Shown: piece by piece, positions 1-56,335 of the stretch
Layout of the letters: the number at the start of each line of letters is the position of its first letter
Position numbering within the stretch: position 1 is the first letter of the stretch
Assembly (NCBI GenBank): GCA_050177775.1
Contig: JBFXGS010000001.1
Span: 1 to 56,335 of the forward strand
Direction: 5' to 3'
Length of the DNA stretch: 56,335 bases
From: Bacilli bacterium
Lineage (GTDB): Bacteria > Bacillota_I > Bacilli_A > ML615J-28 > CAG-698
Notes under the pieces: generated by a model
Databases searched by the model: none
The model's input: the letters and a program-made list of their open reading frames with translations, nothing else
Told to the model about the DNA's origin: nothing
Program-made: the position numbers and the translations under genes

Positions 1-213
1 TATCGAACCGCCCGGAGAATTGATATATAAGTAAATATCTTTTTCGGCATCTTCCGCCGCCAAAAACAACAATTGGGCAACAACGGAATTAGCCAAGTCA
101 TCATTTATTTCACCACTAAGCATAATAATGCGATCTTTTAAAAGACGGGAATAAATATCATAGGACCGTTCACCCAAAGATGTTCGTTCAATTACTATTG
201 GTGCGTAATACAT
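1..213 (-). CDS. clpP: ATP-dependent Clp protease proteolytic subunit, N-terminal 71 codons (gene continues past the window start)
   Basis: Reverse-complement translation from ATG (211-213) gives [71 protein letters not shown], a typical ClpP N-terminus. GGAG RBS upstream on the minus strand. Not in the ORF track because it is open-ended. Confidence 0.9.
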
Positions 214-325
214 TTGTTTTCTCCTTTATTATTTATATTTTACCACTTATATATGAAATAAGTCAAACAAAACACGGTTCATGAATTTACCAAGAAGGAT
301 TTTGGTGTTTGATTAAGAAATTTAC

Positions 326-354
326 TTGCAAGATTAGGTTCTTAATGATATAAT
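326..354 (+). promoter_or_regulatory. Sigma-A type promoter of the pheST leader
   Basis: TTGCAA (326-331), 17-nt spacer, TATAAT (349-354), with an extended -10 TG at 346-347. Confidence 0.7.
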
Positions 355-360
355 TCAATA

Positions 361-578
361 AAGCGATAATCAAGAACCAGTAATTGGAAAAAAGCTGTGG
401 CAGGGAGTTAGGATCGTGACTGAGAGTCTTAACCAGATTTACCAATGAATTCATCTTGGGAGTGGTTCCAATCAAACCCGCAAACCAACTTGCGTTATCA
501 AAGAAAGAAGTGCAACAATTGTTGAACTAAGGTGGTACCACGGAAAACTTCGTCCTTAACTTGTTTAAGGATTTTTTT
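361..578 (+). promoter_or_regulatory. T-box riboswitch leader (Phe specifier) with intrinsic terminator
   Basis: Conserved T-box sequence GGTGGTACCACGG at 531-543. Terminator hairpin CCTTAA/TTAAGG at 554-570 followed by a T-run. Candidate specifier UUC at 450-452 followed by A. Lies directly upstream of pheS. Confidence 0.85.
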
Positions 579-595
579 GCTTTTTAGGAGGAAAT

Positions 596-1618
596 ATGGA
601 TAATCAATTAAAATTATTGCAAGAACAATTATTAAATGAACTTGCGAAAGTAAAGACAACCAATGGGTTGAATGAGACAAAAGCGCTCTACTTAGGAAAG
701 AAAAGTCCGATTCAAGACTTGTTTGCGAAAATGAAAGATTTGAGCATTGAAGAAAAGAAGACGCTTGGTCAAAGTGTTAACATGTTTAAGAATTTTGTTG
801 AAGAACAAATTTCTTTAAAAGCCGAACAACTTGAACAAAACAAAATAAAGGCTAAATTAGAAAGCGAAGCCATTGATGTAACTTTACCGGGAGCCACCTT
901 TAATGAAGGAAATAATCACCCTCTTACCAAAATGCAAGAAGAAATCGAAGACATTTTTGTGGGAATGGGTTATTCAATTGCCGAAGGACCGGAAGTTGAA
1001 CTTGATTTATACAATTTTGAAATGCTTAATTTACCCAAAGGGCATCCGGCTCGAGAAATGCAAGATTCATTCTATTTTGATGCCAATACCCTTCTTCGAA
1101 CGCATACTTCTCCGGTACAGGTCCGAACCCTATTAGCGGCCAATAAGCAACCGGTGAAAATTATTTGCCCGGGAAAAGTATATCGGCGCGATGATGATGA
1201 TGCGACACACTCCCATCAATTCATGCAAATTGAAGGATTGGTTGTCGATCGGCATATTACCATGGCGGACTTAAAAGGGACCCTTACTTTGCTGATGCAA
1301 AAAATGTTTAAAACTAATTTAGATATTAGGTTTAGACCTTCTTTTTTTCCTTTTACGGAACCAAGTGTGGAAGTTGATGTTACTTGTTTTAAGTGCCAAG
1401 GCAAGGGTTGTTTGCTATGTAAGAATGGTGGATGGATTGAGGTTTTAGGGGCTGGGATGGTTCATCCCGATGTTTTAAAAATGTCCGGATACGATCCTCA
1501 TGAATTTCAAGGATTTGCCTTTGGAATCGGTATTGAAAGAATTACCATGCTCCGCTATGGAATCGATGACATCAGGAATTTTTATACTGATGATTTACGA
1601 TTCCTTAAGCAGTTTTAG
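596..1618 (+). CDS. pheS: Phenylalanine--tRNA ligase alpha subunit
   Basis: 340 aa. Class II aaRS motifs ([24 protein letters not shown]). AGGAGG RBS. Confidence 0.97.
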
Positions 1619-1627
1619 GAGGCTGTT

Positions 1628-4012
1628 ATGCGTGTAAAATTAGCTTGGTTAAATGAATTAGTTGACGTTTCAGATTTAAGTATTCAACAATTATCAAAAA
1701 TCATTTCACTTCATTCGACCGAAGTGGAAAGTATCGAAACAATGGCTCAAGGAACCGCTTTAGTAGTGGGGCATGTTTTAAAATGTGAACCCCATCCCGA
1801 TTCAAATCATTTACATGTTTGCTTAGTAGATGTCAAAGACGAACAATTGATTATTGTTTGTGGGGCACCCAATGTTGAAGCCGGCCAAAAAGTAGTGGTA
1901 GCCAAAACAGGTTGTGTTCTTCCCGGTGGTTTAACCATTAAAAAAGCGAAGATTCGCGGAATTGAATCTTCGGGCATGATTTGTTCACTTGCGGAAATAG
2001 GAATTGAAAATAAATATATTCCTGAAGAGTATCAAGCCGGAATCTTTTATTTTAAAAATGATGTGGAAATTGGCGGACCGGCTTTACAAGCTTTACACCT
2101 TGATGATGTTGTTTTTGATCTTTCAATTACCCCGAATCGCGGCGATTTAATGAGCATGCTAGGGGTGGCCATTGAAGTGGGAGCGGTGCTTAAGCGCCCC
2201 TTAAAACCGCTAGCTTACGAGTTAAAACATTACCAAAAATCATTTGATTTATCCGTTACTTTAGAATCAAAAGGTTGTGTCGGGTATTTTGCTCAGGCCT
2301 TTAAAAATGTGGAAATAAAACCTTCACCTTGGTGGTTAATTGCTCGTTTAATCGCTTTTGGAGTGCGACCGATAAATAATGTTGTGGACATTACCAATTA
2401 TATTTTGGCGCTTTTTGGCCAACCACTCCATGCTTTTGATTGTGAAAAATTAGGGAATAAAATCGTTGTTCGAGAAGCCTATCAGCAAGAACCGTTTGTT
2501 ACTTTAGACGGAATTAAAAGAGACTTAATTGCCAATGATTTAGTCATTACTAATGGTCAAACTCCGGTTGCTCTAGCTGGTGTAATGGGCGGAAAAAGCA
2601 CGGAAATTGATGACAAGACAACTTCTGTAGTTATTGAGGCGGCCGTCTTTGATCCCATGACAGTCCGAAAAACTTCTCAAAGATTAGGGTTAAGAAGTGA
2701 ATCTTCGGCTCGTTTTGAACGAGGTGTTGATATCAATCGAACCAAAGAAGCGCTTGCCTTTACTTCATACTTATTACAAACATTAGCCAATGCCCAACCA
2801 ATGAGCGATGTTGTGGAAGCGGGAATAACCAACATAAAAGACACAGCTATTGGTATTTCCGAACAAGATGTCTCTTCTTTATTGGGAATCAGTGTTTCTA
2901 AGAAAGATATGATCTCGATTTTTGAAAGTTTAAAATTTAAAGTTCAAGACGAAAAAGGTTTAAAAGTTTTTGTTCCAAATCGTCGAAGTGATCTTCGCAT
3001 AAAAAATGATTTAATTGAAGAAATCGGTCGTCTTTATGGGTATGAAAACTTGCCTAACACCCTTCCGTCATCATCAATTGCCGGCGCTTTAACATTAAAA
3101 CAAAGTAAACGTCGTTTAATTAGACACACTTTAGCGAATTTAGGGTTAAGTGAAGTTATAACCTATTCCCTTGTCAATGACCAATATAATGACACCTTTA
3201 CCATCAACCATTTGGAAAATTCTAAATCATTAACTTTAATAAACCCGCTTACCCAAGAACGAAGCATTTTAAGAAAAGGATTATTACAAGGCTTAATGGA
3301 GGTTGTCAAGTATAACTTCGCAAGAAAATGGAAAGATTTGGCTTTGTTTGAAATTGGGAAAGCATATAGCTTGCAAGAACAACCCCAAGAGGAAGAGATG
3401 CTTAGCTTGGCAATGGTCAATCATTATTATGGGAAGGCTTGGAAAGATTATTTAGAAGTAGATTTTTATGTAATAAAAGGGGTTCTTGAGGAGTTAGCCA
3501 AGCAATTGCGAATTTCTTTCACTTTCAAACCAATTAGTAATCCCGGTGTTGAGTTACATCCAAAGCGCAGTGCGGATGTTTTCCTTGATAATGAAAAGAT
3601 TGGATTCATTGGCAGCTTACATCCTCAATATGCGATTAAGTCCGGCCTTGATGAAGTCTATGTTTGCGAAATAAAACTTTCCAAAATATTGGAAAAAGAA
3701 AAGCAACTTAGCAAATATCAACCTTTAAGTAAATATCCGAACATGGAACGTGATCTTGCCATAGTTGTTTCTAAAGATATCTTATCGGAAGAAGTTGTAA
3801 ATGCGATTAAGAAAACGGATGAAAAATTAATTAGCGATGTTTTTGTTTTTGATGTTTACACGGGCGAGAATGTGGAAAAAGACCAAAAGTCACTGGCCAT
3901 CAGGATTGTTTTTACGGCCAACGAACCATTAAGTGATGAAATAATTTTACCAAAAATGAAACGAATTATGAAAGTTCTTGAAAGTAATTTTCATGCCAAA
4001 TTAAGAAGTTAA
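1628..4012 (+). CDS. pheT: Phenylalanine--tRNA ligase beta subunit
   Basis: 794 aa. N-terminal tRNA-binding domain, B3/4 and B5 regions, C-terminal FDX-ACB-like domain. Follows pheS. Confidence 0.97.
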   Translation: MRVKLAWLNELVDVSDLSIQQLSKIISLHSTEVESIETMAQGTALVVGHVLKCEPHPDSNHLHVCLVDVKDEQLIIVCGAPNVEAGQKVVVAKTGCVLPGGLTIKKAKIRGIESSGMICSLAEIGIENKYIPEEYQAGIFYFKNDVEIGGPALQALHLDDVVFDLSITPNRGDLMSMLGVAIEVGAVLKRPLKPLAYELKHYQKSFDLSVTLESKGCVGYFAQAFKNVEIKPSPWWLIARLIAFGVRPINNVVDITNYILALFGQPLHAFDCEKLGNKIVVREAYQQEPFVTLDGIKRDLIANDLVITNGQTPVALAGVMGGKSTEIDDKTTSVVIEAAVFDPMTVRKTSQRLGLRSESSARFERGVDINRTKEALAFTSYLLQTLANAQPMSDVVEAGITNIKDTAIGISEQDVSSLLGISVSKKDMISIFESLKFKVQDEKGLKVFVPNRRSDLRIKNDLIEEIGRLYGYENLPNTLPSSSIAGALTLKQSKRRLIRHTLANLGLSEVITYSLVNDQYNDTFTINHLENSKSLTLINPLTQERSILRKGLLQGLMEVVKYNFARKWKDLALFEIGKAYSLQEQPQEEEMLSLAMVNHYYGKAWKDYLEVDFYVIKGVLEELAKQLRISFTFKPISNPGVELHPKRSADVFLDNEKIGFIGSLHPQYAIKSGLDEVYVCEIKLSKILEKEKQLSKYQPLSKYPNMERDLAIVVSKDILSEEVVNAIKKTDEKLISDVFVFDVYTGENVEKDQKSLAIRIVFTANEPLSDEIILPKMKRIMKVLESNFHAKLRS

Positions 4013-4036
4013 AAAAGAGCGGGACCCGCTCTTTTA
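4012..4036. terminator. Bidirectional intrinsic terminator between convergent pheT and ispH
   Basis: AAAAAGAGCGGG-A-CCCGCTCTTTT hairpin flanked by an A-run and a T-run. Confidence 0.8.
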
Positions 4037-4942
4037 CTTTATGAAATCATCATCTTTTAATTTGGTTTGATACGTTGGCGTAGGATTTTTTAAGGCTTCG
4101 ATTATTTCTGCCACAATCGCATCGGGAGTCGATGCCCCGGCGGTAATTCCGATTCTTTCGAATTTTGTGAAATCATATTCGTTTAAATCATTAACATTTT
4201 CGAGGAAGAAAGTCGGAAGGTGGGCTTTTTTTTCGCTTACTTCTTTAAGTTTATTGGTGTTGTTACTACTTGGATCACCGACAACAAGCAACACATCAAT
4301 TTGATCACGGTATTCCATAATGGCTGTTTGTCTTGTTCGTGTGGCATTGCATACCTCTTCAACCAATTCAAGTTGAGGAAGCAGGGTTTTCATTTTTAAA
4401 TAAAGATGATAAGCATCTAAATAGGACATCGTCGTTTGCGTAGTTAAAACGGCTTTGGGATTTACAGTCCTGGGAATGGAATTTGGATCATCTTCATCGG
4501 TTATTAAAACGATTTTTGAAGATAATCCCAGGATGCCTTCGGTTTCCGGGTGATTCTTTACTCCATAAAAATAAACTTGATAATCGTCTTTTAATTTATT
4601 TAAGATTAATTGATGGGTTTTTTCAACATCACGGCAAGTGGCATCAACAATATGCAACCCTTTGTCTTGGGCATGTTTACGAAGTTCATCACTAACCCCA
4701 TGCGCGGTAAAGATAATTGTACCCGTTGTTGCTTGTTTCAACATTTCTGACCGCGAAGAGCCTTCTAAAACAATGACCCCTTTTTTTATAAAGGCATTGA
4801 CAATATTCTTATTATGGACAACGTTTCCCAGCATATAAATGGGGCGGGGAAGGTGGGGATTATTGATGGTTTTATTTATAATATTAATGGCTTTGGCGAC
4901 CCCTATGCATAAACCTTGAGGTCTAATTTTAATAATGTTCAT
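4034..4942 (-). CDS. ispH: 4-hydroxy-3-methylbut-2-enyl diphosphate reductase (MEP pathway)
   Basis: IspH/LytB-like sequence (MNIIKIRPQGLCIGV..., VHNKNIV, TAHGVS, ATCRDV). Start trimmed to the ATG at 4942, preceded by a GGTGAT RBS. The track ORF extends to 4990. Confidence 0.9.
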   Translation of the reverse strand: MNIIKIRPQGLCIGVAKAINIINKTINNPHLPRPIYMLGNVVHNKNIVNAFIKKGVIVLEGSSRSEMLKQATTGTIIFTAHGVSDELRKHAQDKGLHIVDATCRDVEKTHQLILNKLKDDYQVYFYGVKNHPETEGILGLSSKIVLITDEDDPNSIPRTVNPKAVLTTQTTMSYLDAYHLYLKMKTLLPQLELVEEVCNATRTRQTAIMEYRDQIDVLLVVGDPSSNNTNKLKEVSEKKAHLPTFFLENVNDLNEYDFTKFERIGITAGASTPDAIVAEIIEALKNPTPTYQTKLKDDDFIK

Positions 4943-5044
4943 ATCATCACCAAAGTTATTATAACACAACAAACGAAGTTTTCCCAACAAATAACTAATG
5001 AATTTATGAGTGAAATATGTTATAATAATTAAAACGGAGGGCTT

Positions 5045-5923
5045 ATGAACTATAGTTTACAAAATGAACACTTACAAATAACCGTGAGAAGTTATGGAGC
5101 TGAGCTTATTTCTTTAAAAAGCAAACAACAAACCGAGTTTATCTGGCAACGAAATCCGGAATTTTGGAATCGCTGCGCGCCGGTTTTATTCCCAGTCGTG
5201 GGACGGTTGTTAGATAAATATACAATGATTTATGGGAAAAAATATGAGATGGATATTCATGGTTTTTTAAAAGACCAAGAATTTTCGTTATTATCACAAA
5301 GTAAAAACCATTTATCTTTGGTCCATCGTTTTAATGAAGAAACGGTAAAAATGTATCCTTTTCACTATGAATTTGTTATTACTTATCGATTAAGGGAAAA
5401 ACAAGTACGAACCGAATACTTAATACGCAACTTAGGGAAAGACGATTTATTTTTTAATGTTGGAGGACACCCAGCCATTAATGTTCCGCTTTACCCAAAT
5501 GAATCCTTTTGTGACTACACCATTTCTTTTGAAAAAGAAGAAACGTTTGATGCCCCGACAATAGAGAAAAATGGGACGTTGAATTTTGATGTTCCAGCTA
5601 TTTCTTACTCTAAATTAAAACATTTACCACTTGATCGTTCTTTGTTTTTCTTAGACACCATTGTTATTCCGAAAGTGAAATCGAAGCAAGTAGAATTAAT
5701 GAACAAACAACATCAAGGGATAATCTTCCGTTTTGAAAACTTCAAAACATTGGCTATTTGGACAAGATATCATCAACAAGCCCCGTTTGTTTGTTTAGAA
5801 CCGTGGCTTGGTTATGGTGACCGTTATAATAGTGATCATGATTTTATGAAAAAAGATTATATGCAAAAACTGGCTTTTAACGAGCAATTTACCGCTTTTT
5901 ATGAAATTGAATTGATGGAATAA
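5045..5923 (+). CDS. Aldose 1-epimerase family protein (LacX/YphB-like)
   Basis: 292 aa, with the pattern FIWQRNPEFWNRCAPVLFPVVGRL and HGF typical of the small mutarotase-like family. GGAGGG RBS. Confidence 0.75.
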   Translation: MNYSLQNEHLQITVRSYGAELISLKSKQQTEFIWQRNPEFWNRCAPVLFPVVGRLLDKYTMIYGKKYEMDIHGFLKDQEFSLLSQSKNHLSLVHRFNEETVKMYPFHYEFVITYRLREKQVRTEYLIRNLGKDDLFFNVGGHPAINVPLYPNESFCDYTISFEKEETFDAPTIEKNGTLNFDVPAISYSKLKHLPLDRSLFFLDTIVIPKVKSKQVELMNKQHQGIIFRFENFKTLAIWTRYHQQAPFVCLEPWLGYGDRYNSDHDFMKKDYMQKLAFNEQFTAFYEIELME

Positions 5924-5980
5924 AACACTATACAAAAAGGAAATTTTGTAGTATAATAACATATATTATGAGGAGGATTT

Positions 5981-6538
5981 ATGATTACCACAAGTGATTT
6001 TAAAACAGGAATTACCATTGAATATGATGGAAATGTATATACCGTTATGGAGTTTCAACATGTGAAATCCGCAAACAGTATGGCATTTGTTCGCACAAAA
6101 CTTAAGAATATGCGAACAGGAGCAATTATCGAAATAGCGATTAACCCAAAAGACAAAATTAAAAAAGCCATGATTGAGAAGAAAAAGATGCAATATCTTT
6201 ATGACGGAGGGACATCCCTTGTCTTTATGGATATGGACACTTATGAGCAAATTGAGATTCCAAGTGACAATTTAACCTATGAAAAAAACTTCTTAGTTGA
6301 AGGCGCATCCGTCCTAGTTGTTGATTTCGAAGGTGAAATTCTTGGTGTTACTTTACCGGAAAAATTAGTATTAGAAGTTAAAGAATGTCCACCAGGAGTT
6401 AAAGGAAATACAGCGGCGAATGCTACCAAAGAAGCCGTTTTGGAAACCGGGTACCATCTTCAAGTCCCTTTATTCATTGACGCTGGTGAAAAAATTATTG
6501 TTAATACCGTTGAAGGGAAATACTATTCCCGAGCATAA
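5981..6538 (+). CDS. efp: Elongation factor P (non-canonical loop tip)
   Basis: 185 aa, colinear with bacterial EF-P over its full length. The beta3-beta4 loop reads HVKSANSMAFVR instead of HVKPGKGxAFVR. Confidence 0.95.
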   Translation: MITTSDFKTGITIEYDGNVYTVMEFQHVKSANSMAFVRTKLKNMRTGAIIEIAINPKDKIKKAMIEKKKMQYLYDGGTSLVFMDMDTYEQIEIPSDNLTYEKNFLVEGASVLVVDFEGEILGVTLPEKLVLEVKECPPGVKGNTAANATKEAVLETGYHLQVPLFIDAGEKIIVNTVEGKYYSRA

Positions 6539-6605
6539 AAAGAGGTTCCTTCTTTTTTTCTTGAAAACAGAAATTTTTAAGGTATCATATTAAAGAGGTG
6601 ATATA

Positions 6606-7373
6606 ATGTTACTTTGCGTTGATATTGGAAACACCAATATTGTATTAGGCGTTTTTCAAGATGAAAAACTATCGCATAGTTTCCGGATTCAATCGGATTT
6701 AATGCAAACAGCCGATGAATACGGAACCAAAATAATGAATATTTGCAGTTTTTATGAACTCGATTTTCATATGATTAACGGTGTCATCATTTCGAGTGTC
6801 GTCCCCGGGTTAGACAACACTTTTGAAAAAATGGTAGAAACCTATTTTAAAACCAAAGCCATGTTTGTTGGTCCTGGTACAAAAAGCGGAATCAAAATTA
6901 AAATTGATAATCCAAAGCAACTAGGTGCTGATATTTTGGTGGGAGCGGTGGCAACCTATCATAAATATGGTTCCCCGGCGATTATTGTGGACATGGGAAC
7001 GGCGATTACTTTCGCCTATTTAAATCAAGAAAAAGAACTATTAGGAGGAGTGATTGTTCCTGGGATAAAAACCGCCTTTAGTAGTTTAGTTTCGAAAACA
7101 TCAAAGCTGGAAGAAGTCAGAATGGATGCCCCTTTAAAAATCATTGGCAAGGATACGGTTTCTTCCATTCAAAGTGGCATGATTTATGGAACCTCTTCCA
7201 TGATAGATGGCATGATTAGAAAAATAAAAAAAGAAATGAACCTTGAAAAAGTAATTACGGTTTTAACAGGTGGTGAAGCGCGCTTAATAAAACCTTATTT
7301 AGAAGAAACGGTCATTTATGATGATAATTTATTATTGGATGGTTTAAAATTAATTTATCTGAAAAACCAATAA
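6606..7373 (+). CDS. coaX: Type III pantothenate kinase
   Basis: 255 aa. N-terminus LLCVDIGNTNIVLGVF and a later DMGTAITF, typical of CoaX. Confidence 0.92.
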   Translation: MLLCVDIGNTNIVLGVFQDEKLSHSFRIQSDLMQTADEYGTKIMNICSFYELDFHMINGVIISSVVPGLDNTFEKMVETYFKTKAMFVGPGTKSGIKIKIDNPKQLGADILVGAVATYHKYGSPAIIVDMGTAITFAYLNQEKELLGGVIVPGIKTAFSSLVSKTSKLEEVRMDAPLKIIGKDTVSSIQSGMIYGTSSMIDGMIRKIKKEMNLEKVITVLTGGEARLIKPYLEETVIYDDNLLLDGLKLIYLKNQ

Positions 7374-7378
7374 AAAAA

Positions 7379-7405
7379 CCCTAGATTTTTATCTAGGGTC
7401 GTTTT
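7379..7405. terminator. Bidirectional intrinsic terminator (coaX / GNAT convergent pair)
   Basis: CCCTAGAT-TTTT-ATCTAGGG 8-bp stem, with an A-run before and a T-run after. Confidence 0.8.
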
Positions 7406-7824
7406 ATTCTTCGCATACGATAATGGGGAATTCGAGCATCATAGAACAAATCCCCAAAAGCAGTATATCCACATTTTTCATAAAATGGTAGGGCATGTGT
7501 TTGTGCGTCAAGGATGATTTCTAAAACCCCGTGTTCATCGCAATATCGATGTAATTCCATCATTAAAGCATATCCGTAGCCTAACGAACGATATTCTTTT
7601 AAGATGCAAACACGTTGAATTTTGGCCGTTTTATCTTTTATTTTGATTCTTGCGGCCCCGATTGGTTTCTTCTCATCGTATACGACAAACATGATGCGAT
7701 CTTTTTCTTCAAGGTCGAATTCTTCTTCCATGGTTACTTTTTGCTCTTCAACAAAAACAATTTTACGGATGATAAAATGATCGATTATTTGGTCTTTAGT
7801 TGTACAAATTTCATATCTTACCAT
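7393..7824 (-). CDS. GNAT family N-acetyltransferase
   Basis: About 143 aa from MVRYEICTT. Acetyl-CoA motif region RSLGYGYALMMEL. Start set at the ATG with an AGGAG RBS, overlapping the uppP stop. Confidence 0.8.
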   Translation of the reverse strand: MVRYEICTTKDQIIDHFIIRKIVFVEEQKVTMEEEFDLEEKDRIMFVVYDEKKPIGAARIKIKDKTAKIQRVCILKEYRSLGYGYALMMELHRYCDEHGVLEIILDAQTHALPFYEKCGYTAFGDLFYDARIPHYRMRRIKRP

Positions 7825-8672
7825 GTAAATACTCCTAAAGCAATTAAGCTTAAAACGACTAAAGCTAGACCTAAACAATAGAATCCAAAATATTTGATGT
7901 TCTTATGTTTTACTATTTTAAAGAATAATGAAATTGACAGATATGTTCCTATCAGACTGGCGATGAAACCACCAAGATACCCTCCCCAAAAAACAGGTTC
8001 GGTTGAGGCACTTTCGGGGTTGATTAAATCATAAAGCCCTAACAAAGCTGCCGCAATACTAGCGGGGATATACATCATAAACGAAAATCTGAGGGCTTTA
8101 TCTAGTTTTAAATGATTAGCAACGCCGAAGGAAGAAGTAACACCAGAACGACTAATTCCCGGAAGCAGGCCGATGACTTGGGCTCCACCCATTAATAAAG
8201 CATCCTTCCAAGTAATATCTTCTCTTAAAGCTTGATTTTGTTTTTTTGAGATAAATAAAAGTAACAACCCGGTTATCATTAAGGAGAAGCCAACAACTAA
8301 AATGTTGGTGTAGTACTGATCCCAATCGTTTAGTTTGATAACTAATCCGATGATTCCGGCCGGAATAGTGGCTAAGATAATATAGATTACATAAAGAAAA
8401 GATGGTTTCTCATTTTCATTCTTTCTAACTAAATATTGCCAACAGCCAATAATCAATTGTTTAATTAATTGTCGATAATAGATGATAATGGCGATTAGTG
8501 AGGCAAAATTGACGGCAATTTGAAAATTGTTCATAGATTCTTGAGTAATTACTTTACCAAAAATTTGATCAAAAATGACCATGTGTCCACTTGAGGAAAC
8601 AGGAAGCGGTTCCGTTACTCCTTGAACCAAACCAAGTAATATATATTTAATGAATTCGACTAATTTTTCCAT
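7818..8672 (-). CDS. uppP: Undecaprenyl-diphosphate phosphatase
   Basis: 284 aa polytopic membrane protein with BacA/UppP motifs (GLVQGVTEPLPVSSSGH, PGISRSGVT). Confidence 0.93.
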   Translation of the reverse strand: MEKLVEFIKYILLGLVQGVTEPLPVSSSGHMVIFDQIFGKVITQESMNNFQIAVNFASLIAIIIYYRQLIKQLIIGCWQYLVRKNENEKPSFLYVIYIILATIPAGIIGLVIKLNDWDQYYTNILVVGFSLMITGLLLLFISKKQNQALREDITWKDALLMGGAQVIGLLPGISRSGVTSSFGVANHLKLDKALRFSFMMYIPASIAAALLGLYDLINPESASTEPVFWGGYLGGFIASLIGTYLSISLFFKIVKHKNIKYFGFYCLGLALVVLSLIALGVFTW

Positions 8673-8793
8673 AACATCACCTTAACATTAAATAATATTA
8701 TACCAAAAAAAACTTAAGATGAAAACCGTTTCCGAAATATTTATTAACAAAGACGGAAAAAAATGTTATAATTAACAAAAAAGGAGATTTAAA

Positions 8794-9195
8794 ATGTTTT
8801 TAGAAATTGATACACAATCTTTAGTTCTCATCCTTTTAGCAATTTGCTTAGTACCGATTATTGGTTTGATGGTATATGCCATAATTGTGGCTTTAAAACA
8901 TCGCAATAAATTATCGCAAAGCCAAAAGGCGGAGATTGAGAAAGAAACAGATACAACCCAAAGCGAATTGTTTTTTGGTTTATTTGGGGGGAAAAACAAT
9001 ATTACGGGCGTTTCTTCGGAAATGAGTCGTGTGAGTGTTCAAGTCAAAGATGTAAATACCGTTTTGTTAGAAGATTTAAAAGCCCAAGGGGCAACAGGAA
9101 TTTTAGTAGTTGGCAACACCATTAAATGTGCTTTCGGTGATCGAGCCACTTATATTTATAATTTATTAGAGGAATATGCAAACCAAAATGAATAA
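8794..9195 (+). CDS. Membrane-anchored PTS EIIB(Glc)-like domain protein lacking the phospho-Cys
   Basis: 133 aa. N-terminal TM helix, then FGGKNNITGVSSEMSRVSVQVKD...GATGILVVGNTIKCAFG, colinear with the EIIB motif LGGKENI..CATRLR..KD...G..GV. The CATRLR Cys position reads E-M-S-R-V-S. Confidence 0.6.
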   Translation: MFLEIDTQSLVLILLAICLVPIIGLMVYAIIVALKHRNKLSQSQKAEIEKETDTTQSELFFGLFGGKNNITGVSSEMSRVSVQVKDVNTVLLEDLKAQGATGILVVGNTIKCAFGDRATYIYNLLEEYANQNE

Positions 9196-11173
9196 AGATA
9201 AACTTGCCATTGAAACATTAAGAATATTGTCTGTTGAACAAATAACGAAGGCAAATTCCGGCCATCCCGGGATTGCATTAGGTGCTGCTCCAATTCTTCA
9301 TACTCTTTATGGCAAGCACTTAAATGTATCTCCAAAGCATCATCAATGGATAAATCGGGATCGGTTTGTATTGTCAGCCGGACATGGTTCAGCGCTATTG
9401 TACTCTCTTTTGTATTTAGCTGATTTTGGCTTAGACATTGACGATTTAATGCAATTTCGCCAATATGGCAGTAAAACTCCCGGCCATCCCGAGGTCCACA
9501 TTACCCCTGGAGTTGATGCTTCAACGGGGCCGTTAGGACAAGGAATAGCAATGGCCACCGGCATGGCGATTGCTGAAGAATATTTAAGAGCCCGGTTTAA
9601 TCGTCCCGATTTTCCTGTTTTTGACCATTATACTTACGCTCTTTGCGGTGATGGCGATTTACAAGAAGGAATCACTCAAGAAGCAATGAGCTTAGCCGGT
9701 CATTTAGGATTGAACAAATTGATAGTTTTATTTGATTCTAATGATATTCAATTAGACGGAAAAGTTGCCAACGCCAATTCTGAAATTGCCAAGGATAAGT
9801 ATCCGGCGATGGGATGGGATTATCTATATGTAAGTTCAGGTGAAGATACGGAAGCCTTATCTTCAGCTATCAATCAAGCCAAACAAAATAAAAAACCAAC
9901 AATAATTGAAATAAAAACAATTATTGGACAAAATTCCTCGGTTGCGAACACTTCAAAGGCGCACGGAAGCCCGCTTAGTTTAGGCGAAGTTCAAAAGATG
10001 CGAAGTGCTTTTGGAGGGGAACCGTTTAGTGTTCCGCAAGAAGTATTTGAATATTATCAAAAAATATTAGTTGAACCGGGAAAAGAAAAATTTGAACAAT
10101 GGCAACAAATGTATTCTCTTTACCAAAACACTTATCCAAACGAAGCCCAAGTCTTTGAAGATCTCAATGGGAAAGCCATCAGTGGTGATTGGGACCGCCC
10201 TTTTAACTATGATGAAGAGTACAACAAGGCAACAAGAACAACCAGCGGTGAAATCCTTAATTACTTACAATCTTTAAATTTAGGTTTAATCGGTGGCTCG
10301 GCTGATCTTTGTTCTTCCACGAAAGTTAAAGGAATCGAGGGGGATTTTTCAAAAACCAATCGGCTGGGGCGAAATATCAACTTTGGTGTTCGCGAACACG
10401 CGATGGGAGCAATTGCTAATGGGTTAGCGCTGCACGGATTTGTTCGTCCGTTTGTCAGTGGTTTCTTTGTTTTTTCTGACTATATGAAACCAGCCATTCG
10501 TCTGTCTGCCCTCATGAATTTACCGGTTATTTATATCTTTACCCATGACTCCATTGGTGTTGGCGAAGACGGGCCCACGCATCAGCCCATTGAACAATTG
10601 TCGGTGTTGAGAAGTACGCCGCACATCAACGTTATTCGGCCGGCCGACGCCAATGAAACGTTAGTGGCTTGGGACGTGATAATGAATACCAAAGACAATC
10701 CGATTGCCCTCATTCTTACAAGGCAAGATATTCCCAACATTACCAACAAAAAACTTGCCAATCACCTAAAACAAGGGGCTTACATCATATCTCCTGAACG
10801 TAAAAACCTTGATGGGATTATTCTTGCAAGCGGCTCAGAAGTGAAACTTGCCATTGATGCGCAAACCAAATTGCGTTTTGAGGGGATTGATGCGCGGGTT
10901 GTTAGCATCCCGTCTTTCTACTTGTTTGAAAAAGAGAGCAAACAATATCAAGAGCAAGTCATTCCGAAAAACGTGAAAACAAAAGTGGCCGTGGAAATGG
11001 GCGACGGCGTGCATTTTTATAAGTATTTAGGAACCGATGGGGTCTTGCTTAATGTTAATGGCTTTGGCCAAAGTGCCCCTATTTCCGTCCTAATACCAAA
11101 TTATGGTTTTACTGTCGATAACGTTGTGAAAACCTTTAAAGAATGTTTTCAAAACAACCAAAAAACCGAATAA
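9176..11173 (+). CDS. tkt: Transketolase
   Basis: 665 aa. Motifs SGHPG and GDGDLQEG, plus pyrimidine-binding and C-terminal domains. An alternative ATG at 9188 is possible. Confidence 0.96.
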   Translation: MQTKMNKDKLAIETLRILSVEQITKANSGHPGIALGAAPILHTLYGKHLNVSPKHHQWINRDRFVLSAGHGSALLYSLLYLADFGLDIDDLMQFRQYGSKTPGHPEVHITPGVDASTGPLGQGIAMATGMAIAEEYLRARFNRPDFPVFDHYTYALCGDGDLQEGITQEAMSLAGHLGLNKLIVLFDSNDIQLDGKVANANSEIAKDKYPAMGWDYLYVSSGEDTEALSSAINQAKQNKKPTIIEIKTIIGQNSSVANTSKAHGSPLSLGEVQKMRSAFGGEPFSVPQEVFEYYQKILVEPGKEKFEQWQQMYSLYQNTYPNEAQVFEDLNGKAISGDWDRPFNYDEEYNKATRTTSGEILNYLQSLNLGLIGGSADLCSSTKVKGIEGDFSKTNRLGRNINFGVREHAMGAIANGLALHGFVRPFVSGFFVFSDYMKPAIRLSALMNLPVIYIFTHDSIGVGEDGPTHQPIEQLSVLRSTPHINVIRPADANETLVAWDVIMNTKDNPIALILTRQDIPNITNKKLANHLKQGAYIISPERKNLDGIILASGSEVKLAIDAQTKLRFEGIDARVVSIPSFYLFEKESKQYQEQVIPKNVKTKVAVEMGDGVHFYKYLGTDGVLLNVNGFGQSAPISVLIPNYGFTVDNVVKTFKECFQNNQKTE

Positions 11174-11181
11174 ATTAAACT

Positions 11182-11227
11182 AAACCGACTAAGCTAATTA
11201 AAAACAATCAAAGCTTAGTCGGTTTTT
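11182..11227 (+). terminator. Intrinsic terminator after tkt
   Basis: 14-bp stem AAACCGACTAAGCT / AGCTTAGTCGGTTT followed by a T-run. Confidence 0.8.
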
Positions 11228-11305
11228 ATGCACTTATCAATTTTATTTATGGCGAAGGAAGATTATTATGTGATATAATAAAACCAATCAAGAAAAGGTG
11301 ATTAT

Positions 11306-12640
11306 ATGAATTTTTTGGAAATTGCAAAAAAATACGAACAAGCATTTATAAAAGACACACAAGGATTATTACAAATTGACAGTACATTAATCGAGCAACC
11401 GGACAACAAAGAAATGCCATTCGGAAAAGGGATTTACCAAAGTTTGGAATACGTTTTAAGTCTTGGAAAAGCATTTGGCTTTGAAACAAAGAACATTGAT
11501 AATATCGCCGGTCATATTGAATTTGGGGAAGGCAAAGACATTATCGGGGTTTTAGTTCATGTCGACGTTGTTCCCGCAGTAGGAGAATGGATGTATCCTC
11601 CTTTTTCGGGAACCGTTGCGGATGGAAAAATTTTTGCAAGAGGCGCCCTTGATGATAAAGGACCGGCGGTTTGTGCACTATACGCTTTTAAAATTTTAAA
11701 AGATTTGGGATTTCAACCTAAAAAACGCTTGCGTCTAATTATTGGCACGGACGAAGAAACGGCTTGGAGAGGAATCAGGCGTTATTTTGAAAAAGAAGAA
11801 ATGCCTGCTTTAGGTTTTTCTCCCGATGCTAATTTTCCCCTTATCTATGGCGAAAAAGGGATTATGTCTTTAGATTTGATTGGTCCCAAAGACCCTCATT
11901 TATTTTTCAAATCCGGAGTTCGTTACAATGTTGTTCCCGATTATGCGGAAGCAACTATCGATAAAGAAGTAAAAGAAGCTTTCCAAGCATTCTTAAACAG
12001 CAACCATTTAAAAGGTCAAGCTGACAAAAAATTAACTTTGTTTGGTCGCAGTGCTCATGCGATGGAACCTAATTCAGGAGTCAACGCCGCTATTAAATTA
12101 TGTCAGTTTTTAATTAATGTTACTTCCAATCAAACTGTATCTTTAATTGCCAATCAATTGAATGATTCTCGCTTTAAGGCAATGGGGCTATCCTTCTTTG
12201 ACCCCGAAATGAAGGATTTAACGGTCAACGTTGCCATTGTTGAAATTGATCAAAACCAATCACATATTGGTCTTAATTTGCGTTATCCGATTAATTGGAA
12301 CAAGGAAGCATTTTTGGAAAAGTTTAGGGAAAAAGTTGCCGATTATGGTTTTAAAGTAATTGTGAAACAAGACCAAATTCCTCATTATATAAATAAAAAC
12401 GATCCGTTGATTAAAACGTTGCTGGGAGCATATCAACGTAATTCTCAAGATTTTGATAACGATATTATGACCATCGGTGGTGGAACATATGCGAGAGCTT
12501 TAAAAAAAGGGGTCGCATTTGGTCCGGAATTCCCAAATCGTGAGAATGTCGTACATCAACCAAACGAATATTTTGTCATTGAAGATGCCATCAAAGCCAT
12601 GGCTATTTATGCTGATGCTTTGTGGGAATTAGGAAAATAA
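11306..12640 (+). CDS. pepV: M20 family dipeptidase (PepV/Sapep-like)
   Basis: 444 aa. Motifs HVDVVP, GALDDKGP and GTDEE, typical of PepV-type dipeptidases. Confidence 0.85.
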   Translation: MNFLEIAKKYEQAFIKDTQGLLQIDSTLIEQPDNKEMPFGKGIYQSLEYVLSLGKAFGFETKNIDNIAGHIEFGEGKDIIGVLVHVDVVPAVGEWMYPPFSGTVADGKIFARGALDDKGPAVCALYAFKILKDLGFQPKKRLRLIIGTDEETAWRGIRRYFEKEEMPALGFSPDANFPLIYGEKGIMSLDLIGPKDPHLFFKSGVRYNVVPDYAEATIDKEVKEAFQAFLNSNHLKGQADKKLTLFGRSAHAMEPNSGVNAAIKLCQFLINVTSNQTVSLIANQLNDSRFKAMGLSFFDPEMKDLTVNVAIVEIDQNQSHIGLNLRYPINWNKEAFLEKFREKVADYGFKVIVKQDQIPHYINKNDPLIKTLLGAYQRNSQDFDNDIMTIGGGTYARALKKGVAFGPEFPNRENVVHQPNEYFVIEDAIKAMAIYADALWELGK

Positions 12641-12642
12641 CC

Positions 12643-13278
12643 ATGCGGTTAAGGAAAATAAAACAAGCCGCAACCAAACTTGAATCCTTTCCCGATTTAG
12701 TTATTAAGGGTGGTGAAGAAAACATCGGAAAATGGTCCGAAGTTTTTCATAATACAAACCCCATTTATTTAGAAATTGGGATGGGAAAGGGACAATTTAT
12801 TAGTGAGCATGCTCGCCAAAACCCGAACATCAATTATTTGGGTTTAGAAAAATTTGATAGTGTCGTTTTAAAGGCAGCACGTCGTATCGAAAAAGAAACG
12901 ATTCCCAACTTACGTTTTATATGTGCAGATGCAAAAAATATCGAACAAATTTTTAAAAAAGAAGAAATTGTCAAAATTTTTTTAAATTTTAGTGATCCAT
13001 GGCCCAAAGAGCGGCACGCTAAACGCCGATTGACTTTCGATGGCTTTCTGCTTAGTTATGAATATATTTTAAAGCACCCCGGGATTATTGAATTAAAAAC
13101 CGACAATCGACAATTGTTTGAATACAGCATCATGAAATTTAACGAACGAAAATATCGTTTCTTAGAATTAAATTTGCATTTGCATGAGCAATACATTCCC
13201 AACATTATTACAACCGAATATGAAGACAAATTCGTTAAAGAAAACAAAATAATTTATTATTTAAAGGTGGAATTATGA
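12643..13278 (+). CDS. trmB: tRNA (guanine-N7)-methyltransferase
   Basis: TrmB pattern: LEIGMGKGQF SAM motif and FSDPWPKERHAKRR. Start set at ATG 12643. The track begins at an upstream GTG inside pepV. Confidence 0.9.
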   Translation: MRLRKIKQAATKLESFPDLVIKGGEENIGKWSEVFHNTNPIYLEIGMGKGQFISEHARQNPNINYLGLEKFDSVVLKAARRIEKETIPNLRFICADAKNIEQIFKKEEIVKIFLNFSDPWPKERHAKRRLTFDGFLLSYEYILKHPGIIELKTDNRQLFEYSIMKFNERKYRFLELNLHLHEQYIPNIITTEYEDKFVKENKIIYYLKVEL

Positions 13279-14351
13279 ACAGCAACATTAACTTTGACAT
13301 TTTTTATCAATTAGTCAATTTGCATGGTGTCTCCGGCCATGAAAAATCCATTCGCCAATTTATGAAGCAGGAATTAAGTAAATATAGCGATGAGATTATT
13401 CAAGACAAACTGGGGAGTATTTTCGGAGTAAAAAAAGGCCAGGATAAACCGGTGATAATGGTGGCGGGACATATGGATGAAGTGGGAGCCATGGTTACAG
13501 CCATCACCGATCGGGGATTTCTGAGAATGATTCCCATGGGTGGTGTCAACCCCGAAGTAATGGTCTCGCAAAACGTTTTAGTTTGCACCGGTAATAACCG
13601 TTTTGTTCCGGGAATTGTTGGGGCCGTTCCCCCACATATTACCAAAGTTGAAGAGCATAAACCGATCAGTTTTGATGATTTGTTGCTGGATATTGGTGCG
13701 GATTCAAAAGAGCATGCCATTGAAATGGGGATTGAGATTGGGCAACAAATAACCTTTGTTAATCATTATTATTTTACAGAAGATAAAAAGAAAATCGTTT
13801 CAAAGGCTTGGGACAATCGTTTTGGTTGTGGAATGGCGATTGAAGTTCTCCGTGAATTGAAAGATATGGATCATCCGAATGCGGTTATTGCAGGAGCGAC
13901 GGTGCAAGAAGAAGTTGGTTTAAGAGGAGCCCAAACATCCAGTCAAATGGTCGAACCGGATTTATTTATTGCCATTGATGTTTCACCGGTTGGTGATTTT
14001 TTAAGCAAGGATCATCCAAGAGCTTATGGAACTTTAGGAAAAGGATTCTTAGTGCGTTTCTATGATCCTCGTTGTATCATGAATCCAGCCATCAAAGAAT
14101 ATTTTGAAAAAATAGCCAAGAAAAATGACATTCCTTTCCAACAATTCTTATCATTAGGCGGAACCGATGCTGCTGCTGCCCAATATGCAGGGTCAGGAAC
14201 GCTTTCCACAACCATTGGTCTTCCGGGACGATATATTCACTCAACAGCCACCATGATTCATGTTGATGACATGCTGGCTGTCAAAAAAATGGTTTTAGCT
14301 ATTATTAAAGATTTTGATAATGACCGATTGGTCGCTTTACAAAATGCTTAA
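13275..14351 (+). CDS. M42 family aminopeptidase (YsdC/PepA/FrvX-like)
   Basis: 358 aa. Motifs GHMDEVG, WDNRFGC and QEEVGLRGA. ATGA overlap with trmB. Confidence 0.88.
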   Translation: MNSNINFDIFYQLVNLHGVSGHEKSIRQFMKQELSKYSDEIIQDKLGSIFGVKKGQDKPVIMVAGHMDEVGAMVTAITDRGFLRMIPMGGVNPEVMVSQNVLVCTGNNRFVPGIVGAVPPHITKVEEHKPISFDDLLLDIGADSKEHAIEMGIEIGQQITFVNHYYFTEDKKKIVSKAWDNRFGCGMAIEVLRELKDMDHPNAVIAGATVQEEVGLRGAQTSSQMVEPDLFIAIDVSPVGDFLSKDHPRAYGTLGKGFLVRFYDPRCIMNPAIKEYFEKIAKKNDIPFQQFLSLGGTDAAAAQYAGSGTLSTTIGLPGRYIHSTATMIHVDDMLAVKKMVLAIIKDFDNDRLVALQNA

Positions 14352-14847
14352 ATGTTATGTTGGTTCACAAAACCGCGTAAAACTTTTGGCCACTAAACAG
14401 GTATTAAAACACTTTGAAGTAATCGGTTTAAGTGCCAACAGTCAAGTATCAAATCAACCCAAGACGGATTTAGAAACGATTCAAGGAGCCTTGAATCGCA
14501 CAAAAGGATTGCCTAAAGATGGGCTTCGGATTGGGCTGGAAGCGGGAATTCAGTTACATGGAGATCGCTTGTTTTTGGTCAATTGGGGCGTTTTGCTTGA
14601 CGAACAAGATCATGAATATTTTGCCGGTGGAACTAGAATTCCTTTGCCCGACTTTATGAAAGAACCGCTTTTAGAAAAGGGGTTGGAACTGGCAGAGGTC
14701 ATCGACCAATATACCAATTCCGTTGATATTCGCCAAAAGCAAGGAGCAATCGGTGTTTTCACAAACAATCTTGTGAAACGAAAAGATATTTTTATTCATA
14801 TCGTTAAACTTTTATATGGGCAATATTTACGAGGAGAAAAAAGATGA
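14344..14847 (+). CDS. Inosine/xanthosine triphosphatase-like NTPase (YjjX/DUF84 family)
   Basis: About 167 aa. N-terminus VGSQNRVKLLA and size match the YjjX family. Start chosen at ATG 14344, overlapping the upstream stop. Confidence 0.6.
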   Translation: MLKCYVGSQNRVKLLATKQVLKHFEVIGLSANSQVSNQPKTDLETIQGALNRTKGLPKDGLRIGLEAGIQLHGDRLFLVNWGVLLDEQDHEYFAGGTRIPLPDFMKEPLLEKGLELAEVIDQYTNSVDIRQKQGAIGVFTNNLVKRKDIFIHIVKLLYGQYLRGEKR

Positions 14848-15395
14848 AAGGATTAATTGTTTTAGCCGATGGTTTTGAAGATGTTGAAGCGATGGCAACC
14901 ATTGATGTTTTGCGTCGTAGTCAATTGGAGATTCACTTAGCAACAATCAATAAAAACTTGTTTGTTGAAAGTGCCCAACATTTGATTGTAAAAGCGGAAA
15001 AAGAATGGGAAAAAATCGCCGAAAAAGATTATGATTTTCTTGTGATTCCCGGTGGTCGGGCCGTCTTTTCGGTATGGAACCAATTTGCCCCCCTTTCGAA
15101 ATTAATTGACCAATTTGTTTTATCAAAAAAGTTAGTTGCGGCCATCTGTGCCGGTCCCGCTTTAGTTGGAAAATTAGGGCATTATCAAAATCACTCCTAT
15201 ACTTGTTTTCCAGGTAGCGAGAAAGTAATTGTTGGTGGTCACTATTCCCCTAAGGAAACCGTCATCCGTGACGGCAACTTTATTACTGCCAAAGCAATGG
15301 CGTTTGCAATTGATTTTGGGTTGGCGATTGTTGAATACTTGCAAGGCAAAGAGCAAAGAGAGAAAATCTATCATAGTATTCGTGGTGAACTGTGA
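14844..15395 (+). CDS. DJ-1/PfpI family protein
   Basis: 183 aa. Nucleophile-elbow motif AAICAGP. ATGA overlap with the upstream gene. Confidence 0.88.
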   Translation: MKGLIVLADGFEDVEAMATIDVLRRSQLEIHLATINKNLFVESAQHLIVKAEKEWEKIAEKDYDFLVIPGGRAVFSVWNQFAPLSKLIDQFVLSKKLVAAICAGPALVGKLGHYQNHSYTCFPGSEKVIVGGHYSPKETVIRDGNFITAKAMAFAIDFGLAIVEYLQGKEQREKIYHSIRGEL

Positions 15396-15416
15396 GTTAG
15401 GCACTCACGGTTTTTT
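15390..15416 (+). terminator. Intrinsic terminator after the DJ-1 gene
   Basis: CTGTGAG / CTCACGG stem with one G-U pair, followed by TTTTTT. Confidence 0.7.
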
Positions 15417-15512
15417 CATTTTATAAAAATAAAATGTTCTTGTTAATTAGTGCTTATTATGATAAGATTAAACTACATTAATAATATGAACTTAAGAAAA
15501 GTGGTGATATCA

Positions 15513-18500
15513 ATGAATGAAAAACCAACCGAAGTTAAAAATAATCCTAAACCAAGAAAACCACGAACGACGGTAGCTAAGGTTGAACCGGTTGAGGAAA
15601 TAGATGTTCAAAAATTGACTGCCATTCCTGAAAAAGCACCTACTTTATCGCCAATTGAAGAATTAAAACAAAAGAAAATTGTTAACCTTCCCGAAGAAGA
15701 ACCAAAGCCGACGGAAGAAGAATTGTTCGAACAAGAAGTAAAAGCCAAAAAAGAAAAGAAAATAAAAAAAGAAGAAGAAAAGCCAATCACTAGATATTTA
15801 AATACTCCTATTTTGGAAGGCTTGAGTAACGAGATTGTTGAAGAACGAAAAGCCGAGGGCCTGGTTAATGTTGCGAAAAAAGCGCAAGGCAAGTCCATTC
15901 CTGGGATTATTTTTTCGAATTTATTTACATGGTTTAATATCTTATATACGATAATTACCATTCTCTTTTCGGTTTTAGAAAGTTGGGATAATTTAGGCTT
16001 TTTGTTTACGATTATTCCCAATTTGATCATTGGAATTATCCAAGAAATCAAAGCGAAAATGACGGTTGATAAATTATCACTACTAACAGCTCCAACAACA
16101 ACCGTTGTTCGCAACAGTGAGAAATTTGAAATTCCTGTTTCCGAAGTTGTGCTTGATGATATCGTGTTTTATACTCCAGGCAAACAGATTAGTGCCGATA
16201 GCATTGTTGTTGAGGGTACTTTAGAAGTTAATGAATCATTATTGACAGGGGAATCTGAAGCAGTCATAAAAAACGTTGGCAATCCGCTTTTGGCAGGAAG
16301 TTTTGTTGTAAGCGGTGTTGCGGTTGCTCGGGTTGATAAAGTTGGTAAAGATAATTATATTGAAAAATTATCCGCGGATGCGCGAATGTACCGAAAACCA
16401 AAATCAGAATTACTGACGACATTAAACTGGATTATTAGAATTATTTCCTTTATTATTTTGCCATTAGCAATTCTTACATATATTACGACTTCAAGTGATG
16501 CCATAAAGGATTTTTTGAATTTAGGAACTTGGGCCGAAAATATATTTGGTATTAATGCAGGCTATTTGCTTAATCGTGACGGAGTTATTAAAGCGGGAAG
16601 TTCTATTCTGGCGATGATTCCGGCAGGACTATTTTTACTAACTAGTATGGCACTGGCCGTGGGCGTAATTCGCCTCGGAAAGAGTAAAACGCTGGTTCAA
16701 GAATTGTATTGCATCGAAATGCTAGCAAGAATAAATGTATTGTGTTTAGATAAAACCGGAACCATTACGGATGGAACCATGCGTGTTTGTGATTGTGTGG
16801 AAATAAAGAACTATACAGATTACACTATCAGAGAAATCGTTGGTTCGATGATGAATGCTTTTAACGATACAAATCCTACTTCGGAAGCTTTGATTCGTTT
16901 TTTTGATAAAAACAAAGTCTTAGCACCAACCGAAATTATTCCTTTTTCTTCAAAACGCAAATATAGTGCGGTTACTTTTGGTCGCCAAGGCACATTTTTA
17001 TTAGGCGCACCCGAATTTATTTTGTTCGAAAATTATGATAAAGTTCAAAGCAAAGTTGAAAGATTTGCGCAACAAGGATGTCGAGTATTAGCCCTAGGAC
17101 ATACTACTTTAAAAATAAAAGAACATGATTTACCAAAAACAATTAAACCTTTAGCGCTAATTGTTATTCAAGACCATATCCGTGATGATGCGGCTGATAC
17201 TATCGCTTATTTCAAACACAACGGGGTTGAGGTAAAAGTAATTTCCGGTGACAATCCGATGACGGTATCCGAAATTGCTTTGCGAGCTGGTGTGGAAAAT
17301 GCCGAGCGTTTTATTAGTTTGGCGGGATTAACCGACGATCAAGTTCGTGAATCCGTTTTTGATTATACCGTATTTGGTCGAGTTAGCCCTGTTCAAAAAC
17401 GGATCATCATTCAAACCCTTAAGAAACATAAAAAAGTTGTTGCCATGACTGGAGATGGCGTCAATGACATTCTTGCGTTAAAAGAAGCGGATTGTAGTAT
17501 TGCCATGGCATCAGGAAGTGAAGCAACTCGTTATGTTTCCCATTTGGTTTTAATGGATTCCAATTTTTCCTCCATGCCTAAAGTCGTTGATGAAGGACGG
17601 CGTGTCATCAATAATATTCAAAAGACTTCGACGCTGTTTTTAACGAAAACCATTTTTTCGATATTACTTACGATTTTGTACATTGTATTCGCCATGCAAA
17701 GCGGCCCGTATCGAATTACTTATCCGTTTACCGCTAAAAACCTTTATATGATTGAATGGTTTGCCTTAGGTGTTCCGGCTTTTGTTTTGGCTTTACAACC
17801 AAATCACGAGATTGTGAAAGGAAAATTTTTAACAAACGTTTTAAAATCGACCTTACCGGGAGCGTTGACAGTTGTCTTTTTCCACTTACTTTTAATCCTA
17901 TTAAGACCTTTACCGGGATTTGAAAGTTTACAGAATAATCCGGAAGTTTACACAACGATTACAACCATTATTACAACGGCCGTTGTTATGATTGTTTTGT
18001 TTCAAATGTCGCGACCATTTAACTGGTTTAGAAAACTTTTGTATACCTTAATGTTGGCTGGCTGCTTGGTGATGGGAACGGGTTTAATCAAAGACTGGCC
18101 GATTATTCCGGATTTGGAATTGACTTTCTTAAAAAATCCTAAAGATTATGATACGCGATTAACCATTATTGATACTGATGATGGTGAAGAATGGCTTTTA
18201 AACGATGAACTAACGGGCGTAAAAGCTTTTGAATATCCGGTCATCACTTTAACTGATAGTGAAGCGGGCATAACTTATATGGCTCCGGTTATTACCATCA
18301 ACAAAGACCATGAATGGATATTTAATGGCAATAAAACCGGGATAAAAGCCGATTCCGTTCTCAAGTTTGATTTGTCGGTTCGAAATGGTTATTGGTATTT
18401 AGATAATGTAAAAACGATCAAAGCCACTAAGCAACCAATCCTTAATTTTGATGCTCTCAATAATCAATTTGAAGAACCAATTCTGACTGTCGATGATGGA

Positions 18501-19049
18501 TATTGGTGCCTAAATGATATTACAACACAAATCAAAGCGGGAAATGAAGACCAAATTGATTTTGCTGTAAACGAGTTTGGATTCTTAACGATGAACGGGA
18601 AAGAAACCAAAGTGATGGCGGAACCAAAAGATGAGATCATCAATGCCAATGAATATTTAATTCCGGAAATTCAAATTGTAACCGTCGACCAAATTCGCGT
18701 TTTCAAAATTAATAATGTCACAACGACCATCCCTTCCAATGATGCCAACAATATTACTTTAACGGTTAATAATGAAGGCTATTGGGAAATAAATGGAATT
18801 AACACCAATTATTTGGCTTTGAAAATATCGGATACTATTGTTGATGATACGGCTCATGTCAAAGCTGATTTAGAAATAAGCATTGATGGACATTGGATTA
18901 TTAATGGTGAAGAAACAACCATTAAAGTTGACAATCACATCTTAATTCTGGAAATCGTTATGACTTTGTTACTGGTGGCTTTAGCTTATTCAATAATGTG
19001 GGGATTCTCTTCTTTCTTAAGAAAAATAAAAATGGTTCCCGAACAATAA
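15513..19049 (+). CDS. Cation-translocating P-type ATPase of unknown specificity, with a K/E/P-rich N-terminus and a roughly 280-aa repeat domain before the last TM helix
   Basis: Motifs LTGESEAV (A domain), CLDKTGTITDG (phospho-Asp) and MTGDGVNDILALKEAD (hinge). TM4 motif is PAGL. Start set at ATG 15513 (MNEKPTEV). The track starts at an upstream GTG. Confidence 0.9.
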   Translation: MNEKPTEVKNNPKPRKPRTTVAKVEPVEEIDVQKLTAIPEKAPTLSPIEELKQKKIVNLPEEEPKPTEEELFEQEVKAKKEKKIKKEEEKPITRYLNTPILEGLSNEIVEERKAEGLVNVAKKAQGKSIPGIIFSNLFTWFNILYTIITILFSVLESWDNLGFLFTIIPNLIIGIIQEIKAKMTVDKLSLLTAPTTTVVRNSEKFEIPVSEVVLDDIVFYTPGKQISADSIVVEGTLEVNESLLTGESEAVIKNVGNPLLAGSFVVSGVAVARVDKVGKDNYIEKLSADARMYRKPKSELLTTLNWIIRIISFIILPLAILTYITTSSDAIKDFLNLGTWAENIFGINAGYLLNRDGVIKAGSSILAMIPAGLFLLTSMALAVGVIRLGKSKTLVQELYCIEMLARINVLCLDKTGTITDGTMRVCDCVEIKNYTDYTIREIVGSMMNAFNDTNPTSEALIRFFDKNKVLAPTEIIPFSSKRKYSAVTFGRQGTFLLGAPEFILFENYDKVQSKVERFAQQGCRVLALGHTTLKIKEHDLPKTIKPLALIVIQDHIRDDAADTIAYFKHNGVEVKVISGDNPMTVSEIALRAGVENAERFISLAGLTDDQVRESVFDYTVFGRVSPVQKRIIIQTLKKHKKVVAMTGDGVNDILALKEADCSIAMASGSEATRYVSHLVLMDSNFSSMPKVVDEGRRVINNIQKTSTLFLTKTIFSILLTILYIVFAMQSGPYRITYPFTAKNLYMIEWFALGVPAFVLALQPNHEIVKGKFLTNVLKSTLPGALTVVFFHLLLILLRPLPGFESLQNNPEVYTTITTIITTAVVMIVLFQMSRPFNWFRKLLYTLMLAGCLVMGTGLIKDWPIIPDLELTFLKNPKDYDTRLTIIDTDDGEEWLLNDELTGVKAFEYPVITLTDSEAGITYMAPVITINKDHEWIFNGNKTGIKADSVLKFDLSVRNGYWYLDNVKTIKATKQPILNFDALNNQFEEPILTVDDGYWCLNDITTQIKAGNEDQIDFAVNEFGFLTMNGKETKVMAEPKDEIINANEYLIPEIQIVTVDQIRVFKINNVTTTIPSNDANNITLTVNNEGYWEINGINTNYLALKISDTIVDDTAHVKADLEISIDGHWIINGEETTIKVDNHILILEIVMTLLLVALAYSIMWGFSSFLRKIKMVPEQ

Positions 19050-19051
19050 TC

Positions 19052-19080
19052 AAGGGTGATGTTTCAATCACCCTTTTCTT
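19052..19080 (+). terminator. Intrinsic terminator after the ATPase gene
   Basis: AAGGGTGAT / ATCACCCTT 9-bp stem followed by a T-rich tail. Confidence 0.8.
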
Positions 19081-19141
19081 GTATAAAAATCTTGAAATAT
19101 AAGTAATTTAGGTTTATTATTTTGATTATAAATGGAGATAA

Positions 19142-19504
19142 ATGATTATGGCCGTTTTAGGAAACATATTATGGTTGCTATTTGGTGGCATTTTAATGGG
19201 ATTGTTTTGCTATGTGGTGGGAGTGCTTTTTTGTTTTTCCATCATAGGGATCCCGTTTGGCTTACAACTATTTAAGATCGGTAACCTCTTTTTTTGGCCA
19301 TTTGGAAGCAATATCATTATCAATTTTGATGCTCATCCATTCGCCAACATCTTATGGATTATTTTCTTTGGGATTGAGTTTAGCATCAGTTGTTTACTTA
19401 TCGGAGTAATTTTTTGTCTTACCATTGTGGGAATTCCTTTGGGAAAGCAATGGTTTAAATTAGCTAAGTTGGCTTTGCTTCCGTTTGGGGCAACTTTAAA
19501 ATGA
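19142..19504 (+). CDS. yccF: YccF domain-containing inner membrane protein
   Basis: 120 aa with duplicated GIPFGLQLFK / GIPLGKQWFK motifs and LWLLFGG, typical of YccF (PF03733-like). Confidence 0.8.
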   Translation: MIMAVLGNILWLLFGGILMGLFCYVVGVLFCFSIIGIPFGLQLFKIGNLFFWPFGSNIIINFDAHPFANILWIIFFGIEFSISCLLIGVIFCLTIVGIPLGKQWFKLAKLALLPFGATLK

Positions 19505-19980
19505 AAGAAGAAAAAACCAATGTTGTTAGACTTCTGGAAGCCAAAAAAATCACTTTTCGCCTTTATCACTATCCTCATTCTGACCAAGCCCTCGATGGCG
19601 AGATGGTTGCGAAACTAATCAATAAGGATCCAAAACAAGTGTTTAAAACCCTTGTTGCAAGAGCAAAGCACCAAGTATATGTTTTCATGATTCCCGTTTT
19701 TGACAGTTTAGATTTGAAAAAAGCTTCTTTTGTTGTCAATGAAAAAAGTTTAGAGTTGGTGGGAGTTAATGAACTTTTGCCGTTAACAGGCTATGTTCGG
19801 GGTGGTTGTAGTCCCATTGGTATGCGTTATAAATATCCCACTTACATTGATGAAAAAGTGAAAGATAATGATTCCTTAATTTTTAGTGCAGGAAAAATTG
19901 GGGTTCAAGTTGAATTATCATTAGAAGATTTAGAAAAAGTGATACCGCTAAAACTTGGTAAGCTGGTAGTATCAAATTAG
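19501..19980 (+). CDS. ybaK: Cys-tRNA(Pro)/Cys-tRNA(Cys) deacylase
   Basis: 159 aa YbaK/EbsC-like protein (TNVVRLLEAKKI, KTLV, GGCSPIG). ATGA overlap with yccF. Confidence 0.85.
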   Translation: MKEEKTNVVRLLEAKKITFRLYHYPHSDQALDGEMVAKLINKDPKQVFKTLVARAKHQVYVFMIPVFDSLDLKKASFVVNEKSLELVGVNELLPLTGYVRGGCSPIGMRYKYPTYIDEKVKDNDSLIFSAGKIGVQVELSLEDLEKVIPLKLGKLVVSN

Positions 19981-19999
19981 AAAGAGACTAGAATTCATT

Positions 20000-20812
20000 A
20001 TGAATTGGTTTGAAAAATTAATAGATTTCTTAAGTTATCAATTGCCGAGCGCACCCCAACCTTATGAAGCTTTCCATTTATTTTTTTTATTTTTAACAAT
20101 CTTCATTTGCATCATCATTGCTTTAAAATTATCCCATAGCAGCGATAAGCAAGATAAAAAATTATTACTGTTTTTTAGTGTTTTATTATTAAGTTTCGAA
20201 GTATACAAACAATTTGTTTTTACAATTGAAGGTAATGTTTGGGATTATCAGTGGTATGCTTTTCCATTTCAGTTTTGCTCAGTCCCGATGTATGTGGCTT
20301 TTATCACCGTTTTTTTAAAACCCGGAAAAGTCAAAAATGCCTTTTATAATTTTTTAGGTACTTTTTGTTTGTTTGCTGGTTTGGCAGCGATGTTCTATCC
20401 AAACGATGTTTTCATTCCGACGTTAGGTATTAGCATTCAAACGATGGTTCATCATGGCTCCATGGTTATTATTGGCTTTTATTGTTTAATTTCAGGAAGA
20501 ACCAATCTTCATTCCAAAAGCATAATTGGAAGCGCCATTATTTTTACAGGGTTATTTTTTATGGCATTAGGAATGAACTTATTGTTTAAAAATATTGGAG
20601 AGACATTTAACATGTTTTTTATCAGCCCCTATTTTTCATGCCATTTACCGGTTTTATCACAAATTCAAAGTCAGTTTGGCTACTATGCCTTTTTGGTAAC
20701 CTATTTAGTCGGGTTCATCGGTATCGCTTATGTTATTCTTTTGGTTGCGATGGGAATCAGAAATTGGCACTACAAGACCAAGAATTTTAGGAAGTTTGTT
20801 AAGGCAAATTAA
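20000..20812 (+). CDS. Polytopic integral membrane protein (YwaF/TIGR02206-like, tentative)
   Basis: 270 aa with about 7 hydrophobic helices and no catalytic motif recognised. Confidence 0.5.
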   Translation: MNWFEKLIDFLSYQLPSAPQPYEAFHLFFLFLTIFICIIIALKLSHSSDKQDKKLLLFFSVLLLSFEVYKQFVFTIEGNVWDYQWYAFPFQFCSVPMYVAFITVFLKPGKVKNAFYNFLGTFCLFAGLAAMFYPNDVFIPTLGISIQTMVHHGSMVIIGFYCLISGRTNLHSKSIIGSAIIFTGLFFMALGMNLLFKNIGETFNMFFISPYFSCHLPVLSQIQSQFGYYAFLVTYLVGFIGIAYVILLVAMGIRNWHYKTKNFRKFVKAN

Positions 20813-20852
20813 AAAAAAAGAAAAGCACAAATGTGCTTTTCAGACTGATGAC

Positions 20853-20885
20853 AAACCCCATTTTCAAAAGTGGGGTTTTATTTTC
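20853..20885 (+). terminator. Intrinsic terminator at the end of the housekeeping block
   Basis: AAACCCCA / TGGGGTTT stem followed by a T-run. Preceded by a second hairpin GAAAAGCAC-AAAT-GTGCTTTTC at 20820-20841. Confidence 0.75.
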
Positions 20886-20980
20886 TGCCCACATCAGCAG
20901 CAAATAAATATAAAAACATGCTTATTCGATAGAAAAATATGACTATTTTGTGTTTTGTTCCACTTTATAACGAAATAAAA

Positions 20981-21005
20981 AGAGCGTTGACTTTGTCAAC
21001 GCTCT
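20981..21005 (-). terminator. Intrinsic terminator of the minus-strand DUF4127 gene
   Basis: AGAGCGTTGAC / GTCAACGCTCT 11-bp stem, followed on the minus strand by a T-run. Confidence 0.75.
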
Positions 21006-21025
21006 GAAAAGCACAAATGTTTTTT

Positions 21026-22492
21026 TTAATTTTCAATCGTTATTTTTATTTCGAAAGCACGATTCCAAGGGAAACAAGCGTTATAATTTAATGGGAACAA
21101 AGGGTCCGATAAAGCATGAAGATTTGTCTGCAACAATTGAATTAATTCTTTACTTGGTTTAAAGTCAAAGATATTGAGCAAGTTGGAATGCAAATACTGA
21201 TGAATTTTTGGTCTGACGATATCTTGGTAAAAGCAATCATCAATAATCCGTTCGAGTAAAAATTGATGACATAGTTCGTGGTTCGTAAAGTGTTTATCAC
21301 AAGTAATTAAAGCGGTTGCTAAAAGGCTACCAGTGGCATTTGATGCGGTATTCCACCCGCTGAACCCCTTCAATTTTAAGAAATCAATTTGTTTTAACAA
21401 TTGATAGCAAGCCCCGTTGGGAGCATTAATATCAAGTAAAAAAACAGGAATGTTATCTTTTAAGATGATATTTAATTTGTCAATAAACGCCAGAGTATCG
21501 GGATCAAAAGATATTTCGAGCGGTTTTTCTCGATCGCACACTTCCATTTTCTGCGAGTTGTTGCTTTGGAAAACAGCAAGAACAAAGGATGCGGAAGCAA
21601 AATCATCGGTTCTTTTCATGCTAAGAATGGACGTCATTTTTTGCAGGTTTTCGATATACGGGCGATCTTCAAACGGTAAGGGGTTTTTTAATAATTCTTC
21701 ATTGGGATGTAAAAGGAAATAAGTTAAATCTTGTTTTCTTATCTCGCGAATGATTTTGGCAAGTATAAAGCAGCTGGCTTCATCGGTTCCATTATAAAGC
21801 CAAGCTTTAGTCGCTAATTGACCTTCTTTTATTTTTGCTTCTAAAAGATCGTGTTCCAATGTTTGTAAACCATTGGGCATGGAGTCTTCTTGTAGGAGCA
21901 GCAAGAAATCAATTTTGTTTTGTTTTAATAAATCAAGGATGATTTTATTGACCTCATGTTTTTTAATCCGGGCAATTTCGTATGTTTTAAGAATATCAAT
22001 TGGTATTTTAGAACTAATTTCTTGAAACTTTTCATAATCAGAAGGGTTTTTATATCTGAGAAATTGTCCTTTATACCGACTAAATTCATTTATTAATTTC
22101 CAATATTGGGTTGTTTTCTCATCAAAAGTTGATATTGAAGTCCGAAGAACGGTATCAAAAGCGTAAATCTTTAATTTTGGATTAAGCGTTTTTAAACTTT
22201 TTAAAAACTTTATTTTATAATCAAGTTCTTCGACCGAATAATTGGCCTTTCGGCTTTGAATTAAACCACCGCTAATAAGACTGTCAATTGGACAAATCAA
22301 ATAATCTAAATGGTTTACTTCATTTTTAAGAAAGTTTTGAATAGCGGTGAAATCAAGTTTTGAGTGCAGAGTTCCAAGCAAGTTTTTTTCCATCGTTATT
22401 AGGTTGATGTTGGCCATTTTTGCAAGAGCAATGACCCAATCATAATTGCAAGGACGACTATCTAGCGGAATTAATCCAACATTTGTTTTCAT
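21026..22492 (-). CDS. DUF4127 family protein, paralogue 1 (divergent copy)
   Basis: 488 aa with no signal peptide. Shares IPLDSRPCNY, DSLISGGLIQSR, QEDS, SGWNTASNATGS, LLERIIDD and FPWNRAFEI with the two paralogues at 36063 and 39500. Confidence 0.65.
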   Translation of the reverse strand: MKTNVGLIPLDSRPCNYDWVIALAKMANINLITMEKNLLGTLHSKLDFTAIQNFLKNEVNHLDYLICPIDSLISGGLIQSRKANYSVEELDYKIKFLKSLKTLNPKLKIYAFDTVLRTSISTFDEKTTQYWKLINEFSRYKGQFLRYKNPSDYEKFQEISSKIPIDILKTYEIARIKKHEVNKIILDLLKQNKIDFLLLLQEDSMPNGLQTLEHDLLEAKIKEGQLATKAWLYNGTDEASCFILAKIIREIRKQDLTYFLLHPNEELLKNPLPFEDRPYIENLQKMTSILSMKRTDDFASASFVLAVFQSNNSQKMEVCDREKPLEISFDPDTLAFIDKLNIILKDNIPVFLLDINAPNGACYQLLKQIDFLKLKGFSGWNTASNATGSLLATALITCDKHFTNHELCHQFLLERIIDDCFYQDIVRPKIHQYLHSNLLNIFDFKPSKELIQLLQTNLHALSDPLFPLNYNACFPWNRAFEIKITIEN

Positions 22493-22564
22493 TATAAGCT
22501 CCTTTGTGCTCTAATTGTAACATACGAAAATCAAAAAGAGAATAAGAATATTTGCAAAAATCAA

Positions 22565-22593
22565 TTGACTAGACATTTAGTAAATGATATAAT
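22565..22593 (+). promoter_or_regulatory. Consensus sigma-A promoter of the first sugar-ABC operon, overlapping an operator-like motif
   Basis: TTGACT (22565-22570), 17 nt, TATAAT (22588-22593). The 11-mer TTGACTAGACA recurs at 41045. Confidence 0.75.
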
Positions 22594-22604
22594 CAAATGT
22601 GAGA

Positions 22605-22618
22605 TGTAAACGTTATCA
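22605..22618 (+). promoter_or_regulatory. Catabolite-responsive element (cre, CcpA site)
   Basis: TGTAAACGTTATCA matches the cre consensus TGWNANCGNTNWCA at every defined position. It lies just downstream of the -10 box. Confidence 0.7.
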
Positions 22619-22676
22619 GATCGCGTTTACTGTCCGTTAGGGAAACCTAATTATCTATAAAGAAAAGGAGAAAAAG

Positions 22677-24221
22677 ATGTTTAAGAAACTAATGATTGCT
22701 GTTTTAATGATCGTTTCTGTTTTCATGTTTGTCGGCTGTAATCAAGACGATGACATTGTTGAAAGTTTGGATTCCATTAAAATTTATGGCCCGTTTGACA
22801 CGTTCGACCCTGAAACCGATTATGTTCACCAATTAATAAAAGACATAACCGGTGTTGATGTTGATTATGACTTTTTACCACAGGATGGTGCTTCCGCAAA
22901 TACAAAATTGTATTTAGACATTGCCGGACAAGCACAATATCATCTTTTAAAACTTGCTCCTACTCAATTTGATCAATTACGTGCTGTTGGAGCACTGCTT
23001 GATATTACGGAATTACTAGAAGAATATGCCCCAAATATTACCAGTTCCGTAACTGAAGAAGTATGGAAAACAGCAACTTTTGATGGAAAAATCTATGGTG
23101 TTCCACAAAAGAATCCATCAAATAACATCAACAGTGCCTTATTCTTAAGAAAAGATATTTTTGTTGAGAATGATGTGGCATTGCCAACAACTTTAACTGA
23201 ATTTAAAGAAGCTTTAGTAGCTTTAAAAACAAAACTTGGTTCAGCATTTGTACCTTTCAGTGCAAGTTCTCATAATATTGAACCAATCAGAGGAGCGTTC
23301 GGGATTGTAACCGACTGGGTTCCACAAATTGATGGCAGTTTAAAATACTGGACGCAAACCGAAGCTTTCCAAGACTATGCCGATTATATGAAAGAATTAG
23401 TTGATTTGGGAGTTATGCAAGATGGTTACTTAACAATTCCTAATTATGGTGCAAATAGCCGTGCCGGATTGCAAAATGGGACTGTTGGTGTTACACTAGA
23501 TGCATGGTGGAGTGGTAATGGCATCATTAATGGCATCGCTGCTTCGGAAGGAAAAACTGAAGAATATGTCATCGAACACGCGTCAGAATATTTACATTTC
23601 ATTGATTCATTATTAGGCGATGTCAACTATGGTACTCCAGGAAAAGGCCAAGCCAAAATGGATTACTCCATTACATATTTCTATGCTATTCCAAAATACA
23701 TGGGAAATACCGCGATGGCGGTTATTAAATGGATGAATGAAAAAATGGATCCCGTTAATTTCAAACGTTTAACAATCGGTGAAGAAAACGTTCATCATAC
23801 CCTTGTTGACGGAAAATATTTCCCAATTTTAACGCCTGATGCCAATAATAAAGTTCCGTTTGATTCTTTCAATAAGGCCGATTATTTCTTAACAGGAATT
23901 CGTGAAGCTGATTACTCATTATATTGGCAATGCCGTGCCCGTAAGAATCCTCGTCAACAATTTGTTTGGGAAGGCATGAATACGGAAGCTCAAAAAACTG
24001 CGGTGGGAATTTATGACCGTGTTGGTTTAGCGCCTGGTTTCTTAATTTATGGAGCTAACAAAACAAAATTATCACAACTCACGACTGATTATTTGGTTAG
24101 TGTTATTACTGGTCAAGGAACACAAATGACACAAACGGAATTTAATGCGAAACTAGTTGCGGAAGCGCAATTAACAGAAAGCATTGCGGAAGTCAATGCT
24201 TGGTATGCGACACTTGAATAA
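22677..24221 (+). CDS. ABC transporter extracellular solute-binding lipoprotein (large LplA-type, CUT1)
   Basis: 514 aa. Signal peptide with lipobox FVGC. Size and context of large sugar SBPs, and followed by LplB/LplC-type permeases. Confidence 0.85.
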   Translation: MFKKLMIAVLMIVSVFMFVGCNQDDDIVESLDSIKIYGPFDTFDPETDYVHQLIKDITGVDVDYDFLPQDGASANTKLYLDIAGQAQYHLLKLAPTQFDQLRAVGALLDITELLEEYAPNITSSVTEEVWKTATFDGKIYGVPQKNPSNNINSALFLRKDIFVENDVALPTTLTEFKEALVALKTKLGSAFVPFSASSHNIEPIRGAFGIVTDWVPQIDGSLKYWTQTEAFQDYADYMKELVDLGVMQDGYLTIPNYGANSRAGLQNGTVGVTLDAWWSGNGIINGIAASEGKTEEYVIEHASEYLHFIDSLLGDVNYGTPGKGQAKMDYSITYFYAIPKYMGNTAMAVIKWMNEKMDPVNFKRLTIGEENVHHTLVDGKYFPILTPDANNKVPFDSFNKADYFLTGIREADYSLYWQCRARKNPRQQFVWEGMNTEAQKTAVGIYDRVGLAPGFLIYGANKTKLSQLTTDYLVSVITGQGTQMTQTEFNAKLVAEAQLTESIAEVNAWYATLE

Positions 24222-24246
24222 TTAATCCGAATTCGGAGGTAAGTCA

Positions 24247-24885
24247 ATGTTAAACAGAGCACTTTTTGTTTTGGGGCGTTTATTTTTATTAAATGTCATA
24301 TATATTCTAACGGTTGCTTTTAGCCTAGGAATATTAGTTGCCCCGGCAACAAGTGCTCTTTTCTATTGTACAAAAGATTTACTAAACAAAGATACCAAGG
24401 AATATGGGTTTCTTAAGCAATATATGAATATCATAAAAACCAAATTTCGTTTTAGTTTTTGGTTCGGTTTAATGGCAGCCTTAATTCTTTATCTTTGTAT
24501 TGTTAATCTCGATAACGTGTTATTAATGAATTATCCTTCTTGGTTGTTAAAGACAATTGTCGTTTTCCAGTATATCATCATTGTTGAAACTTCTTTAATG
24601 ACCGTCATGGTTCTTTTTTTAAATGGTTTGTTTTTATTTTCTAAGTTTTCTGATTTGTTGAAAATGGCTTTTTTTATTCTTCATCGTCATTTTTTTACAA
24701 CCTTAATCATGGTTATTACCATTACCGTTTTAGTATATGTTTTTGTTTTTTATCTTAATGCCTTTTTGTTGCTGTTATTTTTTAGTGTCGTTTATCTTTG
24801 GATAAATTTATTATATTGGCCCATCGTTAATAAATACATTGTTAAGAAGGAGGAAAAACCAGAATATGAGCAAAAAGCCGAATAA
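24247..24885 (+). CDS. DUF624 (YesL-like) membrane protein
   Basis: 212 aa. N-terminal LNVIYILTVAFSLGILVAPATSALF pattern typical of YesL-family proteins in sugar ABC operons. Confidence 0.7.
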   Translation: MLNRALFVLGRLFLLNVIYILTVAFSLGILVAPATSALFYCTKDLLNKDTKEYGFLKQYMNIIKTKFRFSFWFGLMAALILYLCIVNLDNVLLMNYPSWLLKTIVVFQYIIIVETSLMTVMVLFLNGLFLFSKFSDLLKMAFFILHRHFFTTLIMVITITVLVYVFVFYLNAFLLLLFFSVVYLWINLLYWPIVNKYIVKKEEKPEYEQKAE

Positions 24886-25804
24886 GTTGTTAAAACATTT
24901 AAATCAGTACGGCGCTTTGTATTTTTTCTTAATCCCGGGATTAGTTCTAGTTGCCATTTTTAACTATGTTCCGATGGCCGGAATTGTCATTGCCTTTAAA
25001 AACTATGATATTTTTGCCGGAAGGACCCCAATCGAATCCATCATCAAAAGTGATTGGGTCGGGTTAGCTCATTTTAAAGAGTTGTTCAGTAATACCGATT
25101 TTACCAACGCCTTTGAAAACACATTAATAATCAGTACTTACAAAATTGTCTTTCTATTTCCGATTCCCATCATCTTAGCGATTATGATAACCGACATCAA
25201 AGCCTTGTGGTACAAAAAAGTGATTCAAACCGTCTTATATTTGCCGCACTTTTTATCATGGATTGTTGTTACCGCGTTATTTATTCAAATCCTTGGACCT
25301 TATGGAGTTATCAATAATTGGCTAAAAAGTTTGAACATTATCGAGCATTCCCTGGCTTTCTTTGGAAACAACGATATTTTCCGCGGTTTAATTGTCATCT
25401 CCGCGGGTTGGAAAGAAGTCGGTTGGAATGCGATTATATATATTGCTGCCATTACGGGGATTAATCCCCAACTATTTGAAGCGGCAAAGATTGATGGTGC
25501 CAGTAAAATGCAACAAGTGTTTTATATTACCATCCCGTCCATTGCCAATACGATTGTGATGTTGTTTATTTTAAGAATCGGCGCCATTTTGGATGCCGGA
25601 TTCGACCAAATTTTTAACATGTATTCCTATGTTGTTTATGATAAAGGTGATATTTTATCAACACTAGTTTACCGTTCAGGTATCGGACAACAAAATTATA
25701 GTTTTGCGACGGCGGTTGGTTTATTCAATTCCGTTGTTGCTTTAATTATGGTCCTTGGTGGAAACTATTTATCACGCAAAATCTTTAAGAAAGGACTGTG
25801 GTAA
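24866..25804 (+). CDS. Sugar ABC transporter permease (LplB-like)
   Basis: EAA loop EAAKIDGASKMQQVFYITIP and 6 TM helices. Start at ATG 24866 with an AAGGAGGA RBS. Confidence 0.9.
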   Translation: MSKKPNKLLKHLNQYGALYFFLIPGLVLVAIFNYVPMAGIVIAFKNYDIFAGRTPIESIIKSDWVGLAHFKELFSNTDFTNAFENTLIISTYKIVFLFPIPIILAIMITDIKALWYKKVIQTVLYLPHFLSWIVVTALFIQILGPYGVINNWLKSLNIIEHSLAFFGNNDIFRGLIVISAGWKEVGWNAIIYIAAITGINPQLFEAAKIDGASKMQQVFYITIPSIANTIVMLFILRIGAILDAGFDQIFNMYSYVVYDKGDILSTLVYRSGIGQQNYSFATAVGLFNSVVALIMVLGGNYLSRKIFKKGLW

Positions 25805-25805
25805 T

Positions 25806-26672
25806 ATGCTTGAATCAAGGAATGATAAGATTTTTAGTATTATTGTTTACATCATATTATCGATATTTGGATTATCGATAACCCTTCCGTTCCTTAATTT
25901 ATTAGCAACATCGCTTTCGGATCAAGTCGCGGTATCGAACGGGAGTGTGTCTTTTTGGCCCAAAAATTTTACATTAAGTGCTTATCAATTTGTTATTCAA
26001 AATGAACAATTTTGGAACGGACTAAAGACGACCGTCTTTGTGACTTTTGTCGGAACCGGCTTAGCGATGGTCGTAACCACACTTGTTGCTTATCCGTTAA
26101 GTCTTCCTAAATTCCGTGTTCGCAAAATCTTTTTAATTATATTCATCATCGTGATGCTCTTCAATGGCGGGTTAATTCCCACCTATTTACTAATCAATCA
26201 AATTGGACTGAGAAATAATCGTTGGGCGCTCATATTGCCATCTTTGATTTCAACTTATAACATGTTGTTAATTAAAAATTATTTTGAAACTCTTCCCGAA
26301 GCTCTTTATGAATCGGCTAAAATTGATGGAGCTTCCGAATTTCAAATCTTTTTAAAAATCACTTTGCCGCTATCTTTACCGACGCTTGCTACGGTTGCTT
26401 TATTCTATGCGGTGGGTTTTTGGAATGCCTATGTTAATGGGATGCTCTATATTTCGACGCCAAGCAAAATGCCTTTGCAAACTTATTTACAAACGCTCTT
26501 AAATATGGCTTATATTCCGGCTCATGAATTATCTCCGGAAGTCGCAGAAAGCCTTTCAACGGAATCGATTCGTGCCGCCACCATTTTCTCAGCCACCATT
26601 CCTATTTTGATTTTATATCCTTTCTTACAAAAATATTTTGTGAAAGGATTAGTGTTGGGTTCGGATAAATAA
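25806..26672 (+). CDS. Sugar ABC transporter permease (LplC-like)
   Basis: EAA loop ESAKIDGASEFQIFLKITLP. Start at ATG 25806, immediately after the upstream stop. Confidence 0.9.
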   Translation: MLESRNDKIFSIIVYIILSIFGLSITLPFLNLLATSLSDQVAVSNGSVSFWPKNFTLSAYQFVIQNEQFWNGLKTTVFVTFVGTGLAMVVTTLVAYPLSLPKFRVRKIFLIIFIIVMLFNGGLIPTYLLINQIGLRNNRWALILPSLISTYNMLLIKNYFETLPEALYESAKIDGASEFQIFLKITLPLSLPTLATVALFYAVGFWNAYVNGMLYISTPSKMPLQTYLQTLLNMAYIPAHELSPEVAESLSTESIRAATIFSATIPILILYPFLQKYFVKGLVLGSDK

Positions 26673-27097
26673 TGAAAGATTCTTTGAAAATCTTTTTATT
26701 AAGGTCGTGGGTCATTGGAGTTGTGGTCGTGGTTGGGCATTTTATGATGAAATTACAGCACTTGTCGATTGGTCTTATTTTAGGAGTAATTAATACCTTT
26801 TTAGTAGACTTGGTTGTTTTAACGATTTTAAAAGGAAATCAAACCCACTTTCCGAAAGGTTGGAAATTGTTTTTACGAACAATTCTTAATATTGTGACCG
26901 CCATTGGTCTTAGTTTAATTATTCGCTTAATAGATTTAGCACTTTTAAATAAAGGTTTAATTACCATGCCCATTGAAACTTTTCGTTTTATTGCTTATTA
27001 CCAAGTAATGTATTATTTTGGTTTCTTTGTTTATAAAAAAATCTTGGTCATAATAGAGAGGAAAAAATATGAGTCGAATACTAACAAGCCTTCATAA
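26672..27097 (+). CDS. Small hypothetical membrane protein (about 4 TM)
   Basis: 141 aa, hydrophobic, with no recognisable motif. Its start overlaps the permease stop by 1 nt. Confidence 0.5.
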   Translation: MKDSLKIFLLRSWVIGVVVVVGHFMMKLQHLSIGLILGVINTFLVDLVVLTILKGNQTHFPKGWKLFLRTILNIVTAIGLSLIIRLIDLALLNKGLITMPIETFRFIAYYQVMYYFGFFVYKKILVIIERKKYESNTNKPS

Positions 27098-27761
27098 TAA
27101 GCCCATGACGTTAGTTGTCAGTTTACCCGAAAACACTTATGAGATGGCCAAAGCCGCATGGGAAGCGCAAGCAGATGCCATCAAAGTTCACATTAATCTT
27201 TTTCATAATGCCAGCCTTGTCAAGTTTGGTTCTTTAGAAGAACAACGACCGGTTTTAGAAAAAATAATTCACGATTCACCGGTTCCGGTCGGAATCGTTG
27301 CCGGCCAAGACACAAAAACAAGCGAAGCAGTCATTGAAGAACTTGTGAAAATGGGATTTGATTTTATATCTTTGTATGGTCATCATATGCCAGTCTCGTT
27401 AGTTAATCGTCGAGATGTTTCTAATTTATTTGCCATTGATTATAGTTATTCTTTAGAAGAAGTTAAAACCATTACCAATTCTTTTATTGCGGATATTTTA
27501 GAATTATCCATTCTACCTCATGAAGAATATGGACAAAGGTTAAATGCCCGCGATTTGAGTAGATACTTAGCGTTTTCACAAATATCAAGCATTCCAACGC
27601 TTCTTCCTTCACAGCGTTTACTTTTGCCTAGTGATGTAAACATGATTGCAAAATGCGGGGTGAAGGCGATTATGATTGGCGCAATCGTTTTTGGTCATGA
27701 TTTGGATCAAATGTCCAAACAAATAATGCAGTTTAAACAAGCCATCAATCAATTAAATTAA
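27069..27761 (+). CDS. Hypothetical cytoplasmic protein, possibly a (beta/alpha)8 phosphate-binding barrel
   Basis: 230 aa. Alternating beta-alpha pattern (LVVSLP, ADAIKVH, PVGIVAGQ, DFISLYG, ILELSIL, IPTLLPSQ, GVKAIMIGAIVFG), reminiscent of NanE/ribulose-phosphate-binding barrels. AGAGGAAAA RBS. Confidence 0.45.
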   Translation: MSRILTSLHNKPMTLVVSLPENTYEMAKAAWEAQADAIKVHINLFHNASLVKFGSLEEQRPVLEKIIHDSPVPVGIVAGQDTKTSEAVIEELVKMGFDFISLYGHHMPVSLVNRRDVSNLFAIDYSYSLEEVKTITNSFIADILELSILPHEEYGQRLNARDLSRYLAFSQISSIPTLLPSQRLLLPSDVNMIAKCGVKAIMIGAIVFGHDLDQMSKQIMQFKQAINQLN

Positions 27762-27774
27762 AGGGGGATTAAAA

Positions 27775-28737
27775 ATGTCACTTACTGTTTTAGCAATTCC
27801 AACTTATGATAGTCGGGCTTTCGATGTCCGCCGTTTTATTCATCCACCCATTTTTGATGGCATTATCGACCAAGAAAAAAAGCCGCCGCAACCACCCGCT
27901 TGCTTTTTAGGAGCATGGTATCGCAAGGTGTTTTCCTCGTTTGATTCTTGGTTGGGAATTGAGGGCGTGATTGAACTTGGTGAATTTACTCCCGATGAAG
28001 CGCGCTTTAATCTTGACGGTAAAGGGCGATACATGGATGTCCCAAGCATTTATATGGGGGGAAAAAGTGCATTCGAGAGTGATGCCGGACTGGGTTTAGG
28101 ACCAACATATTTAACAGGTGATTTTTCGGCGGAGTTGTCAGGCTCCAGTCCCAAAATGGCTTACCGCCCGTTTTGGCGTTTTATCTATCAAGATGCAATG
28201 GAAATATCTGGAAATGTAAAACGTCGCGAGATTAATTCATGGAATGTCTCGGATCCAAGAAGTGTTATCTATAACTACTTTCCCGGCGATGTTTTAAGAA
28301 TGAGCGTCTATAGTCCGATTAAGGATTATTTACAATTGCATATTGAAGTAATTAAAACAACAACCATTCCCAAATATGTGAACATTAGAAAACAATACCA
28401 TTTGGTAAATGATCGTCCCGATGATTTTTTTAGTCCCATCTTTTTATCAAAAGGACATGGGTACAAAGATGCAGAATTTAAAAGAGTCAATGCCATCGAT
28501 CAATTTGGCAATGAAGGATTTCACGCGAAACCGACGAAAGCCGAAGTATCAAAAGCGACTTGGCATGAAACCTATTTATATCGGATGCTAGATGGGGAAA
28601 TAAAAAGAGTTCCTTTTTCAAAAGCAAGACAAACAAGTATGATTTGTCCCAATGTGGAAGCGGTTAATGTTGAACTAATCAACCCAGATATGGGAAGCGA
28701 GGCCATAACCATTCAACCAGGTAAAATTAAGGGGTAA
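27775..28737 (+). CDS. Orphan 320-aa cytoplasmic protein, paralogue A (family unassigned)
   Basis: No signal peptide or TM helix. Roughly 60 percent identical by eye to the 35090-36052 product. GGGGGA RBS. Confidence 0.6.
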   Translation: MSLTVLAIPTYDSRAFDVRRFIHPPIFDGIIDQEKKPPQPPACFLGAWYRKVFSSFDSWLGIEGVIELGEFTPDEARFNLDGKGRYMDVPSIYMGGKSAFESDAGLGLGPTYLTGDFSAELSGSSPKMAYRPFWRFIYQDAMEISGNVKRREINSWNVSDPRSVIYNYFPGDVLRMSVYSPIKDYLQLHIEVIKTTTIPKYVNIRKQYHLVNDRPDDFFSPIFLSKGHGYKDAEFKRVNAIDQFGNEGFHAKPTKAEVSKATWHETYLYRMLDGEIKRVPFSKARQTSMICPNVEAVNVELINPDMGSEAITIQPGKIKG

Positions 28738-28751
28738 AGGGGAAAATATTT

Positions 28752-30455
28752 ATGAATTTTAATGAGAAAACTTATATCTGTAAAGATGTTTATACGATTG
28801 ACGGCATCTTAAACTTTATCGGAAAAATCCCCGTTGATATCAACGGGAGAACAGTCACTTATAAAATGTATGCCAATTATCATGAACTGTTAGACAAGAA
28901 TGTTTTTGAGATAAAAAGCCAAGGAATTCGTTTATATGTTCACTTTGATGAAAAAATAAAACCAGATGGTTATTCGATAAACATTACCACAGAAAATAAA
29001 ATAATCATTAAAGTCGCCAATAACCGCGGGATTCGTTATGCTTTTAAAATGCTCAATGACCTTGTGAAAAAAACAAAACAAGGTTTTACGCTTCCAATTA
29101 TCTTAATTGAAGATGAACCTTCTTTTTCGGTTAGAGGGATTGTGGAAGGATATTATGGGGAACCATGGACTTTAGATGAACATCTTGATATGGCTGATTT
29201 TATGGATCAATATCGGTTGAATGCGTTTATGTACGCTCCCAAAACAGATCCATATCATCGCGATAAATGGTTTGAATTATATCCGGATGATCTTTTTTCC
29301 ACGCTTTGTTCAGTGAAAGACAAATTAGAGAGTAAGGATATTGATTTCTATTATTGCATTTCACCAGGCCATGCCAAGAAACCTGAAGACGGATTTAAAT
29401 ATGTCGGTGATGAAGATTTCGAAAGACTGTTTAATAAATTAAGACAAGTTATCGACATTGGCGTCAATCACTTCGGTTTGTTCTTAGATGATATTGATTA
29501 TCAACTGAGCGGAGAAAACCAACGAATTTTTAAACGGCCGGGAATTGCTCATGCCCATATTTGCAATAAAGTATATGATTTCTTAAAGGAAAACGTCCTT
29601 GACCCAACTCTGGTTATGTGTCCAACCGAATATCATCAAATTGGTCAGACCGAATACCGCCATGATTTAAAAGAATATTTAGATGATGAAATTGTAGTGT
29701 TTTGGACAGGAGATCGGGTTTGTGCTGAAGCAATTACAGAAAATGAGGCTAAAGAAACATTAGAAGCCTATGAAAAACCTATTTTTATTTGGGACAATTT
29801 TCCTGTTAGTGATTTTACATATGGAGTTAGAGAGTTTATTGCTCCGATTAAGAATCGATCCGCTAACTTAGGAGCCTATGCCGAAGGGTTCTTTATTAAT
29901 CCAAGCCTTCATTATCATATTTCAAAAATGGGGATGATTACGATGGCTCATTATGCTTGGAATACTTCCCACTATGATCCGGAAAAATCTTTTGAAATAG
30001 CGCTTAATAGTGTAAGTCGAGAATTTGCAAATTTAGGTCAAGCTTATTTTAATTATAATTATCCAAATGTTCTCTCCCATGGAAACCTAGAAATGGAAAA
30101 ACAAATGGTTGAAAACCATGATTATCCCGCCATTATAAATTATATGCAAGATATGTCTAAGAGTGCAAAAGCTTTATTGACCCTTAAAGAACCTATAATT
30201 GATGAATTGAAACCATGGTTACAAAGAGCTGTGGAAGAAGAAATAATGGTGAAAAAAATAATAGAAGGAAAAATTGTTAAACAAGAGTTGTTGGCCTTTT
30301 TTGAAAACATCAAGTTTTCAGGCGGAAAAATCCTTGATTATTTAATCGCTGATTTAAAACTATTTAGTGATGAAGAATATAGCACGCTCATTGCCAAAAG
30401 AAGAGGTGGAGAATGGTACCGCGTTTTTGAATATAAACGTTGGTCCAACCATTAA
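28752..30455 (+). CDS. GH84 family beta-N-acetylglucosaminidase (O-GlcNAcase/NagJ-like), cytoplasmic
   Basis: 567 aa. Motifs RGIVEGYYGEPWT, YAPKTDPYHRDKW, FGLFLDDIDY (catalytic DD), CPTEYH, FWTGDRV and IWDNFPVSDF. No signal peptide. Confidence 0.85.
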   Translation: MNFNEKTYICKDVYTIDGILNFIGKIPVDINGRTVTYKMYANYHELLDKNVFEIKSQGIRLYVHFDEKIKPDGYSINITTENKIIIKVANNRGIRYAFKMLNDLVKKTKQGFTLPIILIEDEPSFSVRGIVEGYYGEPWTLDEHLDMADFMDQYRLNAFMYAPKTDPYHRDKWFELYPDDLFSTLCSVKDKLESKDIDFYYCISPGHAKKPEDGFKYVGDEDFERLFNKLRQVIDIGVNHFGLFLDDIDYQLSGENQRIFKRPGIAHAHICNKVYDFLKENVLDPTLVMCPTEYHQIGQTEYRHDLKEYLDDEIVVFWTGDRVCAEAITENEAKETLEAYEKPIFIWDNFPVSDFTYGVREFIAPIKNRSANLGAYAEGFFINPSLHYHISKMGMITMAHYAWNTSHYDPEKSFEIALNSVSREFANLGQAYFNYNYPNVLSHGNLEMEKQMVENHDYPAIINYMQDMSKSAKALLTLKEPIIDELKPWLQRAVEEEIMVKKIIEGKIVKQELLAFFENIKFSGGKILDYLIADLKLFSDEEYSTLIAKRRGGEWYRVFEYKRWSNH

Positions 30456-30464
30456 GGAAGCCTT

Positions 30465-31133
30465 ATGATGATGGAAAAAATAAAAAATCAGTTAATTGTT
30501 TCTTGTCAAGCTAAAGATAATGAACCATTAAAAGATCCAATGATTATGGCAAAGATGGCAGCATCGGCACTACTTGGGGGAGCAAAAGGCATTAGGGCAG
30601 CGGGCGTTGAAGATATTAAAGCCATTAAAGCATTTAACGATACGCTTGTTATCGGTTTAATAAAACGAAATTACCCTGATTCTGAAGTTTACATTACACC
30701 AACCAAAGTTGAAGTTTTAAAGTTGGTTGAAAGTGGTTGTGAAATAATTGCTCTCGATGGAACAAATCGTCACCGCCCCAATCAAGAAACTTTGGTAAGT
30801 TTAATCGTATTAATCCATGCCAACAATCGTTTAGCCATGGCAGATATTTCAACATTTGAAGAAGCTTTAATGGCGCAACAAGCAGGTGCTGATTGTATTT
30901 CCACAACTTTATCGGGATACACAAGTTATTCAAAGCAACAAGCGGGGCCTGATTTAAAATTACTTAGTAAATGTGTTGCAAAATTACAAATACCCGTGAT
31001 TGCGGAAGGACGGATTCGTAACCCTCAAGATTTGAAACGCGTTTTAAAGAAAAAACCTTTTGCAGTTGTCATCGGAACAGCGATTACGAGACCTTCAGAA
31101 ATCACCAAAACATTTGTGGAGTGCTTCAAATGA
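30465..31133 (+). CDS. nanE: N-acetylmannosamine-6-phosphate 2-epimerase
   Basis: 222 aa with the NanE pattern (LIVSCQA..EPL, IALDGT, ADIST, TTLSGYT, IAEGRI, VVIGTAITRP). Confidence 0.88.
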   Translation: MMMEKIKNQLIVSCQAKDNEPLKDPMIMAKMAASALLGGAKGIRAAGVEDIKAIKAFNDTLVIGLIKRNYPDSEVYITPTKVEVLKLVESGCEIIALDGTNRHRPNQETLVSLIVLIHANNRLAMADISTFEEALMAQQAGADCISTTLSGYTSYSKQQAGPDLKLLSKCVAKLQIPVIAEGRIRNPQDLKRVLKKKPFAVVIGTAITRPSEITKTFVECFK

Positions 31134-32773
31134 ACCGAAAAACTATTGTAGATTCAACCCATGATATATTGGCTTTTTGGAATCGTGAATTTGCGAACAA
31201 CTATCCTATTTCCGAACGCTTATTTAAAGAAAAGATTCTTAATTCAAAGGAAGTTGCTTTGGACGGATCGTATTCACTATATGACCAGGAAGAGTATATT
31301 GGCAGCGTTATTCTAAAATTTAACCAAATTAATGATAAAAAGCTTCAAGATAATGCTTATATTTCCTTTTTATTTGTGAATCCCAAATTTCGTAACCGCG
31401 GGTATGGTTCCCTTTTTATCAGTGATGTAATTCGTATTTGTATTGAAAATGAAAAATCAATGCTATACGTCGGCGGAGACAATGATTGTTTATTTTCGGG
31501 TGTTTTTTTAGATAACAATGATTTCGTTCATCAATTTTTTAAGGACCATCGGTTTAACATTGCTTATAAAAATTATAACTTAATATGTAAAACCTCACCC
31601 CAAGTACCAAATGATGAATATGAATATTCCACTTTAAAAACAGAAGAAGAACGAAACGAATTATTAAAACAAGTTCGCAAATTGTTTCCATCGCGTTGGC
31701 ATTATGATATTCAGAATTGTGAGCCGCAAGCGTTCTTCGTTGCGAAAGAAAACAAGGTAATTGTCGGGTTCGTTCGGTTAAACACTCCGCTTTTTTCACA
31801 AATTGCCAATAGTGTTAATACTTACCCTTTGTACAAAATGCTGGGAGGGATTGGACCGGTAGCCATTTTTCCCGAGAAAAAAGGCTCGGAACTAGCCAAC
31901 AACATCGTAAAACAAGCCGTAAAACATTTGTTTGATTTGGGTTGTTCAGAGGTAATAGTTGACTGGACAAACTTTATTGATTTCTTCAAGCAATCAGGAT
32001 TTTCCAATGTATCTAACTCCTATGTTCTTTACGAGATGCGCATTCGTGAAAAAATAAAAGGACCAAAAACGCATATCTATCAAGTTATCGAAAATGATTT
32101 GCGGCATGAAATCCTTGAAGGAAAATATAAACACGGGGACATTATTCCAAGTGAGGTGGAATTAGCGGCCACGTATAAAGTGACGAGAATGACTGTTCGT
32201 CAAGCCATTAGTAATTTGCTAATTGACGGCTTTCTTTATCGACATAAAGGCCGCGGGACTTTTGTAACTTACAACAAGCGGAACATTGATTTTGAGGATA
32301 AACCTTTCTTTTCTTTCACAAATGATAAAAATAATAACGGGGAATTAAGAACGACGGTTTTACTCTTTGAAATTAGAGCCGCTGATGAATTATTAGCCTT
32401 ACGTTTACAACTAAAATTAGGGGATCCTCTCTATTATGTGGAAAGACTGACTGCCCTAGAAAATAAGCCGTTGCTATTTGAAAGACTTTATCTTCCTGCT
32501 AATATGTATAATAATTTAAGCGTTGAAGTCTTTCAAAAATCATTTTATGAATATGCAAAAAACGAATTGCATTGGAATTTACTTTCCTACAATATCCATA
32601 TTGAGGCCAGAGGATTAAGTGGTCGAGCTGCGGAAGTGTTGCAATTATCAACGGGAGATCCAACTCTTTATTGCAGCAGTGTGACTCATTTAGCGAATGG
32701 ACGCGCCATTCTTTATTCTCGAACTTTCTTCAATGCCGAACAAGTAAACTTTTCTCATCAATTTTCTTGTTAA
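31130..32773 (+). CDS. Fusion protein: tandem GNAT-like domains + GntR/HutC-family wHTH + UTRA effector domain
   Basis: N-terminal roughly 310 aa has two GNAT-like cores (FVNPKFRNRGYGSLF; GPVAIFPEKKGSELANNIV). This is followed by IYQVIENDLRHEILEGKYKHGDIIPSEVELAATYKVTRMTVRQAISNLLIDGFLYRHKGRGTFV and a UTRA-like C-terminus. ATGA overlap with the nanE stop. Confidence 0.8.
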   Translation: MNRKTIVDSTHDILAFWNREFANNYPISERLFKEKILNSKEVALDGSYSLYDQEEYIGSVILKFNQINDKKLQDNAYISFLFVNPKFRNRGYGSLFISDVIRICIENEKSMLYVGGDNDCLFSGVFLDNNDFVHQFFKDHRFNIAYKNYNLICKTSPQVPNDEYEYSTLKTEEERNELLKQVRKLFPSRWHYDIQNCEPQAFFVAKENKVIVGFVRLNTPLFSQIANSVNTYPLYKMLGGIGPVAIFPEKKGSELANNIVKQAVKHLFDLGCSEVIVDWTNFIDFFKQSGFSNVSNSYVLYEMRIREKIKGPKTHIYQVIENDLRHEILEGKYKHGDIIPSEVELAATYKVTRMTVRQAISNLLIDGFLYRHKGRGTFVTYNKRNIDFEDKPFFSFTNDKNNNGELRTTVLLFEIRAADELLALRLQLKLGDPLYYVERLTALENKPLLFERLYLPANMYNNLSVEVFQKSFYEYAKNELHWNLLSYNIHIEARGLSGRAAEVLQLSTGDPTLYCSSVTHLANGRAILYSRTFFNAEQVNFSHQFSC

Positions 32774-32775
32774 CT

Positions 32776-32798
32776 AGTGCCATTAAATGGCACTTTTT
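32776..32798 (+). terminator. Intrinsic terminator ending the first operon
   Basis: AGTGCCAT-TAA-ATGGCACT hairpin followed by TTTT. Confidence 0.75.
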
Positions 32799-32802
32799 CA
32801 AT

Positions 32803-32836
32803 TTGTATATACAAGTTATTTTTTAAATGGTATAAT
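32803..32836 (+). promoter_or_regulatory. Promoter of the second operon with a perfect 12-bp palindrome operator candidate
   Basis: TTGTATATACAA (32803-32814) is a perfect palindrome overlapping the -35 region. TATAAT lies at 32831-32836. Confidence 0.6.
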
Positions 32837-32855
32837 TAAAAAAAGGAAGAGAAAT

Positions 32856-35090
32856 ATGAGGAAAATTTTTATGGCTTTTTTGTTAGCAACGCTTTTATCC
32901 GGGGTTAGTATTAATGCCGAAACCACTGCCATTGTTGATGATTTTTTAAACGGGAAGGATGTGGTCCGCTATGAAAACTATTTGGTTTATTATAGTTTCA
33001 ATTCGACTTTAAAATCACCTGCAAACCAATGGGGATATGAAATTGCGGTTAGCAGTAATCACTTTGTGATTGATTGTGACACAAACGCAACCATGGAAAC
33101 AGGAGGATATATCATATCCGGGCATGGGACGAAAAAAACGACGTTGCAAAATGTCAAAGTTGGTGATCAAGTTAGTATCAATTGGGAAACTAAACAAATC
33201 GTGATTACGCGCGATAGTTTGAAAAGCCCGCAATTTTTAGCTCATCGTTTTAAAACAACCTCGGAAAACTATTACAATCAAGCAATCGAGGGCGGATATG
33301 ACTTTAACAGAACGCTTGTTGAACATATGCTTAATTTAAATGATAATGATTTACTGCAGATTGATGCCATCGTTGAAAAAGAAAGTCCCACAAGCAATGA
33401 AATTGATTTGGTTAAGATACTGGCTGATGGCATTGATGCTAGGATGCTATCCATCAAGTTTTTAACTTCTTTCTCTTCAACTACGGAAATTAGAGCTTTA
33501 TGGCATCGACCCAATGCGGCAGGCATTAAAGAGAACAACTTAGAAAATTTAAAGGCGTTTGTGCAAGAAGTAAAGGACCTTGGGTTTAATACCATTTTTG
33601 TGGAGACGCTTTGGAATGGATATGTCAGTTATCGGTCGGATATCATTGCTACGCATCCGCAAGTTGCTAATTTTACCTATGGTGAAGAATATAAAAACGA
33701 TTATATTGCGGCTTTAATTGGTGAAAGTCAAAAATTAGGCATTGATGTTCATGCTTGGTGCCACACCTTTAATGCGGGGAATGCAACCTACAAAGCCACT
33801 TCCATTAAAGATGAATGGTTATTGGAAGATTATCAAGGACTTACTTTACATCCAAATAGTTATGGAGGCAGTTATTATTTAGATCCATCTAATCCGGAGG
33901 TACTGACTTACTTGACAAGCGTTTTTTCGGAAATGGTTGAAAAATACGATTTTGCGGGAATTCAATTAGATTACATACGTTATTATGATAATAATTATTT
34001 ACAAACGCCGATTCGTGATAGTGGTTACGGATTACTCCCGGAAACACAATTTAAAACAGAATATTCATTAACCGGTGATGTTCGAACCCTCATTAAACAA
34101 AACACCTATTTGGAATTATGGAATGAATGGCGCCAAAACAATGTAACCAATGCTGTTCGAACTTTTTCTTCGGCTTTAAGAAGGCTTAATCCGCAGATCA
34201 TCATATCCGCGGATGTTGTTTCGAGTATCAATTATGCGAAAAGTACATATATGCAAGACTGGAAAACATGGGTTGAAAAAGGATACATTGATTTATTATG
34301 CCCAATGATTTATACCGGAAGTGCCGAAACTATTGAAAAAGACTCGTTAGCGATAATGAATCAAATAAAAAACCTTTCGTTTTTAGCTTCAGGGATTGCT
34401 CCAATTTATTATGGGCATTCGTTAGAAATCAATCATGATGAATTCGTCGCAACAAAAAGCGGCGATGGTTTAGCCTTTTTTGCAAGCCAAAACATCGTTG
34501 GATTAAGTGATGTTACTCAATCAATTAAAACAGGGGTTTTTAGAAACACGGCAGTATCTCCGCTTCGAGAAACCAAATTGGTTATCACAGAAGCTTTGTT
34601 GAACTTGAAAAGCTATGTTGAAAAGGCGATGGCGAATGAACCGCAACAATTAATGTTTTTAAACCATGTCGAAGAAATGATGACAATGAAGTGTGATAAC
34701 CCGGCTGATTATCAAGCCCTTATGGAAAAAATGATTTTTGTAAGAACGATAACTCCGTACATCTCTTCTTCTTCAATGCGAGAAATATTCTCACAAGAAT
34801 TAACTCAATTAATTCATATTCTTGATGTGAAAATAAGTCGAGAAATGATTGCTTATGGTTTTTATAACCCTGATGATGAAGAAAGGCCCAATCCGGATCA
34901 ATTTGATTACCCAATCGATAATCCAGAACCCGAACCTGAACCGAAACCCGAGCCGGAACCAGAACCGGAACCCGAGCCTGAACCAGAGCCGGATGAAGAA
35001 AAAGGTTGTTTTAAAGTGTTTTCGTTTCCTTCTGTTTTGCTTCTTGGATTAATTTTTATCTTTATTCGAAAAAAAGAAAGAGGTTATTAA
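32856..35090 (+). CDS. Secreted, C-terminally anchored GHL10 (DUF187/YngK-like) glycoside-hydrolase-like protein
   Basis: Signal peptide MRKIFMAFLLATLLSGVSINA. GHL10-like core RALWHRPNAAGIKENNLENLKAFVQEVKDLGFNTIFVETLWNGYVSY ... GIQLDYIRY. C-terminal PE repeat, KGC, TM helix and RKKERGY tail. Start trimmed to ATG 32856. Confidence 0.75.
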   Translation: MRKIFMAFLLATLLSGVSINAETTAIVDDFLNGKDVVRYENYLVYYSFNSTLKSPANQWGYEIAVSSNHFVIDCDTNATMETGGYIISGHGTKKTTLQNVKVGDQVSINWETKQIVITRDSLKSPQFLAHRFKTTSENYYNQAIEGGYDFNRTLVEHMLNLNDNDLLQIDAIVEKESPTSNEIDLVKILADGIDARMLSIKFLTSFSSTTEIRALWHRPNAAGIKENNLENLKAFVQEVKDLGFNTIFVETLWNGYVSYRSDIIATHPQVANFTYGEEYKNDYIAALIGESQKLGIDVHAWCHTFNAGNATYKATSIKDEWLLEDYQGLTLHPNSYGGSYYLDPSNPEVLTYLTSVFSEMVEKYDFAGIQLDYIRYYDNNYLQTPIRDSGYGLLPETQFKTEYSLTGDVRTLIKQNTYLELWNEWRQNNVTNAVRTFSSALRRLNPQIIISADVVSSINYAKSTYMQDWKTWVEKGYIDLLCPMIYTGSAETIEKDSLAIMNQIKNLSFLASGIAPIYYGHSLEINHDEFVATKSGDGLAFFASQNIVGLSDVTQSIKTGVFRNTAVSPLRETKLVITEALLNLKSYVEKAMANEPQQLMFLNHVEEMMTMKCDNPADYQALMEKMIFVRTITPYISSSSMREIFSQELTQLIHILDVKISREMIAYGFYNPDDEERPNPDQFDYPIDNPEPEPEPKPEPEPEPEPEPEPEPDEEKGCFKVFSFPSVLLLGLIFIFIRKKERGY
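34924..34992 (+). repeat. Imperfect GAACCN hexanucleotide repeat encoding a (Pro-Glu)n linker
   Basis: Encodes PEPEPEPKPEPEPEPEPEPEPEP. A similar tract lies at 39367-39420. Confidence 0.85.
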
Positions 35091-36052
35091 TGAGCTTAAC
35101 AATAAAAGTAATACCGACTTTAGACAGTCAATATGTCGATAGTCGCAAGTTTCAAAACGCCAAAATTTATTATGGAAGTATCGACAATGAAATAAAAGCT
35201 CCCATTTCACCAAAGTGTTTTTTAGGAGCTTGGTACCGAAAAGTTTTTTCATCCTTTGACTATTGGCTTGGAATAGAAGGAGTTATAAAACTGGGAGAAT
35301 TTATTCCTGACAAAGCCCGTTTTAATCTTGATGGAAAAGGCCGATTTATGGATAATCCTTCAATATATATGGGTGGAAAGAGCCAAAAAGAAAGCGATGC
35401 TGGCCTAAACTTAAATCTTTCTTATCTTTCGTTTGATACCAAAGATGATTTGCAATTATCTTCGCCTAAAGTGGCTTACCGTCCTTTTTGGCGTTACATT
35501 TACAATATGGCAACGGATGAAAGCGGAAATGTGGATCGTCATGAAGTTAATTCATGGAACGTTCATAATCCCCGTCATTTGGGAAATTATTATTTTCCGG
35601 GTGATGTAATTAAAATGAGCGTATTTAGTCCGTTGAGGGACTATTTACAATTGCGAATTGATGTCATCGAACCGACCAACAATCCTAAATATGTGAAAAT
35701 ACGCAATAATTACAATTTGGAAAACAATTTACCAACATCATTTTTAAGTCCGCTGTTCTTTTCCAAAGGACATGGTTACGAAAAAGCAGAATTTAAAAGA
35801 GTGAACTCCATTGACCAATATGGCAACGAAGGATTTGTTGCCCAAAATACTAATGCTGAAGTTACGGAGGCTCTGTGGCAAGAAGTGTATTTATATCGGG
35901 AGATTAATGGGGAGATTTGTAAAATACCTTTTTTACAAAATCGCCAAACATCCATGATTTGTCCAAATACAGATGCGATAACCGTAAGGAATCATCCTTT
36001 TGACCCAACTGGGGAAACCATACAAATTCATCCCGGGAAAATTAATCTTTAG
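35090..36052 (+). CDS. Orphan 320-aa cytoplasmic protein, paralogue B
   Basis: Same length and colinear blocks as 27775-28737 (CFLGAWYRKVFSSFD, WLGIEGVI, ARFNLDGKGR, SIYMGGKS, AYRPFWR, FPGDV..MSV, SKGHGY..AEFKRVN, RQTSMICPN). TAATG overlap with the upstream stop. Confidence 0.6.
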   Translation: MSLTIKVIPTLDSQYVDSRKFQNAKIYYGSIDNEIKAPISPKCFLGAWYRKVFSSFDYWLGIEGVIKLGEFIPDKARFNLDGKGRFMDNPSIYMGGKSQKESDAGLNLNLSYLSFDTKDDLQLSSPKVAYRPFWRYIYNMATDESGNVDRHEVNSWNVHNPRHLGNYYFPGDVIKMSVFSPLRDYLQLRIDVIEPTNNPKYVKIRNNYNLENNLPTSFLSPLFFSKGHGYEKAEFKRVNSIDQYGNEGFVAQNTNAEVTEALWQEVYLYREINGEICKIPFLQNRQTSMICPNTDAITVRNHPFDPTGETIQIHPGKINL

Positions 36053-36062
36053 GAGAAAAGGC

Positions 36063-37565
36063 ATGAAAAAAATTTTATATATTCCACTTGATGAACGCCC
36101 TTGTAATTATGATTTTCCGAAAAGTATTTTTACAAGTTCCTCATACTCCGTCATTGTTCCACCCATTAGTATCATGGGTGATAAAAAAAATCCGGCTGAC
36201 CATGAAGCTTTAGAAACCTTTTTACTTGAAGAATCAAAGGAAGCGGATGGTTTAGTTATTTCTCTTGACACATTAATTTATGGTGGAATTGTGCCTTCGA
36301 GGCTCCATTATTTGGAAGCCTCTGTTTTGAAAGAAAGGTTATTGTTTTTAAAGAAAATCAAGCTAATTCACCCCCATTTACCCGTTTTTGCTTTTCAACT
36401 TATTATGCGTTGTCCTCAAAACAATTCGAGCGATGAAGAACCGGAATACTATAAACATGCAGGTCGGAATATTTATCTGCAAGGTTATTTTCAAAACAAA
36501 CAACAACTTGGCCTTCTCAGCGTTGATGAAGAAAAAATTTGGAAGACCATCACCATTGAGGATGCTTATTTAAATGATTTTCTAAGTCGAAGAGCTTTGA
36601 ATAAGCAAATTAACATTTTTGCGCTTGATTTGTTAGAACAAGGGACAATTGATTTTTTGGTTGTTCCTCAAGATGATGCCAGTGAATTTGGTTACACGGC
36701 AATGGATCAAGTTGATATTAGATCGGTAATTCGCCAAAAGCAACTAATGCTTAAAGCTTATATGTATCCTGGGGCCGATGAAGTTGGATGTATTTTAATG
36801 AGTCGGATGATTAACCATTTAGAAAATAAAAAGCCGGCCGTGTTTGTGAAATACCCATCCCCGACCACCCCGATGGTAATTCCTTGTTTAGAAGATCGCT
36901 ATGTCGATGTAACCATCAAATACCATATTGCTTGTGCCGGAGGAATTACGGTTCCTTCGCTGAGTGATGCCGATATTGTTTTGCTTCCCTTTTTAGGGGC
37001 AACCAAAATGATACCACACCCGAATAATGAAGCCAGTTTAGATGTTGATGTTATGTGCAATTTTGTGGAAATGATGGAGTTTGCGGAATATGCCATTAAA
37101 AAAGGCTATCCGGTTGCTATTGCTGATTTAGTTTATTTAAATGGTGGTTCTTTAGATATCTTAAATTTTCTTGAAAGCAAAGGATTAACCATGAGGGTTG
37201 CCGCTTATGCGGGATGGAATACCTCAAGTAATGCTTTAGGAACAGCCATTGCTCAAGCTATGCAGTTTTGGCATCAAGGATCTACCAAACTTCACCAAAC
37301 ATTTCTCATCAAGAGGTATGTCGAAGACGTGGGGTATTGTGGAGTAGTGCGAGAGAATGTTACCAAACAACTGGCAAAATATGGTATGGATTACTTTAAT
37401 GTGAAAGAAAAAAGCGGGCTTGCCGCCGATCTTGTCAAACAAGAACTAAACTTGTTCATTGAAGAATATCTTCCAAGCATTTCTAACCGATTCGCTTTGG
37501 AGGATGTTAATCTGCCATGGCGTCGAATGTTTGAAGTTGATTTCCAAGTCGTTCTAAAGGATTAA
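36063..37565 (+). CDS. DUF4127 family protein, paralogue 2
   Basis: 500 aa from MKKILYIPLDERPCNY. AGGAGAAAAGG RBS. The track ORF starts upstream inside the previous gene. Confidence 0.65.
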   Translation: MKKILYIPLDERPCNYDFPKSIFTSSSYSVIVPPISIMGDKKNPADHEALETFLLEESKEADGLVISLDTLIYGGIVPSRLHYLEASVLKERLLFLKKIKLIHPHLPVFAFQLIMRCPQNNSSDEEPEYYKHAGRNIYLQGYFQNKQQLGLLSVDEEKIWKTITIEDAYLNDFLSRRALNKQINIFALDLLEQGTIDFLVVPQDDASEFGYTAMDQVDIRSVIRQKQLMLKAYMYPGADEVGCILMSRMINHLENKKPAVFVKYPSPTTPMVIPCLEDRYVDVTIKYHIACAGGITVPSLSDADIVLLPFLGATKMIPHPNNEASLDVDVMCNFVEMMEFAEYAIKKGYPVAIADLVYLNGGSLDILNFLESKGLTMRVAAYAGWNTSSNALGTAIAQAMQFWHQGSTKLHQTFLIKRYVEDVGYCGVVRENVTKQLAKYGMDYFNVKEKSGLAADLVKQELNLFIEEYLPSISNRFALEDVNLPWRRMFEVDFQVVLKD

Positions 37566-37566
37566 C

Positions 37567-39507
37567 ATGAAAAAGTTAACGTTTATTCTTTGCTTTATTT
37601 TTGTTGTTTTGTTCTTTGTTTTTTTTAGAGTTAACACTTTTGCTCACTCGATGAGTGTTGAGAAAAATGACACGATTAAAAGTGGGACAGTTATACCAGG
37701 AATAACTTACGAAAGCTTTTCGGGAATGACAATAAATGATGCCCAAACCACCAGCAATCAAAGAATTAGTTGGGTGAAAAAATCCGCAAGTGCTCATGCG
37801 AAAATAGTTTCCTGGAGTAAACTAAAAGAAAACGGCATTGAAGGCGCGAACCTATTAAATCTGGCAAGTGATTTTGAGAGTAAAAATCCAGGATGGCGAG
37901 TGCTTGCCGGAATTAATGGGGACTATTACGACCCGACGACTAAAACGCCCGTGAATGCCCTTGTACAACAAGGTGATGTTGTAAAAGGAACAAACTTTAC
38001 ATTATCGAGATATTTTTCAATTGGCTTTAACGATGATAGCACTGGCTATGTAACATCGAAAACCAATGTTTTAGAAACAAAGTACGCTTTAACGATTTAT
38101 GATGAATCAAGGACTCGGGTTATTCTGGAAGTGGAACTTCAAGGATTAAACACGTATCCTAACAGCAAACAGACAAGTGTTTATTATAATAGTCAATATC
38201 CTTATCAAATTCCTAATGCCCGTTATTTTCGTGTAAATGATTTAGATTATGCCATCAATTACGGGTCTTATTTATTTAAAGGAAAAGTCAATGAAGAAGT
38301 AAATAATACCGAAACCCATTTAGGACAATTAGTGATCGCATCTTTAGATGAACGTGTTCAATATTTACTTGAAAAAAATCCATATATCCGGGTTCAAAAG
38401 CATTTAAAAGATGTCAATAACGGTTATGACAATATTATTGGAGTCGGAAGTCAACCTCTAAAAGATGGGACAATCTTAGAATTTTCCGAAATAAATGACC
38501 AAAATCTTGATTTCGCAAAACTTCGTGCACCGCGTTCTTCAATTGGCTTTACCCATGACGGCAGTTTTGTGATGGCTACCATGGATGGAAGGCAGTCGTT
38601 AATGGCCGGAGTTGACTTACGAGAAGAAGCCATGGTTATGGCATCTTTGGGGTGCCATCAAGCCTTTAATTTAGATGGTGGGGGATCAACCCAGTTAATT
38701 GTTCGAGAAAATGATCAATTGGTGATGTTAAACTCGCCTTCCGAAATCTATCGGAATAATGCCAATGGGGTTTTAATAGTGGAACCCGATGTTGATATTG
38801 AGGTTGACATTTCCCATTTATCTTTTTCATCGCTTGACTTACAATACTCTTTGGTGCCGCAAACCGGGGTGAATATTATAAGCCATTCTTTATATGCTAA
38901 TAATGTTCCGATAACAACGAGCCCAGAAACGATTACCATTGATTCTTTAATTTATTCGGGAATTAATTATTTGTCTTTGGTTGTGAAATACGAAAAACAA
39001 GGATTTATTTATGAACGATGTTTGTGGGTTGAACGAATAAATCTTGCTAATTATGGACTTGTTGAACCTATTGTTAAGGAAAAGCCCCATGATTTTACGG
39101 TTGTATTTGAAAAAGATGAAACTATCAAGGGCTTTACCGCGGTTATTAATTTTGATGATCCCGATAACACAATCACAAAACTTTATTTAGCATATGAAGG
39201 TAATGAAGAAATCGCCTTAAAAAGAATCAACGGGTATGAAGTCGATTTTTATAATGTTGAAAATAATTCATCTTTTTCTTTTTCGATTATTTATTATTAT
39301 CGAATTAACACGATAAATGCGGTATCGGAAACTTATGAAACTTTGTTTCCTTATGTTTATCAAGCGGAAACAGAGCCCGAGCCTGAACCTGAACCTGAAC
39401 CAAAACCAGAACCGGAAACTAAAGGTTGTTTATCTTGGGAAACACTATTACCTATTTCGCTTTTGATGTTAGGTTTTGGATGGTTTAAGAGGAGGAAACA
39501 TGAATAG
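37567..39507 (+). CDS. Secreted, C-terminally anchored phosphodiester glycosidase (NAGPA/DUF2233 domain) protein
   Basis: Signal peptide. Motifs GINGDYYD and RSSIGFTHDGSFVMATMDGRQ...GVDLREEAMVMASLGCHQAFNLDGGGSTQLIV, typical of the NAGPA domain. Also a C-terminal beta-rich region, PE repeat, KGC, TM helix and KRRKHE tail. Confidence 0.8.
   Translation: MKKLTFILCFIFVVLFFVFFRVNTFAHSMSVEKNDTIKSGTVIPGITYESFSGMTINDAQTTSNQRISWVKKSASAHAKIVSWSKLKENGIEGANLLNLASDFESKNPGWRVLAGINGDYYDPTTKTPVNALVQQGDVVKGTNFTLSRYFSIGFNDDSTGYVTSKTNVLETKYALTIYDESRTRVILEVELQGLNTYPNSKQTSVYYNSQYPYQIPNARYFRVNDLDYAINYGSYLFKGKVNEEVNNTETHLGQLVIASLDERVQYLLEKNPYIRVQKHLKDVNNGYDNIIGVGSQPLKDGTILEFSEINDQNLDFAKLRAPRSSIGFTHDGSFVMATMDGRQSLMAGVDLREEAMVMASLGCHQAFNLDGGGSTQLIVRENDQLVMLNSPSEIYRNNANGVLIVEPDVDIEVDISHLSFSSLDLQYSLVPQTGVNIISHSLYANNVPITTSPETITIDSLIYSGINYLSLVVKYEKQGFIYERCLWVERINLANYGLVEPIVKEKPHDFTVVFEKDETIKGFTAVINFDDPDNTITKLYLAYEGNEEIALKRINGYEVDFYNVENNSSFSFSIIYYYRINTINAVSETYETLFPYVYQAETEPEPEPEPEPKPEPETKGCLSWETLLPISLLMLGFGWFKRRKHE
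39367..39420 (+). repeat. Imperfect GAACCN hexanucleotide repeat encoding a (Pro-Glu)n linker
   Basis: Encodes ETEPEPEPEPEPKPEPET, immediately before AAAGGTTGT (KGC). Confidence 0.85.
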
Positions 39508-41011
39508 AATCATTTATGTTCCCCTTGATGAACGTCCCTGTAATTATCGATTTCCTTTTCAAATATTTAATCAAAAAAACACGGAAATAATTACTTGTCC
39601 AGAACATTTGATGGGTTATAAAAAGCGACCGGCCCAAATCAACCAACTTAATGAATGGTTAATGATCAATACTAAGCATGCTTATGGTTTGGTTGTTGCC
39701 CTAGATACACTTATTTATGGAGGAATTGTACCCTCACGACTCCATAATTTGCCTTTAGATGTGTTAATAAGTCGATTAACTATTTTAAGAAGTTTGAAAA
39801 AACAAAATCCTAATTTGATTATATATGGATTTTCCTTAATTATGCGATGCCCCGAGTATAATTCTGCCGATGAAGAACCGGAATACTTTCAAAACCACGG
39901 AAAAAACATTCACCTTTTGGGTTATTTGTCCCACATGAAAGAATTAAACATTCTTAGTAAATCCGATCAAGAAAAACTTGATAATATCCAAATCCCCAAG
40001 GAATACATCGATGATTTTTCACATCGTCGTTATGTTAACCAACAAATTAATATCGCTGCATTAGAGCTTGTGAAAGAAGAAATCATTACCTTTTTCACAA
40101 TTCCTCAAGATGATTCTTCAAAGTATGGTTGGACGGCCAAAGATCAAATCAAGATTAGAGAGGTTATAAAAAAACATAAACTGTTTAAGAAAGTTTTTAT
40201 GTATCCTGGTGCGGATGAAGCTGGTTGTGTTTTACTCAGTCGAATGGTTTGTCTTAACAATCATCTTCAACCGAAAGTATATATTAAATACCCCGGTCCC
40301 ACTTGTTCGAAAATAATCCCCTCCATCGAAGATCGCTATTTGGATACGATGGTAAAATACCACATTATTGCTTGTGGCGGGATAGTAGTTGATGCTTTAA
40401 AGGAATGTGATGCGGTTTTATTGATCAATGCTCCTGCAGATTACATGCGCTCCTCATTTAATAAAGAAGAACCCGGCCGGGGACTGGAAGTTCAGAGAAA
40501 CCTTGTTGAAGCCATCGAGTTTATTGAATACGTGGGCCAAAAACAAAAAGCCATTATTATTGGCGATATTACTTATGGAAATGGCAGTGATTTAGAAATT
40601 TATCATTATTTATCTTTAAAGAAAATGCTTTTTAAACTGGCGGGTTTTGGAGGATGGAACACAGCTTCCAACAGTATCGGGCAAGCCATCGCCATGGGTT
40701 TTTCGTGCTTGCTAAACGGGTTTACCAAACAACATTTAGCTTTTTTAATCAGCCGCTATGTTGAAGATATCGGTTATTGTGGTTATGTTCGTCAAACAAT
40801 TATGAAGGACTTTTTGCCTAGACATCCTCAGTTAAACTATTTCGATGTAAAAAGCAAAGCCGGAATCGTCGCAACAGAAGTTAAGGATCAATTAAAGTTG
40901 TTTGTACAAACCAAAATGCCTGATTTATGGCCCCACATTATTATTAAGAAAGTTGAATTACCTTGGAAACGCATGTACGAAATCGATTTAGAGGTTGAAT
41001 ATCGACCCTAA
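39500..41011 (+). CDS. DUF4127 family protein, paralogue 3
   Basis: 503 aa from MNRIIYVPLDERPCNY. AGGAGGA RBS. 8-nt overlap with the upstream gene. Roughly 45-50 percent identical by eye to paralogue 2. Confidence 0.65.
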   Translation: MNRIIYVPLDERPCNYRFPFQIFNQKNTEIITCPEHLMGYKKRPAQINQLNEWLMINTKHAYGLVVALDTLIYGGIVPSRLHNLPLDVLISRLTILRSLKKQNPNLIIYGFSLIMRCPEYNSADEEPEYFQNHGKNIHLLGYLSHMKELNILSKSDQEKLDNIQIPKEYIDDFSHRRYVNQQINIAALELVKEEIITFFTIPQDDSSKYGWTAKDQIKIREVIKKHKLFKKVFMYPGADEAGCVLLSRMVCLNNHLQPKVYIKYPGPTCSKIIPSIEDRYLDTMVKYHIIACGGIVVDALKECDAVLLINAPADYMRSSFNKEEPGRGLEVQRNLVEAIEFIEYVGQKQKAIIIGDITYGNGSDLEIYHYLSLKKMLFKLAGFGGWNTASNSIGQAIAMGFSCLLNGFTKQHLAFLISRYVEDIGYCGYVRQTIMKDFLPRHPQLNYFDVKSKAGIVATEVKDQLKLFVQTKMPDLWPHIIIKKVELPWKRMYEIDLEVEYRP

Positions 41012-41044
41012 TTATATCCTTGTGAAAACCTTTTCAATCTTTTC

Positions 41045-41073
41045 TTGACTAGACAAGTAAAGGAATGTATAAT
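41045..41073 (+). promoter_or_regulatory. Consensus sigma-A promoter of the giant lipoprotein gene, overlapping an operator-like near-palindrome
   Basis: TTGACT (41045-41050), 17 nt, TATAAT (41068-41073). CTTGACTAGACAAG (41044-41057) pairs at 6 of 7 palindrome positions. Confidence 0.75.
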
Positions 41074-41103
41074 AAAGTTATCATTAGATAAAGGAGGAAA
41101 CTA

Positions 41104-44100
41104 ATGTCAAACATTAAAAAATTTCTATTTTTCCTAAGTTTAATCATTGTGGTGTTTTCGCTCACAGCTTGTAAACCCAAGGATACGGAAAAACCAAGCT
41201 TAGTGATTCCATCGCCAACGATTACTCATGTTGTTAATGAAGATGTTGACTTGCTAGAAGATATCACAGCAACAGATAATGTATCAGTTGCAGCCGATAT
41301 TACGATTGAAATATCTGATTTAGGCGGATATGACAAAACAAAAGTCGGCAATTATACCGTTACGATTAAAGCGACGGATAAAGCAGGCAACTTCATTACG
41401 CGAACGATTACTGTTAATGTAACCGAAGCGCCAATTTTGGATACTGTTGCTCCAACGTTAACAATAGGCAAACCAAGCATCACCCATGAGGTCAATGCCA
41501 CTGTCAATCTATTAGCCGATGTTACGGCAACAGACAATATTGATGCTGCCAACGACATTACCATTAGCATTTCTAATTATAATGGCTATGACAAGAGCGT
41601 TGCAGGAACTTATGTCATCACGGTAAAAGCGACGGACAAGAGTAACAACTTCTCGACCGCGACGATTACCGTAATTGTGAAAGATGATGTTTTGCCACCG
41701 ATGGTGACAGGAGCAGTAACAACCATTACGCAACTAGCTGGCGAAACGGTTGACCTGACAAAAGGTTTAACCGGTGTTGACAATAAAGATGGCGTTAATG
41801 TTATTTTTACAGTCACCAATCTTAAAGATTATAACAAAGATGTTCCCGGAACATACACCGTCGAAATCACCGCGTCCGACTCATCCGACAACCATGGCGT
41901 TCCTTTTAACCGCACAGTTGTTGTGGAAGAGGGGTATGCTCGTGCCGAAATGACTTCATTTGCTGGTGATACAATTCGTTACCAAGCTCTTTATAACCCA
42001 CAAATCATGAATAGTAATACGGCAACCGGTTATAACTCGGCTTATGATGGTCATTATGTTAATGTTCTTTCTAAAGAATACTTGGAATGGATCATTGAAT
42101 ACGCCCCTGAGCGTTTAGGAGCCGGTGTCGGTTGGAGCGTTATTGCTGTGACTGATTCTACGGATAAAATTGTTTATGTTCGCCATTGGAATAGTGGTGA
42201 AGCTTACCACGATGCTCAAGGAAATTTAGTTTCGGCAAAATCAGTTAACTGGTCAACGGGAACTATTCGCACATGGACGGAAGAAGTCGGTGGCCAAACC
42301 GTCGGCATGTCTAATGCGAAATACAGTTCAGCCGAAATGGGCATGATGATGGCCAATATTAATGAATGGGTTCCTGAAGGCGGACATGTTTTCATCTTCC
42401 TTAACTGGACAACGATTGGTGAAGATGAATCAGGCAATTTAATCAGCATCGCTAACTCAGCAACCATGCCTCGTTCAATGGGTGCTAATTACATTATGTC
42501 AAGTGATGAAAATGGCGATGATGTCATGGATTATGCCATTGGAAGAACTTTAAAAATTCTTGATAAACAATTGACCGATAATACTATTCGTCAAAGTTTT
42601 GATCCCGCTAATCCTTTCCCAATTATTTCGATTCCTAGTGTTCGTTATGTCACATCAACCGGAATTTGGAAGAACCGTTATACAGAAACAGTTTATTTGG
42701 ATGAATTCAATCAAACAAATCCATACAACCCTTTAAATGGCGTTTTTGCAAATGACGGAAAAGGAACCGACATTACTTCTTCAATTACATATAAAATCTT
42801 CCGTTATCAAACAACGGAACAAGCTTATGGATTATTGACTTCGCTCGCGATCGATGACCCACGTTGGGCGTATTATGTCGATGCTGCGGAATTATGGAAG
42901 AAGGAAGAAAATGAAGTAACCCTTGAACAAGTGATGGTTGATGCCAATAATGATTATCATTTTGTCGTTCAATACCAAGTTACCGCTAATGGCCATACCG
43001 ATACCGCTTATAAACTTATTCAAATAAAAGCGCAAGTTCCAGACTATATTGATTTATATGGAGCAACGGACTCGGTTTTCTCAGAAGCCATGGGACTTCA
43101 ACAACGTTTGGATATGAATCCAAATCTTGAAAACTTTGGTTCGATGACAACCACCGAAAAAGGGATTATTTATACCGCTTCGGCTTTCAAAGCATTAACT
43201 GTTTTCCCAGCCTTGGAAAAAGGCGTTGTTGTCGTCGTTGATCCGTTCTATCGCATTCAATTGATAAGAATCGTAAATGGAATAGCTTTTGAATTGGATG
43301 GAACAGGGACAGCCAAAACAACGGATTTAACTTGGATTTCAAGTCAAATGTTAGCCGGGTTAGATACGTTAGTTCCTGCCGGTGGATATGTCATGATTTA
43401 TCCGGAAGGACTTAATGGCGCTGTTCTCACAAAAGCTTTAAAAGCTTATTATGATTATGGTTATCAATCAGGAGTTTTAACAGAAGCTTTGCCTACTAAT
43501 GGAAAAGTTTCGGTTGAAATGATTATCAAAGAAGTCAAAGAAGTATCGACGTTCATCGTTAATGATGTGGCTCCACAGATTAACATTAACAATGCTTTAA
43601 CAAACATCTTTGCTGTGGAAAACAATAAAGCATCATTAGTGTTCTCTTCTGCAGGTGGTGGAGCGGGTTTCCGTTTGGATACCGGCAAAGCATACTACTA
43701 TACGAAAGCAGACTATGCTGTTTTATCACAACACACTGATGTTGTTTCTTCGTTCACAACTTTAAGTCCTAACAAAGGTGTGCCTTGGTTCCGTGACGGT
43801 GTCATTATCGTAGTTGATGCGAGTGGAAAATTTGTTCAAGCTCGCGTAATGACCACATCCGCTGCCGCTGAAATCCATGTTGACGGAACGGTTGTTTACG
43901 GAAATGCTGCGGTTGTAGCTTTAAGTGAAACGGCCAAAGCGGCTGCTGGTCAAGCTAACCTGACATGGGATTTAGTGCTTCCAAATGCCGCTAACACGGT
44001 TGCCCATGGACCGCTTGCGGATATTCAATCGGTTATTCCTGAAGGTGGAGCATTCTATATTCTTCCGGGTACCGCCAATACGGCCGTTCGAAATTATGCC

Positions 44101-46485
44101 ATTCAATTAGTTTGGAACAATGCCTACCCTGGAAGTGGAATCATTGTTGATGGCACCTTAGCTGAACAACCGGCCGGCAATCCAAGCCCAGCGACCAATG
44201 GTTTTGATTTCACAAACTATACCGCTGCTTACTTTGCAGGATTAACCTTTAAAGTTCAATTTGTTTCGACAGTTACGGCAAAACCAGCTAAAATTGCTCG
44301 TCCGGTTGCAACGATTACCGATAACATTTTAGCTTGGGAGCAAGCAACAAATGCCGGAAGTTATGATGTTTATGTTGATGGCGTTTTGAAAGCCGCCAAT
44401 GTCGGCACATTAGTAACGGATACAACAACTTATAATTATGATTTACGTTTATTAAAATTAGATGATCAAGTACATACCATTCAAGTTCGTGCGATTACCG
44501 CAAACGTCCAAACGGCTGCCACTTCGGTTTTATCGGATCCCGTCAGCGTTCAATTCATTGCGCTTACCACTCCGGAAAACTTAGTGGTTAACGATACCGT
44601 TCTTTCTTGGGGCGTTGTTGATAAAGCCGCAACTTATGAAATTTGGGTCAATGATGTTTTAGTCGGCACATCGGAAACCAATAGTTTTGACTTAAAAGAC
44701 TTCTTTGGTTCTTCAACAAAAGATGTTCAAGTAAAAGCTTTACCGGGTGATGCTGATAAAATGTATGTGGCTTCGCCATTAACCGAAAAATTCCCATTTG
44801 GTGAACCAACGACGACTTATTTAACATTAACGCTTGAAACGCAACATGTCACACACACGACGGTTGATGAATGGATGATTAAGCGTAATGTTACCGTTCC
44901 TAATGGTGGTTTCTCGGGTTCAAATGAAATCTTCTTAATTGAAGACGCTTTTGCTTTCACAAGCTATGCGACCCCAACCGGAGTAATCACTGCCAACGGG
45001 ACCTTCTTATTGTTCGGTGCGGACGGTAAATTAAAAGCGGTTCGGACCATTATCAATAATCATCAATGGTTAGCAACCAACGATCCGCAAGTCAACAACG
45101 GTTGGACGACTTTAACCGGAGTAACCGCGGGGCAAGTAAAAGTTCAAGAAGTTACCCCGTTATTAGCTGAAGGCGACTTTATCCTTGTCACCACTGCGGG
45201 AACAAGCAAGCAAGAAGGAGCAACCTTAAATGCTCGTGATTTCTTAGCTTATCACTTTATGGGTTCTTGGGATACAACCATTGCCAGCGGTGAAATTTGG
45301 CGTAAGACGATTGATCAATTCATTAATCCATCAACAGTTACTTATAAATTATCGACTTACCCGGTTACTTATTACCTAAGTTTAGCTTTGGAAAGTCAAC
45401 ATATTACTTACACGACGGTTGATGAATGGATGATTAAGCGTAATGTTACCGTTCCTAATGGTGGTTTCTCTGGTTCAAATGAAATCTTCTTAATTGAAGA
45501 CGCTTTTGCTTTCACAAGCTATGCGACCCCAACCGGAGTAATCACTGCCAACGGGACCTTCTTATTGTTCGGTTCGGACGGTAAATTAAAAGCGGTTCGG
45601 ACCATTATCAATAATCATCAATGGTTAGCAACCAACGATCCGCAAGTCAACAACGGTTGGACGACTTTAACCGGAGTAACCGCGGGGCAAGTAAAAGTTC
45701 AAGAAGTTACCCCGTTATTAGCTGAAGGCGACTTTATCCTTGTCACCACTGCGGGAACAAGCAAGCAAGAAGGAGCAACCTTAAATGCTCGTGATTTCTT
45801 AGCTTATCACTTTATGGGTTCTTGGGATACGACCATTGCCAGCGGTGAAATTTGGCGTAAGACGATTGATCAATTCATTAATCCATCAACAGTTACTTAT
45901 GCTGTTGTCGGACGTCCGTATGTTAACAAACTGGCTTTAACTTTAGAGAGTCAACAAATAACTTATACGACGGTTGATGAATGGATGATTAAACGTAATG
46001 TTGTGGTAGCCGATGGCGGCTTTGCCGGATCAACCAGTATTTTCTTCATCGAAGATGCTTTTGCTTTCACAACCTTTGCAACGCAAACAGCCTTTGTCAC
46101 GGTTAACGGGACTTTACTATTATTTGGAGCGGATAACAAACTTAAAGCAATCCGAACCATTATCAATAATCATCAATGGTTAGCAACCAACGATCCGCAA
46201 GTCAACAACGGTTGGACGACTTTAACGGGAATAACTTCCGGTCAAGTAAAAGTTCAAGAAATAACCCCGTTATTAGCAGAAGGCGATTACATTATTCTTT
46301 CGAATAATGTTACTACCAAACAAGCCGGTGCTACTTTAAATCCAAGAGATTTCTTAGCTTACCACTTTATGGGTTCTTGGGATACAACCATTGCCAGCGG
46401 TGAAATTTGGCGTAAGACGATTGATCAATTCATTAATCCATCAACAGTTGCTTTTGCCATTAAGAAAGTCGTTGTTACTTTCTAA
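41104..46485 (+). CDS. Giant surface lipoprotein (1793 aa) with Ig-like, FN3-like and repeated unassigned domains
   Basis: Lipobox LTAC at the N-terminus. Three roughly 90-aa Ig-like (DUF5011-like) repeats, two FN3-like modules and three C-terminal 185-aa tandem repeats. AAGGAGGAAA RBS. Confidence 0.85.
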   Translation: MSNIKKFLFFLSLIIVVFSLTACKPKDTEKPSLVIPSPTITHVVNEDVDLLEDITATDNVSVAADITIEISDLGGYDKTKVGNYTVTIKATDKAGNFITRTITVNVTEAPILDTVAPTLTIGKPSITHEVNATVNLLADVTATDNIDAANDITISISNYNGYDKSVAGTYVITVKATDKSNNFSTATITVIVKDDVLPPMVTGAVTTITQLAGETVDLTKGLTGVDNKDGVNVIFTVTNLKDYNKDVPGTYTVEITASDSSDNHGVPFNRTVVVEEGYARAEMTSFAGDTIRYQALYNPQIMNSNTATGYNSAYDGHYVNVLSKEYLEWIIEYAPERLGAGVGWSVIAVTDSTDKIVYVRHWNSGEAYHDAQGNLVSAKSVNWSTGTIRTWTEEVGGQTVGMSNAKYSSAEMGMMMANINEWVPEGGHVFIFLNWTTIGEDESGNLISIANSATMPRSMGANYIMSSDENGDDVMDYAIGRTLKILDKQLTDNTIRQSFDPANPFPIISIPSVRYVTSTGIWKNRYTETVYLDEFNQTNPYNPLNGVFANDGKGTDITSSITYKIFRYQTTEQAYGLLTSLAIDDPRWAYYVDAAELWKKEENEVTLEQVMVDANNDYHFVVQYQVTANGHTDTAYKLIQIKAQVPDYIDLYGATDSVFSEAMGLQQRLDMNPNLENFGSMTTTEKGIIYTASAFKALTVFPALEKGVVVVVDPFYRIQLIRIVNGIAFELDGTGTAKTTDLTWISSQMLAGLDTLVPAGGYVMIYPEGLNGAVLTKALKAYYDYGYQSGVLTEALPTNGKVSVEMIIKEVKEVSTFIVNDVAPQININNALTNIFAVENNKASLVFSSAGGGAGFRLDTGKAYYYTKADYAVLSQHTDVVSSFTTLSPNKGVPWFRDGVIIVVDASGKFVQARVMTTSAAAEIHVDGTVVYGNAAVVALSETAKAAAGQANLTWDLVLPNAANTVAHGPLADIQSVIPEGGAFYILPGTANTAVRNYAIQLVWNNAYPGSGIIVDGTLAEQPAGNPSPATNGFDFTNYTAAYFAGLTFKVQFVSTVTAKPAKIARPVATITDNILAWEQATNAGSYDVYVDGVLKAANVGTLVTDTTTYNYDLRLLKLDDQVHTIQVRAITANVQTAATSVLSDPVSVQFIALTTPENLVVNDTVLSWGVVDKAATYEIWVNDVLVGTSETNSFDLKDFFGSSTKDVQVKALPGDADKMYVASPLTEKFPFGEPTTTYLTLTLETQHVTHTTVDEWMIKRNVTVPNGGFSGSNEIFLIEDAFAFTSYATPTGVITANGTFLLFGADGKLKAVRTIINNHQWLATNDPQVNNGWTTLTGVTAGQVKVQEVTPLLAEGDFILVTTAGTSKQEGATLNARDFLAYHFMGSWDTTIASGEIWRKTIDQFINPSTVTYKLSTYPVTYYLSLALESQHITYTTVDEWMIKRNVTVPNGGFSGSNEIFLIEDAFAFTSYATPTGVITANGTFLLFGSDGKLKAVRTIINNHQWLATNDPQVNNGWTTLTGVTAGQVKVQEVTPLLAEGDFILVTTAGTSKQEGATLNARDFLAYHFMGSWDTTIASGEIWRKTIDQFINPSTVTYAVVGRPYVNKLALTLESQQITYTTVDEWMIKRNVVVADGGFAGSTSIFFIEDAFAFTTFATQTAFVTVNGTLLLFGADNKLKAIRTIINNHQWLATNDPQVNNGWTTLTGITSGQVKVQEITPLLAEGDYIILSNNVTTKQAGATLNPRDFLAYHFMGSWDTTIASGEIWRKTIDQFINPSTVAFAIKKVVVTF
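44815..46482 (+). repeat. Three tandem 555-bp direct repeats inside the giant lipoprotein gene
   Basis: Anchor ACGACGGTTGATGAATGGATGATTAA at 44857, 45412 and 45967 (period 555). Copies 1 and 2 differ at 3 of 489 core positions. Copy 3 is diverged but contains blocks identical to copies 1 and 2. Confidence 0.95.
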
Positions 46486-46505
46486 GATGTTCAATGATTA
46501 AGTGA

Positions 46506-46533
46506 ATAAGTCGAGGAGCAATCCTCGACTTAT
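46506..46533 (+). terminator. Strong hairpin after the giant gene (weak or partial terminator, no clear T-run)
   Basis: ATAAGTCGAGGA-GCAA-TCCTCGACTTAT 12-bp stem, followed by CGTTAATC rather than a T-run. Confidence 0.5.
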
Positions 46534-46553
46534 CGTTAATCACGGAGGAAGAG

Positions 46554-47216
46554 ATGAAATTTGAAAAATTATTTAATAGCAAATTTTATATGTTTTTTGA
46601 ATGGATATATCGACTAATCCTAGTTAACTTATTATTTATCCTATGCTCTTTGCTTGGCTTAGTCATCTTTTCGATAATTCCCGCTTTCATTGCGATGACA
46701 ACCATAATCAAATCATATTCTTCCGACACCAATTTTCCGATTGTGAAAACATTTTGGCGCATCTTTATAAAACACTTTAAACAAAATCTTAATTTATCGT
46801 TGGTTTTTCTATTCTTGTTTTTGATATTTATTTTCAACACCTATTTTTTCTTCCTCGGTTGGCAAGAATATCAAGCCTTAATCAATGAGATAATCTTTAA
46901 TTTCACTCTTGTTTTAGATGGAGTAATGATTGTAGCATTTATTAATGCCATTTTTGTGAGAGTTTATTTTCCTAACTTAAATACCAAGAAAACCATTAAA
47001 TATGCCTTTGTTTTATTGAGAGCGCTACCCTTACCATTTGTTTTTATTTTCTTATTATTAATAATCGAATCAATTATCATTTATTATTTTCCCTACTATT
47101 TAATTATTTTAGGTTTTTCTTTATTGATGCTCATTATCAATACATTGATTAAAACGAAATATCAAAAATTGGTTGCTGAAGGAGTAGTTTCTCTTCAAGC
47201 CCAAGATTATGTTTAG
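46554..47216 (+). CDS. DUF624 (YesL-like) membrane protein, second copy
   Basis: 220 aa. LILVNLLFILCSLLGLVIFSIIPAFIAM pattern. GGAGGAAGAG RBS. Confidence 0.7.
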   Translation: MKFEKLFNSKFYMFFEWIYRLILVNLLFILCSLLGLVIFSIIPAFIAMTTIIKSYSSDTNFPIVKTFWRIFIKHFKQNLNLSLVFLFLFLIFIFNTYFFFLGWQEYQALINEIIFNFTLVLDGVMIVAFINAIFVRVYFPNLNTKKTIKYAFVLLRALPLPFVFIFLLLIIESIIIYYFPYYLIILGFSLLMLIINTLIKTKYQKLVAEGVVSLQAQDYV

Positions 47217-47235
47217 AGAACAAGGAGGTGGACTT

Positions 47236-50130
47236 ATGAAGAAAAAAATAGTCATCTTAATGCTTATTTTCTTAATAGCATTTTGTGGATACTTGATTAT
47301 CGATGCTTTACCAGTCGAAGCAAGTGAACCTCGCCCCTATCCTGGTTCGATTTATGAACAGGTTTTGCTTGAAAGCACTTCCTATGAAGAATATCTGAAG
47401 GATCTTTCGACCAACCAATCCGGAGCTTTCTTTTCCGTTAATGCCTCGCAAGGGTATACTTACTCGTTAAATGAAGCCAACGATGTTCCTTATGTGCTAA
47501 CGATTGATGGGCAAGAGGGTTTATTTATTCCCGAAGTTGGTGATGTTTCCTGGTCATTTAATGTTTTGGAAGCCGGGATTTATACCATCGCTTTAACTTA
47601 TTATCCAATTGAAGGGCGAAGTTCCGAAATAACAAGGGGTTTAAAAATTAATGGCGATTACCCTTTCTCGGAAGCAACCTCATTTGTTTTGCCAAGAATA
47701 TGGGAAGACGCCTATGATGTTGCTTCAAAAAGAGAAGACGGGAAGCACGATCAAAAACCGACTCAATTAGAAAAGTTAAAATGGAATGTTTTTCCAATCC
47801 GAGATACCGCGGGTTTTTACTATGGTCAGAGTTATCAGTTTGCTTTTGAACAAGGAGTAAACACCGTAACGTTAGTGGGAAATAAAGAACCAATGGTCCT
47901 TTCTTCTTTACAATTTAATCCTTATGTTGTGGAAAAAAACTACGAGGAAACTTTAACTTACTACCAAACACAAAATTATCAAGAAATAAATGTCGCTGAT
48001 TTTCATGATGGTGGTTATATTAAACAACAAGGCGAACATTCATTCGAAAAATCGACGCCTATTTTATCACCTGTTGCCAACTGGAGCAGTTATAAAGTTG
48101 ATCCATATGTTCAGTTTATGACCAGATATAATACCATTGGGGGCACAACTTGGCGCGTGGCCGGGGATTTTGTCAGTTGGGAAGTGGAAGTTTTCCAATC
48201 CGGACTCTATCAATTAAGTTTTAAAGTCTTACAAAACTATCGCCAAGGCATGTATTCAACGAGAATTTTATCCATCAATGGAAAAGTCCCCTTTAGTGAA
48301 TGCCGAAACATCCAATTTGCGTATGATAGCGATTGGCAAAATGTCACCCTCGGTAATGATGAAGGAGCTTACCTATTTTATTTTGAACAAGGAAAAAACA
48401 TTATTACTTTAGAAGCAACGATTGGCGTTTATGCCGATATTGTTCGGGTTGCTGAAGAAACCATCACCACTTTAAATTCTTTATATCGTAAAGTAGTCAT
48501 GATTGCCGGAGCAAATCCAAATGAATATCAAGATTATTTATTAGAAGAACGAATCGATGGCTTATTTACGATGATTGAGTCAAGCGCTGATAACTTACAG
48601 CATTGCATTGATCAAATAATCAATATATCCGGTGAAAGAAGTGCCCTAATTTCGAGTTTCGAAAGAACTTTATATCAAATGCGACAATTTGCGAAAAGCG
48701 AACGAAACATTCAAATTGGGTTAAAAGAATTGGATGACAACATTGCGGCTTTAGGAACATGGGTTATGACCATTTCCGAACAATCATTGGCTGTTGATTG
48801 TTTTTATATTCATGATAATCAAGTTAAATTACCAAAAGCCAAGACCAATTTTTTCCAAAAATTATGGCATGAAATTGTAATGCTGTTTGGAAGCTATGGA
48901 GCCAATACTTCACTAGAGAGCAGTGTTGAGACCGATGGGCCAACGATTACAGTATGGATATCTTCTGGCCGGGATCAATCCCAATTATTAAGGCAACTAA
49001 TTGATGAATCTTTTACATTGCAAAAAAATGTTAATGTTCGATTAAAACTAGTATCACAAACGGCTTTACTTCCTGCCACATTATCGGGAAACGGTCCCGA
49101 TGTGGCCATTGGTGTTGGTCAAAACATCCCCGTTAATTGGGGAATCAGAAATGCTTTATTAGATTTAACGCAATTTAGCGATTATGAAGAAGTCAAAACG
49201 TGGTTTCATCCTAGCGCGCTTACCCCATTTTCATTTCAAAATCGTGCTTACGGTCTTCCGGACACCCAAGATTTTTTAGTTTCGTTTGTCAGAACAGATA
49301 TTATGAGTGAATTAAATATGGAGGTTCCTGATTCGTGGAATGAAGTAATTGATGCTCTTCCACAACTTCAACGACAATATTTAGATTATTATTTACCAAA
49401 CTCCAAAGGGGCTTTGAGCTCTTTGCTTTATGCCATGGTTGCTCAAAAAGGTGGGCAATTGTATGATGAAGAAGGAACAAAAACCATGCTGACAGAAACA
49501 AATGCTACCGAAGCTTTCATTGACTTCACGACTTTTTTTAGTGATTATGGTTTTGAAATCAGCGCTAATTTTTCTAATCGTTTCCGTAGCGGTGAAATGC
49601 CAATTGGGGTTGCCAACTTTTCGTTATATAACACATTATCGGTTTTCGCTCCCGAAATCCGTGGCCATTGGGAATTTAAACCGCTACCCGGTTATGAAAT
49701 CAATGATGAAGTTAATAACCAAACGACTTCTACCGTTAGTGGAACCGTCATTTTAGGAAGCACCAAAGAGCCAAACGCAAGTTGGGAGTTTTTGAAATGG
49801 TGGTTAGGAAAAGAGACTCAATCCGGCTATGCCCGCGGAATGGAAGCTATTCTTGGGGCCGCCGCCCGCTATCCAACTGCCAATTTAGAAGCTTTTGAGC
49901 AATTGCCTTGGTCAACAAAAGACTATCAATTATTAACGGCTCAACGAGAAAAAGCTGTTGGTGTTCCGACTTTCCCGGGTGATTACATTGTGGGTCGTTA
50001 TATAGATAATGCCTTTAGAGCAAGCATTAATAACAACATTAACCCTAGGGATAGTTTGTTTGAATATTGCAAGAAAATCAATATTGAACTGGGAAGAAAA
50101 CGCCAAGAGTTTGGTTTGAATGGAGAGTAA
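47236..50130 (+). CDS. Large extracellular solute-binding protein with a duplicated CBM-like N-terminal module
   Basis: 964 aa from MKKKIVILML (signal or anchor). Two similar roughly 250-aa modules (VSWSFNVLEAGIYTIALTYYP...LKINGDYPFSEA and VSWEVEVFQSGLYQLSFKVLQ...LSINGKVPFSEC), then an SBP-like C-terminal half. AAGGAGGTGGA RBS. Confidence 0.75.
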   Translation: MKKKIVILMLIFLIAFCGYLIIDALPVEASEPRPYPGSIYEQVLLESTSYEEYLKDLSTNQSGAFFSVNASQGYTYSLNEANDVPYVLTIDGQEGLFIPEVGDVSWSFNVLEAGIYTIALTYYPIEGRSSEITRGLKINGDYPFSEATSFVLPRIWEDAYDVASKREDGKHDQKPTQLEKLKWNVFPIRDTAGFYYGQSYQFAFEQGVNTVTLVGNKEPMVLSSLQFNPYVVEKNYEETLTYYQTQNYQEINVADFHDGGYIKQQGEHSFEKSTPILSPVANWSSYKVDPYVQFMTRYNTIGGTTWRVAGDFVSWEVEVFQSGLYQLSFKVLQNYRQGMYSTRILSINGKVPFSECRNIQFAYDSDWQNVTLGNDEGAYLFYFEQGKNIITLEATIGVYADIVRVAEETITTLNSLYRKVVMIAGANPNEYQDYLLEERIDGLFTMIESSADNLQHCIDQIINISGERSALISSFERTLYQMRQFAKSERNIQIGLKELDDNIAALGTWVMTISEQSLAVDCFYIHDNQVKLPKAKTNFFQKLWHEIVMLFGSYGANTSLESSVETDGPTITVWISSGRDQSQLLRQLIDESFTLQKNVNVRLKLVSQTALLPATLSGNGPDVAIGVGQNIPVNWGIRNALLDLTQFSDYEEVKTWFHPSALTPFSFQNRAYGLPDTQDFLVSFVRTDIMSELNMEVPDSWNEVIDALPQLQRQYLDYYLPNSKGALSSLLYAMVAQKGGQLYDEEGTKTMLTETNATEAFIDFTTFFSDYGFEISANFSNRFRSGEMPIGVANFSLYNTLSVFAPEIRGHWEFKPLPGYEINDEVNNQTTSTVSGTVILGSTKEPNASWEFLKWWLGKETQSGYARGMEAILGAAARYPTANLEAFEQLPWSTKDYQLLTAQREKAVGVPTFPGDYIVGRYIDNAFRASINNNINPRDSLFEYCKKINIELGRKRQEFGLNGE

Positions 50131-50133
50131 GAA

Positions 50134-51090
50134 ATGAATAGAACACTTATTTCTCAAGAACAAAAACAATTAGAGCGTAAAAACCGTCGTCAAGAGTTTT
50201 GGAAACAGGTCAAAAAGAATCGCGTTTCCTATTTTATGGTTGCTCCGTTTTTAATCATTTTTTTCACATTCACGGTTTTGCCGGTCTTAATGAGTTTCTT
50301 TTTAAGTTTTACTTCTTTTGATATGCTTCAAGCACCGAAGTTTATTGGCCTTGATAACTATATTAATTTATTTTTAAATGATGAAGTTTTTTTAATCGCC
50401 ATAAAAAACACCTTTATTTTAGCGATTATTACGGGACCTGTTTCCTACGTGTTAGCTTTTTTGTTTGCATGGTTAATTAATGAATTGCCAAGAAAAATTC
50501 GCTGGTTTATGACGCTGGTTTTTTATGCTCCTTCCATTAGCGGAAGTGCTTATTTGCTTTGGCAATTAATTTTTTCATCCGATATGTATGGGGTCCTCAA
50601 TGCCTTTTTAATCAATTTAGGGATTATTAATGCTCCCATTTTATGGCTTGAGTCTCCTCAATATGCTTTGCCGATTTTAATCATTGTGCAATTATGGTTA
50701 AGTTTGGGAGTTACTTTTCTTGCTTTTATTGCCGGACTTCAAACGGTGGATCGAACTTTATATGAAGCAGCGGCCATCGATGGTTTACGAAATCGTTGGC
50801 AAGAATTATGGTTTATTACCCTTCCCCAAATGAAGTCTCAATTAATGTTTGGCGCGGTAATGCAAATAACCAATGCCTTAGGGATTGCTTCGGTTTCCAT
50901 AAATCTTTTGGGATTTCCGTCCGTTGAATATTCCGGACATACGATTGTAACGCATTTAATGGATTTTGGTTCAACAAACTCAACGCGTTTGGAAATGGGA
51001 TATGCTTCAGCTATTGCCACCATCCTCTTTTTCATCATGCTTGGTTCAAACCTAATTGTCCAAAAAATCATTAGGAGGGTGGGATCATGA
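50134..51090 (+). CDS. Sugar ABC transporter permease (CUT1)
   Basis: EAA loop EAAAIDGLRNRWQELWFITLP and 6 TM helices. Confidence 0.9.
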   Translation: MNRTLISQEQKQLERKNRRQEFWKQVKKNRVSYFMVAPFLIIFFTFTVLPVLMSFFLSFTSFDMLQAPKFIGLDNYINLFLNDEVFLIAIKNTFILAIITGPVSYVLAFLFAWLINELPRKIRWFMTLVFYAPSISGSAYLLWQLIFSSDMYGVLNAFLINLGIINAPILWLESPQYALPILIIVQLWLSLGVTFLAFIAGLQTVDRTLYEAAAIDGLRNRWQELWFITLPQMKSQLMFGAVMQITNALGIASVSINLLGFPSVEYSGHTIVTHLMDFGSTNSTRLEMGYASAIATILFFIMLGSNLIVQKIIRRVGS

Positions 51091-52046
51091 GAAAAAAACC
51101 ATCCTCAATCGTGATGACGGACCAAGAACGAAGTCAAATAATTCAAGATTTAAAAGTTCAAGAATTAGAATGGTACAAACAAAAACAAAAGTTCAAAAAA
51201 TATCGTCGTGTTCGCTTAAGTAGATCATTATGGGGCGATATTTTTGTGATTCTTGTTTTAGTCTTATTTGGTTCATTTAGTGCTTATCCTTTAGTTTATA
51301 CAGTTTCCAATTCCCTAAAGGGACTTGATGAAATCTTTGTCTTTCCGCCTCGTTTGTTTCCAAGAAATATTACTTTTCGAAACTTTATTGATTTATTCAA
51401 TTTAATCGGCAATACACAAATTCCCATTTCTCGTTATTTTATAAATACGTTGACCATTACTTTGTTTGGAACGGTTGGTCATGTGTTGCTATCATCTCTT
51501 TGCGCTTACCCATTATCAAAGCATCGTTTTCCCGGACGTCATTTAATCAATCAATTAGTGGTTTATTCGCTAATGTTTTCCGCAGCGGTTACGGCGATTC
51601 CATCCTATATGATTATCAGTTGGTTGGGCTTGATTGACTCGCAACTGGCGATAATTATTCCGGCTTTTGGGTTTACTTTAGGACTTTTCTTAATGCGTCA
51701 ATTCATGAATGTCATTCCCAATGAATTATTAGAAGCGGCTAAAATTGATGGTGCCAACGAATATCAAATCTTTTTTAAAGTCGTGATGCCGCTTGTGAAA
51801 CCGGCTTGGTTAACCTTAATTATTTTATTGTTCCAACAACTATGGGGAACCGATGGCGGGACATATATTTTTACTGAAAATTTAAAGCCCCTTAGTTATG
51901 CGCTTGGTCAAATTGTTGCAGGTGGAGTGGCAAGAACGGGAACGGCTGCCGCAGTGACCGTCATTATGTTGGTGGTTCCTATTTCGGTTTTTATTTTTAA
52001 TCAAACCAAGATGCTTGAAACAATGGCTCATTCTGGGTTGAAATAG
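51087..52046 (+). CDS. Sugar ABC transporter permease (CUT1)
   Basis: EAA loop EAAKIDGANEYQIFFKVVMP. ATGA overlap with the upstream gene. Confidence 0.9.
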   Translation: MRKKPSSIVMTDQERSQIIQDLKVQELEWYKQKQKFKKYRRVRLSRSLWGDIFVILVLVLFGSFSAYPLVYTVSNSLKGLDEIFVFPPRLFPRNITFRNFIDLFNLIGNTQIPISRYFINTLTITLFGTVGHVLLSSLCAYPLSKHRFPGRHLINQLVVYSLMFSAAVTAIPSYMIISWLGLIDSQLAIIIPAFGFTLGLFLMRQFMNVIPNELLEAAKIDGANEYQIFFKVVMPLVKPAWLTLIILLFQQLWGTDGGTYIFTENLKPLSYALGQIVAGGVARTGTAAAVTVIMLVVPISVFIFNQTKMLETMAHSGLK

Positions 52047-52055
52047 GAGGGACTT

Positions 52056-53534
52056 ATGAAAAAAATAGTTTTTCTCTTGCTTATATCAATCACAACGGTA
52101 ACTATGAGTTTTGTATCGGTTCATGGAGCTTATAATTATAGTCCCTTAGGCGAGGTCATTGCTTCCGCAGAAGCCTTGATTGCTACCAAAGTCATTGACT
52201 CATCTAATTTACGAACCGAAAATGATGAAAAAGCCAATGTGATTTTTGGAGCCTTGAGTGATATTTATTCGTATGATGGAAAAATTTATTTAGTTGATAA
52301 CTCCAACAATATCGTTCACATCTTAAATAGTGATTTTAAATACATAAAGAGTCTCGGTCAAGGCGTGTTGAAAAAACCGCAAGGAATATTTATTACTACA
52401 GATTACATATATATTGCCGATACGGATAATTTCCGAATCGCCATCTTTAATCATCAAGGGGAATATGTGAAAGAAATAACGGCACCCGATGATTCCACCT
52501 TCAAACAAAATCCTGATGATCAAACCGGATACGATTTTAAGCCGATTAAAGTTGCGGTTGATCGCACTGGCCGAGTTTATTCAATTGCTGATCAAATTTT
52601 TGAAGGAATTATTGATTTTAATCCCGATGGCAGCTTTTCTAGATATGTGGGAGCAAATTCGATTACTCTGTCTGTTTGGGATGCTTTTTGGCTCCAATTT
52701 ACTTCGGAAGAACAACGCCAAAACCAAGGGTATCGTTTAGCAACAACCTTTTTAAATTTAAACATTGATGACAAAGGATATTTATATACCTTATCGAGCG
52801 TTTCCGAAGGGTCCAAAGTTATCAAAAAATTAAATTATAAAGGCATTGATGTTTTAACAAGAAACGGGTATGTTCCCCAAGTTGGCGATGCCACTTTCTT
52901 AACAAATCAAAAGGGAATTCCCGAAGGACCGAGTCAATTAATTGACATTGATATCAGTGACAAAGGTTTTTATACAGTATTAGACAGTGTTCGCGGGCGC
53001 ATGTTTACCTATGATTTTGAAGGAAATCTTCTCTACATTGGTGGACAAATAGGGAACATTGGTGGTTCCACCAATAATCAAAGCACGCTCTTTATCAGTC
53101 CTAAAGCCCTTTGTTATCACCAAGACCAAATTATTGTCATTGATTCTTTAAACAAAAATTTGGTGGTCTTTGAGTATACTGAATTTGGAAGACTTGTTAA
53201 TGAAGCCACCAATCTATATCAATTGGGAAAGTATGATCAAGCCAAAACCGTTTGGGAACAAGTTTTAGTCTTAAACACCAATTATTATCTGGCTTATGCG
53301 GGAATCGGAAAAGCCCAACTGCGAGCCGGTGATTATCGACAAGCCATGAACAACTTAAAATTAGGTTATGACACCTATAATTATTCTCAAGCTTATCAAC
53401 AATATCGATATGATCAATTAACAAAAGTTTTCCCATTTATCATGGGATTTGCGATTATTGGCCTTTTTTATGGTTTTATGAAATCGATTAAGAAAGCGGT
53501 TGATAATGAAGTAAAGGAGGAAAAAGATGAATAG
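52056..53534 (+). CDS. Secreted NHL-repeat beta-propeller / TPR protein with a C-terminal TM anchor
   Basis: 492 aa. Signal peptide. NHL-like repeats (IYLVDNSNNIVHILN, IYIADTDNFRIAIFN, VYSIADQ, IIVIDSLNKNLVVFE). TPR-like YQLGKYDQAKTVWEQVL...GDYRQAMNNLK. TM helix near the C-terminus. Confidence 0.65.
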   Translation: MKKIVFLLLISITTVTMSFVSVHGAYNYSPLGEVIASAEALIATKVIDSSNLRTENDEKANVIFGALSDIYSYDGKIYLVDNSNNIVHILNSDFKYIKSLGQGVLKKPQGIFITTDYIYIADTDNFRIAIFNHQGEYVKEITAPDDSTFKQNPDDQTGYDFKPIKVAVDRTGRVYSIADQIFEGIIDFNPDGSFSRYVGANSITLSVWDAFWLQFTSEEQRQNQGYRLATTFLNLNIDDKGYLYTLSSVSEGSKVIKKLNYKGIDVLTRNGYVPQVGDATFLTNQKGIPEGPSQLIDIDISDKGFYTVLDSVRGRMFTYDFEGNLLYIGGQIGNIGGSTNNQSTLFISPKALCYHQDQIIVIDSLNKNLVVFEYTEFGRLVNEATNLYQLGKYDQAKTVWEQVLVLNTNYYLAYAGIGKAQLRAGDYRQAMNNLKLGYDTYNYSQAYQQYRYDQLTKVFPFIMGFAIIGLFYGFMKSIKKAVDNEVKEEKDE

Positions 53535-54216
53535 TGATATCAAAAAAAGTCGTTTTTTTCCTGGCATTAACTTTAAACAAGTTGTCAAGAACTTTATTCA
53601 TAATGCTTTTGGACATCCCCTTTATTTAATCACGCATCCCATCAAAGGGTTTGATGAGTTTAAACGTGAAAAAACTTCCAAAGGAGAAGTTGCCATTTTC
53701 TATCTTTTAATGATGATTATCACGCAAATTATAGCTTATAATAAAAATGGCTTTTTGATTAATCGCCAAAATCCCGATGATTTTAATTTGTTTTTAACGA
53801 TTGCCTTGGTGGTTTTTCCCGTTTTGATTGGTACCGTCGGTAACTGGTCCATAACGGTATTAATGGATGGAAAAGGAACAATGAAAGAAATCTTTCACGT
53901 CATTTGTTATGCTTTCTTTCCCTATGTTTGGTTAGGTTTATTATCAACATTAATAAGTAATTTTATTACGATAGATGAAGTGATCTTTTTTAATTTTTTC
54001 AGTGGATTGGGTGCTTTATTACTGGTGTACACTTTGTTTTTTGGGTTGATGGGAATTCATGAATATGGATTATTAAAAACCATTTTCATGATTTTGGCAA
54101 CCATTGTTGCCATTGCGGTTATTTTATTCATCATGCTACTCTTCTTATCCTTAATTCAACAAGTTTACTCGTACTTATCCTCGGTTTATCGTGAATTTGT
54201 GATGAGGTTCCTATGA
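53527..54216 (+). CDS. Yip1-domain multi-pass membrane protein
   Basis: 229 aa with 5 hydrophobic helices after a roughly 50-aa N-terminal segment (HPIKGFDEFKREK), typical of bacterial YIP1 family proteins in this type of cassette. Confidence 0.6.
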   Translation: MNSDIKKSRFFPGINFKQVVKNFIHNAFGHPLYLITHPIKGFDEFKREKTSKGEVAIFYLLMMIITQIIAYNKNGFLINRQNPDDFNLFLTIALVVFPVLIGTVGNWSITVLMDGKGTMKEIFHVICYAFFPYVWLGLLSTLISNFITIDEVIFFNFFSGLGALLLVYTLFFGLMGIHEYGLLKTIFMILATIVAIAVILFIMLLFLSLIQQVYSYLSSVYREFVMRFL

Positions 54217-56335
54217 TGGAAAAAGATACCATCGTCGCATACCGACCACAACCGTGGTATAAAAGATTATGGATTAATTTAAAAACGAGCATAAAAGATT
54301 ATATCCATAACTATCGCTTTCCTTGGAAAAAATTAATCATTGTTTTAGTATTAGCTTTAATCATTTTAACGGTTTATTTAGCGGTTATTTTTAACCAAAT
54401 TGTTGTCCCCATCAGAGCTGCTTATGATAAAACAACGTTTATAAAGGCGGATGATTACATCAGCGACCATGGCCAAGAAACTATCATCGAGAATAATCAC
54501 TTCCGTTTTACTTTAAACAACCAAACGACGCTTTTTAGTATCACCGATAAAGCGACGCAAGAAGTGTGGTCAAGTAATCCAAGCACGACCTCCAAACGCT
54601 TTTTAGAACCTCTAATTGTTTATTATGCCGGCTCATTGGGTGCGGCGGCATCGTTGGGGGCTTATGAAAAGGCAATAGAATTTGATGACTTCTATTTTCG
54701 AAAACAAGGAAATACTCTTGAAATTCTCTATGAAATTGGCGGCAAAAAAGATGTGGACCGCACGGACTTTCCGGAAATAATGACTGATGCACGGATGCAA
54801 GAAAAAATATTATCCCACCTTGAAGCGGGAAGCACGGCCTATCGCCGCGTTACGGAACAAATGTATACCCTTGGTGAACTGAAAGGTGAACAAGTTTGGA
54901 AATTAAAAGACGGGATAACGACTGTCCCTTTACGAAATCTATATAAAATCTTTTATGAAGATTGCGGGTACACAGCCGAAGATTTACAATTTGATTTGGA
55001 ATTAAGTGGCATTGTGTATGAAGACATTTATCCTTATATTGAAATTGCGATTCGTTACACATTGACCGATGAAGGCTTTACCGCCGAAATTATAAATGAA
55101 TCCATTTTCGAAAAAGAAAAATATCCTCTCGTTTATTTAGATTTATTGCCCTTTTTTGGTTGTGCAACAATCAATGATGTTGGTTATTCACTAATACCCG
55201 ATGGCAGTGGCGTCATCATTGATTTCAATAATAATCGTTCCTTTGCCATGCCGTACCAACAACGCGTTTATGGAAAAGAACTGGCCATCAACACAAGAAT
55301 AAAAGAAAATCCTTCCGAAAAAATCAACTTTCCCATTTTTGGGATGAAGCGAAATAAGCAAGGATTTATCGCAATTGGTGAAGATGGCGTTGAGATGGCT
55401 TCCATTTTGGGAAGAACCAGCACGGAAGATAATCCATATAACCAAACATATTATCGTTATCAATTTCGAGAAAGCGAAGTATTCACTTTTGCGGCCATCA
55501 ACAGTTCCACAAACATTGTGCAATGGACGGATTGGTATTCATTGGCAAACTTTAAAGTCAATTACCAATTTTTACATGAAGATGAGGCCAGCTATTCAGC
55601 CATGGCCAAGCAATATCGTCAATACTTACTTGCGAACGATATGATAAAAGAGGCGGATACAACTTCTTCAGTCATGATTGATTTAACTTTGCTGGGCGGG
55701 TATGTTGATTATGACAATTTTATTGGTATCCCTTATTCTGAGGTTCGAAGCCTGACGAGTGCCGACCAAGTTAAAATCATTATTGAAGAATTGATTAAAT
55801 TTGGAATTACCGATGTCCGAATCATCTATTCGGGGTGGGGAAATGATGGCATCAAACCGACCTTCATGGGTAAGATTAATTACAACCGTTTAGTTGGAAA
55901 GAAGAGCCAACTTGAAGCTTTAGCAAACCAATATGGTTCGATTGTCTATTTTGAAGCAAATGTTGCGAAAGTATTTACCGGAAAAGACTTTAATGAAAAA
56001 GATTTGGCGGTGCGCGATGTCTTTGGAAAAACGGTGGAGAATTATGCTTTCAACGAAGCAACGTTATATGTTGATCGGCAATCAATGGTGGAATACTTAT
56101 TAAAACCCACGACCTATTTAGAAACCCTTAATAATTTAGCTTCTTTTTACCAAAAACGTGGTTTTAAAAACCTCAGCTTAACGGATTTTGGATCTTATAT
56201 GTATGGTACTTATCAAAAGAAAGATACCATTTTACGGACAGAAACGTTAAATTTAATAAGTGAAGCCAGTGAAAAACTTTTAGAATTTGACAAAGTAATG
56301 TTACGAAACCCGAATGTTTTGGCGTTATCAAATGC
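54213..56335 (+). CDS. N-terminally membrane-anchored large protein, DUF5696-like (putative extracytoplasmic glycan-active enzyme), 3' end outside the window
   Basis: Frame 3 is open from ATG 54213 to the window end (at least 707 codons), confirmed by translating it manually (MMEKDTIVAYRPQPWYKRLW..., TM helix LIIVLVLALIILTVYLAVIF). Absent from the ORF track because it has no stop. ATGA-type overlap with the Yip1 gene stop. Confidence 0.7.
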   Translation, partial: MMEKDTIVAYRPQPWYKRLWINLKTSIKDYIHNYRFPWKKLIIVLVLALIILTVYLAVIFNQIVVPIRAAYDKTTFIKADDYISDHGQETIIENNHFRFTLNNQTTLFSITDKATQEVWSSNPSTTSKRFLEPLIVYYAGSLGAAASLGAYEKAIEFDDFYFRKQGNTLEILYEIGGKKDVDRTDFPEIMTDARMQEKILSHLEAGSTAYRRVTEQMYTLGELKGEQVWKLKDGITTVPLRNLYKIFYEDCGYTAEDLQFDLELSGIVYEDIYPYIEIAIRYTLTDEGFTAEIINESIFEKEKYPLVYLDLLPFFGCATINDVGYSLIPDGSGVIIDFNNNRSFAMPYQQRVYGKELAINTRIKENPSEKINFPIFGMKRNKQGFIAIGEDGVEMASILGRTSTEDNPYNQTYYRYQFRESEVFTFAAINSSTNIVQWTDWYSLANFKVNYQFLHEDEASYSAMAKQYRQYLLANDMIKEADTTSSVMIDLTLLGGYVDYDNFIGIPYSEVRSLTSADQVKIIIEELIKFGITDVRIIYSGWGNDGIKPTFMGKINYNRLVGKKSQLEALANQYGSIVYFEANVAKVFTGKDFNEKDLAVRDVFGKTVENYAFNEATLYVDRQSMVEYLLKPTTYLETLNNLASFYQKRGFKNLSLTDFGSYMYGTYQKKDTILRTETLNLISEASEKLLEFDKVMLRNPNVLALSN

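Follow-up and report, generated by a model that had tools for sequence, protein, structure and literature searches.

An unnamed beta-sandwich family and DUF4127 very probably share one pathway in amino-sugar glycan-scavenging clusters of wall-less Acholeplasma-like bacteria

Gene Content of the Island

The window, i.e., the whole stretch of 56,335 nucleotides that was analysed, contains an island (Table 1) that appears to consist of two operons, with DUF4127-1 lying divergently upstream. The first operon appears to comprise the ABC importer, orf230, orphan A, GH84, NanE, and the GNAT/GntR gene; the second would run from the anchored GHL10 through orphan B, DUF4127-2, the anchored NAGPA, DUF4127-3, and the giant surface protein to a second importer. 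Terminator-like hairpins are found beyond DUF4127-1 (21005-20981) and after the GNAT/GntR gene (32776-32794), and the best promoter-like site near the first importer is at 22565-22593, promoter and terminator counts being no higher than in shuffled sequence.

Table 1. Features of the island and their positions in the window
Feature	Position	Strand	Description
DUF4127-1	21026-22492	-	PF13552, 337.7 bits; divergent clade-I paralogue; monocistronic
ABC importer 1	22677-26672	+	Lipoprotein solute-binding protein, DUF624 membrane protein, two permeases; Pfam SBP_bac_1, DUF624, BPD_transp_1
orf230	27069-27761	+	No Pfam match; weakly like NanE and ribulose-phosphate epimerase
Orphan A	27775-28737	+	320 aa; cytoplasmic member of unnamed beta-sandwich family; no Pfam/NCBIfam match
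GH84 beta-N-acetylglucosaminidase	28752-30455	+	PF07555, 285 bits; no signal peptide
NanE, N-acetylmannosamine-6-phosphate 2-epimerase	30465-31133	+	PF04131, 199.7 bits
GNAT domains fused to GntR/UTRA regulator	31121-32773	+	Pfam UTRA, GntR, Acetyltransf_1
GHL10	32787-35090	+	Secreted, membrane-anchored; 767 aa; PF02638, 118 bits; homologue of Cwp19 catalytic domain
Orphan B	35090-36052	+	320 aa; cytoplasmic member of unnamed beta-sandwich family
DUF4127-2	36063-37565	+	PF13552, 476.6 bits; clade-III paralogue (tree placement)
NAGPA-type phosphodiester glycosidase	37567-39507	+	Secreted, membrane-anchored; PF09992, 98.4 bits
DUF4127-3	39500-41011	+	PF13552, 482.5 bits; third paralogue in window
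Surface protein	41104-46485	+	1793 aa; weak Ig-like Pfam matches only
ABC importer 2	46554-52046	+	DUF624, 973-aa solute-binding protein, two permeases; Pfam matches

The junctions around orphan B agree with the first-pass annotation. The stop codon of GHL10 (TAA, 35088-35090) shares one base with the ATG of orphan B (TTATTAATGAGC, TAATG), an overlap by which orphan B is probably translationally coupled to GHL10. The stop codon of orphan B (TAG, 36050-36052) is followed by a gap of 10 nt, and DUF4127-2 has its own ribosome-binding site, a GGAG that overlaps this stop codon (TAGGAGAAAAGGCATG). The described arrangement of the other unit, orphan A about 5 kb from a divergent DUF4127, was also found: DUF4127-1 is transcribed divergently from the ABC operon, with 5.3 kb separating it from orphan A downstream. 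Both families are indeed present in more than one copy, but the earlier list had missed a third DUF4127. This gene, DUF4127-3, shares 8 nt with the NAGPA gene, including the stop codon of the latter, has an AGGAGG site, and its product is 46% identical to DUF4127-2. All three paralogues are full-length members of PF13552 (337-482 bits, for a cutoff of 27).

Signal peptides are absent from the orphans and the DUF4127 proteins of the window, whereas the translations of GHL10 and NAGPA start with a signal peptide and end with a (PE)n-GC-TM tail. The surface protein has three 185-aa C-terminal repeats (44817-46226) and is a conserved member of the cluster, being a downstream partner in related loci; the second importer is kept after it in loci L010, L020, and L091. 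The orf230 product shows 24% identity with the NanE of the window over 127 aa and a weak match to 3inp, and in other loci its gene is directly upstream of clade-I DUF4127.

Two Conserved Families

The term orphan, retained here as a name, proved to be inappropriate, as the family has hundreds of homologues elsewhere and is therefore a conserved unnamed family and not an ORFan. It gave 247 matches (about 250 clusters), all annotated as hypothetical and mostly from Acholeplasmatales, Izemoplasmatales, and Haloplasmatales, with 226 representatives among 1.84 billion proteins and no sequence match in Pfam, NCBIfam, or PDB. Among close relatives, 52 columns are invariant, and many of these hold Asp, Glu, Arg, Lys, or Gln. 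Conservation across the whole family (orphan B numbering) concerns K51, D74, R77, D88, Y93, E101, D103, R131, R135, K236, R237, D242, Q243, and E247; the strand with Glu101-x-Asp103 is invariant, as is a cluster of Arg/Lys.

The AF2 model of orphan B (pLDDT 95.2) is a concanavalin-like beta-sandwich, for which Foldseek gives glutamic peptidases, YncM, and GH16 as the top matches. The closest are the G1 glutamic peptidases (scytalidoglutamic peptidase 1s2b/2ifr and aspergilloglutamic peptidase; MEROPS), and with these and the YncM-like proteins of B. subtilis (4hfs, 8xai) the orphan shares the two-sheet sandwich (E from 9e-8 to 3e-6, probability 1.00, target-normalised TM 0.61-0.67). Neprosin and HC7, a di-glutamate glycopeptidase (PMC13003899), rank next. 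The orphan might thus be a glutamic-peptidase-type amidase or (glyco)peptidase of imported muropeptides or O-GlcNAc glycopeptides, with DUF4127 acting on the freed sugar, a possibility that we regard as real but doubtful. The orphan adjoins GH84 and GHL10, one distant relative carries a PG_binding_1 domain, and another gives a weak match to Peptidase_A4. Furthermore, wall-less lineages have, to our knowledge, no housekeeping muropeptide amidases, and the orphan is missing from the loci of Bacillales. However, there is no significant sequence relation to G1 (hhalign probability 1%; hmmsearch E > 0.1), and the catalytic Gln/Glu dyad is not alignable: short motif matches to scytalidoglutamic peptidase contradict one another, so that conservation of Gln53/Glu136 cannot be shown. 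What is invariant in the orphan instead is the Glu-x-Asp strand, together with many Arg/Lys. It is also about 115 residues longer and cytoplasmic, lacking signal peptide and propeptide, whereas G1 peptidases are secreted acid proteases. The modelled resemblance is one of fold only.

The same fold also houses GH16 and other beta-jelly-roll glycoside hydrolases and PL28-type lyases, which are among the Foldseek matches (1zm1, 3h0o, 6d3u), albeit with lower TM (0.27-0.48) and without a CAZy-type family match for the orphan. As in the catalytic strand of GH16, the acidic residues of the orphan alternate on one strand (E101-S-D103), and the genomic setting is likewise carbohydrate-active, but Gly is invariant at position 105, which leaves the ExDxxE signature incomplete.

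Many relatives of the orphan are surface lipoproteins whose genes directly follow those of solute-binding proteins, in the manner of accessory glycan-binding proteins. Together with the concanavalin/galectin-like fold, the weak Foldseek matches to galectins, and the fusion of an orphan domain to a catalytic NAGPA, this is what one would expect of a non-catalytic lectin-like carbohydrate binder or sensor. Such a role is nevertheless quite unlikely, since the best-conserved forms are cytoplasmic stand-alone proteins of 320 aa with the 52 invariant columns, a cytoplasmic lectin would be unusual in a catabolic operon, and the polar core is conserved throughout the superfamily, from Firmicutes to distant phyla.

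DUF4127 is the larger family, with more than 2354 matches, including Paenibacillus, Neobacillus, and Heyndrickxia, and a literature search found no paper mentioning it. It has 36 invariant columns, among them Cys14, several Asp, and seven Arg. The AF2 model of DUF4127-2 (pLDDT 95.7) is an alpha/beta protein with no meaningful neighbour among PDB structures (TM about 0.2). The phylogenetic tree splits the family into three deep clades.

Co-occurrence of the Two Families

Among 30 dereplicated loci retrieved by the orphan alone and extending 5 kb or more to either side of it, DUF4127 is found within 5 kb in 22, which places it at the top of the families tested. Hence, the expected co-occurrence outside this genome was borne out. 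The next gene downstream of the orphan is DUF4127 in 12 cases, NanE in 10, GH84 in 9, and GntR in 9; upstream it is the PF12831 flavoprotein in 12 and GHL10 in 10, and never DUF4127. Three layouts recur: GHL10-orphan-GH84-DUF4127-NAGPA-surface protein, of which the DUF4127 is a putative orthologue of DUF4127-2; lipoprotein orphan-DUF4127-esterase-flavoprotein-orphan-NanE; and orf230-DUF4127-flavoprotein-orphan. Each of the three DUF4127 clades is paired with a different orphan subfamily in the trees (neighbour-joining, without support values).

Nevertheless, the linkage is that of a larger conserved gene set and not of an exclusive orphan-DUF4127 pair. The set includes GHL10, a recurrent partner of both families, GH84/GH20, NanE, NAGPA (replaced in L091 by a secreted GDPD), the PF12831 flavoprotein, esterases, ROK, GntR/RpiR, and ABC importers. 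The partners of DUF4127 in particular are the flavoprotein, NanE/orf230, GHL10, GH84/GH20, esterases, and the ABC importer. In Bacillales, the layout RpiR-DUF624-GHL10-SBP-permeases-GH84-DUF4127-esterase-NanE-ROK-flavoprotein has no orphan within 10 kb. Conversely, lipoprotein orphans in gut Clostridia-like contigs occur in unrelated contexts without DUF4127, and short forms in other phyla stand alone; hence, the orphan domain does not always need DUF4127.

That the two families work together, as had been suggested, holds at the level of functional linkage, given the 22 of 30 loci and the pairing of clades with subfamilies, but not at that of a complex. An obligate heteromeric enzyme would explain adjacency and translational coupling, and the tight gaps in the window and in L001-L005 and the constant order of adjacent genes (orphan then DUF4127, 12 against 0) accord with it. 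It is however very improbable. In loci of the Acholeplasma type, DUF4127, which has no signal peptide, directly follows an orphan that is a lipoprotein (signal peptide, lipobox, and Ig-like domain); the two would therefore be in different compartments. In addition, GH84 intervenes in the commonest layout, DUF4127 of Bacillales manages without a nearby orphan, and orphan A and DUF4127-1 are distant and on opposite strands.

The first-pass annotation further proposed that the island expanded through duplication of a module of two genes, orphan and DUF4127, with subsequent subfunctionalisation. There is more than one copy of each family, orphans A and B are clearly paralogous, and both copies are kept in L001, L002, L004, L010, and L011. 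Yet the divergence is very unequal: orphans A and B share 62% identity (ungapped, E 4e-149), DUF4127-1 and DUF4127-2 only 24%. Both orphans fall within the single orphan clade of the GHL10>>GH84.DUF4127 context, orthologues of orphan A retaining the orf230>>GH84 context. DUF4127-1 groups with the orf230-linked clade, an old one that elsewhere travels with orf230, the flavoprotein, and another orphan subfamily, which is absent from the window. By sequence, A and B would be recent paralogues, and DUF4127-1 and DUF4127-2 members of anciently separated clades, each with its own conserved context. Module duplication is thus not supported and seems highly improbable; a better fit is that the orphan was duplicated beside pre-existing DUF4127 paralogues, either by itself or within a GHL10-orphan-GH84 segment followed by reciprocal loss.

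Discussion

The analysis shows the gene content and its synteny, the co-occurrence, the folds, and which residues are conserved, and the reading that we favour, with a probability of roughly 0.65, is that the orphan and DUF4127 are separate cytoplasmic enzymes of one N-acetylhexosamine-glycan catabolic system, being neither a complex nor a co-duplicated module. Their likeliest role is in consecutive cytoplasmic steps of the catabolism of such glycans, possibly from cell walls; we infer a substrate, an order of steps, and both chemistries as follows. Surface GHL10 and the NAGPA-type phosphodiester glycosidase would fragment an external polymer, most plausibly the cell walls of other bacteria, i.e., peptidoglycan with phosphodiester-linked GlcNAc/ManNAc polymers, and the ABC systems would import the fragments. 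In the cytoplasm, GH84 would take off terminal beta-GlcNAc, the orphan would then cut an anionic HexNAc conjugate at a glycosidic or an amide/peptide bond, and DUF4127 would turn the product into one that a sugar-phosphate 2-epimerase (NanE or the NanE-like orf230) can use, this epimerase in turn supplying GlcNAc-6-P metabolism. The flavoprotein and the ROK kinase, companions of DUF4127 elsewhere, are absent from the window, and the pathway may therefore vary from locus to locus.

The hints of cell walls are the Cwp19-like GHL10, the GDPD of L091, the relative with PG_binding_1, and the orphan-NAGPA fusion (P0273). We know of only one enzyme for which the specificity of GHL10 is established. 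The GHL10 domain of Cwp19 from Clostridioides difficile is a peptidoglycan lytic transglycosylase (PMC6016235). The enzyme of the window bears the same domain but is anchored by its C-terminal TM tail, Cwp19 by CWB2 repeats, and, as the host has no cell wall, its role would be nutritional and not autolytic.

The wider gene set also resembles the nan/nag clusters of Firmicutes, with which it shares NanE, GntR/UTRA or RpiR, ROK, the GDSL esterase, and the ABC importer with DUF624. It differs from them in lacking sialidase and the NanA lyase, having DUF4127, the flavoprotein, and the orphan instead. The signature of NanE, ROK, RpiR, and GDSL esterase also fits foraging on host sialoglycans or mucin. 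The target of the locus might be glycans of a host or of eukaryotes (sialoglycans, mucin, or N-glycans whose mannose is phosphodiester-capped), the orphan and DUF4127 processing their ManNAc/GlcNAc product. These components, with an esterase of the GxDLY type, are classic in nan clusters, GH84 and GH20 are frequent in host-glycan loci, the sole characterised activity of NAGPA is the uncovering of GlcNAc-1-P-6-Man, and the orphan-NAGPA fusion adjoins a GH92 alpha-mannosidase. We nevertheless consider this unlikely, since none of the surveyed loci has sialidase or NanA, several sources are metagenome-assembled genomes rather than host-associated isolates, and GHL10 and GDPD point to cell-wall polymers.

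For PF13552, the present work adds the absence of a solved structural relative, the three deep clades, and a set of conserved partners. Because the two families recur side by side in clusters for the scavenging of amino-sugar glycans, they very probably take part in one pathway in wall-less Acholeplasma-like bacteria.

Organization of the Island

The island extends from 21.0 to ~54 kb of the window, with housekeeping genes upstream, and contains two paralogs of an unnamed family (orphans A and B) and three of the DUF4127 family (PF13552). It starts with DUF4127-1, followed by an importer set (SBP, DUF624, two permeases) and a 141-aa membrane protein. Next come orf230, orphan A, GH84, NanE, and a GNAT+GntR/UTRA fusion, and then a block of GHL10 (a Cwp19-like secreted enzyme), orphan B, DUF4127-2, NAGPA (a phosphodiester glycosidase), and DUF4127-3. 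A 1793-aa surface protein, a second importer set (DUF624, a 973-aa SBP, two permeases), and lastly an NHL/TPR protein and Yip1 complete the island.

Coordinates of the features of the island
Feature	Position	Strand	Remark
Terminator	21005-20981		behind DUF4127-1
DUF4127-1	21026-22492	minus	
Promoter-like site	22565-22593		strong
orf230	27069-27761		no Pfam match
Orphan A	27775-28737		
GNAT+GntR/UTRA fusion	31121-32773		N-terminal GNAT region of ~310 aa
Hairpin and T-run	32776-32794		between the regulator and GHL10
GHL10	32787-35090		PF02638, 118.2 bits, residues 234-523
Promoter-like site	32808-32836		after the hairpin
Internal Met of GHL10	~32856		probable true start
GHL10 tail	34917-35087		
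Orphan B	35090-36052		stop codon TAG, 36050-36052
DUF4127-2	36063-37565		
NAGPA tail	39367-39504		
DUF4127-3	39500-41011 (PF13552 match, 39497-41011)		
Surface protein	41104-46485		1793 aa
Tandem repeats	44817-46226		three of 555 nt (185 aa), in the surface protein
SBP of 973 aa	47209-50130		SBP domain only from ~residue 590

The sequence bears out the coordinates and junctions of orphan B and DUF4127-2 described in the first-pass annotation. GHL10 ends with GGT TAT TAA, the last A of which (35090) opens the ATG of orphan B (a TAATG overlap); 10 nt separate the stop codon of orphan B from the ATG of DUF4127-2, and a GGAG site lies 7 nt 5′ of this ATG (TAGGAGAAAAGGCATG). DUF4127-3 is a third paralog, unlisted in that annotation; its ATG and the NAGPA stop codon overlap by 8 nt, and its AGGAGG site falls within NAGPA. 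In the translations, GHL10 and NAGPA have signal peptides and C-terminal anchors; no leader is found on the orphans, the DUF4127 copies, GH84, or NanE, and the N-termini of the two orphans (MSLTIKVIPTLDS and MSLTVLAIPTYDS) have no hydrophobic leader.

Transcription signals in the window, when scanned for promoters and terminators, are no more numerous than in shuffled controls. Three weak ones, the terminator, the first promoter-like site, and the hairpin, are only suggestive of two operons and a monocistronic DUF4127-1. The hairpin and the second promoter-like site each overlap the 5′ end of GHL10 as annotated; its true start is probably the internal Met that opens the signal peptide MRKIFMAFLL... 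The window contains no Rfam families and no tRNAs.

The tails of GHL10 (..PEPEPDEEKGCFKVFSFPSVLLLGLIFIFIRKKERGY) and NAGPA (..EPKPEPETKGCLSWETLLPISLLMLGFGWFKRRKHE) are alike, running from an acidic (Pro-Glu)n linker through Gly-Cys and a hydrophobic helix to a basic end, a layout that recalls the PEP-CTERM and MYXO-CTERM sorting signals; no NCBIfam model matches them. The surface protein has only faint, Ig-like Pfam matches and is, in many relatives, a conserved downstream member of GHL10-orphan-DUF4127-NAGPA clusters. The product of orf230 shows a weak collinear likeness to NanE and ribulose-phosphate 3-epimerase. This gene lies directly upstream of clade-I DUF4127 elsewhere; in the window, the ABC operon separates it from DUF4127-1. 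The GNAT+GntR/UTRA fusion is unusual, and related loci often match it at two adjacent places. The long N-terminal part of the 973-aa SBP is without annotation.

Distribution of the Two Families

Orphans A and B are 62% identical over a gapless alignment of 320 aa (E = 4e-149). A word-indexed search retrieves 247 homologs, every one annotated as hypothetical, from Acholeplasma laidlawii, A. granularum, Haploplasma axanthum, Haloplasmataceae, Izemoplasmatales, and many "Bacilli" metagenome-assembled genomes (MAGs), and an exhaustive HMMER scan finds only 226 members among 1.84 billion representatives. The label "orphan" is thus a misnomer for what is a conserved, unnamed family modeled by no domain database. 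Pfam gives no family for 44 close and 74 distant members, even at E ≤ 10, no NCBIfam model matches, and a sequence profile search of the PDB returns 0 matches; a second profile search with the superfamily alignment recovers only the same family. The family takes two forms, a cytoplasmic protein of ~320 aa, to which the window pair belongs, and surface lipoproteins with Ig-like domains at the N-terminus. T9SS tails are found in rarer forms. One such protein, P0273 (997 aa; locus L088, on a Bacteroidota contig), has an N-terminal orphan-family domain fused to NAGPA, and at positions 919-6163 of this locus two T9SS-tailed NAGPA proteins, P0273 being one, adjoin a GH92 α-mannosidase and DUF5107. 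PG_binding_1 is present in one distant relative. The contexts of stand-alone homologs, in gut Clostridia-like contigs, Sumerlaeia, and others, are uninformative.

DUF4127 is a large family, with >2354 homologs (clusters at 90% identity) in Acholeplasmatales and in Paenibacillus, Neobacillus, and Heyndrickxia. The three paralogs match PF13552 over model positions ~1-489 with 337.7 (DUF4127-1), 476.6 (DUF4127-2), and 482.5 bits (DUF4127-3), for a cutoff of 27. DUF4127-3 and DUF4127-1 are, respectively, 46% and 24% identical to DUF4127-2. No secondary Pfam signal is found in DUF4127, and a literature search found no mention of it; the literature on the NAGPA domain, PF12831, and NanE/GH84/peptidoglycan yielded no account of such a gene cluster.

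Co-Occurrence of Orphan and DUF4127

The association of the two families was analyzed in 85 loci fetched via the orphan alone, DUF4127 not being used as a seed, and annotated by tblastn with the window proteins and the proteins of annotated loci. Dereplication at 90% identity leaves 83 orphan clusters, 30 of which are flanked on either side by at least 5 kb. Of these 30 loci, 22 have DUF4127 no more than 5 kb from the orphan; at this distance, GntR is present in 14, NanE in 13, a GDSL esterase in 12, and NAGPA and the PF12831 flavoprotein in 10 each. Chance alone, with a few copies per genome of 1-2 Mb, would place the two within this distance in a few percent of cases (estimated, not computed); the co-location observed, in unrelated genomes, is well above this. 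The gene immediately downstream of the orphan is DUF4127 in 12 cases, NanE in 10, GH84 in 9, and GntR in 9; immediately upstream one finds the flavoprotein (12), GHL10 (10), or orf230 (4), and never DUF4127.

Four layouts are found repeatedly. The first is GHL10-orphan-GH84-DUF4127-NAGPA-surface protein. The second, in Haploplasma axanthum and Acholeplasma hippikon, is SBP-lipoprotein orphan-DUF4127-esterase(s)-flavoprotein-cytoplasmic orphan-NanE(-GH20). The third is GDSL-orf230-DUF4127-flavoprotein-like gene-orphan, and the fourth is that of the window.

In a reverse survey of five loci seeded by DUF4127, the orphan is missing from four and present only in the Acholeplasma locus. The Paenibacillus locus reads SBP-permeases-DUF4127-RpiR-flavoprotein, and those of Neobacillus and Heyndrickxia RpiR-DUF624-GHL10-SBP-permeases-(GH84)-DUF4127-esterase-NanE-ROK-flavoprotein(-GH20). 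A locus of a "Bacilli" MAG (L091) contains ROK, AXE1, flavoprotein, GHL10, GH84, DUF4127, GHL10, DUF4127, a secreted GDPD, surface protein, DUF624, and SBP. Conversely, the gut-type lipoprotein orphans occur without DUF4127. Mutual dependence of the two families therefore fails, since either is found without the other. The four loci without orphan indicate that DUF4127 and the flavoprotein form the general core, the orphan being a lineage-restricted addition. Across Bacillales and Acholeplasmatales (L086, L087, L090, L091, L092; L009), no partner accompanies DUF4127 more constantly than the flavoprotein, a FAD-dependent oxidoreductase of PF12831. The flavoprotein is absent from the window, and may be the key to the chemistry of DUF4127.

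Evolution of the Association

The first-pass annotation suggested that the island grew by duplication of a two-gene module, orphan plus DUF4127. The divergence of the two pairs does not agree with this, as the orphans are 62% identical and DUF4127-1 and DUF4127-2 only 24%. In neighbor-joining trees, both orphans fall inside the single orphan clade of the first layout, whereas DUF4127 splits into three deep clades, with DUF4127-1 and DUF4127-2 in different ones. Clade I, with DUF4127-1, usually has orf230 directly upstream. Clade II is found in Bacillales and Acholeplasma; the Acholeplasma loci have a lipoprotein orphan upstream, those of Bacillales no orphan. Clade III includes DUF4127-2, orthologous to the DUF4127 of the first layout, and, as a separate branch, DUF4127-3, the orthologs of which always follow NAGPA. 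Orphan A retains the downstream GH84 and orphan B the upstream GHL10 and the downstream DUF4127; both orphan copies are present in five of the retrieved loci (L001, L002, L004, L010, L011). The pattern is consistent with much older DUF4127 paralogs, next to which either the orphan alone or a GHL10-orphan-GH84 segment was recently duplicated, in the latter case with reciprocal loss.

Judging from the trees, old DUF4127 paralogs have each been joined by their own orphan subfamily, and copying of a two-gene module is not supported. The pairing of each DUF4127 clade with a separate orphan subfamily is in itself good evidence that a functional tie has persisted. Of the earlier proposal that the two proteins work together, in a complex or in consecutive steps, co-occurrence and clade pairing support a link at the level of the pathway; a complex is not supported.

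Folds and Conserved Residues

The confident AlphaFold model of the orphan (pLDDT 95.2, pTM 0.92) is all-β. Foldseek places G1 glutamic peptidases and YncM-like proteins (8xai, 4hfs, 2ifr, 1s2b; E of 9e-8 to 3e-6, TM of 0.61-0.67 normalized to the target) at the top of its PDB matches, followed by neprosin, the di-glutamate glycopeptidase HC7 (PMC13003899), GH16 glucanases, and PL28 ulvan lyase. These matches indicate a concanavalin-like β-sandwich, the fold of scytalidoglutamic peptidase (SGP; G1, eqolisin). However, G1 peptidases are secreted with a signal peptide and a propeptide, whereas the window orphans lack a leader and other members of the family are lipoproteins. Peptidase_A4 (PF01828) matches none of the 44 close relatives at E ≤ 10 and one of the 74 distant ones (E = 0.004). 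Neither hhalign against scytalidoglutamic peptidase (probability 1%) nor hmmsearch with an SGP+AGP profile (E ≥ 0.2) gives significant similarity. Short motif matches between orphan and G1 sequences (WLGIEG/WVGIDG, GDVIKMSV/GDSIQMSV, AEFKRVN/AEFIIED, and the alternative AWYRK../AWYEW..) imply mutually inconsistent registers for the Gln53/Glu136 dyad. The three collinear ones were dropped as anchors of homology because of conflicts with the HMMER register, and given these conflicting registers no claim is made on a Gln/Glu dyad in the orphan.

The orphan also lacks the GH16 catalytic strand motif E-x-D-x(x)-E, its conserved strand being E101-S-D103-A-G105-L, with G105 invariant throughout the superfamily. 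A polar core is kept superfamily-wide (K51, D74, R77, D88, Y93, E101, D103, R131, R135, K236, R237, D242, Q243, E247). E101 and D103 presumably lie at alternating positions of a single strand, and the abundance of basic residues suggests that the ligand is anionic. In the pathway proposed below, the orphan would most likely be a hydrolase or lyase with an anionic HexNAc conjugate as its substrate.

The DUF4127 model (pLDDT 95.7) alternates β and α elements. A profile search of the PDB gives 0 matches and Foldseek no match, the best hits (xylose isomerase, GH35) having TM ~0.2 and rmsd ~19 Å; in this model, they loosely suggest an α/β repeat architecture. Invariant residues include D10, R12, C14, N15, D69, R80, R116, Q203, D205, D239, E277-D278-R279, D355, W385-N386, and R418. 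From the alignment, these appear enzyme-like but point to no particular chemistry. DUF4127 most likely acts, as a putative enzyme, on the sugar ahead of the NanE/orf230 epimerase step.

A Candidate Pathway and Its Substrate

Human NAGPA-type enzyme cleaves GlcNAc-1-phosphodiesters. Among the genes that accompany the two families, NanE implies ManNAc-6-P, removal of β-GlcNAc falls to GH84 and GH20, and esterases may strip O-acyl groups. The only characterized GHL10 domain, that of Cwp19, is a peptidoglycan lytic transglycosylase (PMC6016235); the GHL10 of the window may act likewise by analogy, the activity being known for Cwp19 alone. In L091, a secreted Ig-like+GDPD (glycerophosphodiester phosphodiesterase) gene (15442-16530) stands where the window has NAGPA, which hints at a target polymer containing phosphodiesters, as in teichoic acids. 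Together, GHL10, NAGPA/GDPD, NanE, GH84/GH20, and the esterases fit scavenging of the Gram-positive wall. The substrate is therefore tentatively placed there, as peptidoglycan with phosphodiester-linked polymers containing ManNAc and GlcNAc, with a probability of roughly 0.35-0.4; the carriers have no cell wall of their own. The main alternative is that the same enzymes are directed at sialo- or phospho-glycans of a host.

Under the wall reading, a more detailed scheme can be drawn, which is unlikely to hold. The orphan and DUF4127, usually with the PF12831 flavoprotein, would catalyze the central steps of a so far undescribed conversion leading from imported wall-derived amino sugars (MurNAc- or ManNAc-containing fragments, possibly phosphorylated after uncovering of the phosphodiester) to ManNAc-6-P/GlcNAc-6-P without MurQ, AnmK, or NanA, with which wall-less Acholeplasma- and Izemoplasma-like bacteria would consume the cell walls of other bacteria. 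If so, the orphan and DUF4127 would each found a new enzyme family, DUF4127 with a fold unrepresented in the PDB.

In conclusion, two sizeable families are placed in a precise biochemical neighborhood, and their evolution is read anew as the recruitment of distinct orphan subfamilies by DUF4127 paralogs. The accompanying amino-sugar genes (GHL10, GH84/GH20, NanE, NAGPA or GDPD, esterases, and ABC importers) provide concrete candidate substrates for both uncharacterized families. They also suggest how HexNAc polymers, possibly those of neighboring cell walls, may be scavenged by wall-less Mollicutes-like bacteria.

Follow-up and report, generated by a model that had tools for sequence, protein, structure and literature searches.

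C-terminal sorting signals determine which proteins remain on the bacterial surface. Signals of this kind that bear a cysteine have so far been described in Myxococcota, some proteobacteria, Synergistetes and Thermococcales, and their first experimental tie to an enzyme dates from 2025. The four described Cys-type signals are all linked to CPBP enzymes (Haft, bioRxiv 10.1101/2023.06.07.544157). In the MYXO-CTERM system of Myxococcota and Bradymonadales (myxosortases MrtX, MrtC and MrtP; models TIGR03901, TIGR03382 and NF040914), MrtX cleaves the signal in a Cys-dependent manner (PMC11980579). Which transferase lipidates MYXO-CTERM proteins has yet to be established, and Lgt or an Lgt-like protein is the most favored candidate (PMC11980579; Haft, bioRxiv 10.1101/2023.06.07.544157). 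Our literature search found no report of Cys-bearing C-terminal signals in Bacillota or Mollicutes.

The window analyzed here, a stretch of 56,335 nucleotides from a Mollicutes-type member of Bacilli (the host), encodes two enzymes that carry both a signal peptide and a C-terminal tail. The gene for the first, a GHL10 (PF02638) glycosidase-like enzyme, spans 32856–35090 (+), with the probable start at 32856 (MRKIFMAF...) lying inside the longest ORF (32787–35090, +). Its protein opens with the N-terminal signal peptide MRKIFMAFLLATLLSGVSINA and ends in PEPEPEPKPEPEPEPEPEPEPEPDEEKGCFKVFSFPSVLLLGLIFIFIRKKERGY. This end consists of a (Pro-Glu)n stalk or linker, PEPEPEPKPEPEPEPEPEPEPEPDEE (34923–35000, +), the signature motif Lys-Gly-Cys (35001–35009, +; Cys codon 35007–35009), a hydrophobic helix of 19 residues, FKVFSFPSVLLLGLIFIFI (35010–35066, +), predicted to act as a stop-transfer or transmembrane segment, and the basic, putatively cytoplasmic cluster RKKERGY (35067–35087, +). 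The second gene (37567–39507, +) encodes a NAGPA (PF09992) phosphodiester glycosidase ending in ETEPEPEPEPEPKPEPETKGCLSWETLLPISLLMLGFGWFKRRKHE, with the (Pro-Glu)n linker ETEPEPEPEPEPKPEPET (39367–39420, +), Lys-Gly-Cys (39421–39429, +; Cys codon 39427–39429), the 19-residue hydrophobic helix LSWETLLPISLLMLGFGWF (39430–39486, +) and the basic cluster KRRKHE (39487–39504, +). Both ORF translations bear out the common tripartite tail reported in the preliminary description, which had set the start of the GHL10 tail at 34924, a single base past the in-frame position 34923. It had also held that the DNA itself is shared. The 11-mer AAAGGTTGTTT does occur at both 35001 and 39421 (2 matches versus 0.16 expected, a count reached in 4 of 100 shuffles), but it simply spells K-G-C-F/L in the codons of an AT-rich genome. 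As a sign of common origin the 11-mer was rejected as a codon effect, with synonymous codons varying among the 46 tails read at codon level (Cys as TGT in 34 and TGC in 12; all four Gly codons in use).

A genome-wide scan for more members had been set beforehand as a test of the shared tail, and the tail was not refuted by it. Six-frame scanning of the whole genome (a 1.39-Mb draft, 84% complete) yielded five like tails beyond the two in the window, and 40 additional tails were read in 14 related genomes (Acholeplasma/Izemoplasma-like), for 47 overall. The seven tails of the genome are carried by two GHL10 enzymes, NAGPA, two purple-acid-phosphatase-type metallophosphoesterases, a pullulanase and a PUD-domain protein; all seven proteins have a signal peptide, and their catalytic domains are unrelated. 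Among the 44 hydrophobic-plus-basic C-termini of the genome, seven have [GS]-Cys at the 19–22-residue spacing as compared to ~0.3 expected from the frequency of [GS]-Cys (0.13% of positions), for a Poisson P of ~3e-8.

Across the 47 tails, the Cys is invariant (47/47), the residue at -1 is Gly in 44 and Ser in three, and K/R occupies -2 in 32; positions -2 and -3 are mostly Lys/Glu. The distance from the Cys to the basic cluster is 19–22 residues throughout. Small or polar residues begin the helix, which often has a Gly in its middle and shows a mid-helix LLGL consensus. Linkers vary among the relatives, taking the form of (PE)n, (PD)n, PDT repeats or none at all. The two enzymes encoded on contig C28 have no Cys anywhere other than that of the tail. 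Read from the sequences, the tails form a recurring family that is constrained at the level of amino acids and sits on exported cargo.

None of the curated NCBIfam sorting-domain models captures this family. The GHL10 and NAGPA tails fall below every sorting-domain model cut-off, with no match to TIGR03901 or TIGR03382. One of the seven genome tails, that of the PUD-domain protein on contig C28, passes both TIGR03901 (25.4 versus 20 bits) and TIGR03382 ‘GC_trans_RRR’ (23.3 versus 15.85 bits); the other six, both window tails among them, fail these MYXO-CTERM models. When 44 tails were compared with TIGR03901 and TIGR03382, 3 matched one model and 7 the other at E<=0.01. The LPXTG-anchor model TIGR01167 was cross-matched by eight of the 44 through the helix and basic part, and an LPXTG-like motif is absent from all tails inspected. 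Scores against the PEP-CTERM and PEF-CTERM models lie below cut-off, and the tails do not match the classical lipobox criterion [LVI][ASTVI][GAS]C, having the small residue at -1 alone in common with it. The earlier suggestion of a lineage-specific Cys-type signal akin to MYXO-CTERM is supported by the invariant Cys, the fixed spacing, the unrelated cargo and the one tail over the MYXO-CTERM cut-offs, and its lineage-specificity by a tail type that tracks host clades and not the enzyme.

The resemblance to MYXO-CTERM lies in the tripartite architecture, the invariant Cys beside Gly and the placement on many unrelated Sec-exported proteins, often behind a disordered linker. The two differ in motif, K-G-C in the tails as opposed to GCGC-like in MYXO-CTERM, and in the mixed Lys/Arg composition of the basic cluster in the tails; no host protein reaches the myxosortase models. 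The MYXO-CTERM model includes type II secretion to the outer membrane (PMC11980579), which should not apply to a host with a single membrane and no wall. The other Cys-type signals (MrtJ and MrtS systems of Synergistetes, proteobacteria and archaea) likewise share the invariant Cys, the architecture and the predicted CPBP-class processing, whereas none of their models matches the tails. The MrtJ gene lies beside its target gene, an arrangement with one parallel among the relatives, in genome G006.

Two pathways of other topology offer chemical parallels. As in the N-terminal lipoprotein pathway (Lgt, then LspA), the Cys lies at the outer boundary of the membrane, next to a single helix and after a small residue (Gly/Ser). 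Lgt is also present in the host, and in tail-positive relatives one operon joins a CPBP gene to an Lgt paralogue. The topology is inverted with respect to the lipobox, with the helix after the Cys, no hydrophobic residue at -3/-2, and a cleavage that would fall C-terminal of the Cys. In eukaryotic/archaeal CAAX processing by Rce1/MmRce1, the cut of a CPBP protease falls behind a Cys that bears a lipid close to the C-terminus, the same chemistry as we propose for the tails; CAAX involves prenylation and has three residues after the Cys on the cytoplasmic side, whereas ~26–30 residues including the helix follow the tail Cys, which is extracytoplasmic.

The genome encodes a pair of CPBP (Rce1-like) proteases and a pair of Lgt paralogues, Lgt-1 on contig C12 and Lgt-2 on contig C43. 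Of the two proteases, the only conserved candidate is CPBP-1, a protein of 258 aa encoded on contig C5 (911–1684; motifs EExxxR, FxxxH and HxxxN). Neither protease reaches the cut-off of any curated myxosortase model: CPBP-1 scores 30 versus 75 bits with the MrtJ model and 23.5 versus 130 with the MrtS model, and the best score with Mrt_core (NF040914) is 17.1 versus a cut-off of 100, from CPBP-2, with no match for CPBP-1. Co-occurrence was compared for hand-picked candidate genes in 48 genomes. Because CPBP genes are present in all 48, tail-positive and tail-negative alike, co-occurrence carries no signal in this sample. CPBP-1 was rejected as a tail-tracking gene: every genome of the family, tail-negative or not, has an orthologue, and the tail-positive genome G036 has none. 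CPBP-2 (contig C121), which no other genome shares and which is missing from tail-bearing genomes of the same genus, was rejected as the protease acting on the tails. Lgt-2 was likewise discarded as a tail-specific transferase: relatives that are mostly tail-negative carry this type as their ordinary Lgt, and in the tree it groups with that of the tail-negative genome G014, away from the CPBP-paired clade. No CPBP gene was seen next to a tail gene in the host genome, and a search for related loci with CPBP-1 found nothing.

Gene linkage is seen in the relatives. Two tail-bearing genes of G006 directly flank a CPBP gene; this is a single instance, and one of the two flanking genes has no obvious signal peptide. 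A homologue search with this CPBP returned itself alone, and its reciprocal best match in the tail-positive genome G159 overlaps an Lgt paralogue. The CPBP–Lgt pair was found again in seven of eight metagenomic contexts, with three different flanking contexts. The CPBP-paired Lgts form a clade of their own (support 99/96), sister to the Lgts of three tail-positive genomes of the host family. The tail-linked CPBP subfamily is present in G006, G159, G130, G023 and G010; the host genome and its genus have neither this subfamily nor the CPBP-paired Lgt clade. By analogy, the CPBP–tail and CPBP–Lgt linkage in the relatives fits the MYXO-CTERM model of Cys lipidation followed by CPBP cleavage. With no dedicated CPBP or Lgt genes in the host, and its own CPBP and Lgt genes not co-varying with the tails, we infer rather than observe lipidation, cleavage and the identity of the acting enzymes in the host genome.

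Combined with these comparisons, we propose that in wall-less Acholeplasma/Izemoplasma-like Bacilli the tails would retain hydrolases exported by Sec at the outside of the cell membrane, with the Pro-Glu stalk holding the enzyme off the membrane. Export would be driven by the N-terminal signal peptide, and the C-terminal helix would stop transfer with the basic cluster in the cytoplasm, which would place Gly-Cys at the outer membrane boundary. An Lgt-type transferase would then put a lipid on the Cys thiol, an Rce1-like CPBP intramembrane protease (in the host genome, the contig C5 protein as sole conserved candidate) would cut just C-terminal of the Cys, and the enzyme would remain tethered through its C-terminal lipid. 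Taken jointly, the reading of the tails as C-terminal anchoring signals of a tripartite, cysteine-bearing family that has not been catalogued, with the signature [K/R]-G-C, and this whole route, from export and stop-transfer through Lgt-type Cys lipidation and CPBP cleavage to a C-terminal lipid anchor, strike us as evenly poised between right and wrong, arguing from analogy with the described systems. The more specific version, in which these are ‘reverse lipoproteins’ of wall-less Bacilli that receive diacylglyceryl from an Lgt-type enzyme on the C-terminal Cys and are trimmed by CPBP, with the housekeeping Lgt(s) and CPBP-1 acting in the host, is put forward tentatively, at clearly less than an even chance.

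The tail may instead be a permanent, uncleaved type-I (stop-transfer) anchor, with Gly-Cys kept for another reason, such as S-lipidation as a second anchor or a thiol-dependent contact at the membrane surface. Plain C-terminal transmembrane anchors are familiar in Acholeplasmatales, as in the phytoplasma antigenic membrane protein Amp, which consists of a signal peptide, an exposed domain and a C-terminal helix. This layout is common to many GHL10 orthologues, which, together with a few other exported proteins of the host genome, end in a linker, helix and basic cluster lacking the invariant Gly-Cys at fixed register. A wall-less, single-membrane cell can display a protein uncleaved, no candidate enzyme co-varies with the tails in the host order, and the fact that orthologues manage with a Cys-less helix anchor suggests that cleavage is unneeded for surface retention where there is neither wall nor outer membrane. 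Against permanent anchoring stand the Cys in every one of the 47 tails, the fixed 19–22 register, Gly/Ser at -1, K/R at -2 and the unrelated cargo, a constraint typical of an enzyme recognition site and unneeded by a helix anchor. The GHL10 orthologues have moreover switched between Cys tail and plain helix at least 4–5 times, clade by clade, so the Cys form is a trait of the host lineage, and in relatives a CPBP gene adjoins tail genes and a sister subfamily of CPBP is paired with Lgt. We regard a permanent anchor as less likely than the proposed route, though an appreciable possibility.

Less probable still is a true sorting signal processed by an unrecognized class of enzyme, for example a transferase joining the Cys or the new C-terminus to a membrane glycolipid or lipoglycan. 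Within the host family, CPBP-1 and both Lgt types are common to tail-positive and tail-negative genomes (G014), so that something else must decide the use of Cys tails, and G036 has tails without a CPBP-1 homologue. However, we found no candidate for such an enzyme, every tail-positive genome has at least one CPBP, linkage of CPBP to tails and to Lgt exists within the same class, and the connection of all described Cys-type signals to CPBP enzymes also weighs against it.

That the tail is a signal for a sortase, exosortase or rhombosortase whose motif has diverged is very improbable. The layout of C-terminal motif, helix and basic cluster on surface enzymes is that of LPXTG/sortase A in Bacillota, and the cross-matches to the LPXTG-anchor model arise from the helix and basic part, but the tails have no LPXTG, PEP or Gly-Gly motif. 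The window has no sortase gene, as noted earlier, and in the genome as a whole (84% complete) neither sortase (PF04203) nor rhomboid (PF01694) was found; exosortase (PF09721) was found in none of 20 tail-positive genomes (the host and 19 others). The genome also has no penicillin-binding (PBP) transpeptidase, and thus probably no wall as an attachment target. Lastly, chance likeness of two tails rich in low-complexity Pro-Glu repeats, to which the weakly unexpected 11-mer might have lent some color, we count as refuted by the seven genome tails against ~0.3 expected and the 40 more in relatives with invariant Cys.

If the proposed lipid anchoring is correct, the class of Cys signals would extend to cells with neither wall nor outer membrane; on the ‘reverse lipoprotein’ version, the pathway would be the first in single-membrane bacteria to anchor proteins by a C-terminal lipid. 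As there is no outer membrane for sorting to reach, the purpose of the Cys chemistry could be studied here in isolation. Annotation would be corrected for tails that are now unnamed or cross-match LPXTG and MYXO-CTERM models, and the tails would define which hydrolases (of glycans, starch and phosphoesters) an uncultured digester/gut lineage has on its surface. The recurrent CPBP–Lgt operon of the relatives is a testable candidate for the lipid transferase, an open question of Guo, Haft and Wall (PMC11980579). On the ‘reverse lipoprotein’ version, this operon would reveal an Lgt paralogue to be the transferase for every MYXO-CTERM-type signal.

Several further neighborhoods were considered and set aside. 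Lgt genes near tail genes in G179 and G303 reflect synteny of a starch-utilization cassette followed by Lgt. DUF1189 and RDD-family membrane proteins lie beside the C28 tail genes; of these, DUF1189 belongs as a conserved member to the starch cassette of G179 and G303, and it is found in maltodextrin operons of Firmicutes. Other ‘second CPBPs’ (G002, G005, G010 and G023) have no tail-bearing neighbors. In the host genome, Lgt-2 sits after rplL, as does the CPBP–Lgt pair in one contig, a likeness of position alone.

The GHL10 (PF02638) and NAGPA (PF09992) proteins are encoded on the forward strand by ORFs at 32787..35090 and 37567..39507, each with a typical N-terminal signal peptide. At the C-terminus of both, a (Pro-Glu)n stalk leads to Lys-Gly-Cys, which is followed by 19 hydrophobic residues and a Lys/Arg cluster; the tail sequences of the preliminary description match the ORF ends exactly. 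Its GHL10 tail peptide is correct, while its start at 34924 lies one base out of frame (in-frame start, 34923). The DNA said to be common to both tails is indeed present as an 11-mer, AAAGGTTGTTT, at 35001 and 39421, but it is merely the codons of K-G-C-F/L. The longest GHL10 ORF has 23 surplus residues ahead of the signal peptide (32787-32855), and the true start is likely the ATG at 32856 (MRKIFMAF…). Downstream of NAGPA lies a DUF4127 gene whose longest ORF, starting with TTG at 39476, shares the final 32 bases of NAGPA (39476-39507), a region comprising the end of the helix, the basic cluster, and the stop; an alternative in-frame ATG at 39500 leaves an overlap of only 8 bases.

Scanning the entire genome in six frames (G000; 1.39 Mb, 137 contigs, 36% G+C, 84% complete) revealed five more tail-bearing ORFs, for a total of seven, all with signal peptides. 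Contigs C7 and C8 each encode a purple-acid-phosphatase-type metallophosphoesterase, C28 a pullulanase as well as a PUD-domain protein, and C15 another GHL10 protein, which contains Listeria-Bacteroides repeats and has Ser-Cys in place of Gly-Cys. Seven occurrences of [GS]-Cys at the tail register compare with ~0.3 expected by chance (44 hydrophobic and basic C-termini, [GS]-Cys frequency 0.13%). For the pullulanase and the PUD-domain protein, the tail Cys is the sole Cys of the protein. The second GHL10 protein (C15:242-2866, forward strand, outside the window; 870 aa, Flg_new repeats) also carries an N-terminal lipobox-like signal (LVFTGC) and may be anchored by either terminus or by both. 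In an orthologue from the same genus (G001:C13:6114-6188, locus L030), an in-frame TAA stops the tail before the basic cluster (after …RSSCSNLSFANLSFAFLALAWLVI), so the gene may be truncated or a pseudogene, or the assembly may be wrong here.

A profile built from the seven tails gave strong full-length matches at ORF ends in every same-genus genome (5-8 each at E<=1), in a scattered subset of the family's other genera, and in two sister-family genomes. Across 47 tails (seven from G000, 40 from relatives), Cys is invariant (47/47); it is preceded at -1 by Gly in 44 tails and by Ser in three, with Lys/Arg at -2 in 32. Small or polar residues occupy +2 to +4, and the basic cluster follows the Cys by 19-22 residues. 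The preceding linker is variable: some tails have (PE)n or (PD)n, others PDT repeats, and some have no linker. The Cys codon is TGT in 34 and TGC in 12 of the 46 tails examined at codon level, and Gly is encoded by all four codons; therefore, constraint acts on the amino acid. The preliminary description had allowed that the two tails might be coincidentally similar anchors with no counterparts in the genome. The five additional members, the 40 tails read in relatives, the excess over chance, and the invariant Cys instead establish a real, uncatalogued family under selection, and the tail is very probably a genuine Cys-dependent signal. In an evenly sampled survey of the class, 17 of 301 genomes contain the domain, most within the same order as G000; in the few outside it, the tailed proteins are chiefly orthologues of enzymes from a starch-utilisation cassette of G000. 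This conserved cassette, made up of genes for DUF1189, the pullulanase, the PUD-domain protein, and an ABC transporter, lies at C28:5352-11915 in G000 and recurs in G179:C1 and G303:C146 (loci L123 and L124), both enzymes retaining the Cys tail in two families of the class. At G006:C4:100709-102439 (L130), an XRE-type helix-turn-helix stands at the start of a 576-aa tail-bearing protein, in which a signal peptide is not evident; an adjoining 314-aa tail ORF is also without a clear start or signal peptide.

Both window tails score below the cut-off of every NCBIfam (release 20) sorting-domain model, and one G000 tail, EKGCSANSASAMVGFGLLGLVFFFRRRRFA, passes both MYXO-CTERM models. Among 44 aligned tails, seven match GC_trans_RRR, three MYXO-CTERM, and eight the LPXTG-anchor model at E<=0.01, the last solely by way of the helix and basic segment. 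Cys-type C-terminal signals have been united as one class by Haft (bioRxiv 10.1101/2023.06.07.544157). The family is thus closest to these signals, yet outside their models. The papers that unite these signals make no mention of Firmicutes or Mollicutes, and the literature searched gave no description of such a Cys signal in these groups. The eight LPXTG-type matches are to the cell-wall-anchor model TIGR01167 (best E 1.9e-7); no tail has an LPXTG motif, and automatic annotation may mislabel such tails in organisms without sortase.

Compared by ThrRS, G000 is nearest among named genomes to ‘Tenericutes bacterium ADurb.BinA124’ (87% identity), Acholeplasma sp., Candidatus Izemoplasmatales, and Anaeroplasmataceae MAGs, and no penicillin-binding transpeptidase was found in the 84%-complete assembly. 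The host is therefore most probably a wall-less, Mollicutes-type member of the Bacilli.

Gene linkage in relatives is in keeping with a proposed processing route. In G006, of the same family, a 249-aa gene for a CPBP (Rce1-like intramembrane protease) has a tail-bearing gene immediately on either side. The CPBP that is its best match in both directions, at 32-33% identity over the full length, belongs to tail-positive G159, and its gene overlaps a co-directional paralogue of the diacylglyceryl transferase Lgt, which shows this pairing in Bacilli. Next-best are the CPBPs of three other tail-positive genomes: G130, where the gene sits among tail genes, G023, and G010. Of eight metagenomic contexts of this subfamily, seven have the CPBP-Lgt pair, among them every context at least 47% identical; the pair stands in three different flanking contexts, and its two genes overlap slightly each time. 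In the Lgt tree, the paired Lgts group in a separate clade (99/96), whose sister group (99/95) comprises Lgts of three tail-positive genomes of the G000 family (G006b, G008, and G009). G000 has neither this CPBP subfamily nor the paired Lgt clade; its Lgt-2 falls elsewhere, beside the Lgt of tail-negative G014. The linkage agrees with the two steps proposed by Guo, Haft and Wall (PMC11980579), in which a postulated Lgt-like enzyme lipidates the Cys before CPBP cleavage distal to it. By analogy, the tail Cys would be lipidated first, CPBP would then cleave, and a C-terminal lipid anchor would result on a wall-less cell. We consider this the most likely mechanism, giving signal and mechanism together about an even chance.

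A distinctly lesser possibility, and the main rival, is that the helix anchors the protein permanently and the Cys has some other role, for instance as a site of lipidation that no cleavage follows. Among 46 full-length GHL10 homologues, 11 have the Cys tail, 30 a plain linker, helix, and basic anchor without Cys, and five none, which shows that these enzymes function with a plain anchor too. Anchor type goes by clade in the GHL10 tree: the window protein's clade has seven Cys tails and one plain anchor, its sister clade 19 plain anchors and one Cys tail, and well-supported branches require at least 4-5 switches. Therefore, the conserved function is C-terminal membrane anchoring, and the Gly-Cys form is a host-lineage trait imposed on unrelated proteins, which is what a lineage-specific processing system would yield.

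CPBP is the only one of four known C-terminal sorting enzyme classes present. The absence of a sortase-like gene from the window extends to the whole 84%-complete assembly, which also lacks rhomboids, and exosortase is absent from 20 tail-positive genomes. CPBP-1 (C5:911-1684) has intact EExxxR, FxxxH, and HxxxN motifs. Its orthologues occur in all family genomes, tail-positive or tail-negative; none was found in tail-positive G036. CPBPs of any type occur in 48/48 genomes tested, and neither of the two in G000 reaches any curated myxosortase cut-off. Of the two Lgts of G000, Lgt-1 belongs to the canonical GRWGNFFN type and Lgt-2 to the GR.GCF..GCCYG type, which serves as the usual Lgt in relatives that mostly lack tails. 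The proposed search for a co-occurring enzyme thus singled out none in this order. Processing by an enzyme class not yet recognised seems improbable. The second CPBP gene of G000, CPBP-2 (C121:169-570, forward strand, 134 aa), was dismissed as the tail protease, being unique to G000 among 41 genomes searched (G000 and 40 relatives). Next to this short gene, its 3.3-kb contig encodes a MalG-like permease and a GH13 enzyme; CPBP-2 may have been acquired recently, or the contig may have been mis-binned. In Lgt-1 (C12:2296-3327, reverse strand), a lipoprotein-like signal (…LFISLFLVGCS…) precedes the Lgt domain. Lgt-2 (within C43:7030-8373) follows an rplK-rplA-rplJ-rplL cluster with a small lipoprotein gene between, and a metagenomic contig (L164, 5659-9498) has a CPBP-Lgt pair at the same position after rplL.

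Follow-up and report, generated by a model that had tools for sequence, protein, structure and literature searches.

DUF4127 paralogues beside sugar importers and NanE suggest a missing step in freeing N-acetylmannosamine from imported wall fragments

What do three copies of an uncharacterised protein do in one sugar-import locus? The window, the whole stretch of 56,335 nucleotides of Bacilli bacterium DNA analysed here, carries three genes for proteins of about 500 amino acids. A sequence-only reading had placed them in DUF4127 (PF13552). It had also proposed that their shared motifs form an enzyme active site. DUF4127 is a large family that lacks an assigned function and a solved structure, and our searches of the searchable literature for DUF4127 and PF13552 revealed no mention of it. 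Found mostly in Bacillota, it forms about 2,400 clusters at 50% identity and gives at least 570 species-level genome hits. Our analysis suggests that the paralogues supply the missing step that frees N-acetylmannosamine (ManNAc) from imported wall fragments.

All three open reading frames are full-length members of the family, as a search with its HMM confirmed. Paralogue 1 lies on the minus strand (21026..22492; 488 aa; PF13552 E 1.3e-100, residues 6-484). Paralogue 2 (36063..37565; 500 aa; E 1.1e-142) and paralogue 3 (39500..41011; 503 aa; E 1.7e-144) lie on the plus strand. Their bit scores are 337.7, 476.6 and 482.5, respectively, against a gathering score of 27 bits, and the matches run from profile position 1 or 2 to 488 or 489 of 489. 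The positions, strands and family given earlier are thus borne out at E values of 1e-100 to 1e-144. PF13552 is the sole Pfam match below E 0.001 for the three proteins. They agree with the family throughout, being full-length and high-scoring and keeping its invariant residues, with no difference. They are new members of a catalogued, functionally uncharacterised family, and paralogue 3 is a 100% match to the database entry 'MAG: DUF4127 family protein [Bacilli bacterium]'. The ATG starts at 36063 and 39500 match the N-termini of homologues, unlike the longer TTG frames of the mechanical ORF call (36000 and 39476). Signal peptides and hydrophobic segments are absent from all three, so they are predicted to be cytoplasmic, as the sequence-only reading had called them.

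Paralogues 2 and 3 share 45% identity, and paralogue 2 shares 25% with paralogue 1. The latter is the outlier in the neighbour-joining tree, yet it keeps every family-invariant residue. It is monocistronic and divergent from the importer operon, with a terminator-like hairpin of its own directly 3' (20981..21005, minus strand; 11-bp stem with 6 GC pairs, then a T run). The description of this copy as more diverged and divergently transcribed therefore stands.

The shared blocks listed earlier are all present in the three-way alignment. These are PLD(E/S)RPCNY, D(T/S)LI(Y/S)GG..SR, (P/L)Q(D/E)D, G(A/T)DE..C, GWNT(A/S)SN..G, RY(V/I)(E/D)D or ERIIDD, and (L/F)PWxR(M/A)(F/Y)E. A further block, EDR (277-279), and the isolated residues R116, R177, D355 and N360 are invariant among the three and were absent from that list. 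To examine the family, we aligned the three paralogues with 144 sequences from the family search, each representing one cluster at 50% identity (147 in total; paralogue 2 numbering). D10, R12, R80, R116, R177, D205, D239, E277, N386 and N390 are invariant in 147 of 147. Likewise, G74, D355, N360, W385, T387, G393, W486 and R488 are at least 98% conserved, and the pair G74-G75 falls within this invariant or nearly invariant core. The core is present in all three paralogues, and it persists at 25-27% identity in homologues that are secreted or come from a phage or Deinococcus, so the listed residues are conserved across the wider family. Glycosidases do not usually have five invariant arginines, which would fit a phosphoesterase as well.

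The sequence-only reading had named Asp, Cys, Arg and Asn as invariant. This holds for Asp, Arg and Asn. However, the cysteines are invariant in the window only. Position C14 is Cys in 128 of 147 sequences (87%), with Val, Pro, Ser or Tyr replacing it in members that are intact elsewhere, and C243 is Cys in 39 (27%). A cysteine nucleophile is therefore not indicated, and we discarded a cysteine hydrolase because of the replacements at C14. No His, Lys, Ser or Cys is invariant in the 147-sequence alignment, and no invariant Lys occurs among the positions conserved at 90% or more. Only carboxylates, Arg and Asn thus remain as candidates. A Zn-dependent deacetylase or amidase was rejected because His is never invariant. 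The conserved site is probably catalytic, an assignment backed by the gene fusions and gene context described below.

The AlphaFold (AF2) model of paralogue 2 is a confident alpha/beta fold (pLDDT 96.1, pTM 0.94) and not a structural repeat. Its strands, about 11 in number, are supplemented by a helical insert of 60 residues and a hairpin at the C-terminus. Most of the invariant residues occupy the C-termini of strands or the loops between elements. These are the usual catalytic places of alpha/beta enzymes, which supports an enzyme. Conservation and fold together favour the proposed active site.

When the model was compared with the PDB by Foldseek, the 50 best matches were alpha/beta noise of low TM (up to 0.27). 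The top ones were xylose isomerases, with E about 1e-4 (1.3e-4), TM 0.19-0.23 and rmsd about 19-20 Å. The model has the alternating beta/alpha pattern of xylose-isomerase-like TIM barrels in common with them. Nevertheless, a TM near 0.2 at such an rmsd is no real superposition, and this fold was rejected. Sequence and profile searches of the PDB with DUF4127 returned 0 matches. A Pfam scan of 68 members at E up to 10 revealed no recurrent second family and no match to DUF871, which was also missing from the 50 best Foldseek matches. DHDPS was matched neither by the three paralogues nor by the 68 scanned members. Homology to GHL10 (PF02638) was dismissed at an hhalign probability of 0.15%; GHL10 is a separate domain fused to DUF4127 in the protein P0164. 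No relative with an assigned function was found by sequence or structure search.

The genes around the paralogues encode sugar uptake and wall-polymer functions. A promoter-like site on the plus strand (22565..22593; TTGACT, 17-nt spacer, TATAAT) has 11 of 12 consensus matches and an extended -10 TG. It precedes a long operon that starts with a solute-binding protein. The first ABC sugar importer (22677..26672, plus strand, as are the genes that follow) consists of a lipoprotein solute-binding protein with a lipobox-like leader (SBP_bac_1/8), a DUF624 membrane protein and two permeases (BPD_transp_1). Downstream are a GH84 beta-N-acetylglucosaminidase, cytoplasmic as it lacks a leader sequence (28752..30455; PF07555 NAGidase, E 8.5e-85), and the N-acetylmannosamine-6-phosphate 2-epimerase NanE (30465..31133; PF04131 E 3.4e-59; NCBIfam PRK01130, 292 bits against a cutoff of 189). 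A GNAT-GNAT-GntR/UTRA fusion (31121..32773; two Acetyltransf_1 domains, GntR, UTRA) is the probable regulator and acetyltransferase of the locus. A surface-anchored GHL10 glycosidase-like protein (32787..35090; PF02638 E 5.3e-34) and a surface-anchored NAGPA-type phosphodiester glycosidase (37567..39507; PF09992 E 6.8e-28) each carry a signal peptide, an (EP)n spacer and a C-terminal TM anchor. As had been noticed, paralogues 2 and 3 flank the NAGPA gene. The gap to paralogue 2 is 1 nt, and the NAGPA stop overlaps the paralogue 3 start by 8 nt. Next come a 1793-aa surface lipoprotein with Ig-like domains (41104..46485; lipobox leader, weak InlK_D3 and Bact_surface_Ig-like matches) and a second ABC sugar importer recognised by Pfam matches (46554..52046; DUF624 protein, 973-aa solute-binding protein with a leader sequence, two permeases). 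Among solved structures, the binding protein of the operon has its nearest homologue in MsBP (6wpm, E 1.5e-49), whose cleft is positively charged and which prefers phosphorylated sugars (PMC8938411). An MsBP-like binding protein would favour an anionic substrate.

We compared gene neighbourhoods across the family in 86 loci, with 48 loci of at least 19 kb for the frequencies within 10 kb and 94 DUF4127 genes for adjacency. The recurrent pattern is a sugar importer, then DUF4127, then NanE, a ROK kinase or a PF12831 flavoprotein, with SBP-perm-perm-DUF4127-(FADox)-NanE-RpiR-ROK as the usual order. Within 10 kb, permeases occur in 77% of the 48 loci, NanE and RpiR each in 60%, the flavoprotein in 58% and ROK in 50%. 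GHL10 (two clusters) follows at 38% and 21%, GH20 at 25% and GH84 at 17%. The direct neighbours are a permease in 24 cases, NanE in 23 and the flavoprotein in 21. Some loci contain NagA and NagB (named by reading their sequences, not by HMM), and O-acetyl esterases lie near DUF4127 in some. A NanA-type lyase was found in 1 of the 86 loci and MurQ in none. DUF4127 is fused to ROK in five cases, and to NanE, GHL10, a GDSL esterase, an alpha/beta-hydrolase and PF12831 in one each.

Other arrangements bear on the substrate. In the window and its relatives, DUF4127 copies alternate with surface NAGPA, GHL10 or GDPD enzymes. The Carnobacterium pCAR50 locus combines NanE, a HAD phosphatase, DUF4127, a lactose/cellobiose-family PTS IIC (361 bits, cutoff 236) and RpiR. 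This variant implies a beta-disaccharide phosphorylated on entry, with no need for a kinase. In Bacillus cereus phages BC01 and PBC6, DUF4127 (E 8e-98) is fused to SLH domains. One secreted DUF4127 is encoded directly 5' of the gene for a 1544-aa SLH protein, and another near a NamZ gene. SLH domains bind the pyruvylated ManNAc of secondary cell-wall polymers.

We propose, at a probability of about 40%, that DUF4127 is a carboxylate-based glycoside-cleaving enzyme acting on anionic wall-polymer fragments of the ManNAc-GlcNAc type. The surface NAGPA phosphodiester glycosidase and GHL10 would cut anionic wall glycopolymers of other bacteria, for example the linkage units of teichoic acids or secondary cell-wall polymers based on ManNAc-beta-1,4-GlcNAc. 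The fragments would enter through the ABC importers, and GH84 might take off beta-GlcNAc. DUF4127 would then cut the ManNAc-containing glycoside, possibly in a 6-phosphate, pyruvyl-ketal or phosphodiester-substituted form. The carboxylates D10, D205, D239, E277 and D355 could provide acid/base catalysis, and an arginine ring (R12, R80, R116, R177, R488) could hold the negatively charged group of the substrate. The product would be ManNAc or ManNAc-6-P, which NanE would turn into GlcNAc-6-P. The GHL10 enzymes with established activity, such as Cwp19, act on peptidoglycan (PMC6016235), so the polymer could be peptidoglycan instead of a ManNAc polymer. The PF12831 flavoprotein counts against a glycosidase. 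Among the enzymatic partners only NanE is more tightly linked, yet a simple hydrolase model gives the flavoprotein nothing to do; a literature search on PF12831 gave nothing useful. The window has neither this flavoprotein nor a ROK or PTS that would explain the phosphorylation step.

Known systems offer a precedent for this operon logic. DUF4127 would occupy the slot that NanA has in sialic-acid operons and that MupG or NamZ has in peptidoglycan-recycling operons. MupG, a 6-phospho-N-acetylmuramidase formerly known as DUF871, now CAZy GH170 (PMC6262408), was likewise a DUF with a sugar importer and a MurR/RpiR regulator as its neighbours. By splitting an imported anionic wall disaccharide, it yields a HexNAc-6-P-type product for amino-sugar catabolism. 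However, it has no sequence or fold relation to DUF4127, and the downstream enzyme here is NanE, not MurQ, which indicates a manno and not a muramic product. Similarly, NamZ, an exo-beta-N-acetylmuramidase formerly known as DUF1343, now GH171 (PMC8054146), began as a DUF of a cell-wall recycling locus and proved to be an exo-glycosidase acting on an acidic HexNAc. It is not homologous to DUF4127 (hhalign probability 0.1% between the sequences, Pfam matches absent). The likeness to NanA lies in a post-importer step that gives ManNAc to NanK (ROK) and NanE, with an RpiR regulator and O-acetyl esterases nearby. As a class I aldolase, NanA has a Schiff-base lysine. In contrast, DUF4127 has no invariant Lys, and its neighbours GH20, GH84, GHL10, NAGPA and GDPD indicate HexNAc wall polymers instead of sialoglycans. 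A replacement of NanA on sialic acid was discarded because neither Lys nor His is ever invariant and the neighbours are HexNAc-ases and wall-polymer enzymes. A phosphorylase was thought unlikely, as none of the loci contains a phosphomutase.

Removal of an acidic substituent, instead of cleavage of the glycosidic bond, is an unlikely explanation but one with specific support. A ketal hydrolase, for example, would turn 4,6-pyruvyl-ManNAc into ManNAc and pyruvate, the output of NanA, which is nearly absent from the loci. Ketal and glycoside hydrolysis share carboxylate acid catalysis, and the arginines could bind the pyruvyl carboxylate. The phage SLH fusion and the secreted copy beside an SLH protein would put the enzyme on a pyruvylated polymer, and no ketal-removing enzyme appears in a 2019 review of pyruvylated glycoconjugates (PMC6801904). 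On the other hand, the lactose/cellobiose PTS variant and the ROK fusions imply a substrate that carries or receives a 6-phosphate, a position that would be closed off by a 4,6-ketal. Where NAGPA or GDPD is present, the locus indicates phosphodiester and not pyruvylated polymers, and the glycosidase that releases ManNAc would still be missing. The same need of NanE for a ManNAc-releasing enzyme would go unexplained by a metal-dependent phosphoesterase, taking phosphate or glycerophosphate off imported teichoic-acid-type phospho-oligosaccharides. We consider this rather improbable. Together with five Arg, the invariant Asp/Glu cluster looks like a phosphoryl-transfer site for Mg/Mn, the neighbours include the surface phosphodiesterases NAGPA and GDPD, and the binding protein's homologue has a preference for phosphorylated sugars (PMC8938411). 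But separate HAD or PHP phosphatases adjoin DUF4127 in some loci and would make it redundant, the ROK fusions would form a futile kinase-phosphatase pair, and neither HMM nor fold searches returned a phosphatase family.

In another explanation, DUF4127 is the non-redox partner of the flavoprotein, an eliminase or hydratase. Glycosides would then be cleaved by oxidation and elimination, with loss of the C2 stereochemistry and ManNAc-type products. The flavoprotein adjoins 21 of 94 genes and is fused in one representative, and minimal cassettes consist of flavoprotein, DUF4127 and importer. Some loci also carry a GFO/IDH/MocA and xylose-isomerase-like TIM barrel pair, typical of 3-keto-sugar elimination pathways, and the best Foldseek matches are xylose isomerases (E about 1e-4). 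However, TM values of 0.19-0.23 at about 19 Å do not amount to a shared fold. The flavoprotein is missing from 42% of the full-length loci, including the window with its three paralogues, and phage and secreted copies have no flavoprotein partner; we regard this explanation, too, as improbable. An etherase-like lyase on peptidoglycan MurNAc or MurNAc-6-P, releasing lactate and leaving a manno product for NanE, is very unlikely. It would fit the peptidoglycan-cleaving relatives of the GHL10 neighbours (PMC6016235), the MurR/RpiR regulators in loci without MurQ (0 of 86) and the secreted copy near NamZ, and the arginines could bind both carboxylate and phosphate. Nevertheless, an etherase requires both an intracellular phosphosugar and a free reducing end, which fits poorly with secreted and SLH-anchored phage forms having the same invariant residues, and the lactose/cellobiose-type PTS suggests a disaccharide. 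Finally, catalytic activity was never demonstrated and enzyme homology was not found, as would suit a binding, scaffolding or regulatory protein. Against this, members from Bacillota, Deinococcus and phage have about 20 invariant polar residues in common, the fusion partners are always enzymes of one pathway, and secreted and SLH-tethered forms occur. A non-enzyme is thus hardly credible.

By lying between sugar importers and NanE/NanK, DUF4127 marks out a route to ManNAc that does not depend on NanA. We know of no enzyme for such a route, and a literature search for 'N-acetylmannosaminidase' found no paper. If DUF4127 is the glycoside-cleaving enzyme proposed above, it would account for the recycling or scavenging of wall polymers that contain ManNAc, namely the linkage units of teichoic acids and the secondary cell-wall polymers that bind SLH. 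CAZy would gain a family with a new fold, and a phage tool directed at the S-layer anchor of the Bacillus cereus group would be recognised. The conserved residues are targets for mutagenesis, and the operons point to candidate substrates. A bolder version is somewhat less likely. DUF4127 might be a new GH family with a fold unrepresented in the PDB and the first (phospho- or pyruvyl-) beta-N-acetylmannosaminidase, opening the ManNAc-beta-1,4-GlcNAc core that SLH-binding secondary cell-wall polymers have in common with the linkage units of teichoic acids. With it, bacteria would feed on the walls of their neighbours, and Bacillus cereus phages, through the SLH fusion, would breach or strip the S-layer anchor.

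Two smaller genes of the operon encode cytoplasmic members of an unnamed beta-sandwich family. They are c12a (27775..28737), which falls in the same BLAST cluster as the second and has no match in a Pfam scan, and c12b (35090..36052), 10 nt 5' of paralogue 2. A Pfam domain was present in 0 of 247 c12b homologues. We rejected c12 as a short DUF4127 relative (hhalign probability 0.3%), despite an N-terminal 'IPT(L/Y)DS' motif that resembles 'IPLDERP'. The closest folds to the c12b AF2 model (pLDDT 94.9) are glutamic peptidases and YncM, then GH16.

The clades of paralogues 2 and 3 differ in just five subtle residue changes near the invariant site, and we set these aside as proof of separate specificities. 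In the tree, the paralogue 2 clade comprises copies with NAGPA directly after them, in loci L007, L014 and L008. The paralogue 3 clade comprises copies that precede a surface Ig protein or GDPD, and the Ig-like surface lipoprotein is kept 3' of the second DUF4127 copy in loci L005, L007 and L014.

The three DUF4127 genes lie where the sequence-only reading placed them: paralogue 1 at 21026-22492 on the minus strand, and paralogues 2 and 3 at 36063-37565 and 39500-41011 on the plus strand. The Pfam model PF13552 covers each product at full length (E 1.3e-100, 1.1e-142 and 1.7e-144, respectively), and no NCBIfam model matches them. The NCBI entry identical to paralogue 3 is named 'MAG: DUF4127 family protein [Bacilli bacterium]'. 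The genes are further members of an already catalogued Pfam family. The testable part of the finding is the function of the family. Our literature search returned no paper naming DUF4127 or PF13552, nor any naming N-acetylmannosaminidase.

Paralogues 2 and 3 share 45% identity, and paralogues 1 and 2 share 25%. Every motif block described earlier appears in the three-way alignment. It also contains an invariant EDR block (277-279, in paralogue 2 numbering) and the isolated residues R116, R177, D355 and N360, which had been missed. We extended the comparison to the wider family. Searching 1.84 billion cluster representatives with a profile gave 2,412 DUF4127 clusters (E≤1e-3), and 144 representatives with mutual identity of at most 50% were aligned with the three paralogues. 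Ten residues are invariant in all 147 sequences: D10, R12, R80, R116, R177, D205, D239, E277, N386 and N390. Another eight are conserved in at least 98% of them (G74, D355, N360, W385, T387, G393, W486 and R488). So, the proposed invariance holds for Asp, Arg and Asn but fails for Cys, since C14 is present in 128/147 sequences and C243 in 39/147. The sequences lacking C14 carry valine, tyrosine or proline. No invariant histidine, lysine or serine occurs in this alignment. The core is intact at 25-27% identity in a Bacillus phage (almost all residues), a Deinococcus plasmid and several secreted forms.

An AlphaFold2 model built on a 68-sequence alignment (pLDDT 96.1, pTM 0.94) is alpha/beta, with about 11 strands alternating with helices, a helical insert of 60 residues (130-192) and a C-terminal beta-hairpin. 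Most invariant positions come right behind a strand or within a loop that connects two elements. D10 and R12 follow strand 1, R116 strand 4, D205 strand 5, D239 strand 6 and N386 the strand 381-383; D355 ends the strand 351-355, and W486 and R488 occupy the hairpin loop. The exception is R177, inside the helical insert. Foldseek found no genuine match to the model in the PDB. Xylose isomerases scored best (E about 1e-4), yet this fold was rejected as a candidate, since TM was 0.19-0.23 and rmsd about 19 Å. Likewise, PDB sequence and profile searches gave no matches, and no second Pfam family recurred in 68 members scanned at E≤10. The predicted fold looks enzyme-like rather than a repeat, and is without a solved relative.

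For the gene neighbourhoods, we took 79 loci from GTDB species genomes, in a scan with at least 570 matching stretches, and clustered the ORFs of 86 loci. Neighbour shares were counted out to 10 kb from DUF4127 in the 48 loci that span at least 19 kb. ABC permeases are present in 77%, NanE and RpiR in 60% each, a PF12831 FAD-oxidoreductase in 58%, a solute-binding protein in 54% and a ROK kinase in 50%. Two GHL10 clusters reach 38% and 21%, GH20 25% and GH84 17%. The commonest arrangement is solute-binding protein, two permeases, DUF4127, (FAD-oxidoreductase), NanE, RpiR and ROK. Direct neighbours are a permease for 24 of the 94 genes, NanE for 23 and the flavoprotein for 21. Additional genes at some loci are NagA and NagB, esterases of the CE2 or SGNH type, acetyltransferases (GNAT or NAT), a PHP phosphoesterase, or a pair of GFO/IDH/MocA and xylose-isomerase-like proteins. 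With approximate query sequences, a NanA-type lyase was found in only 1/86 loci and MurQ in 0/86. Ten fusions occur among the long representatives: five with ROK, and one each with NanE, GHL10, a GDSL esterase, an alpha/beta-hydrolase and PF12831. In one operon the ROK kinase is about equidistant from solved ManNAc kinases and glucokinases.

In about half of the loci the PF12831 protein is a direct neighbour of DUF4127 or part of the same polypeptide, and its PDB sequence matches are confined to the N-terminal FAD-binding stretch. This partnership is real, not universal; the flavoprotein is absent from the window. An eliminase that depends on the flavoprotein would be a less likely reading of DUF4127.

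The common theme would be salvage of an anionic wall glycopolymer through ManNAc-6-P and GlcNAc-6-P to NagA and NagB. Because the loci lack any known enzyme that makes ManNAc, and DUF4127 is their sole constant unknown, we propose it as the ManNAc-releasing step. It would cleave a glycoside, freeing ManNAc or ManNAc-6-P from ManNAc-beta-GlcNAc-type fragments. Its carboxylates would be the catalysts, and a ring of arginines might grip a 6-phosphate, a pyruvyl carboxylate or a phosphodiester. We hold the role in wall-sugar salvage with moderate confidence and the exact reaction with low confidence. The closest precedents are MupG (DUF871) and NamZ (DUF1343) [PMC6262408, PMC8054146]. This likeness is limited to operon logic, because no homology of DUF4127 to either was detected.

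Forms outside the cytoplasm bear on the choice between reactions. The Bacillus cereus phages BC01 and PBC6 (Herelleviridae) encode a protein of 693 aa in which C-terminal SLH domains follow a full DUF4127 (E 8e-98) (BC01_099, at 5995-8076 of the BC01 stretch L091; the same gene is in PBC6). Among the structures of a viral library, this protein is the sole real match (TM 0.81). The ligand of SLH domains is pyruvylated ManNAc in secondary cell-wall polymers, so the phage DUF4127 would be tethered to a ManNAc-GlcNAc polymer. The protein may be a virion or lysis factor against the polymer that anchors the S-layer. Some other members have signal peptides, and in every such case C14 is replaced. One secreted form lies immediately 5' of the gene for a 1544-aa SLH protein, and another is close to NamZ. 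The extracellular and phage-tethered forms argue for action on glycosides, not on a purely intracellular phosphosugar, and they weaken the reading of DUF4127 as a MurNAc etherase.

Further reactions were weighed against the glycosidase, and plasmid variants are informative here. The Carnobacterium plasmid pCAR50 uses a PTS as importer, with the genes in the order NanE, a HAD-IIB phosphatase, DUF4127, a lactose/cellobiose-family IIC (TIGR00410, 361 bits; cutoff 236) and MurR/RpiR, and with no kinase at the locus. PTS of this family import beta-linked disaccharides, phosphorylating them on entry. This suggests that DUF4127 could act on a phospho-disaccharide and pass ManNAc-6-P to NanE. A ketal hydrolase, which would remove the 4,6-pyruvyl group, fits less well with this variant and with the ROK fusions, although a review of pyruvylated glycoconjugates gives no catabolic enzyme for pyruvylated ManNAc polymers [PMC6801904]. 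A phosphoesterase is weakened by the dedicated phosphatases that adjoin DUF4127 and by the kinase fusions. On a Priestia plasmid, the partners of DUF4127 are two ROK proteins, an acetylxylan esterase, a PTS of the Glc family, NanE and RpiR. On a Deinococcus plasmid, DUF4127 is accompanied by nagZ and by genes for a binding protein, a GH20-like protein, permeases and the flavoprotein. In a Paenibacillus operon, the nearest solved homologue of the binding protein is MsBP (6wpm, E 1.5e-49), a protein with a preference for phosphorylated sugars and a cleft whose positive charge is unusual [PMC8938411].

In the window, paralogue 1 is alone on the minus strand with its own terminator-like hairpin, and is transcribed divergently, as had been read, from a long plus-strand operon. 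A near-consensus promoter-like site (11/12, extended -10) points toward this operon, whose first genes encode a solute-binding lipoprotein, a DUF624 protein and a pair of permeases. Two small proteins without a confident family follow (26672-27761): a 141-aa ORF with three hydrophobic segments, and a 230-aa ORF with only faint PEP_hydrolase-like and nucleoside-transporter matches. Then come the beta-sandwich protein c12a (27775-28737), a cytoplasmic GH84 beta-N-acetylglucosaminidase, NanE, a GNAT-GntR fusion and a surface GHL10 (32787-35090). The second beta-sandwich protein, c12b (35090-36052), precedes paralogue 2, a surface NAGPA phosphodiester glycosidase (37567-39507) and paralogue 3, so the two paralogues do flank NAGPA. 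Genes are closely packed here, with gaps of 10 nt and 1 nt and an overlap of 8 nt. A 1793-aa lipoprotein and a second set of DUF624, binding protein and permeases complete the operon. Both ABC importer sets lie in the region 22677-54216, and the binding protein of one of them has 973 aa.

The DUF4127 paralogues lack a leader, consistent with the cytoplasmic location claimed, as do GH84, NanE and the c12 proteins. Conversely, both GHL10 and NAGPA carry a signal peptide, followed by an (EP)n (Glu-Pro) spacer and a C-terminal transmembrane anchor, and neither contains an LPXTG, SLH or LysM module. Such anchoring would fit an Acholeplasma-like host with a thin wall or none, which eats the walls of other bacteria. 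Surface NAGPA, GHL10 or GDPD enzymes alternate with DUF4127 copies in the window and its relatives, and GHL10 relatives with known activity cut peptidoglycan glycans (Cwp19) [PMC6016235]. The 5' 20 kb contains housekeeping genes and no sugar kinase. An ABC ATPase gene, a ROK kinase and a PTS are absent from the whole 56 kb; therefore, energising the importers and phosphorylating the sugar need genes elsewhere.

In the GNAT-GntR gene (31121-32773), two GNAT acetyltransferase domains are joined to a GntR/UTRA regulator, an unusual combination. Clostridia have this GNAT type fused to a cytoplasmic GHL10 (e.g. 7820-9973 of locus L063). These fusions hint that the pathway re-acetylates de-N-acetylated amino sugars.

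Neighbour-joining shows paralogue 1 as an outlier. In the tree, paralogue 2 clusters with the copies preceding NAGPA in related loci (L007, L014 and L008), and paralogue 3 with copies before a surface Ig protein or GDPD (L007, L014, L005, L019 and L031). Because each groups with its matching copies, the duplication appears older than the split of these genomes and kept since. The differences between the two clades near invariant positions are conservative (A206S, L276I, G362S, L392I and F490Y), so we do not claim distinct specificities.

The c12 proteins are cytoplasmic, 320 aa long, 62% identical and without a Pfam domain, and they adjoin DUF4127 in the loci examined. As a DUF4127 homologue c12 was rejected (hhalign probability 0.3%). 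Its 247 homologues are apparently restricted to Acholeplasmatales-like and 'Bacilli' MAGs, and related loci have lipoprotein forms of about 450 aa. The AlphaFold2 model (pLDDT 94.9) is a beta-sandwich, whose nearest folds are YncM/CPAVM1, eqolisin glutamic peptidases, neprosin and the HC7 glycopeptidase, with GH16 next.

What the first reader, a model, noticed from the sequence alone, without database searches (positions are those of the whole stretch)
37567..39507. Surface-anchored bacterial homologue of the lysosomal uncovering enzyme domain (NAGPA)
The product has a signal peptide, a clear NAGPA/DUF2233 core (GINGDYYD ... AFNLDGGGSTQLIV), about 230 aa of beta-rich sequence of unknown function, a PE linker and a C-terminal anchor. 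In eukaryotes this domain removes GlcNAc from GlcNAc-1-P-6-Man. Bacterial substrates are essentially undefined. Here it sits between two DUF4127 genes and downstream of a GHL10 enzyme. That gives an unusually explicit genomic context for a substrate guess.
Basis: partly seen in the sequence, partly recalled or inferred. Interest (0 to 1): 0.6.

Follow-up and report, generated by a model that had tools for sequence, protein, structure and literature searches.

The report
Surface NAGPA enzyme of wall-less bacterium
This gene encodes a membrane-anchored, outward-facing relative of the animal lysosomal "uncovering enzyme" in a small wall-less bacterium, and it most likely helps the cell harvest N-acetyl-amino sugars from the phosphate-linked wall polymers of other bacteria; no bacterial member of this family has a known substrate.

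Summary
ORF 37567-39507 (+) encodes 646 aa: a signal peptide, an NAGPA/PF09992 domain (98.4 bits, cut-off 25), about 190 aa of beta structure, a (Pro-Glu)n linker and a Lys-Gly-Cys/helix/KRRKHE tail.

- **Fold:** the AlphaFold2 model (pLDDT 87) matches bacterial DUF2233 proteins and vertebrate NAGPA. The beta region is two Ig/FN3-like domains. The catalytic domain has an insertion of about 100 aa.
- **Active site:** DGGGS is invariant.
- **Context:** the gene is translationally coupled between two DUF4127 genes in a HexNAc-catabolic island. Its most conserved neighbours are a 320-aa protein, a GntR repressor, a GH84 or GH20 hexosaminidase and an ABC importer, not DUF4127.
- **Lineage:** the genome has five paralogues, and 92 of 101 genomes of its order have the family. 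The genus lacks PBPs and PTS but has NagA, NagB and MurQ, with MupG, AnmK and NamZ in the sister genome read. It therefore eats other bacteria's cell walls.

Best reading (0.5): an extracellular alpha-HexNAc-1-phosphodiester glycosidase for wall-polymer scavenging. It is a new member of a known family, and the activity is untested. The scan noted the same operon type before on other DNA (e1-1534710, e1-2794261).

The parts
37567..37650 (+). Signal peptide (residues 1-28, MKK...NTFAHS). The cleavage site after AHS is inferred by eye.
   Evidence: Sequence. AF2 helix 2-19, then pLDDT <50 at 21-26. N-termini of the same type occur in 40 homologues.
37651..38787 (+). NAGPA / phosphodiester-glycosidase catalytic region (residues 29-407), long form.
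   Evidence: PF09992 98.4 bits over 273-404. NGDYY aligns to 3OHG residues 94-105. Foldseek top hits are 5H3K, 3OHG, 6OZD and vertebrate NAGPA 6PKG/6PKI/6PKY/6PKU/6U11, prob 1.00, TM(target) 0.54-0.65 for 3OHG and the vertebrate chains.
38002..38316 (+). Beta-rich insertion of about 100 aa (residues ~146-250) between the NGDYY strand and the conserved C-terminal half of the NAGPA fold.
   Evidence: NGDYY to the second conserved block spans about 180 aa here and about 65 aa in 3OHG. AF2 strands 150-245. No Pfam family matches. The same stretch aligns without large gaps in an SLH-fused Firmicutes homologue, P0078.
38497..38502 (+). D311-Q312 of the INDQN loop. By HMM alignment they occupy the positions of human E226/T227, which bind the GlcNAc N-acetyl group.
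   Evidence: Nearly invariant (>=90%) in A1. Alignment to guinea-pig NAGPA, with residue roles from PMC13474241. Not confirmed by superposition.
38674..38688 (+). D370-G-G-G-S374, the family's invariant catalytic and phosphate-binding loop.
   Evidence: Invariant in 43 of 43 aligned homologues and in all five paralogues. Corresponds to human D286-S290, where D286A, G288A, G289A and S290A abolish activity (PMC13474241).
38752..38754 (+). R396, an invariant Arg 26 residues after the catalytic Asp. It is a candidate equivalent of the human phosphate-binding R316.
   Evidence: Invariant in A1. Aligns to the Arg of PRKV in 3OHG. Equivalence to R316 is inferred from spacing only.
38788..39363 (+). 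Two tandem Ig/FN3-like beta-sandwich domains (residues ~408-497 and ~505-599), read as a stalk.
   Evidence: AF2 pLDDT is mostly 85-95, all beta. Foldseek hits to FN3/Ig tandems: titin, CD45, fibronectin, CbhA FN3 modules. No Pfam match.
39367..39420 (+). Acidic Pro-Glu linker (residues 601-618).
   Evidence: Sequence. pLDDT <50.
39421..39507 (+). C-terminal anchor: KGC, hydrophobic helix (622-640), KRRKHE tail and stop codon.
   Evidence: Sequence. AF2 helix 628-645. The same (PE)n-KGC-helix-basic tail ends 6 of 1110 long ORFs of the genome, including the GHL10 neighbour. Every orthologue examined keeps a TM helix plus basic tail.
39500..41011 (+). Downstream DUF4127 gene. Its likely ATG (39500) overlaps the NAGPA stop codon, and the AGGAGG of the NAGPA KRRK codons serves as its ribosome-binding site.
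   Evidence: DNA read. PF13552 482 bits.
36063..37565 (+). Upstream DUF4127 gene. Its stop codon lies 1 nt before the NAGPA ATG.
35090..36052 (+). 320-aa cytoplasmic protein of unknown family (paralogue at 27775-28737). Its family is the most widely conserved neighbour of NAGPA orthologues.
   Evidence: A homologue lies directly upstream of the NAGPA orthologue in the Anaeroplasma, Acholeplasma and Paracholeplasma loci and nearby in Haloplasmataceae and Acholeplasmatales loci. No Pfam or PDB sequence match.
32787..35090 (+). Exported GHL10 enzyme with the same C-terminal anchor.
   Evidence: PF02638 118 bits. The nearest solved structure is Cwp19, 5OQ2, E 8e-10. C-terminus.
28752..31133 (+). 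Cytoplasmic GH84 beta-N-acetylglucosaminidase and NanE (ManNAc-6-P 2-epimerase).
   Evidence: PF07555 285 bits and PF04131 200 bits. GH84 has no signal peptide.

Best explanation
The gene encodes a type-I membrane protein with five parts: a cleaved signal peptide, an outward-facing long-form NAGPA (phosphodiester glycosidase) catalytic domain, a two-domain Ig/FN3-like stalk, a Pro-Glu spacer, and one C-terminal helix with a basic cytoplasmic tail. This architecture is shown.

By homology to the vertebrate uncovering enzyme, I infer the following chemistry. The enzyme binds an alpha-linked N-acetylhexosamine in a pocket built around the invariant DGGGS loop. It cuts the C1-O bond between that sugar and a phosphate, releasing the HexNAc-ended piece and leaving a phosphomonoester on the other partner.

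The organism has no wall of its own and no detectable sugar-1-phosphate transferases. The substrates are therefore most likely phosphodiester-bridged wall polymers of other bacteria. These would be the GlcNAc-1-P-6-MurNAc linkage of teichoic acids, secondary wall polysaccharides and capsules, or sugar-1-phosphate repeat polymers.

The enzyme would work next to the surface GHL10 enzyme. Products would enter through the adjacent ABC importers and be finished in the cytoplasm by GH84, NanE, the 320-aa protein, DUF4127, NagA and NagB. All of this pathway placement is inferred from context.
For: **Family and fold**
- PF09992 scores 98.4 bits against a cut-off of 25.
- An A1 profile hits 3OHG at E 4e-23 and vertebrate NAGPA at about E 1e-14.
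- The AF2 model has pLDDT 87.1, and its best PDB matches are all NAGPA-fold proteins.

**Active site**
- D370GGGS374, R323, D340-G-R342 and R396 are invariant in 43 homologues. D311/Q312 are >=90% conserved.
- In human NAGPA the DGGGS loop binds GlcNAc and phosphate, and mutations in it abolish activity (PMC13474241).

**Topology**
- Signal peptide, TM helix and basic tail are present and are conserved in all 12 orthologues examined.

**Operon and island**
- The gene has a 1-nt gap to the upstream gene and overlaps the downstream one.
- The island holds GH84, NanE, a GNAT-GntR regulator, GHL10 and two ABC importers.
- Distant orthologues keep GntR, the 320-aa protein, GH20C or GH84, and the SBP and permeases.

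**Substrate must be exogenous**
- No PBP in 0 of 6 genus genomes.
- No FtsW/RodA, LCP, MraY/TagO-type GT4, Bac_transf or Stealth in the genome.

**Wall scavenging**
- MurQ is in 4-5 of 6, NagA in 6 of 6 and NagB in 5 of 6 genus genomes.
- A NamZ / GH3-MupG / kinase / AnmK / MurQ operon is present in the sister genome G045. G029's MurQ contig has ORFs of the same sizes in the same order, not scanned.
- This genome carries a surface NamZ lipoprotein.
- The GHL10 neighbour resembles the lytic transglycosylase Cwp19 (PMC6016235).
- MupG is present although no PTS is found. It needs a source of 6-phospho-MurNAc glycosides, and an uncovering reaction at wall-polymer linkage sites would supply one.

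**Expansion**
- The genome has five paralogues.
- 92 of 101 genomes of the order have the family, usually at 3-7 matching places each.
Against: - No bacterial member of the family has a demonstrated substrate. I could not read the one paper that studied one.
- The position of the human phosphate-binding T260 (S344 here) is not conserved in this subfamily.
- Equivalence of R396 to R316 and of D311/Q312 to E226/T227 rests on sequence alignment only.
- The vertebrate enzyme takes only a terminal, unsubstituted GlcNAc. In wall-polymer linkage units the GlcNAc carries ManNAc (from established knowledge of teichoic-acid structure).
- No phosphatase or sugar-phosphate transporter is recognisable in the window.
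- NanE is near this orthologue only in this genus and a few others. Five genomes with strict orthologues have no NanE.
- MurQ and MupG are not in this genome's own 84%-complete assembly.
- The BadF-type kinase in the sister-genome operon could explain MupG without NAGPA.
- GHL10 also includes a reported starch-active enzyme (PMC9967864).
Confidence: 0.5

Rival explanations
1. It is an extracellular hydrolase for a phosphate-free HexNAc glycan, for example host or environmental glycans, PNAG-type exopolysaccharide or chito-oligomers. It would use the NAGPA fold as an ordinary alpha-N-acetylhexosaminidase or endo-enzyme.
For: - The conserved partners are generic HexNAc enzymes: GH84 or GH20C, an Ig-like surface protein with a faint GH85_C signal, and a DUF5696 protein.
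- The T260-equivalent position varies.
- The window holds no phosphatase.
- The sugar-loop residues differ between the five paralogues.
Against: - The glycine-rich DGGGS loop, whose backbone holds the phosphate in the human enzyme, is strictly invariant, together with three arginines.
- No NAGPA-fold enzyme is known to act on a phosphate-free glycoside.
Confidence: 0.25
2. It matures or remodels the bacterium's own surface glycoconjugates, as the animal enzyme does and as the old COG name 'exopolysaccharide biosynthesis protein' implies.
For: - JGI names several homologues 'exopolysaccharide biosynthesis protein'.
- The window encodes BacA/UppP and IspH, so polyprenyl-phosphate carriers are made and recycled.
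- The membrane-tethered, stalked architecture parallels human NAGPA.
Against: - The operon partners are catabolic: a repressor of the NagR/HutC type, importers, hexosaminidases and NanE.
- No MraY/WecA-type, Bac_transf, LCP or Stealth sugar-1-P transferase was found. The genome is 84% complete, and the Stealth search had no positive control.
Confidence: 0.1
3. It acts mainly as a weapon rather than a feeding enzyme. It would strip teichoic acids or S-layer-anchoring polysaccharides from living Gram-positive neighbours to sensitise or lyse them.
For: - Rumen relatives are described as bacteriolytic (PMC8941964).
- An Anaeroplasma bactoclasticum MAG carries an orthologue.
- The family is expanded to several secreted copies per genome.
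- Other NAGPA domains occur in predicted conflict systems of Bacillota (bioRxiv 10.1101/2025.01.14.632903).
Against: - This copy is tethered to the producer's membrane by a short stalk, which limits its reach.
- It is co-transcribed with importers and cytoplasmic catabolic enzymes.
- No immunity or delivery genes are seen.
Confidence: 0.1
4. It is a catalytically inactive surface lectin or adhesin built on the NAGPA fold.
For: The Ig-like stalk and surface display are typical of adhesins.
Against: All residues known to be essential in the human enzyme's DGGGS loop are invariant across 43 homologues down to 26% identity.
Confidence: 0.03

Closest known systems
[quoted passage not shown]
   Same: - Same fold (Foldseek prob 1.00).
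- Same invariant DGGGS loop.
- Same overall design as a type-I membrane protein: N-terminal catalytic core, stalk, one TM helix and a short cytoplasmic tail.
   Different: - Only 13-14% identity.
- The stalk is two Ig/FN3-like domains instead of EGF-like repeats.
- An extra insertion of about 100 aa sits in the catalytic domain.
- No furin-type propeptide was looked for or seen.
- The T260 position is not conserved, and an invariant extra Arg (R342) is present.
- The partner GlcNAc-1-phosphotransferase (Stealth) was not found.
- The context is catabolic rather than biosynthetic.
BACOVA_00430, the DUF2233 protein of Bacteroides ovatus (PDB 3OHG)
   Same: It is the best sequence match among solved structures (profile E 4e-23). 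It shares the NGDYY, PR(T/S), DGR, DGGGS and NxP..R motifs.
   Different: It is 285 aa, with no insertion, stalk or TM anchor. Its substrate is also unknown.
SLH-domain-fused NAGPA proteins of walled Firmicutes (for example P0078, 976 aa, a cluster of 4846 sequences)
   Same: Same long-form catalytic domain including the insertion. It aligns over residues 109-459 at 27% identity.
   Different: - They attach through SLH domains to the producer's own wall polysaccharide. This protein uses a TM helix in a wall-less cell.
- The INDQN sugar loop is deleted in them.
- Their likely role is on the producer's own wall.
Slr0280 (5H3K) and BPSS2145 (6OZD), structural-genomics proteins with an NAGPA-like domain
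   Same: They are among the top Foldseek hits (E 5e-14 and 4e-11).
   Different: They are multidomain proteins of unknown function. Low TM-scores (0.37-0.40) show different overall architectures.
LCP (LytR-CpsA-Psr) ligases. They make the GlcNAc-1-P-6-MurNAc bond that this enzyme is proposed to cut (from established knowledge).
   Same: They would share the same bond and the same wall polymers.
   Different: The fold is unrelated and the direction is opposite. The link is purely hypothetical here, and the genome has no LCP gene.
Cellulosimicrobium GH92 'uncapping' mannosidase, which removes Man from Man-1-P-6-Man (from my own knowledge, not checked here)
   Same: It is a bacterial extracellular glycosidase that cleaves a sugar-1-phosphodiester at C1-O and leaves a 6-phosphate.
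   Different: It belongs to a different fold family (GH92) and removes mannose rather than HexNAc.

Membership tests
NAGPA / DUF2233 phosphodiester glycosidase family (Pfam PF09992) | Profile HMM score above the curated gathering threshold | tested here: met
   98.4 bits against 25, E 6.8e-28. 91.8 bits in the six-frame genome search.
NAGPA / DUF2233 phosphodiester glycosidase family (Pfam PF09992) | Three-subdomain alpha/beta NAGPA fold | tested here: met
   The AF2 model has pLDDT 87.1. The 15 best PDB matches are all NAGPA-fold proteins, with TM(target) 0.54-0.65 for 3OHG and the vertebrate chains.
NAGPA / DUF2233 phosphodiester glycosidase family (Pfam PF09992) | Invariant DGGGS loop with the catalytic Asp (human D286-S290) | tested here: met
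   D370-S374 is invariant in 43 of 43 homologues and in 5 of 5 paralogues. Roles are taken from PMC13474241.
NAGPA / DUF2233 phosphodiester glycosidase family (Pfam PF09992) | Phosphate-binding arginine (human R316) | tested here: inconclusive
   An invariant R396 lies 26 residues after the Asp, against 30 in human. It aligns to an Arg of 3OHG. No structural superposition was possible.
NAGPA / DUF2233 phosphodiester glycosidase family (Pfam PF09992) | Phosphate-binding Thr (human T260) | tested here: not met
   The aligned position (S344) varies among S, T, A, N, G, D, E and P in the subfamily. An adjacent invariant R342, absent from vertebrates, may substitute for it; this is inference. The residue is not family-defining in bacteria.
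NAGPA / DUF2233 phosphodiester glycosidase family (Pfam PF09992) | Residues that read the GlcNAc N-acetyl group (human E226/T227) | tested here: inconclusive
   The HMM alignment puts D311/Q312 (>=90% conserved) at these positions. The loop differs in the four paralogues.
NAGPA / DUF2233 phosphodiester glycosidase family (Pfam PF09992) | Hydrolysis of the C1-O bond of a HexNAc-1-phosphodiester | not testable with these tools
   This needs enzyme assays.
Orthologue of the animal uncovering enzyme in a Man-6-P tagging pathway | Partner GlcNAc-1-phosphotransferase (Stealth family) in the same genome | tested here: not met
   PF11380 was not found in the genome. The search rang in none of the 14 control genomes, so its power is low, and the genome is 84% complete.
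Orthologue of the animal uncovering enzyme in a Man-6-P tagging pathway | EGF-like stalk and furin-cleaved propeptide | tested here: not met
   The stalk is two Ig/FN3-like domains. No EGF Pfam hit was found.
Cys-bearing C-terminal sorting signals (MYXO-CTERM-like), considered for the anchor | Recurrent short tripartite C-terminus with a conserved Cys on several exported proteins of one genome | tested here: met
   6 of 1110 ORFs of >=150 aa end in [KS]GC-hydrophobic-basic, four of them after a (PE)n linker. About half of the orthologues lack the Cys.
Cys-bearing C-terminal sorting signals (MYXO-CTERM-like), considered for the anchor | A dedicated sorting protease or transferase, and cleavage of the tail | not tested
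   Not examined here.

The most novel reading that the evidence does not exclude
The expanded NAGPA family of wall-less Acholeplasma-like bacteria would be the missing 'reverse-LCP' enzymes. They would cut the GlcNAc-1-phosphate-6-MurNAc bond that ties teichoic acids, secondary wall polysaccharides and capsules to peptidoglycan. This would detach the polymers for consumption. It would also leave MurNAc-6-phosphate on the glycan strands, which, once cleaved and imported, would feed the PTS-independent MupG/MurQ route seen in this genus. That would give the first bacterial substrate for the family and a bacterial 'uncovering' reaction chemically parallel to Man-6-P uncovering.
Probability: 0.2. 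Interest if true: 0.8.

Novelty: new member of a known kind. Interest (0 to 1): 0.5.

Why it matters
The NAGPA/DUF2233 family is very widespread in bacteria. In this scan's control set, 8 of 14 model genomes have it. Yet neither the papers I could search nor the 2026 human NAGPA paper name a substrate for any bacterial member.

This copy offers an unusually clean test case:
- The cell has no wall and no detectable sugar-1-phosphate transferases, so the substrate must come from outside.
- The gene sits in a tight catabolic operon.
- The lineage demonstrably carries peptidoglycan-sugar catabolism.
- A cultured relative, Acholeplasma granularum ATCC 19168, has an orthologue.

If the enzyme cuts wall-polymer phosphodiester linkages, three things would follow. 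It would define the family's bacterial function. It would explain how small wall-less bacteria live on bacterial necromass in digesters and guts. It would also provide a reagent for releasing intact teichoic acids and capsules from cell walls under mild conditions.

Tried and rejected
- **DUF4127 structure.** The AF2 model from 11 sequences is confident (pLDDT 87.8). Foldseek against the PDB gave only weak xylose-isomerase hits (E about 1e-3, TM about 0.2). It gives no functional lead, so the flanking genes do not sharpen the substrate guess.
- **Sequence searches of the neighbours against the PDB.** The 320-aa protein and DUF4127 gave nothing.
- **Pfam at E<=10 on three pieces of the protein.** The N-terminal subdomain, the insertion and the stalk gave no family.
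- **NCBIfam.** It gave no model for the protein.
- **Literature.** 'DUF4127' gave zero papers. Searches for bacterial NAGPA substrates gave only reviews or domain-architecture mentions. Das et al. 2013 (JBC 288:16789) is not held under its DOI or PMC id.
- **Sialic-acid origin for NanE.** Rejected: no NanA/DHDPS-family gene is in the genome.
- **NanE as a universal partner.** Rejected: true NanE is in only 13 of 101 genomes of the order, and it is missing from five genomes that have strict orthologues.
- **Lipoprotein reading of the N-terminus.** Rejected: Cys9 is preceded by Leu, so there is no lipobox.
- **'Prevotella' and 'Moraniibacteriota' hosts.** Rejected as binning labels: those contigs are 94% and 98% identical to Anaeroplasma and Paracholeplasma contigs.
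- **Active-site superposition.** Not possible, because model coordinates are not exposed.
Full report
**1. Observation**

An ATG-started ORF of 646 codons lies at exactly 37567-39507 on the + strand. Both quoted motifs are there: GINGDYYD at residues 115-122 and AFNLDGGGSTQLIV at 366-379.

Pfam PF09992 (NAGPA, phosphodiester glycosidase) scores 98.4 bits against a gathering cut-off of 25, over residues 273-404.

- The N-terminus, MKKLTFILCFIFVVLFFVFFRVNTFAHS, reads as an SPase-I signal peptide. Cys9 follows Leu, so it is not a lipobox.
- The C-terminus reads EPEPEPEPEPKPEPE, then T-KGC, then a hydrophobic stretch of 19 residues, then KRRKHE.
- The flanking genes are DUF4127 (476 and 482 bits), and a GHL10 protein lies two genes upstream.

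The only correction is that the beta-rich region is about 190 residues, not 230.

**2. Anatomy**

I aligned 43 full-length homologues of 26-69% identity (A1) and used the alignment for an AlphaFold2 model. The model has mean pLDDT 87.1 and pTM 0.74.

The 15 best Foldseek matches in the PDB are all NAGPA-fold proteins:
- Slr0280 (5H3K)
- BACOVA_00430 (3OHG)
- BPSS2145 (6OZD)
- zebrafish, frog and guinea-pig NAGPA

After these come tandem FN3/Ig proteins, which match residues about 408-599. The 'unknown' C-terminal region is therefore a two-domain Ig/FN3-like stalk.

The catalytic region (29-407) is about 100 residues longer than in 3OHG or the vertebrate enzymes. NGDYY and the second conserved block are about 180 residues apart here and about 65 apart in 3OHG. 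The extra stretch (about 146-250) is all beta in the model and matches no Pfam family. It is not private to this lineage. An SLH-fused Firmicutes homologue, P0078 (a cluster of 4846 sequences), aligns straight through it.

**3. Active site**

The 2026 human NAGPA paper (PMC13474241) reports the following:
- 286-DGGGS-290 is invariant and holds both GlcNAc and phosphate.
- D286A, G288A, G289A and S290A abolish activity.
- E226/T227 read the N-acetyl group.
- T260 and R316 hold the phosphate.

In A1, D370GGGS374 is invariant, as are R323, D340-G-R342, N368 and R396. D311/Q312 are >=90% conserved.

The profile alignment to guinea-pig NAGPA puts D311/Q312 at the E226/T227 positions and S344 at T260. 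That S344 column is variable. R396 lies 26 residues after the Asp, against 30 in human.

The catalytic loop is therefore intact. Sugar and phosphate contacts are plausible but rest on alignment only, because I had no access to model coordinates.

**4. Topology and parallel with the human enzyme**

All 12 orthologues I read end in a hydrophobic helix plus a Lys/Arg tail. They come from Acholeplasma, Anaeroplasma, Paracholeplasma, Izemoplasmatales, Haloplasmataceae and unnamed Bacilli.

The design is an N-terminal catalytic core, a stalk, one TM helix and a short cytoplasmic tail. It matches that of human NAGPA, where membrane tethering and the stalk raise activity in cells, although the stalk domains are unrelated.

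In this genome the tail belongs to a recurrent (PE)n-KGC-helix-basic module found on 6 of 1110 long ORFs, including the GHL10 neighbour. About half of the orthologues lack the Cys. I therefore treat the tail as an anchor and leave open whether it is also a sorting signal, as suggested by an earlier scan note (e1-3329313).

**5. Operon and island**

The upstream DUF4127 gene stops 1 nt before the NAGPA ATG. The downstream DUF4127 gene's ATG (39500) overlaps the NAGPA stop codon, and its Shine-Dalgarno sequence is the AGGAGG of the KRRK codons.

The island (21-56 kb) holds the following genes:
- a third DUF4127 gene
- two ABC sugar importers with solute-binding proteins and DUF624 proteins
- cytoplasmic GH84 and NanE
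- a GNAT-GNAT-GntR/UTRA regulator
- exported GHL10
- two copies of a 320-aa cytoplasmic protein
- a 1793-aa lipoprotein
- an NHL/TPR protein, a Yip1 protein and a DUF5696 protein

GH84 and the DUF4127 proteins have no signal peptide.

**6. What is conserved around orthologues**

Three MAGs are fully syntenic (L001-L003).

In the more distant Acholeplasma, Anaeroplasma and Paracholeplasma loci, the recurring neighbours are, in order:
- a GntR regulator (not seen in the Anaeroplasma-type loci L005-L007)
- the 320-aa protein
- NAGPA
- a hexosaminidase or surface protein
- DUF624
- the 973-aa SBP
- permeases

In Acholeplasma granularum the hexosaminidase is GH20C, and a ROK kinase sits upstream. 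DUF4127 recurs only in the closer relatives and in a Haloplasmataceae locus.

True NanE occurs in 13 of 101 genomes of the order. It lies about 7 kb from the orthologue in four genomes of this genus and 21 kb away in one other. Five genomes with strict orthologues have no NanE.

The family-wide theme is N-acetylhexosamine uptake and breakdown.

**7. The organism**

The genome (G000) is 1.39 Mb and 84% complete.
- It lacks PBP transpeptidases, FtsW/RodA, LCP ligases, MraY/TagO-type and Bac_transf phosphoglycosyl transferases, and Stealth proteins.
- PBPs are missing from all six genomes of the genus.
- Record titles of relatives name Tenericutes, Acholeplasma, Anaeroplasma and Izemoplasmatales.

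It is therefore a wall-less Bacilli lineage, and endogenous HexNAc-1-phosphodiesters are unlikely.

Two contigs labelled Prevotella and Moraniibacteriota are 94% and 98% identical to Anaeroplasma and Paracholeplasma contigs. These are binning labels.

**8. Expansion**

G000 has five NAGPA genes, all of 620-660 aa with the same domain order. Three lie in tandem on C51, one on C75 and one in the window. Only the window copy has the linker and TM anchor. The four others end in a shared ...LY(N/E/Q) tail and differ in the sugar loop.

With the A1 profile, 92 of 101 genomes of the order have a match at E<=1e-20, usually at 3-7 places per 1-2 Mb genome. Matches are not strictly copy numbers.

**9. 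Evidence for wall scavenging**

An earlier scan note on another genome (e1-2794261) gave me the lead, so I tested MurNAc catabolism here.

Presence at genus level:

| Gene or system | Genomes with it (of 6) |
|---|---|
| MurQ above the equivalog cut-off | 4, plus 1 truncated copy |
| NagA | 6 |
| NagB | 5 |
| HPr | 0 |
| PTS EIIC | 0 |

The MurQ operon of the sister genome G045 holds these genes. The MurQ contig of G029 has ORFs of the same sizes in the same order, which I did not scan.
- NamZ
- a GH3::MupG fusion
- a BadF-type kinase
- AnmK
- MurQ
- an alpha/beta hydrolase
- ETF alpha/beta
- an FAD-linked oxidase

G000's own assembly lacks that operon. It does encode a lipoprotein NamZ with a Big_2 domain (C54:6222-7778) and two GH3 genes.

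The GHL10 neighbour's nearest solved relative is Cwp19 (5OQ2, E 8e-10). Cwp19 is a peptidoglycan lytic transglycosylase (PMC6016235), and AnmK uses exactly the anhydro-MurNAc that such enzymes make.

A wall-less, PTS-less genus that keeps MurQ, AnmK, NamZ and MupG must be eating other bacteria's walls. MupG needs 6-phospho-MurNAc glycosides. Without a PTS these could come from the operon's kinase, or from MurNAc-6-phosphate left on peptidoglycan after a C1-O cut at the polymer linkage site. I cannot tell which.

**10. Verdict on function**

Shown:
- family membership
- an intact catalytic loop
- extracellular, membrane-tethered topology
- operon coupling to HexNAc catabolism
- the wall-less state of the host
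- a wall-scavenging gene set in the genus

Inferred:
- The enzyme cuts alpha-HexNAc-1-phosphodiesters of foreign wall polymers.

I put this inference at 0.5. The reasons for caution are these:
- No bacterial member has been assayed, as far as I could find.
- The T260 position is not conserved.
- The vertebrate pocket accepts only unsubstituted terminal GlcNAc.
- No phosphatase or sugar-phosphate importer is recognisable.
- One GHL10 enzyme is reported to act on starch (PMC9967864).

Rival readings, with my confidence:
- a phosphate-free HexNAc glycan hydrolase (0.25)
- remodelling of the cell's own glycoconjugates, noting that BacA/UppP and IspH are in the window (0.1)
- an antibacterial role (0.1)
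- a non-catalytic lectin (0.03)

**11. Comparison and novelty**

The protein is a genuine member of PF09992. NCBI already names close homologues 'phosphodiester glycosidase family protein'. It is therefore a new member of a known kind.

Its value lies in the testable setting:
- an exogenous substrate
- a tight operon
- a lineage-wide expansion
- a cultured relative with an orthologue

The DUF4127 model gave no functional lead.

The scan has noted the same operon type and the same idea before on other DNA (e1-1534710, e1-2794261, e1-4175652). Those are unchecked notes, not evidence.

Noticed in passing
G000 contigs C51:111-6067 (+) and C75:1278-3146 (-), outside the window: Four more NAGPA paralogues (659, 649, 635 and 622 aa) have signal peptides and the same domain order. 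They have no PE linker or TM anchor. Three lie in tandem, and all end in a shared ...LY(N/E/Q) tail of unknown role.
   Followed up: partly
L088 (G045:C8) 5817-16654 (-) and L089 (G029:C26) 1179-12015 (+): Sister genomes of this wall-less, PTS-less genus appear to carry a full MurNAc operon. In L088 (Pfam-scanned) it runs NamZ, GH3::MupG fusion, BadF-type kinase, AnmK, MurQ, alpha/beta hydrolase, ETF alpha/beta and an FAD-linked oxidase (possibly for the D-lactate released by MurQ). L089 has ORFs of the same sizes in the same order but was not scanned. The GH3::MupG fusion looks unusual.
   Followed up: partly
G000 C54:6222-7778 (-): A lipoprotein (MKKFGLIIMMAFVIMTAGC...) combines a Big_2-like N-terminal part with a NamZ exo-beta-N-acetylmuramidase. 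It is 60% identical to the cytoplasmic NamZ of the sister genome. This is a surface-displayed NamZ in a wall-less cell.
   Followed up: partly
window 39488-39507: The AGGAGG inside the NAGPA KRRK tail codons doubles as the ribosome-binding site of the downstream DUF4127 gene. That gene's ATG (39500) overlaps the NAGPA stop codon.
   Followed up: yes
window 36063-37562, 39509-41008 and 21029-22492 (-): DUF4127 gives a confident AF2 model (pLDDT 87.8, pTM 0.89) with no convincing PDB analogue. The best match is xylose isomerase, E about 1e-3, TM about 0.2. Invariant residues include D10-x-R-P-C-N15, Q203-x-D205, E277-D-R279 and G384-W-N-T387.
   Followed up: partly
window 34924-35087 and 39367-39504; G000 C7:21241-23484, C8:7080-9275 (-), C15:242-2869, C28:9426-11918: Six exported proteins share a C-terminus of Lys/Ser-Gly-Cys, a hydrophobic helix and an Arg/Lys tail. 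Four of them have a (Pro-Glu)n linker before it. This may be a lineage-specific sorting or anchoring signal.
   Followed up: partly
window 4034-4990 (-) and 7818-8672 (-): IspH (LytB) and BacA/UppP (undecaprenyl-diphosphatase) are present in a genome with no peptidoglycan synthesis genes. The cell therefore still recycles a polyprenyl-phosphate carrier for some surface glycoconjugate.
   Followed up: no
L005 and L011 (genome contigs records JAMPDF010000003.1 and JAVEQZ010000016.1): Contigs filed under 'Prevotella sp.' and 'Candidatus Moraniibacteriota' are 94% and 98% identical to Anaeroplasma bactoclasticum and Paracholeplasma contigs. These are probably binning or labelling errors.
   Followed up: yes
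L015 2059-3651 and 11619-13196: In a Haloplasmataceae locus, the NAGPA, 320-aa and DUF4127 genes are joined by two PF12831 FAD-dependent oxidoreductases, a GH20C enzyme and an esterase. This hints at an oxidative step in the same pathway in that lineage.
   Followed up: no
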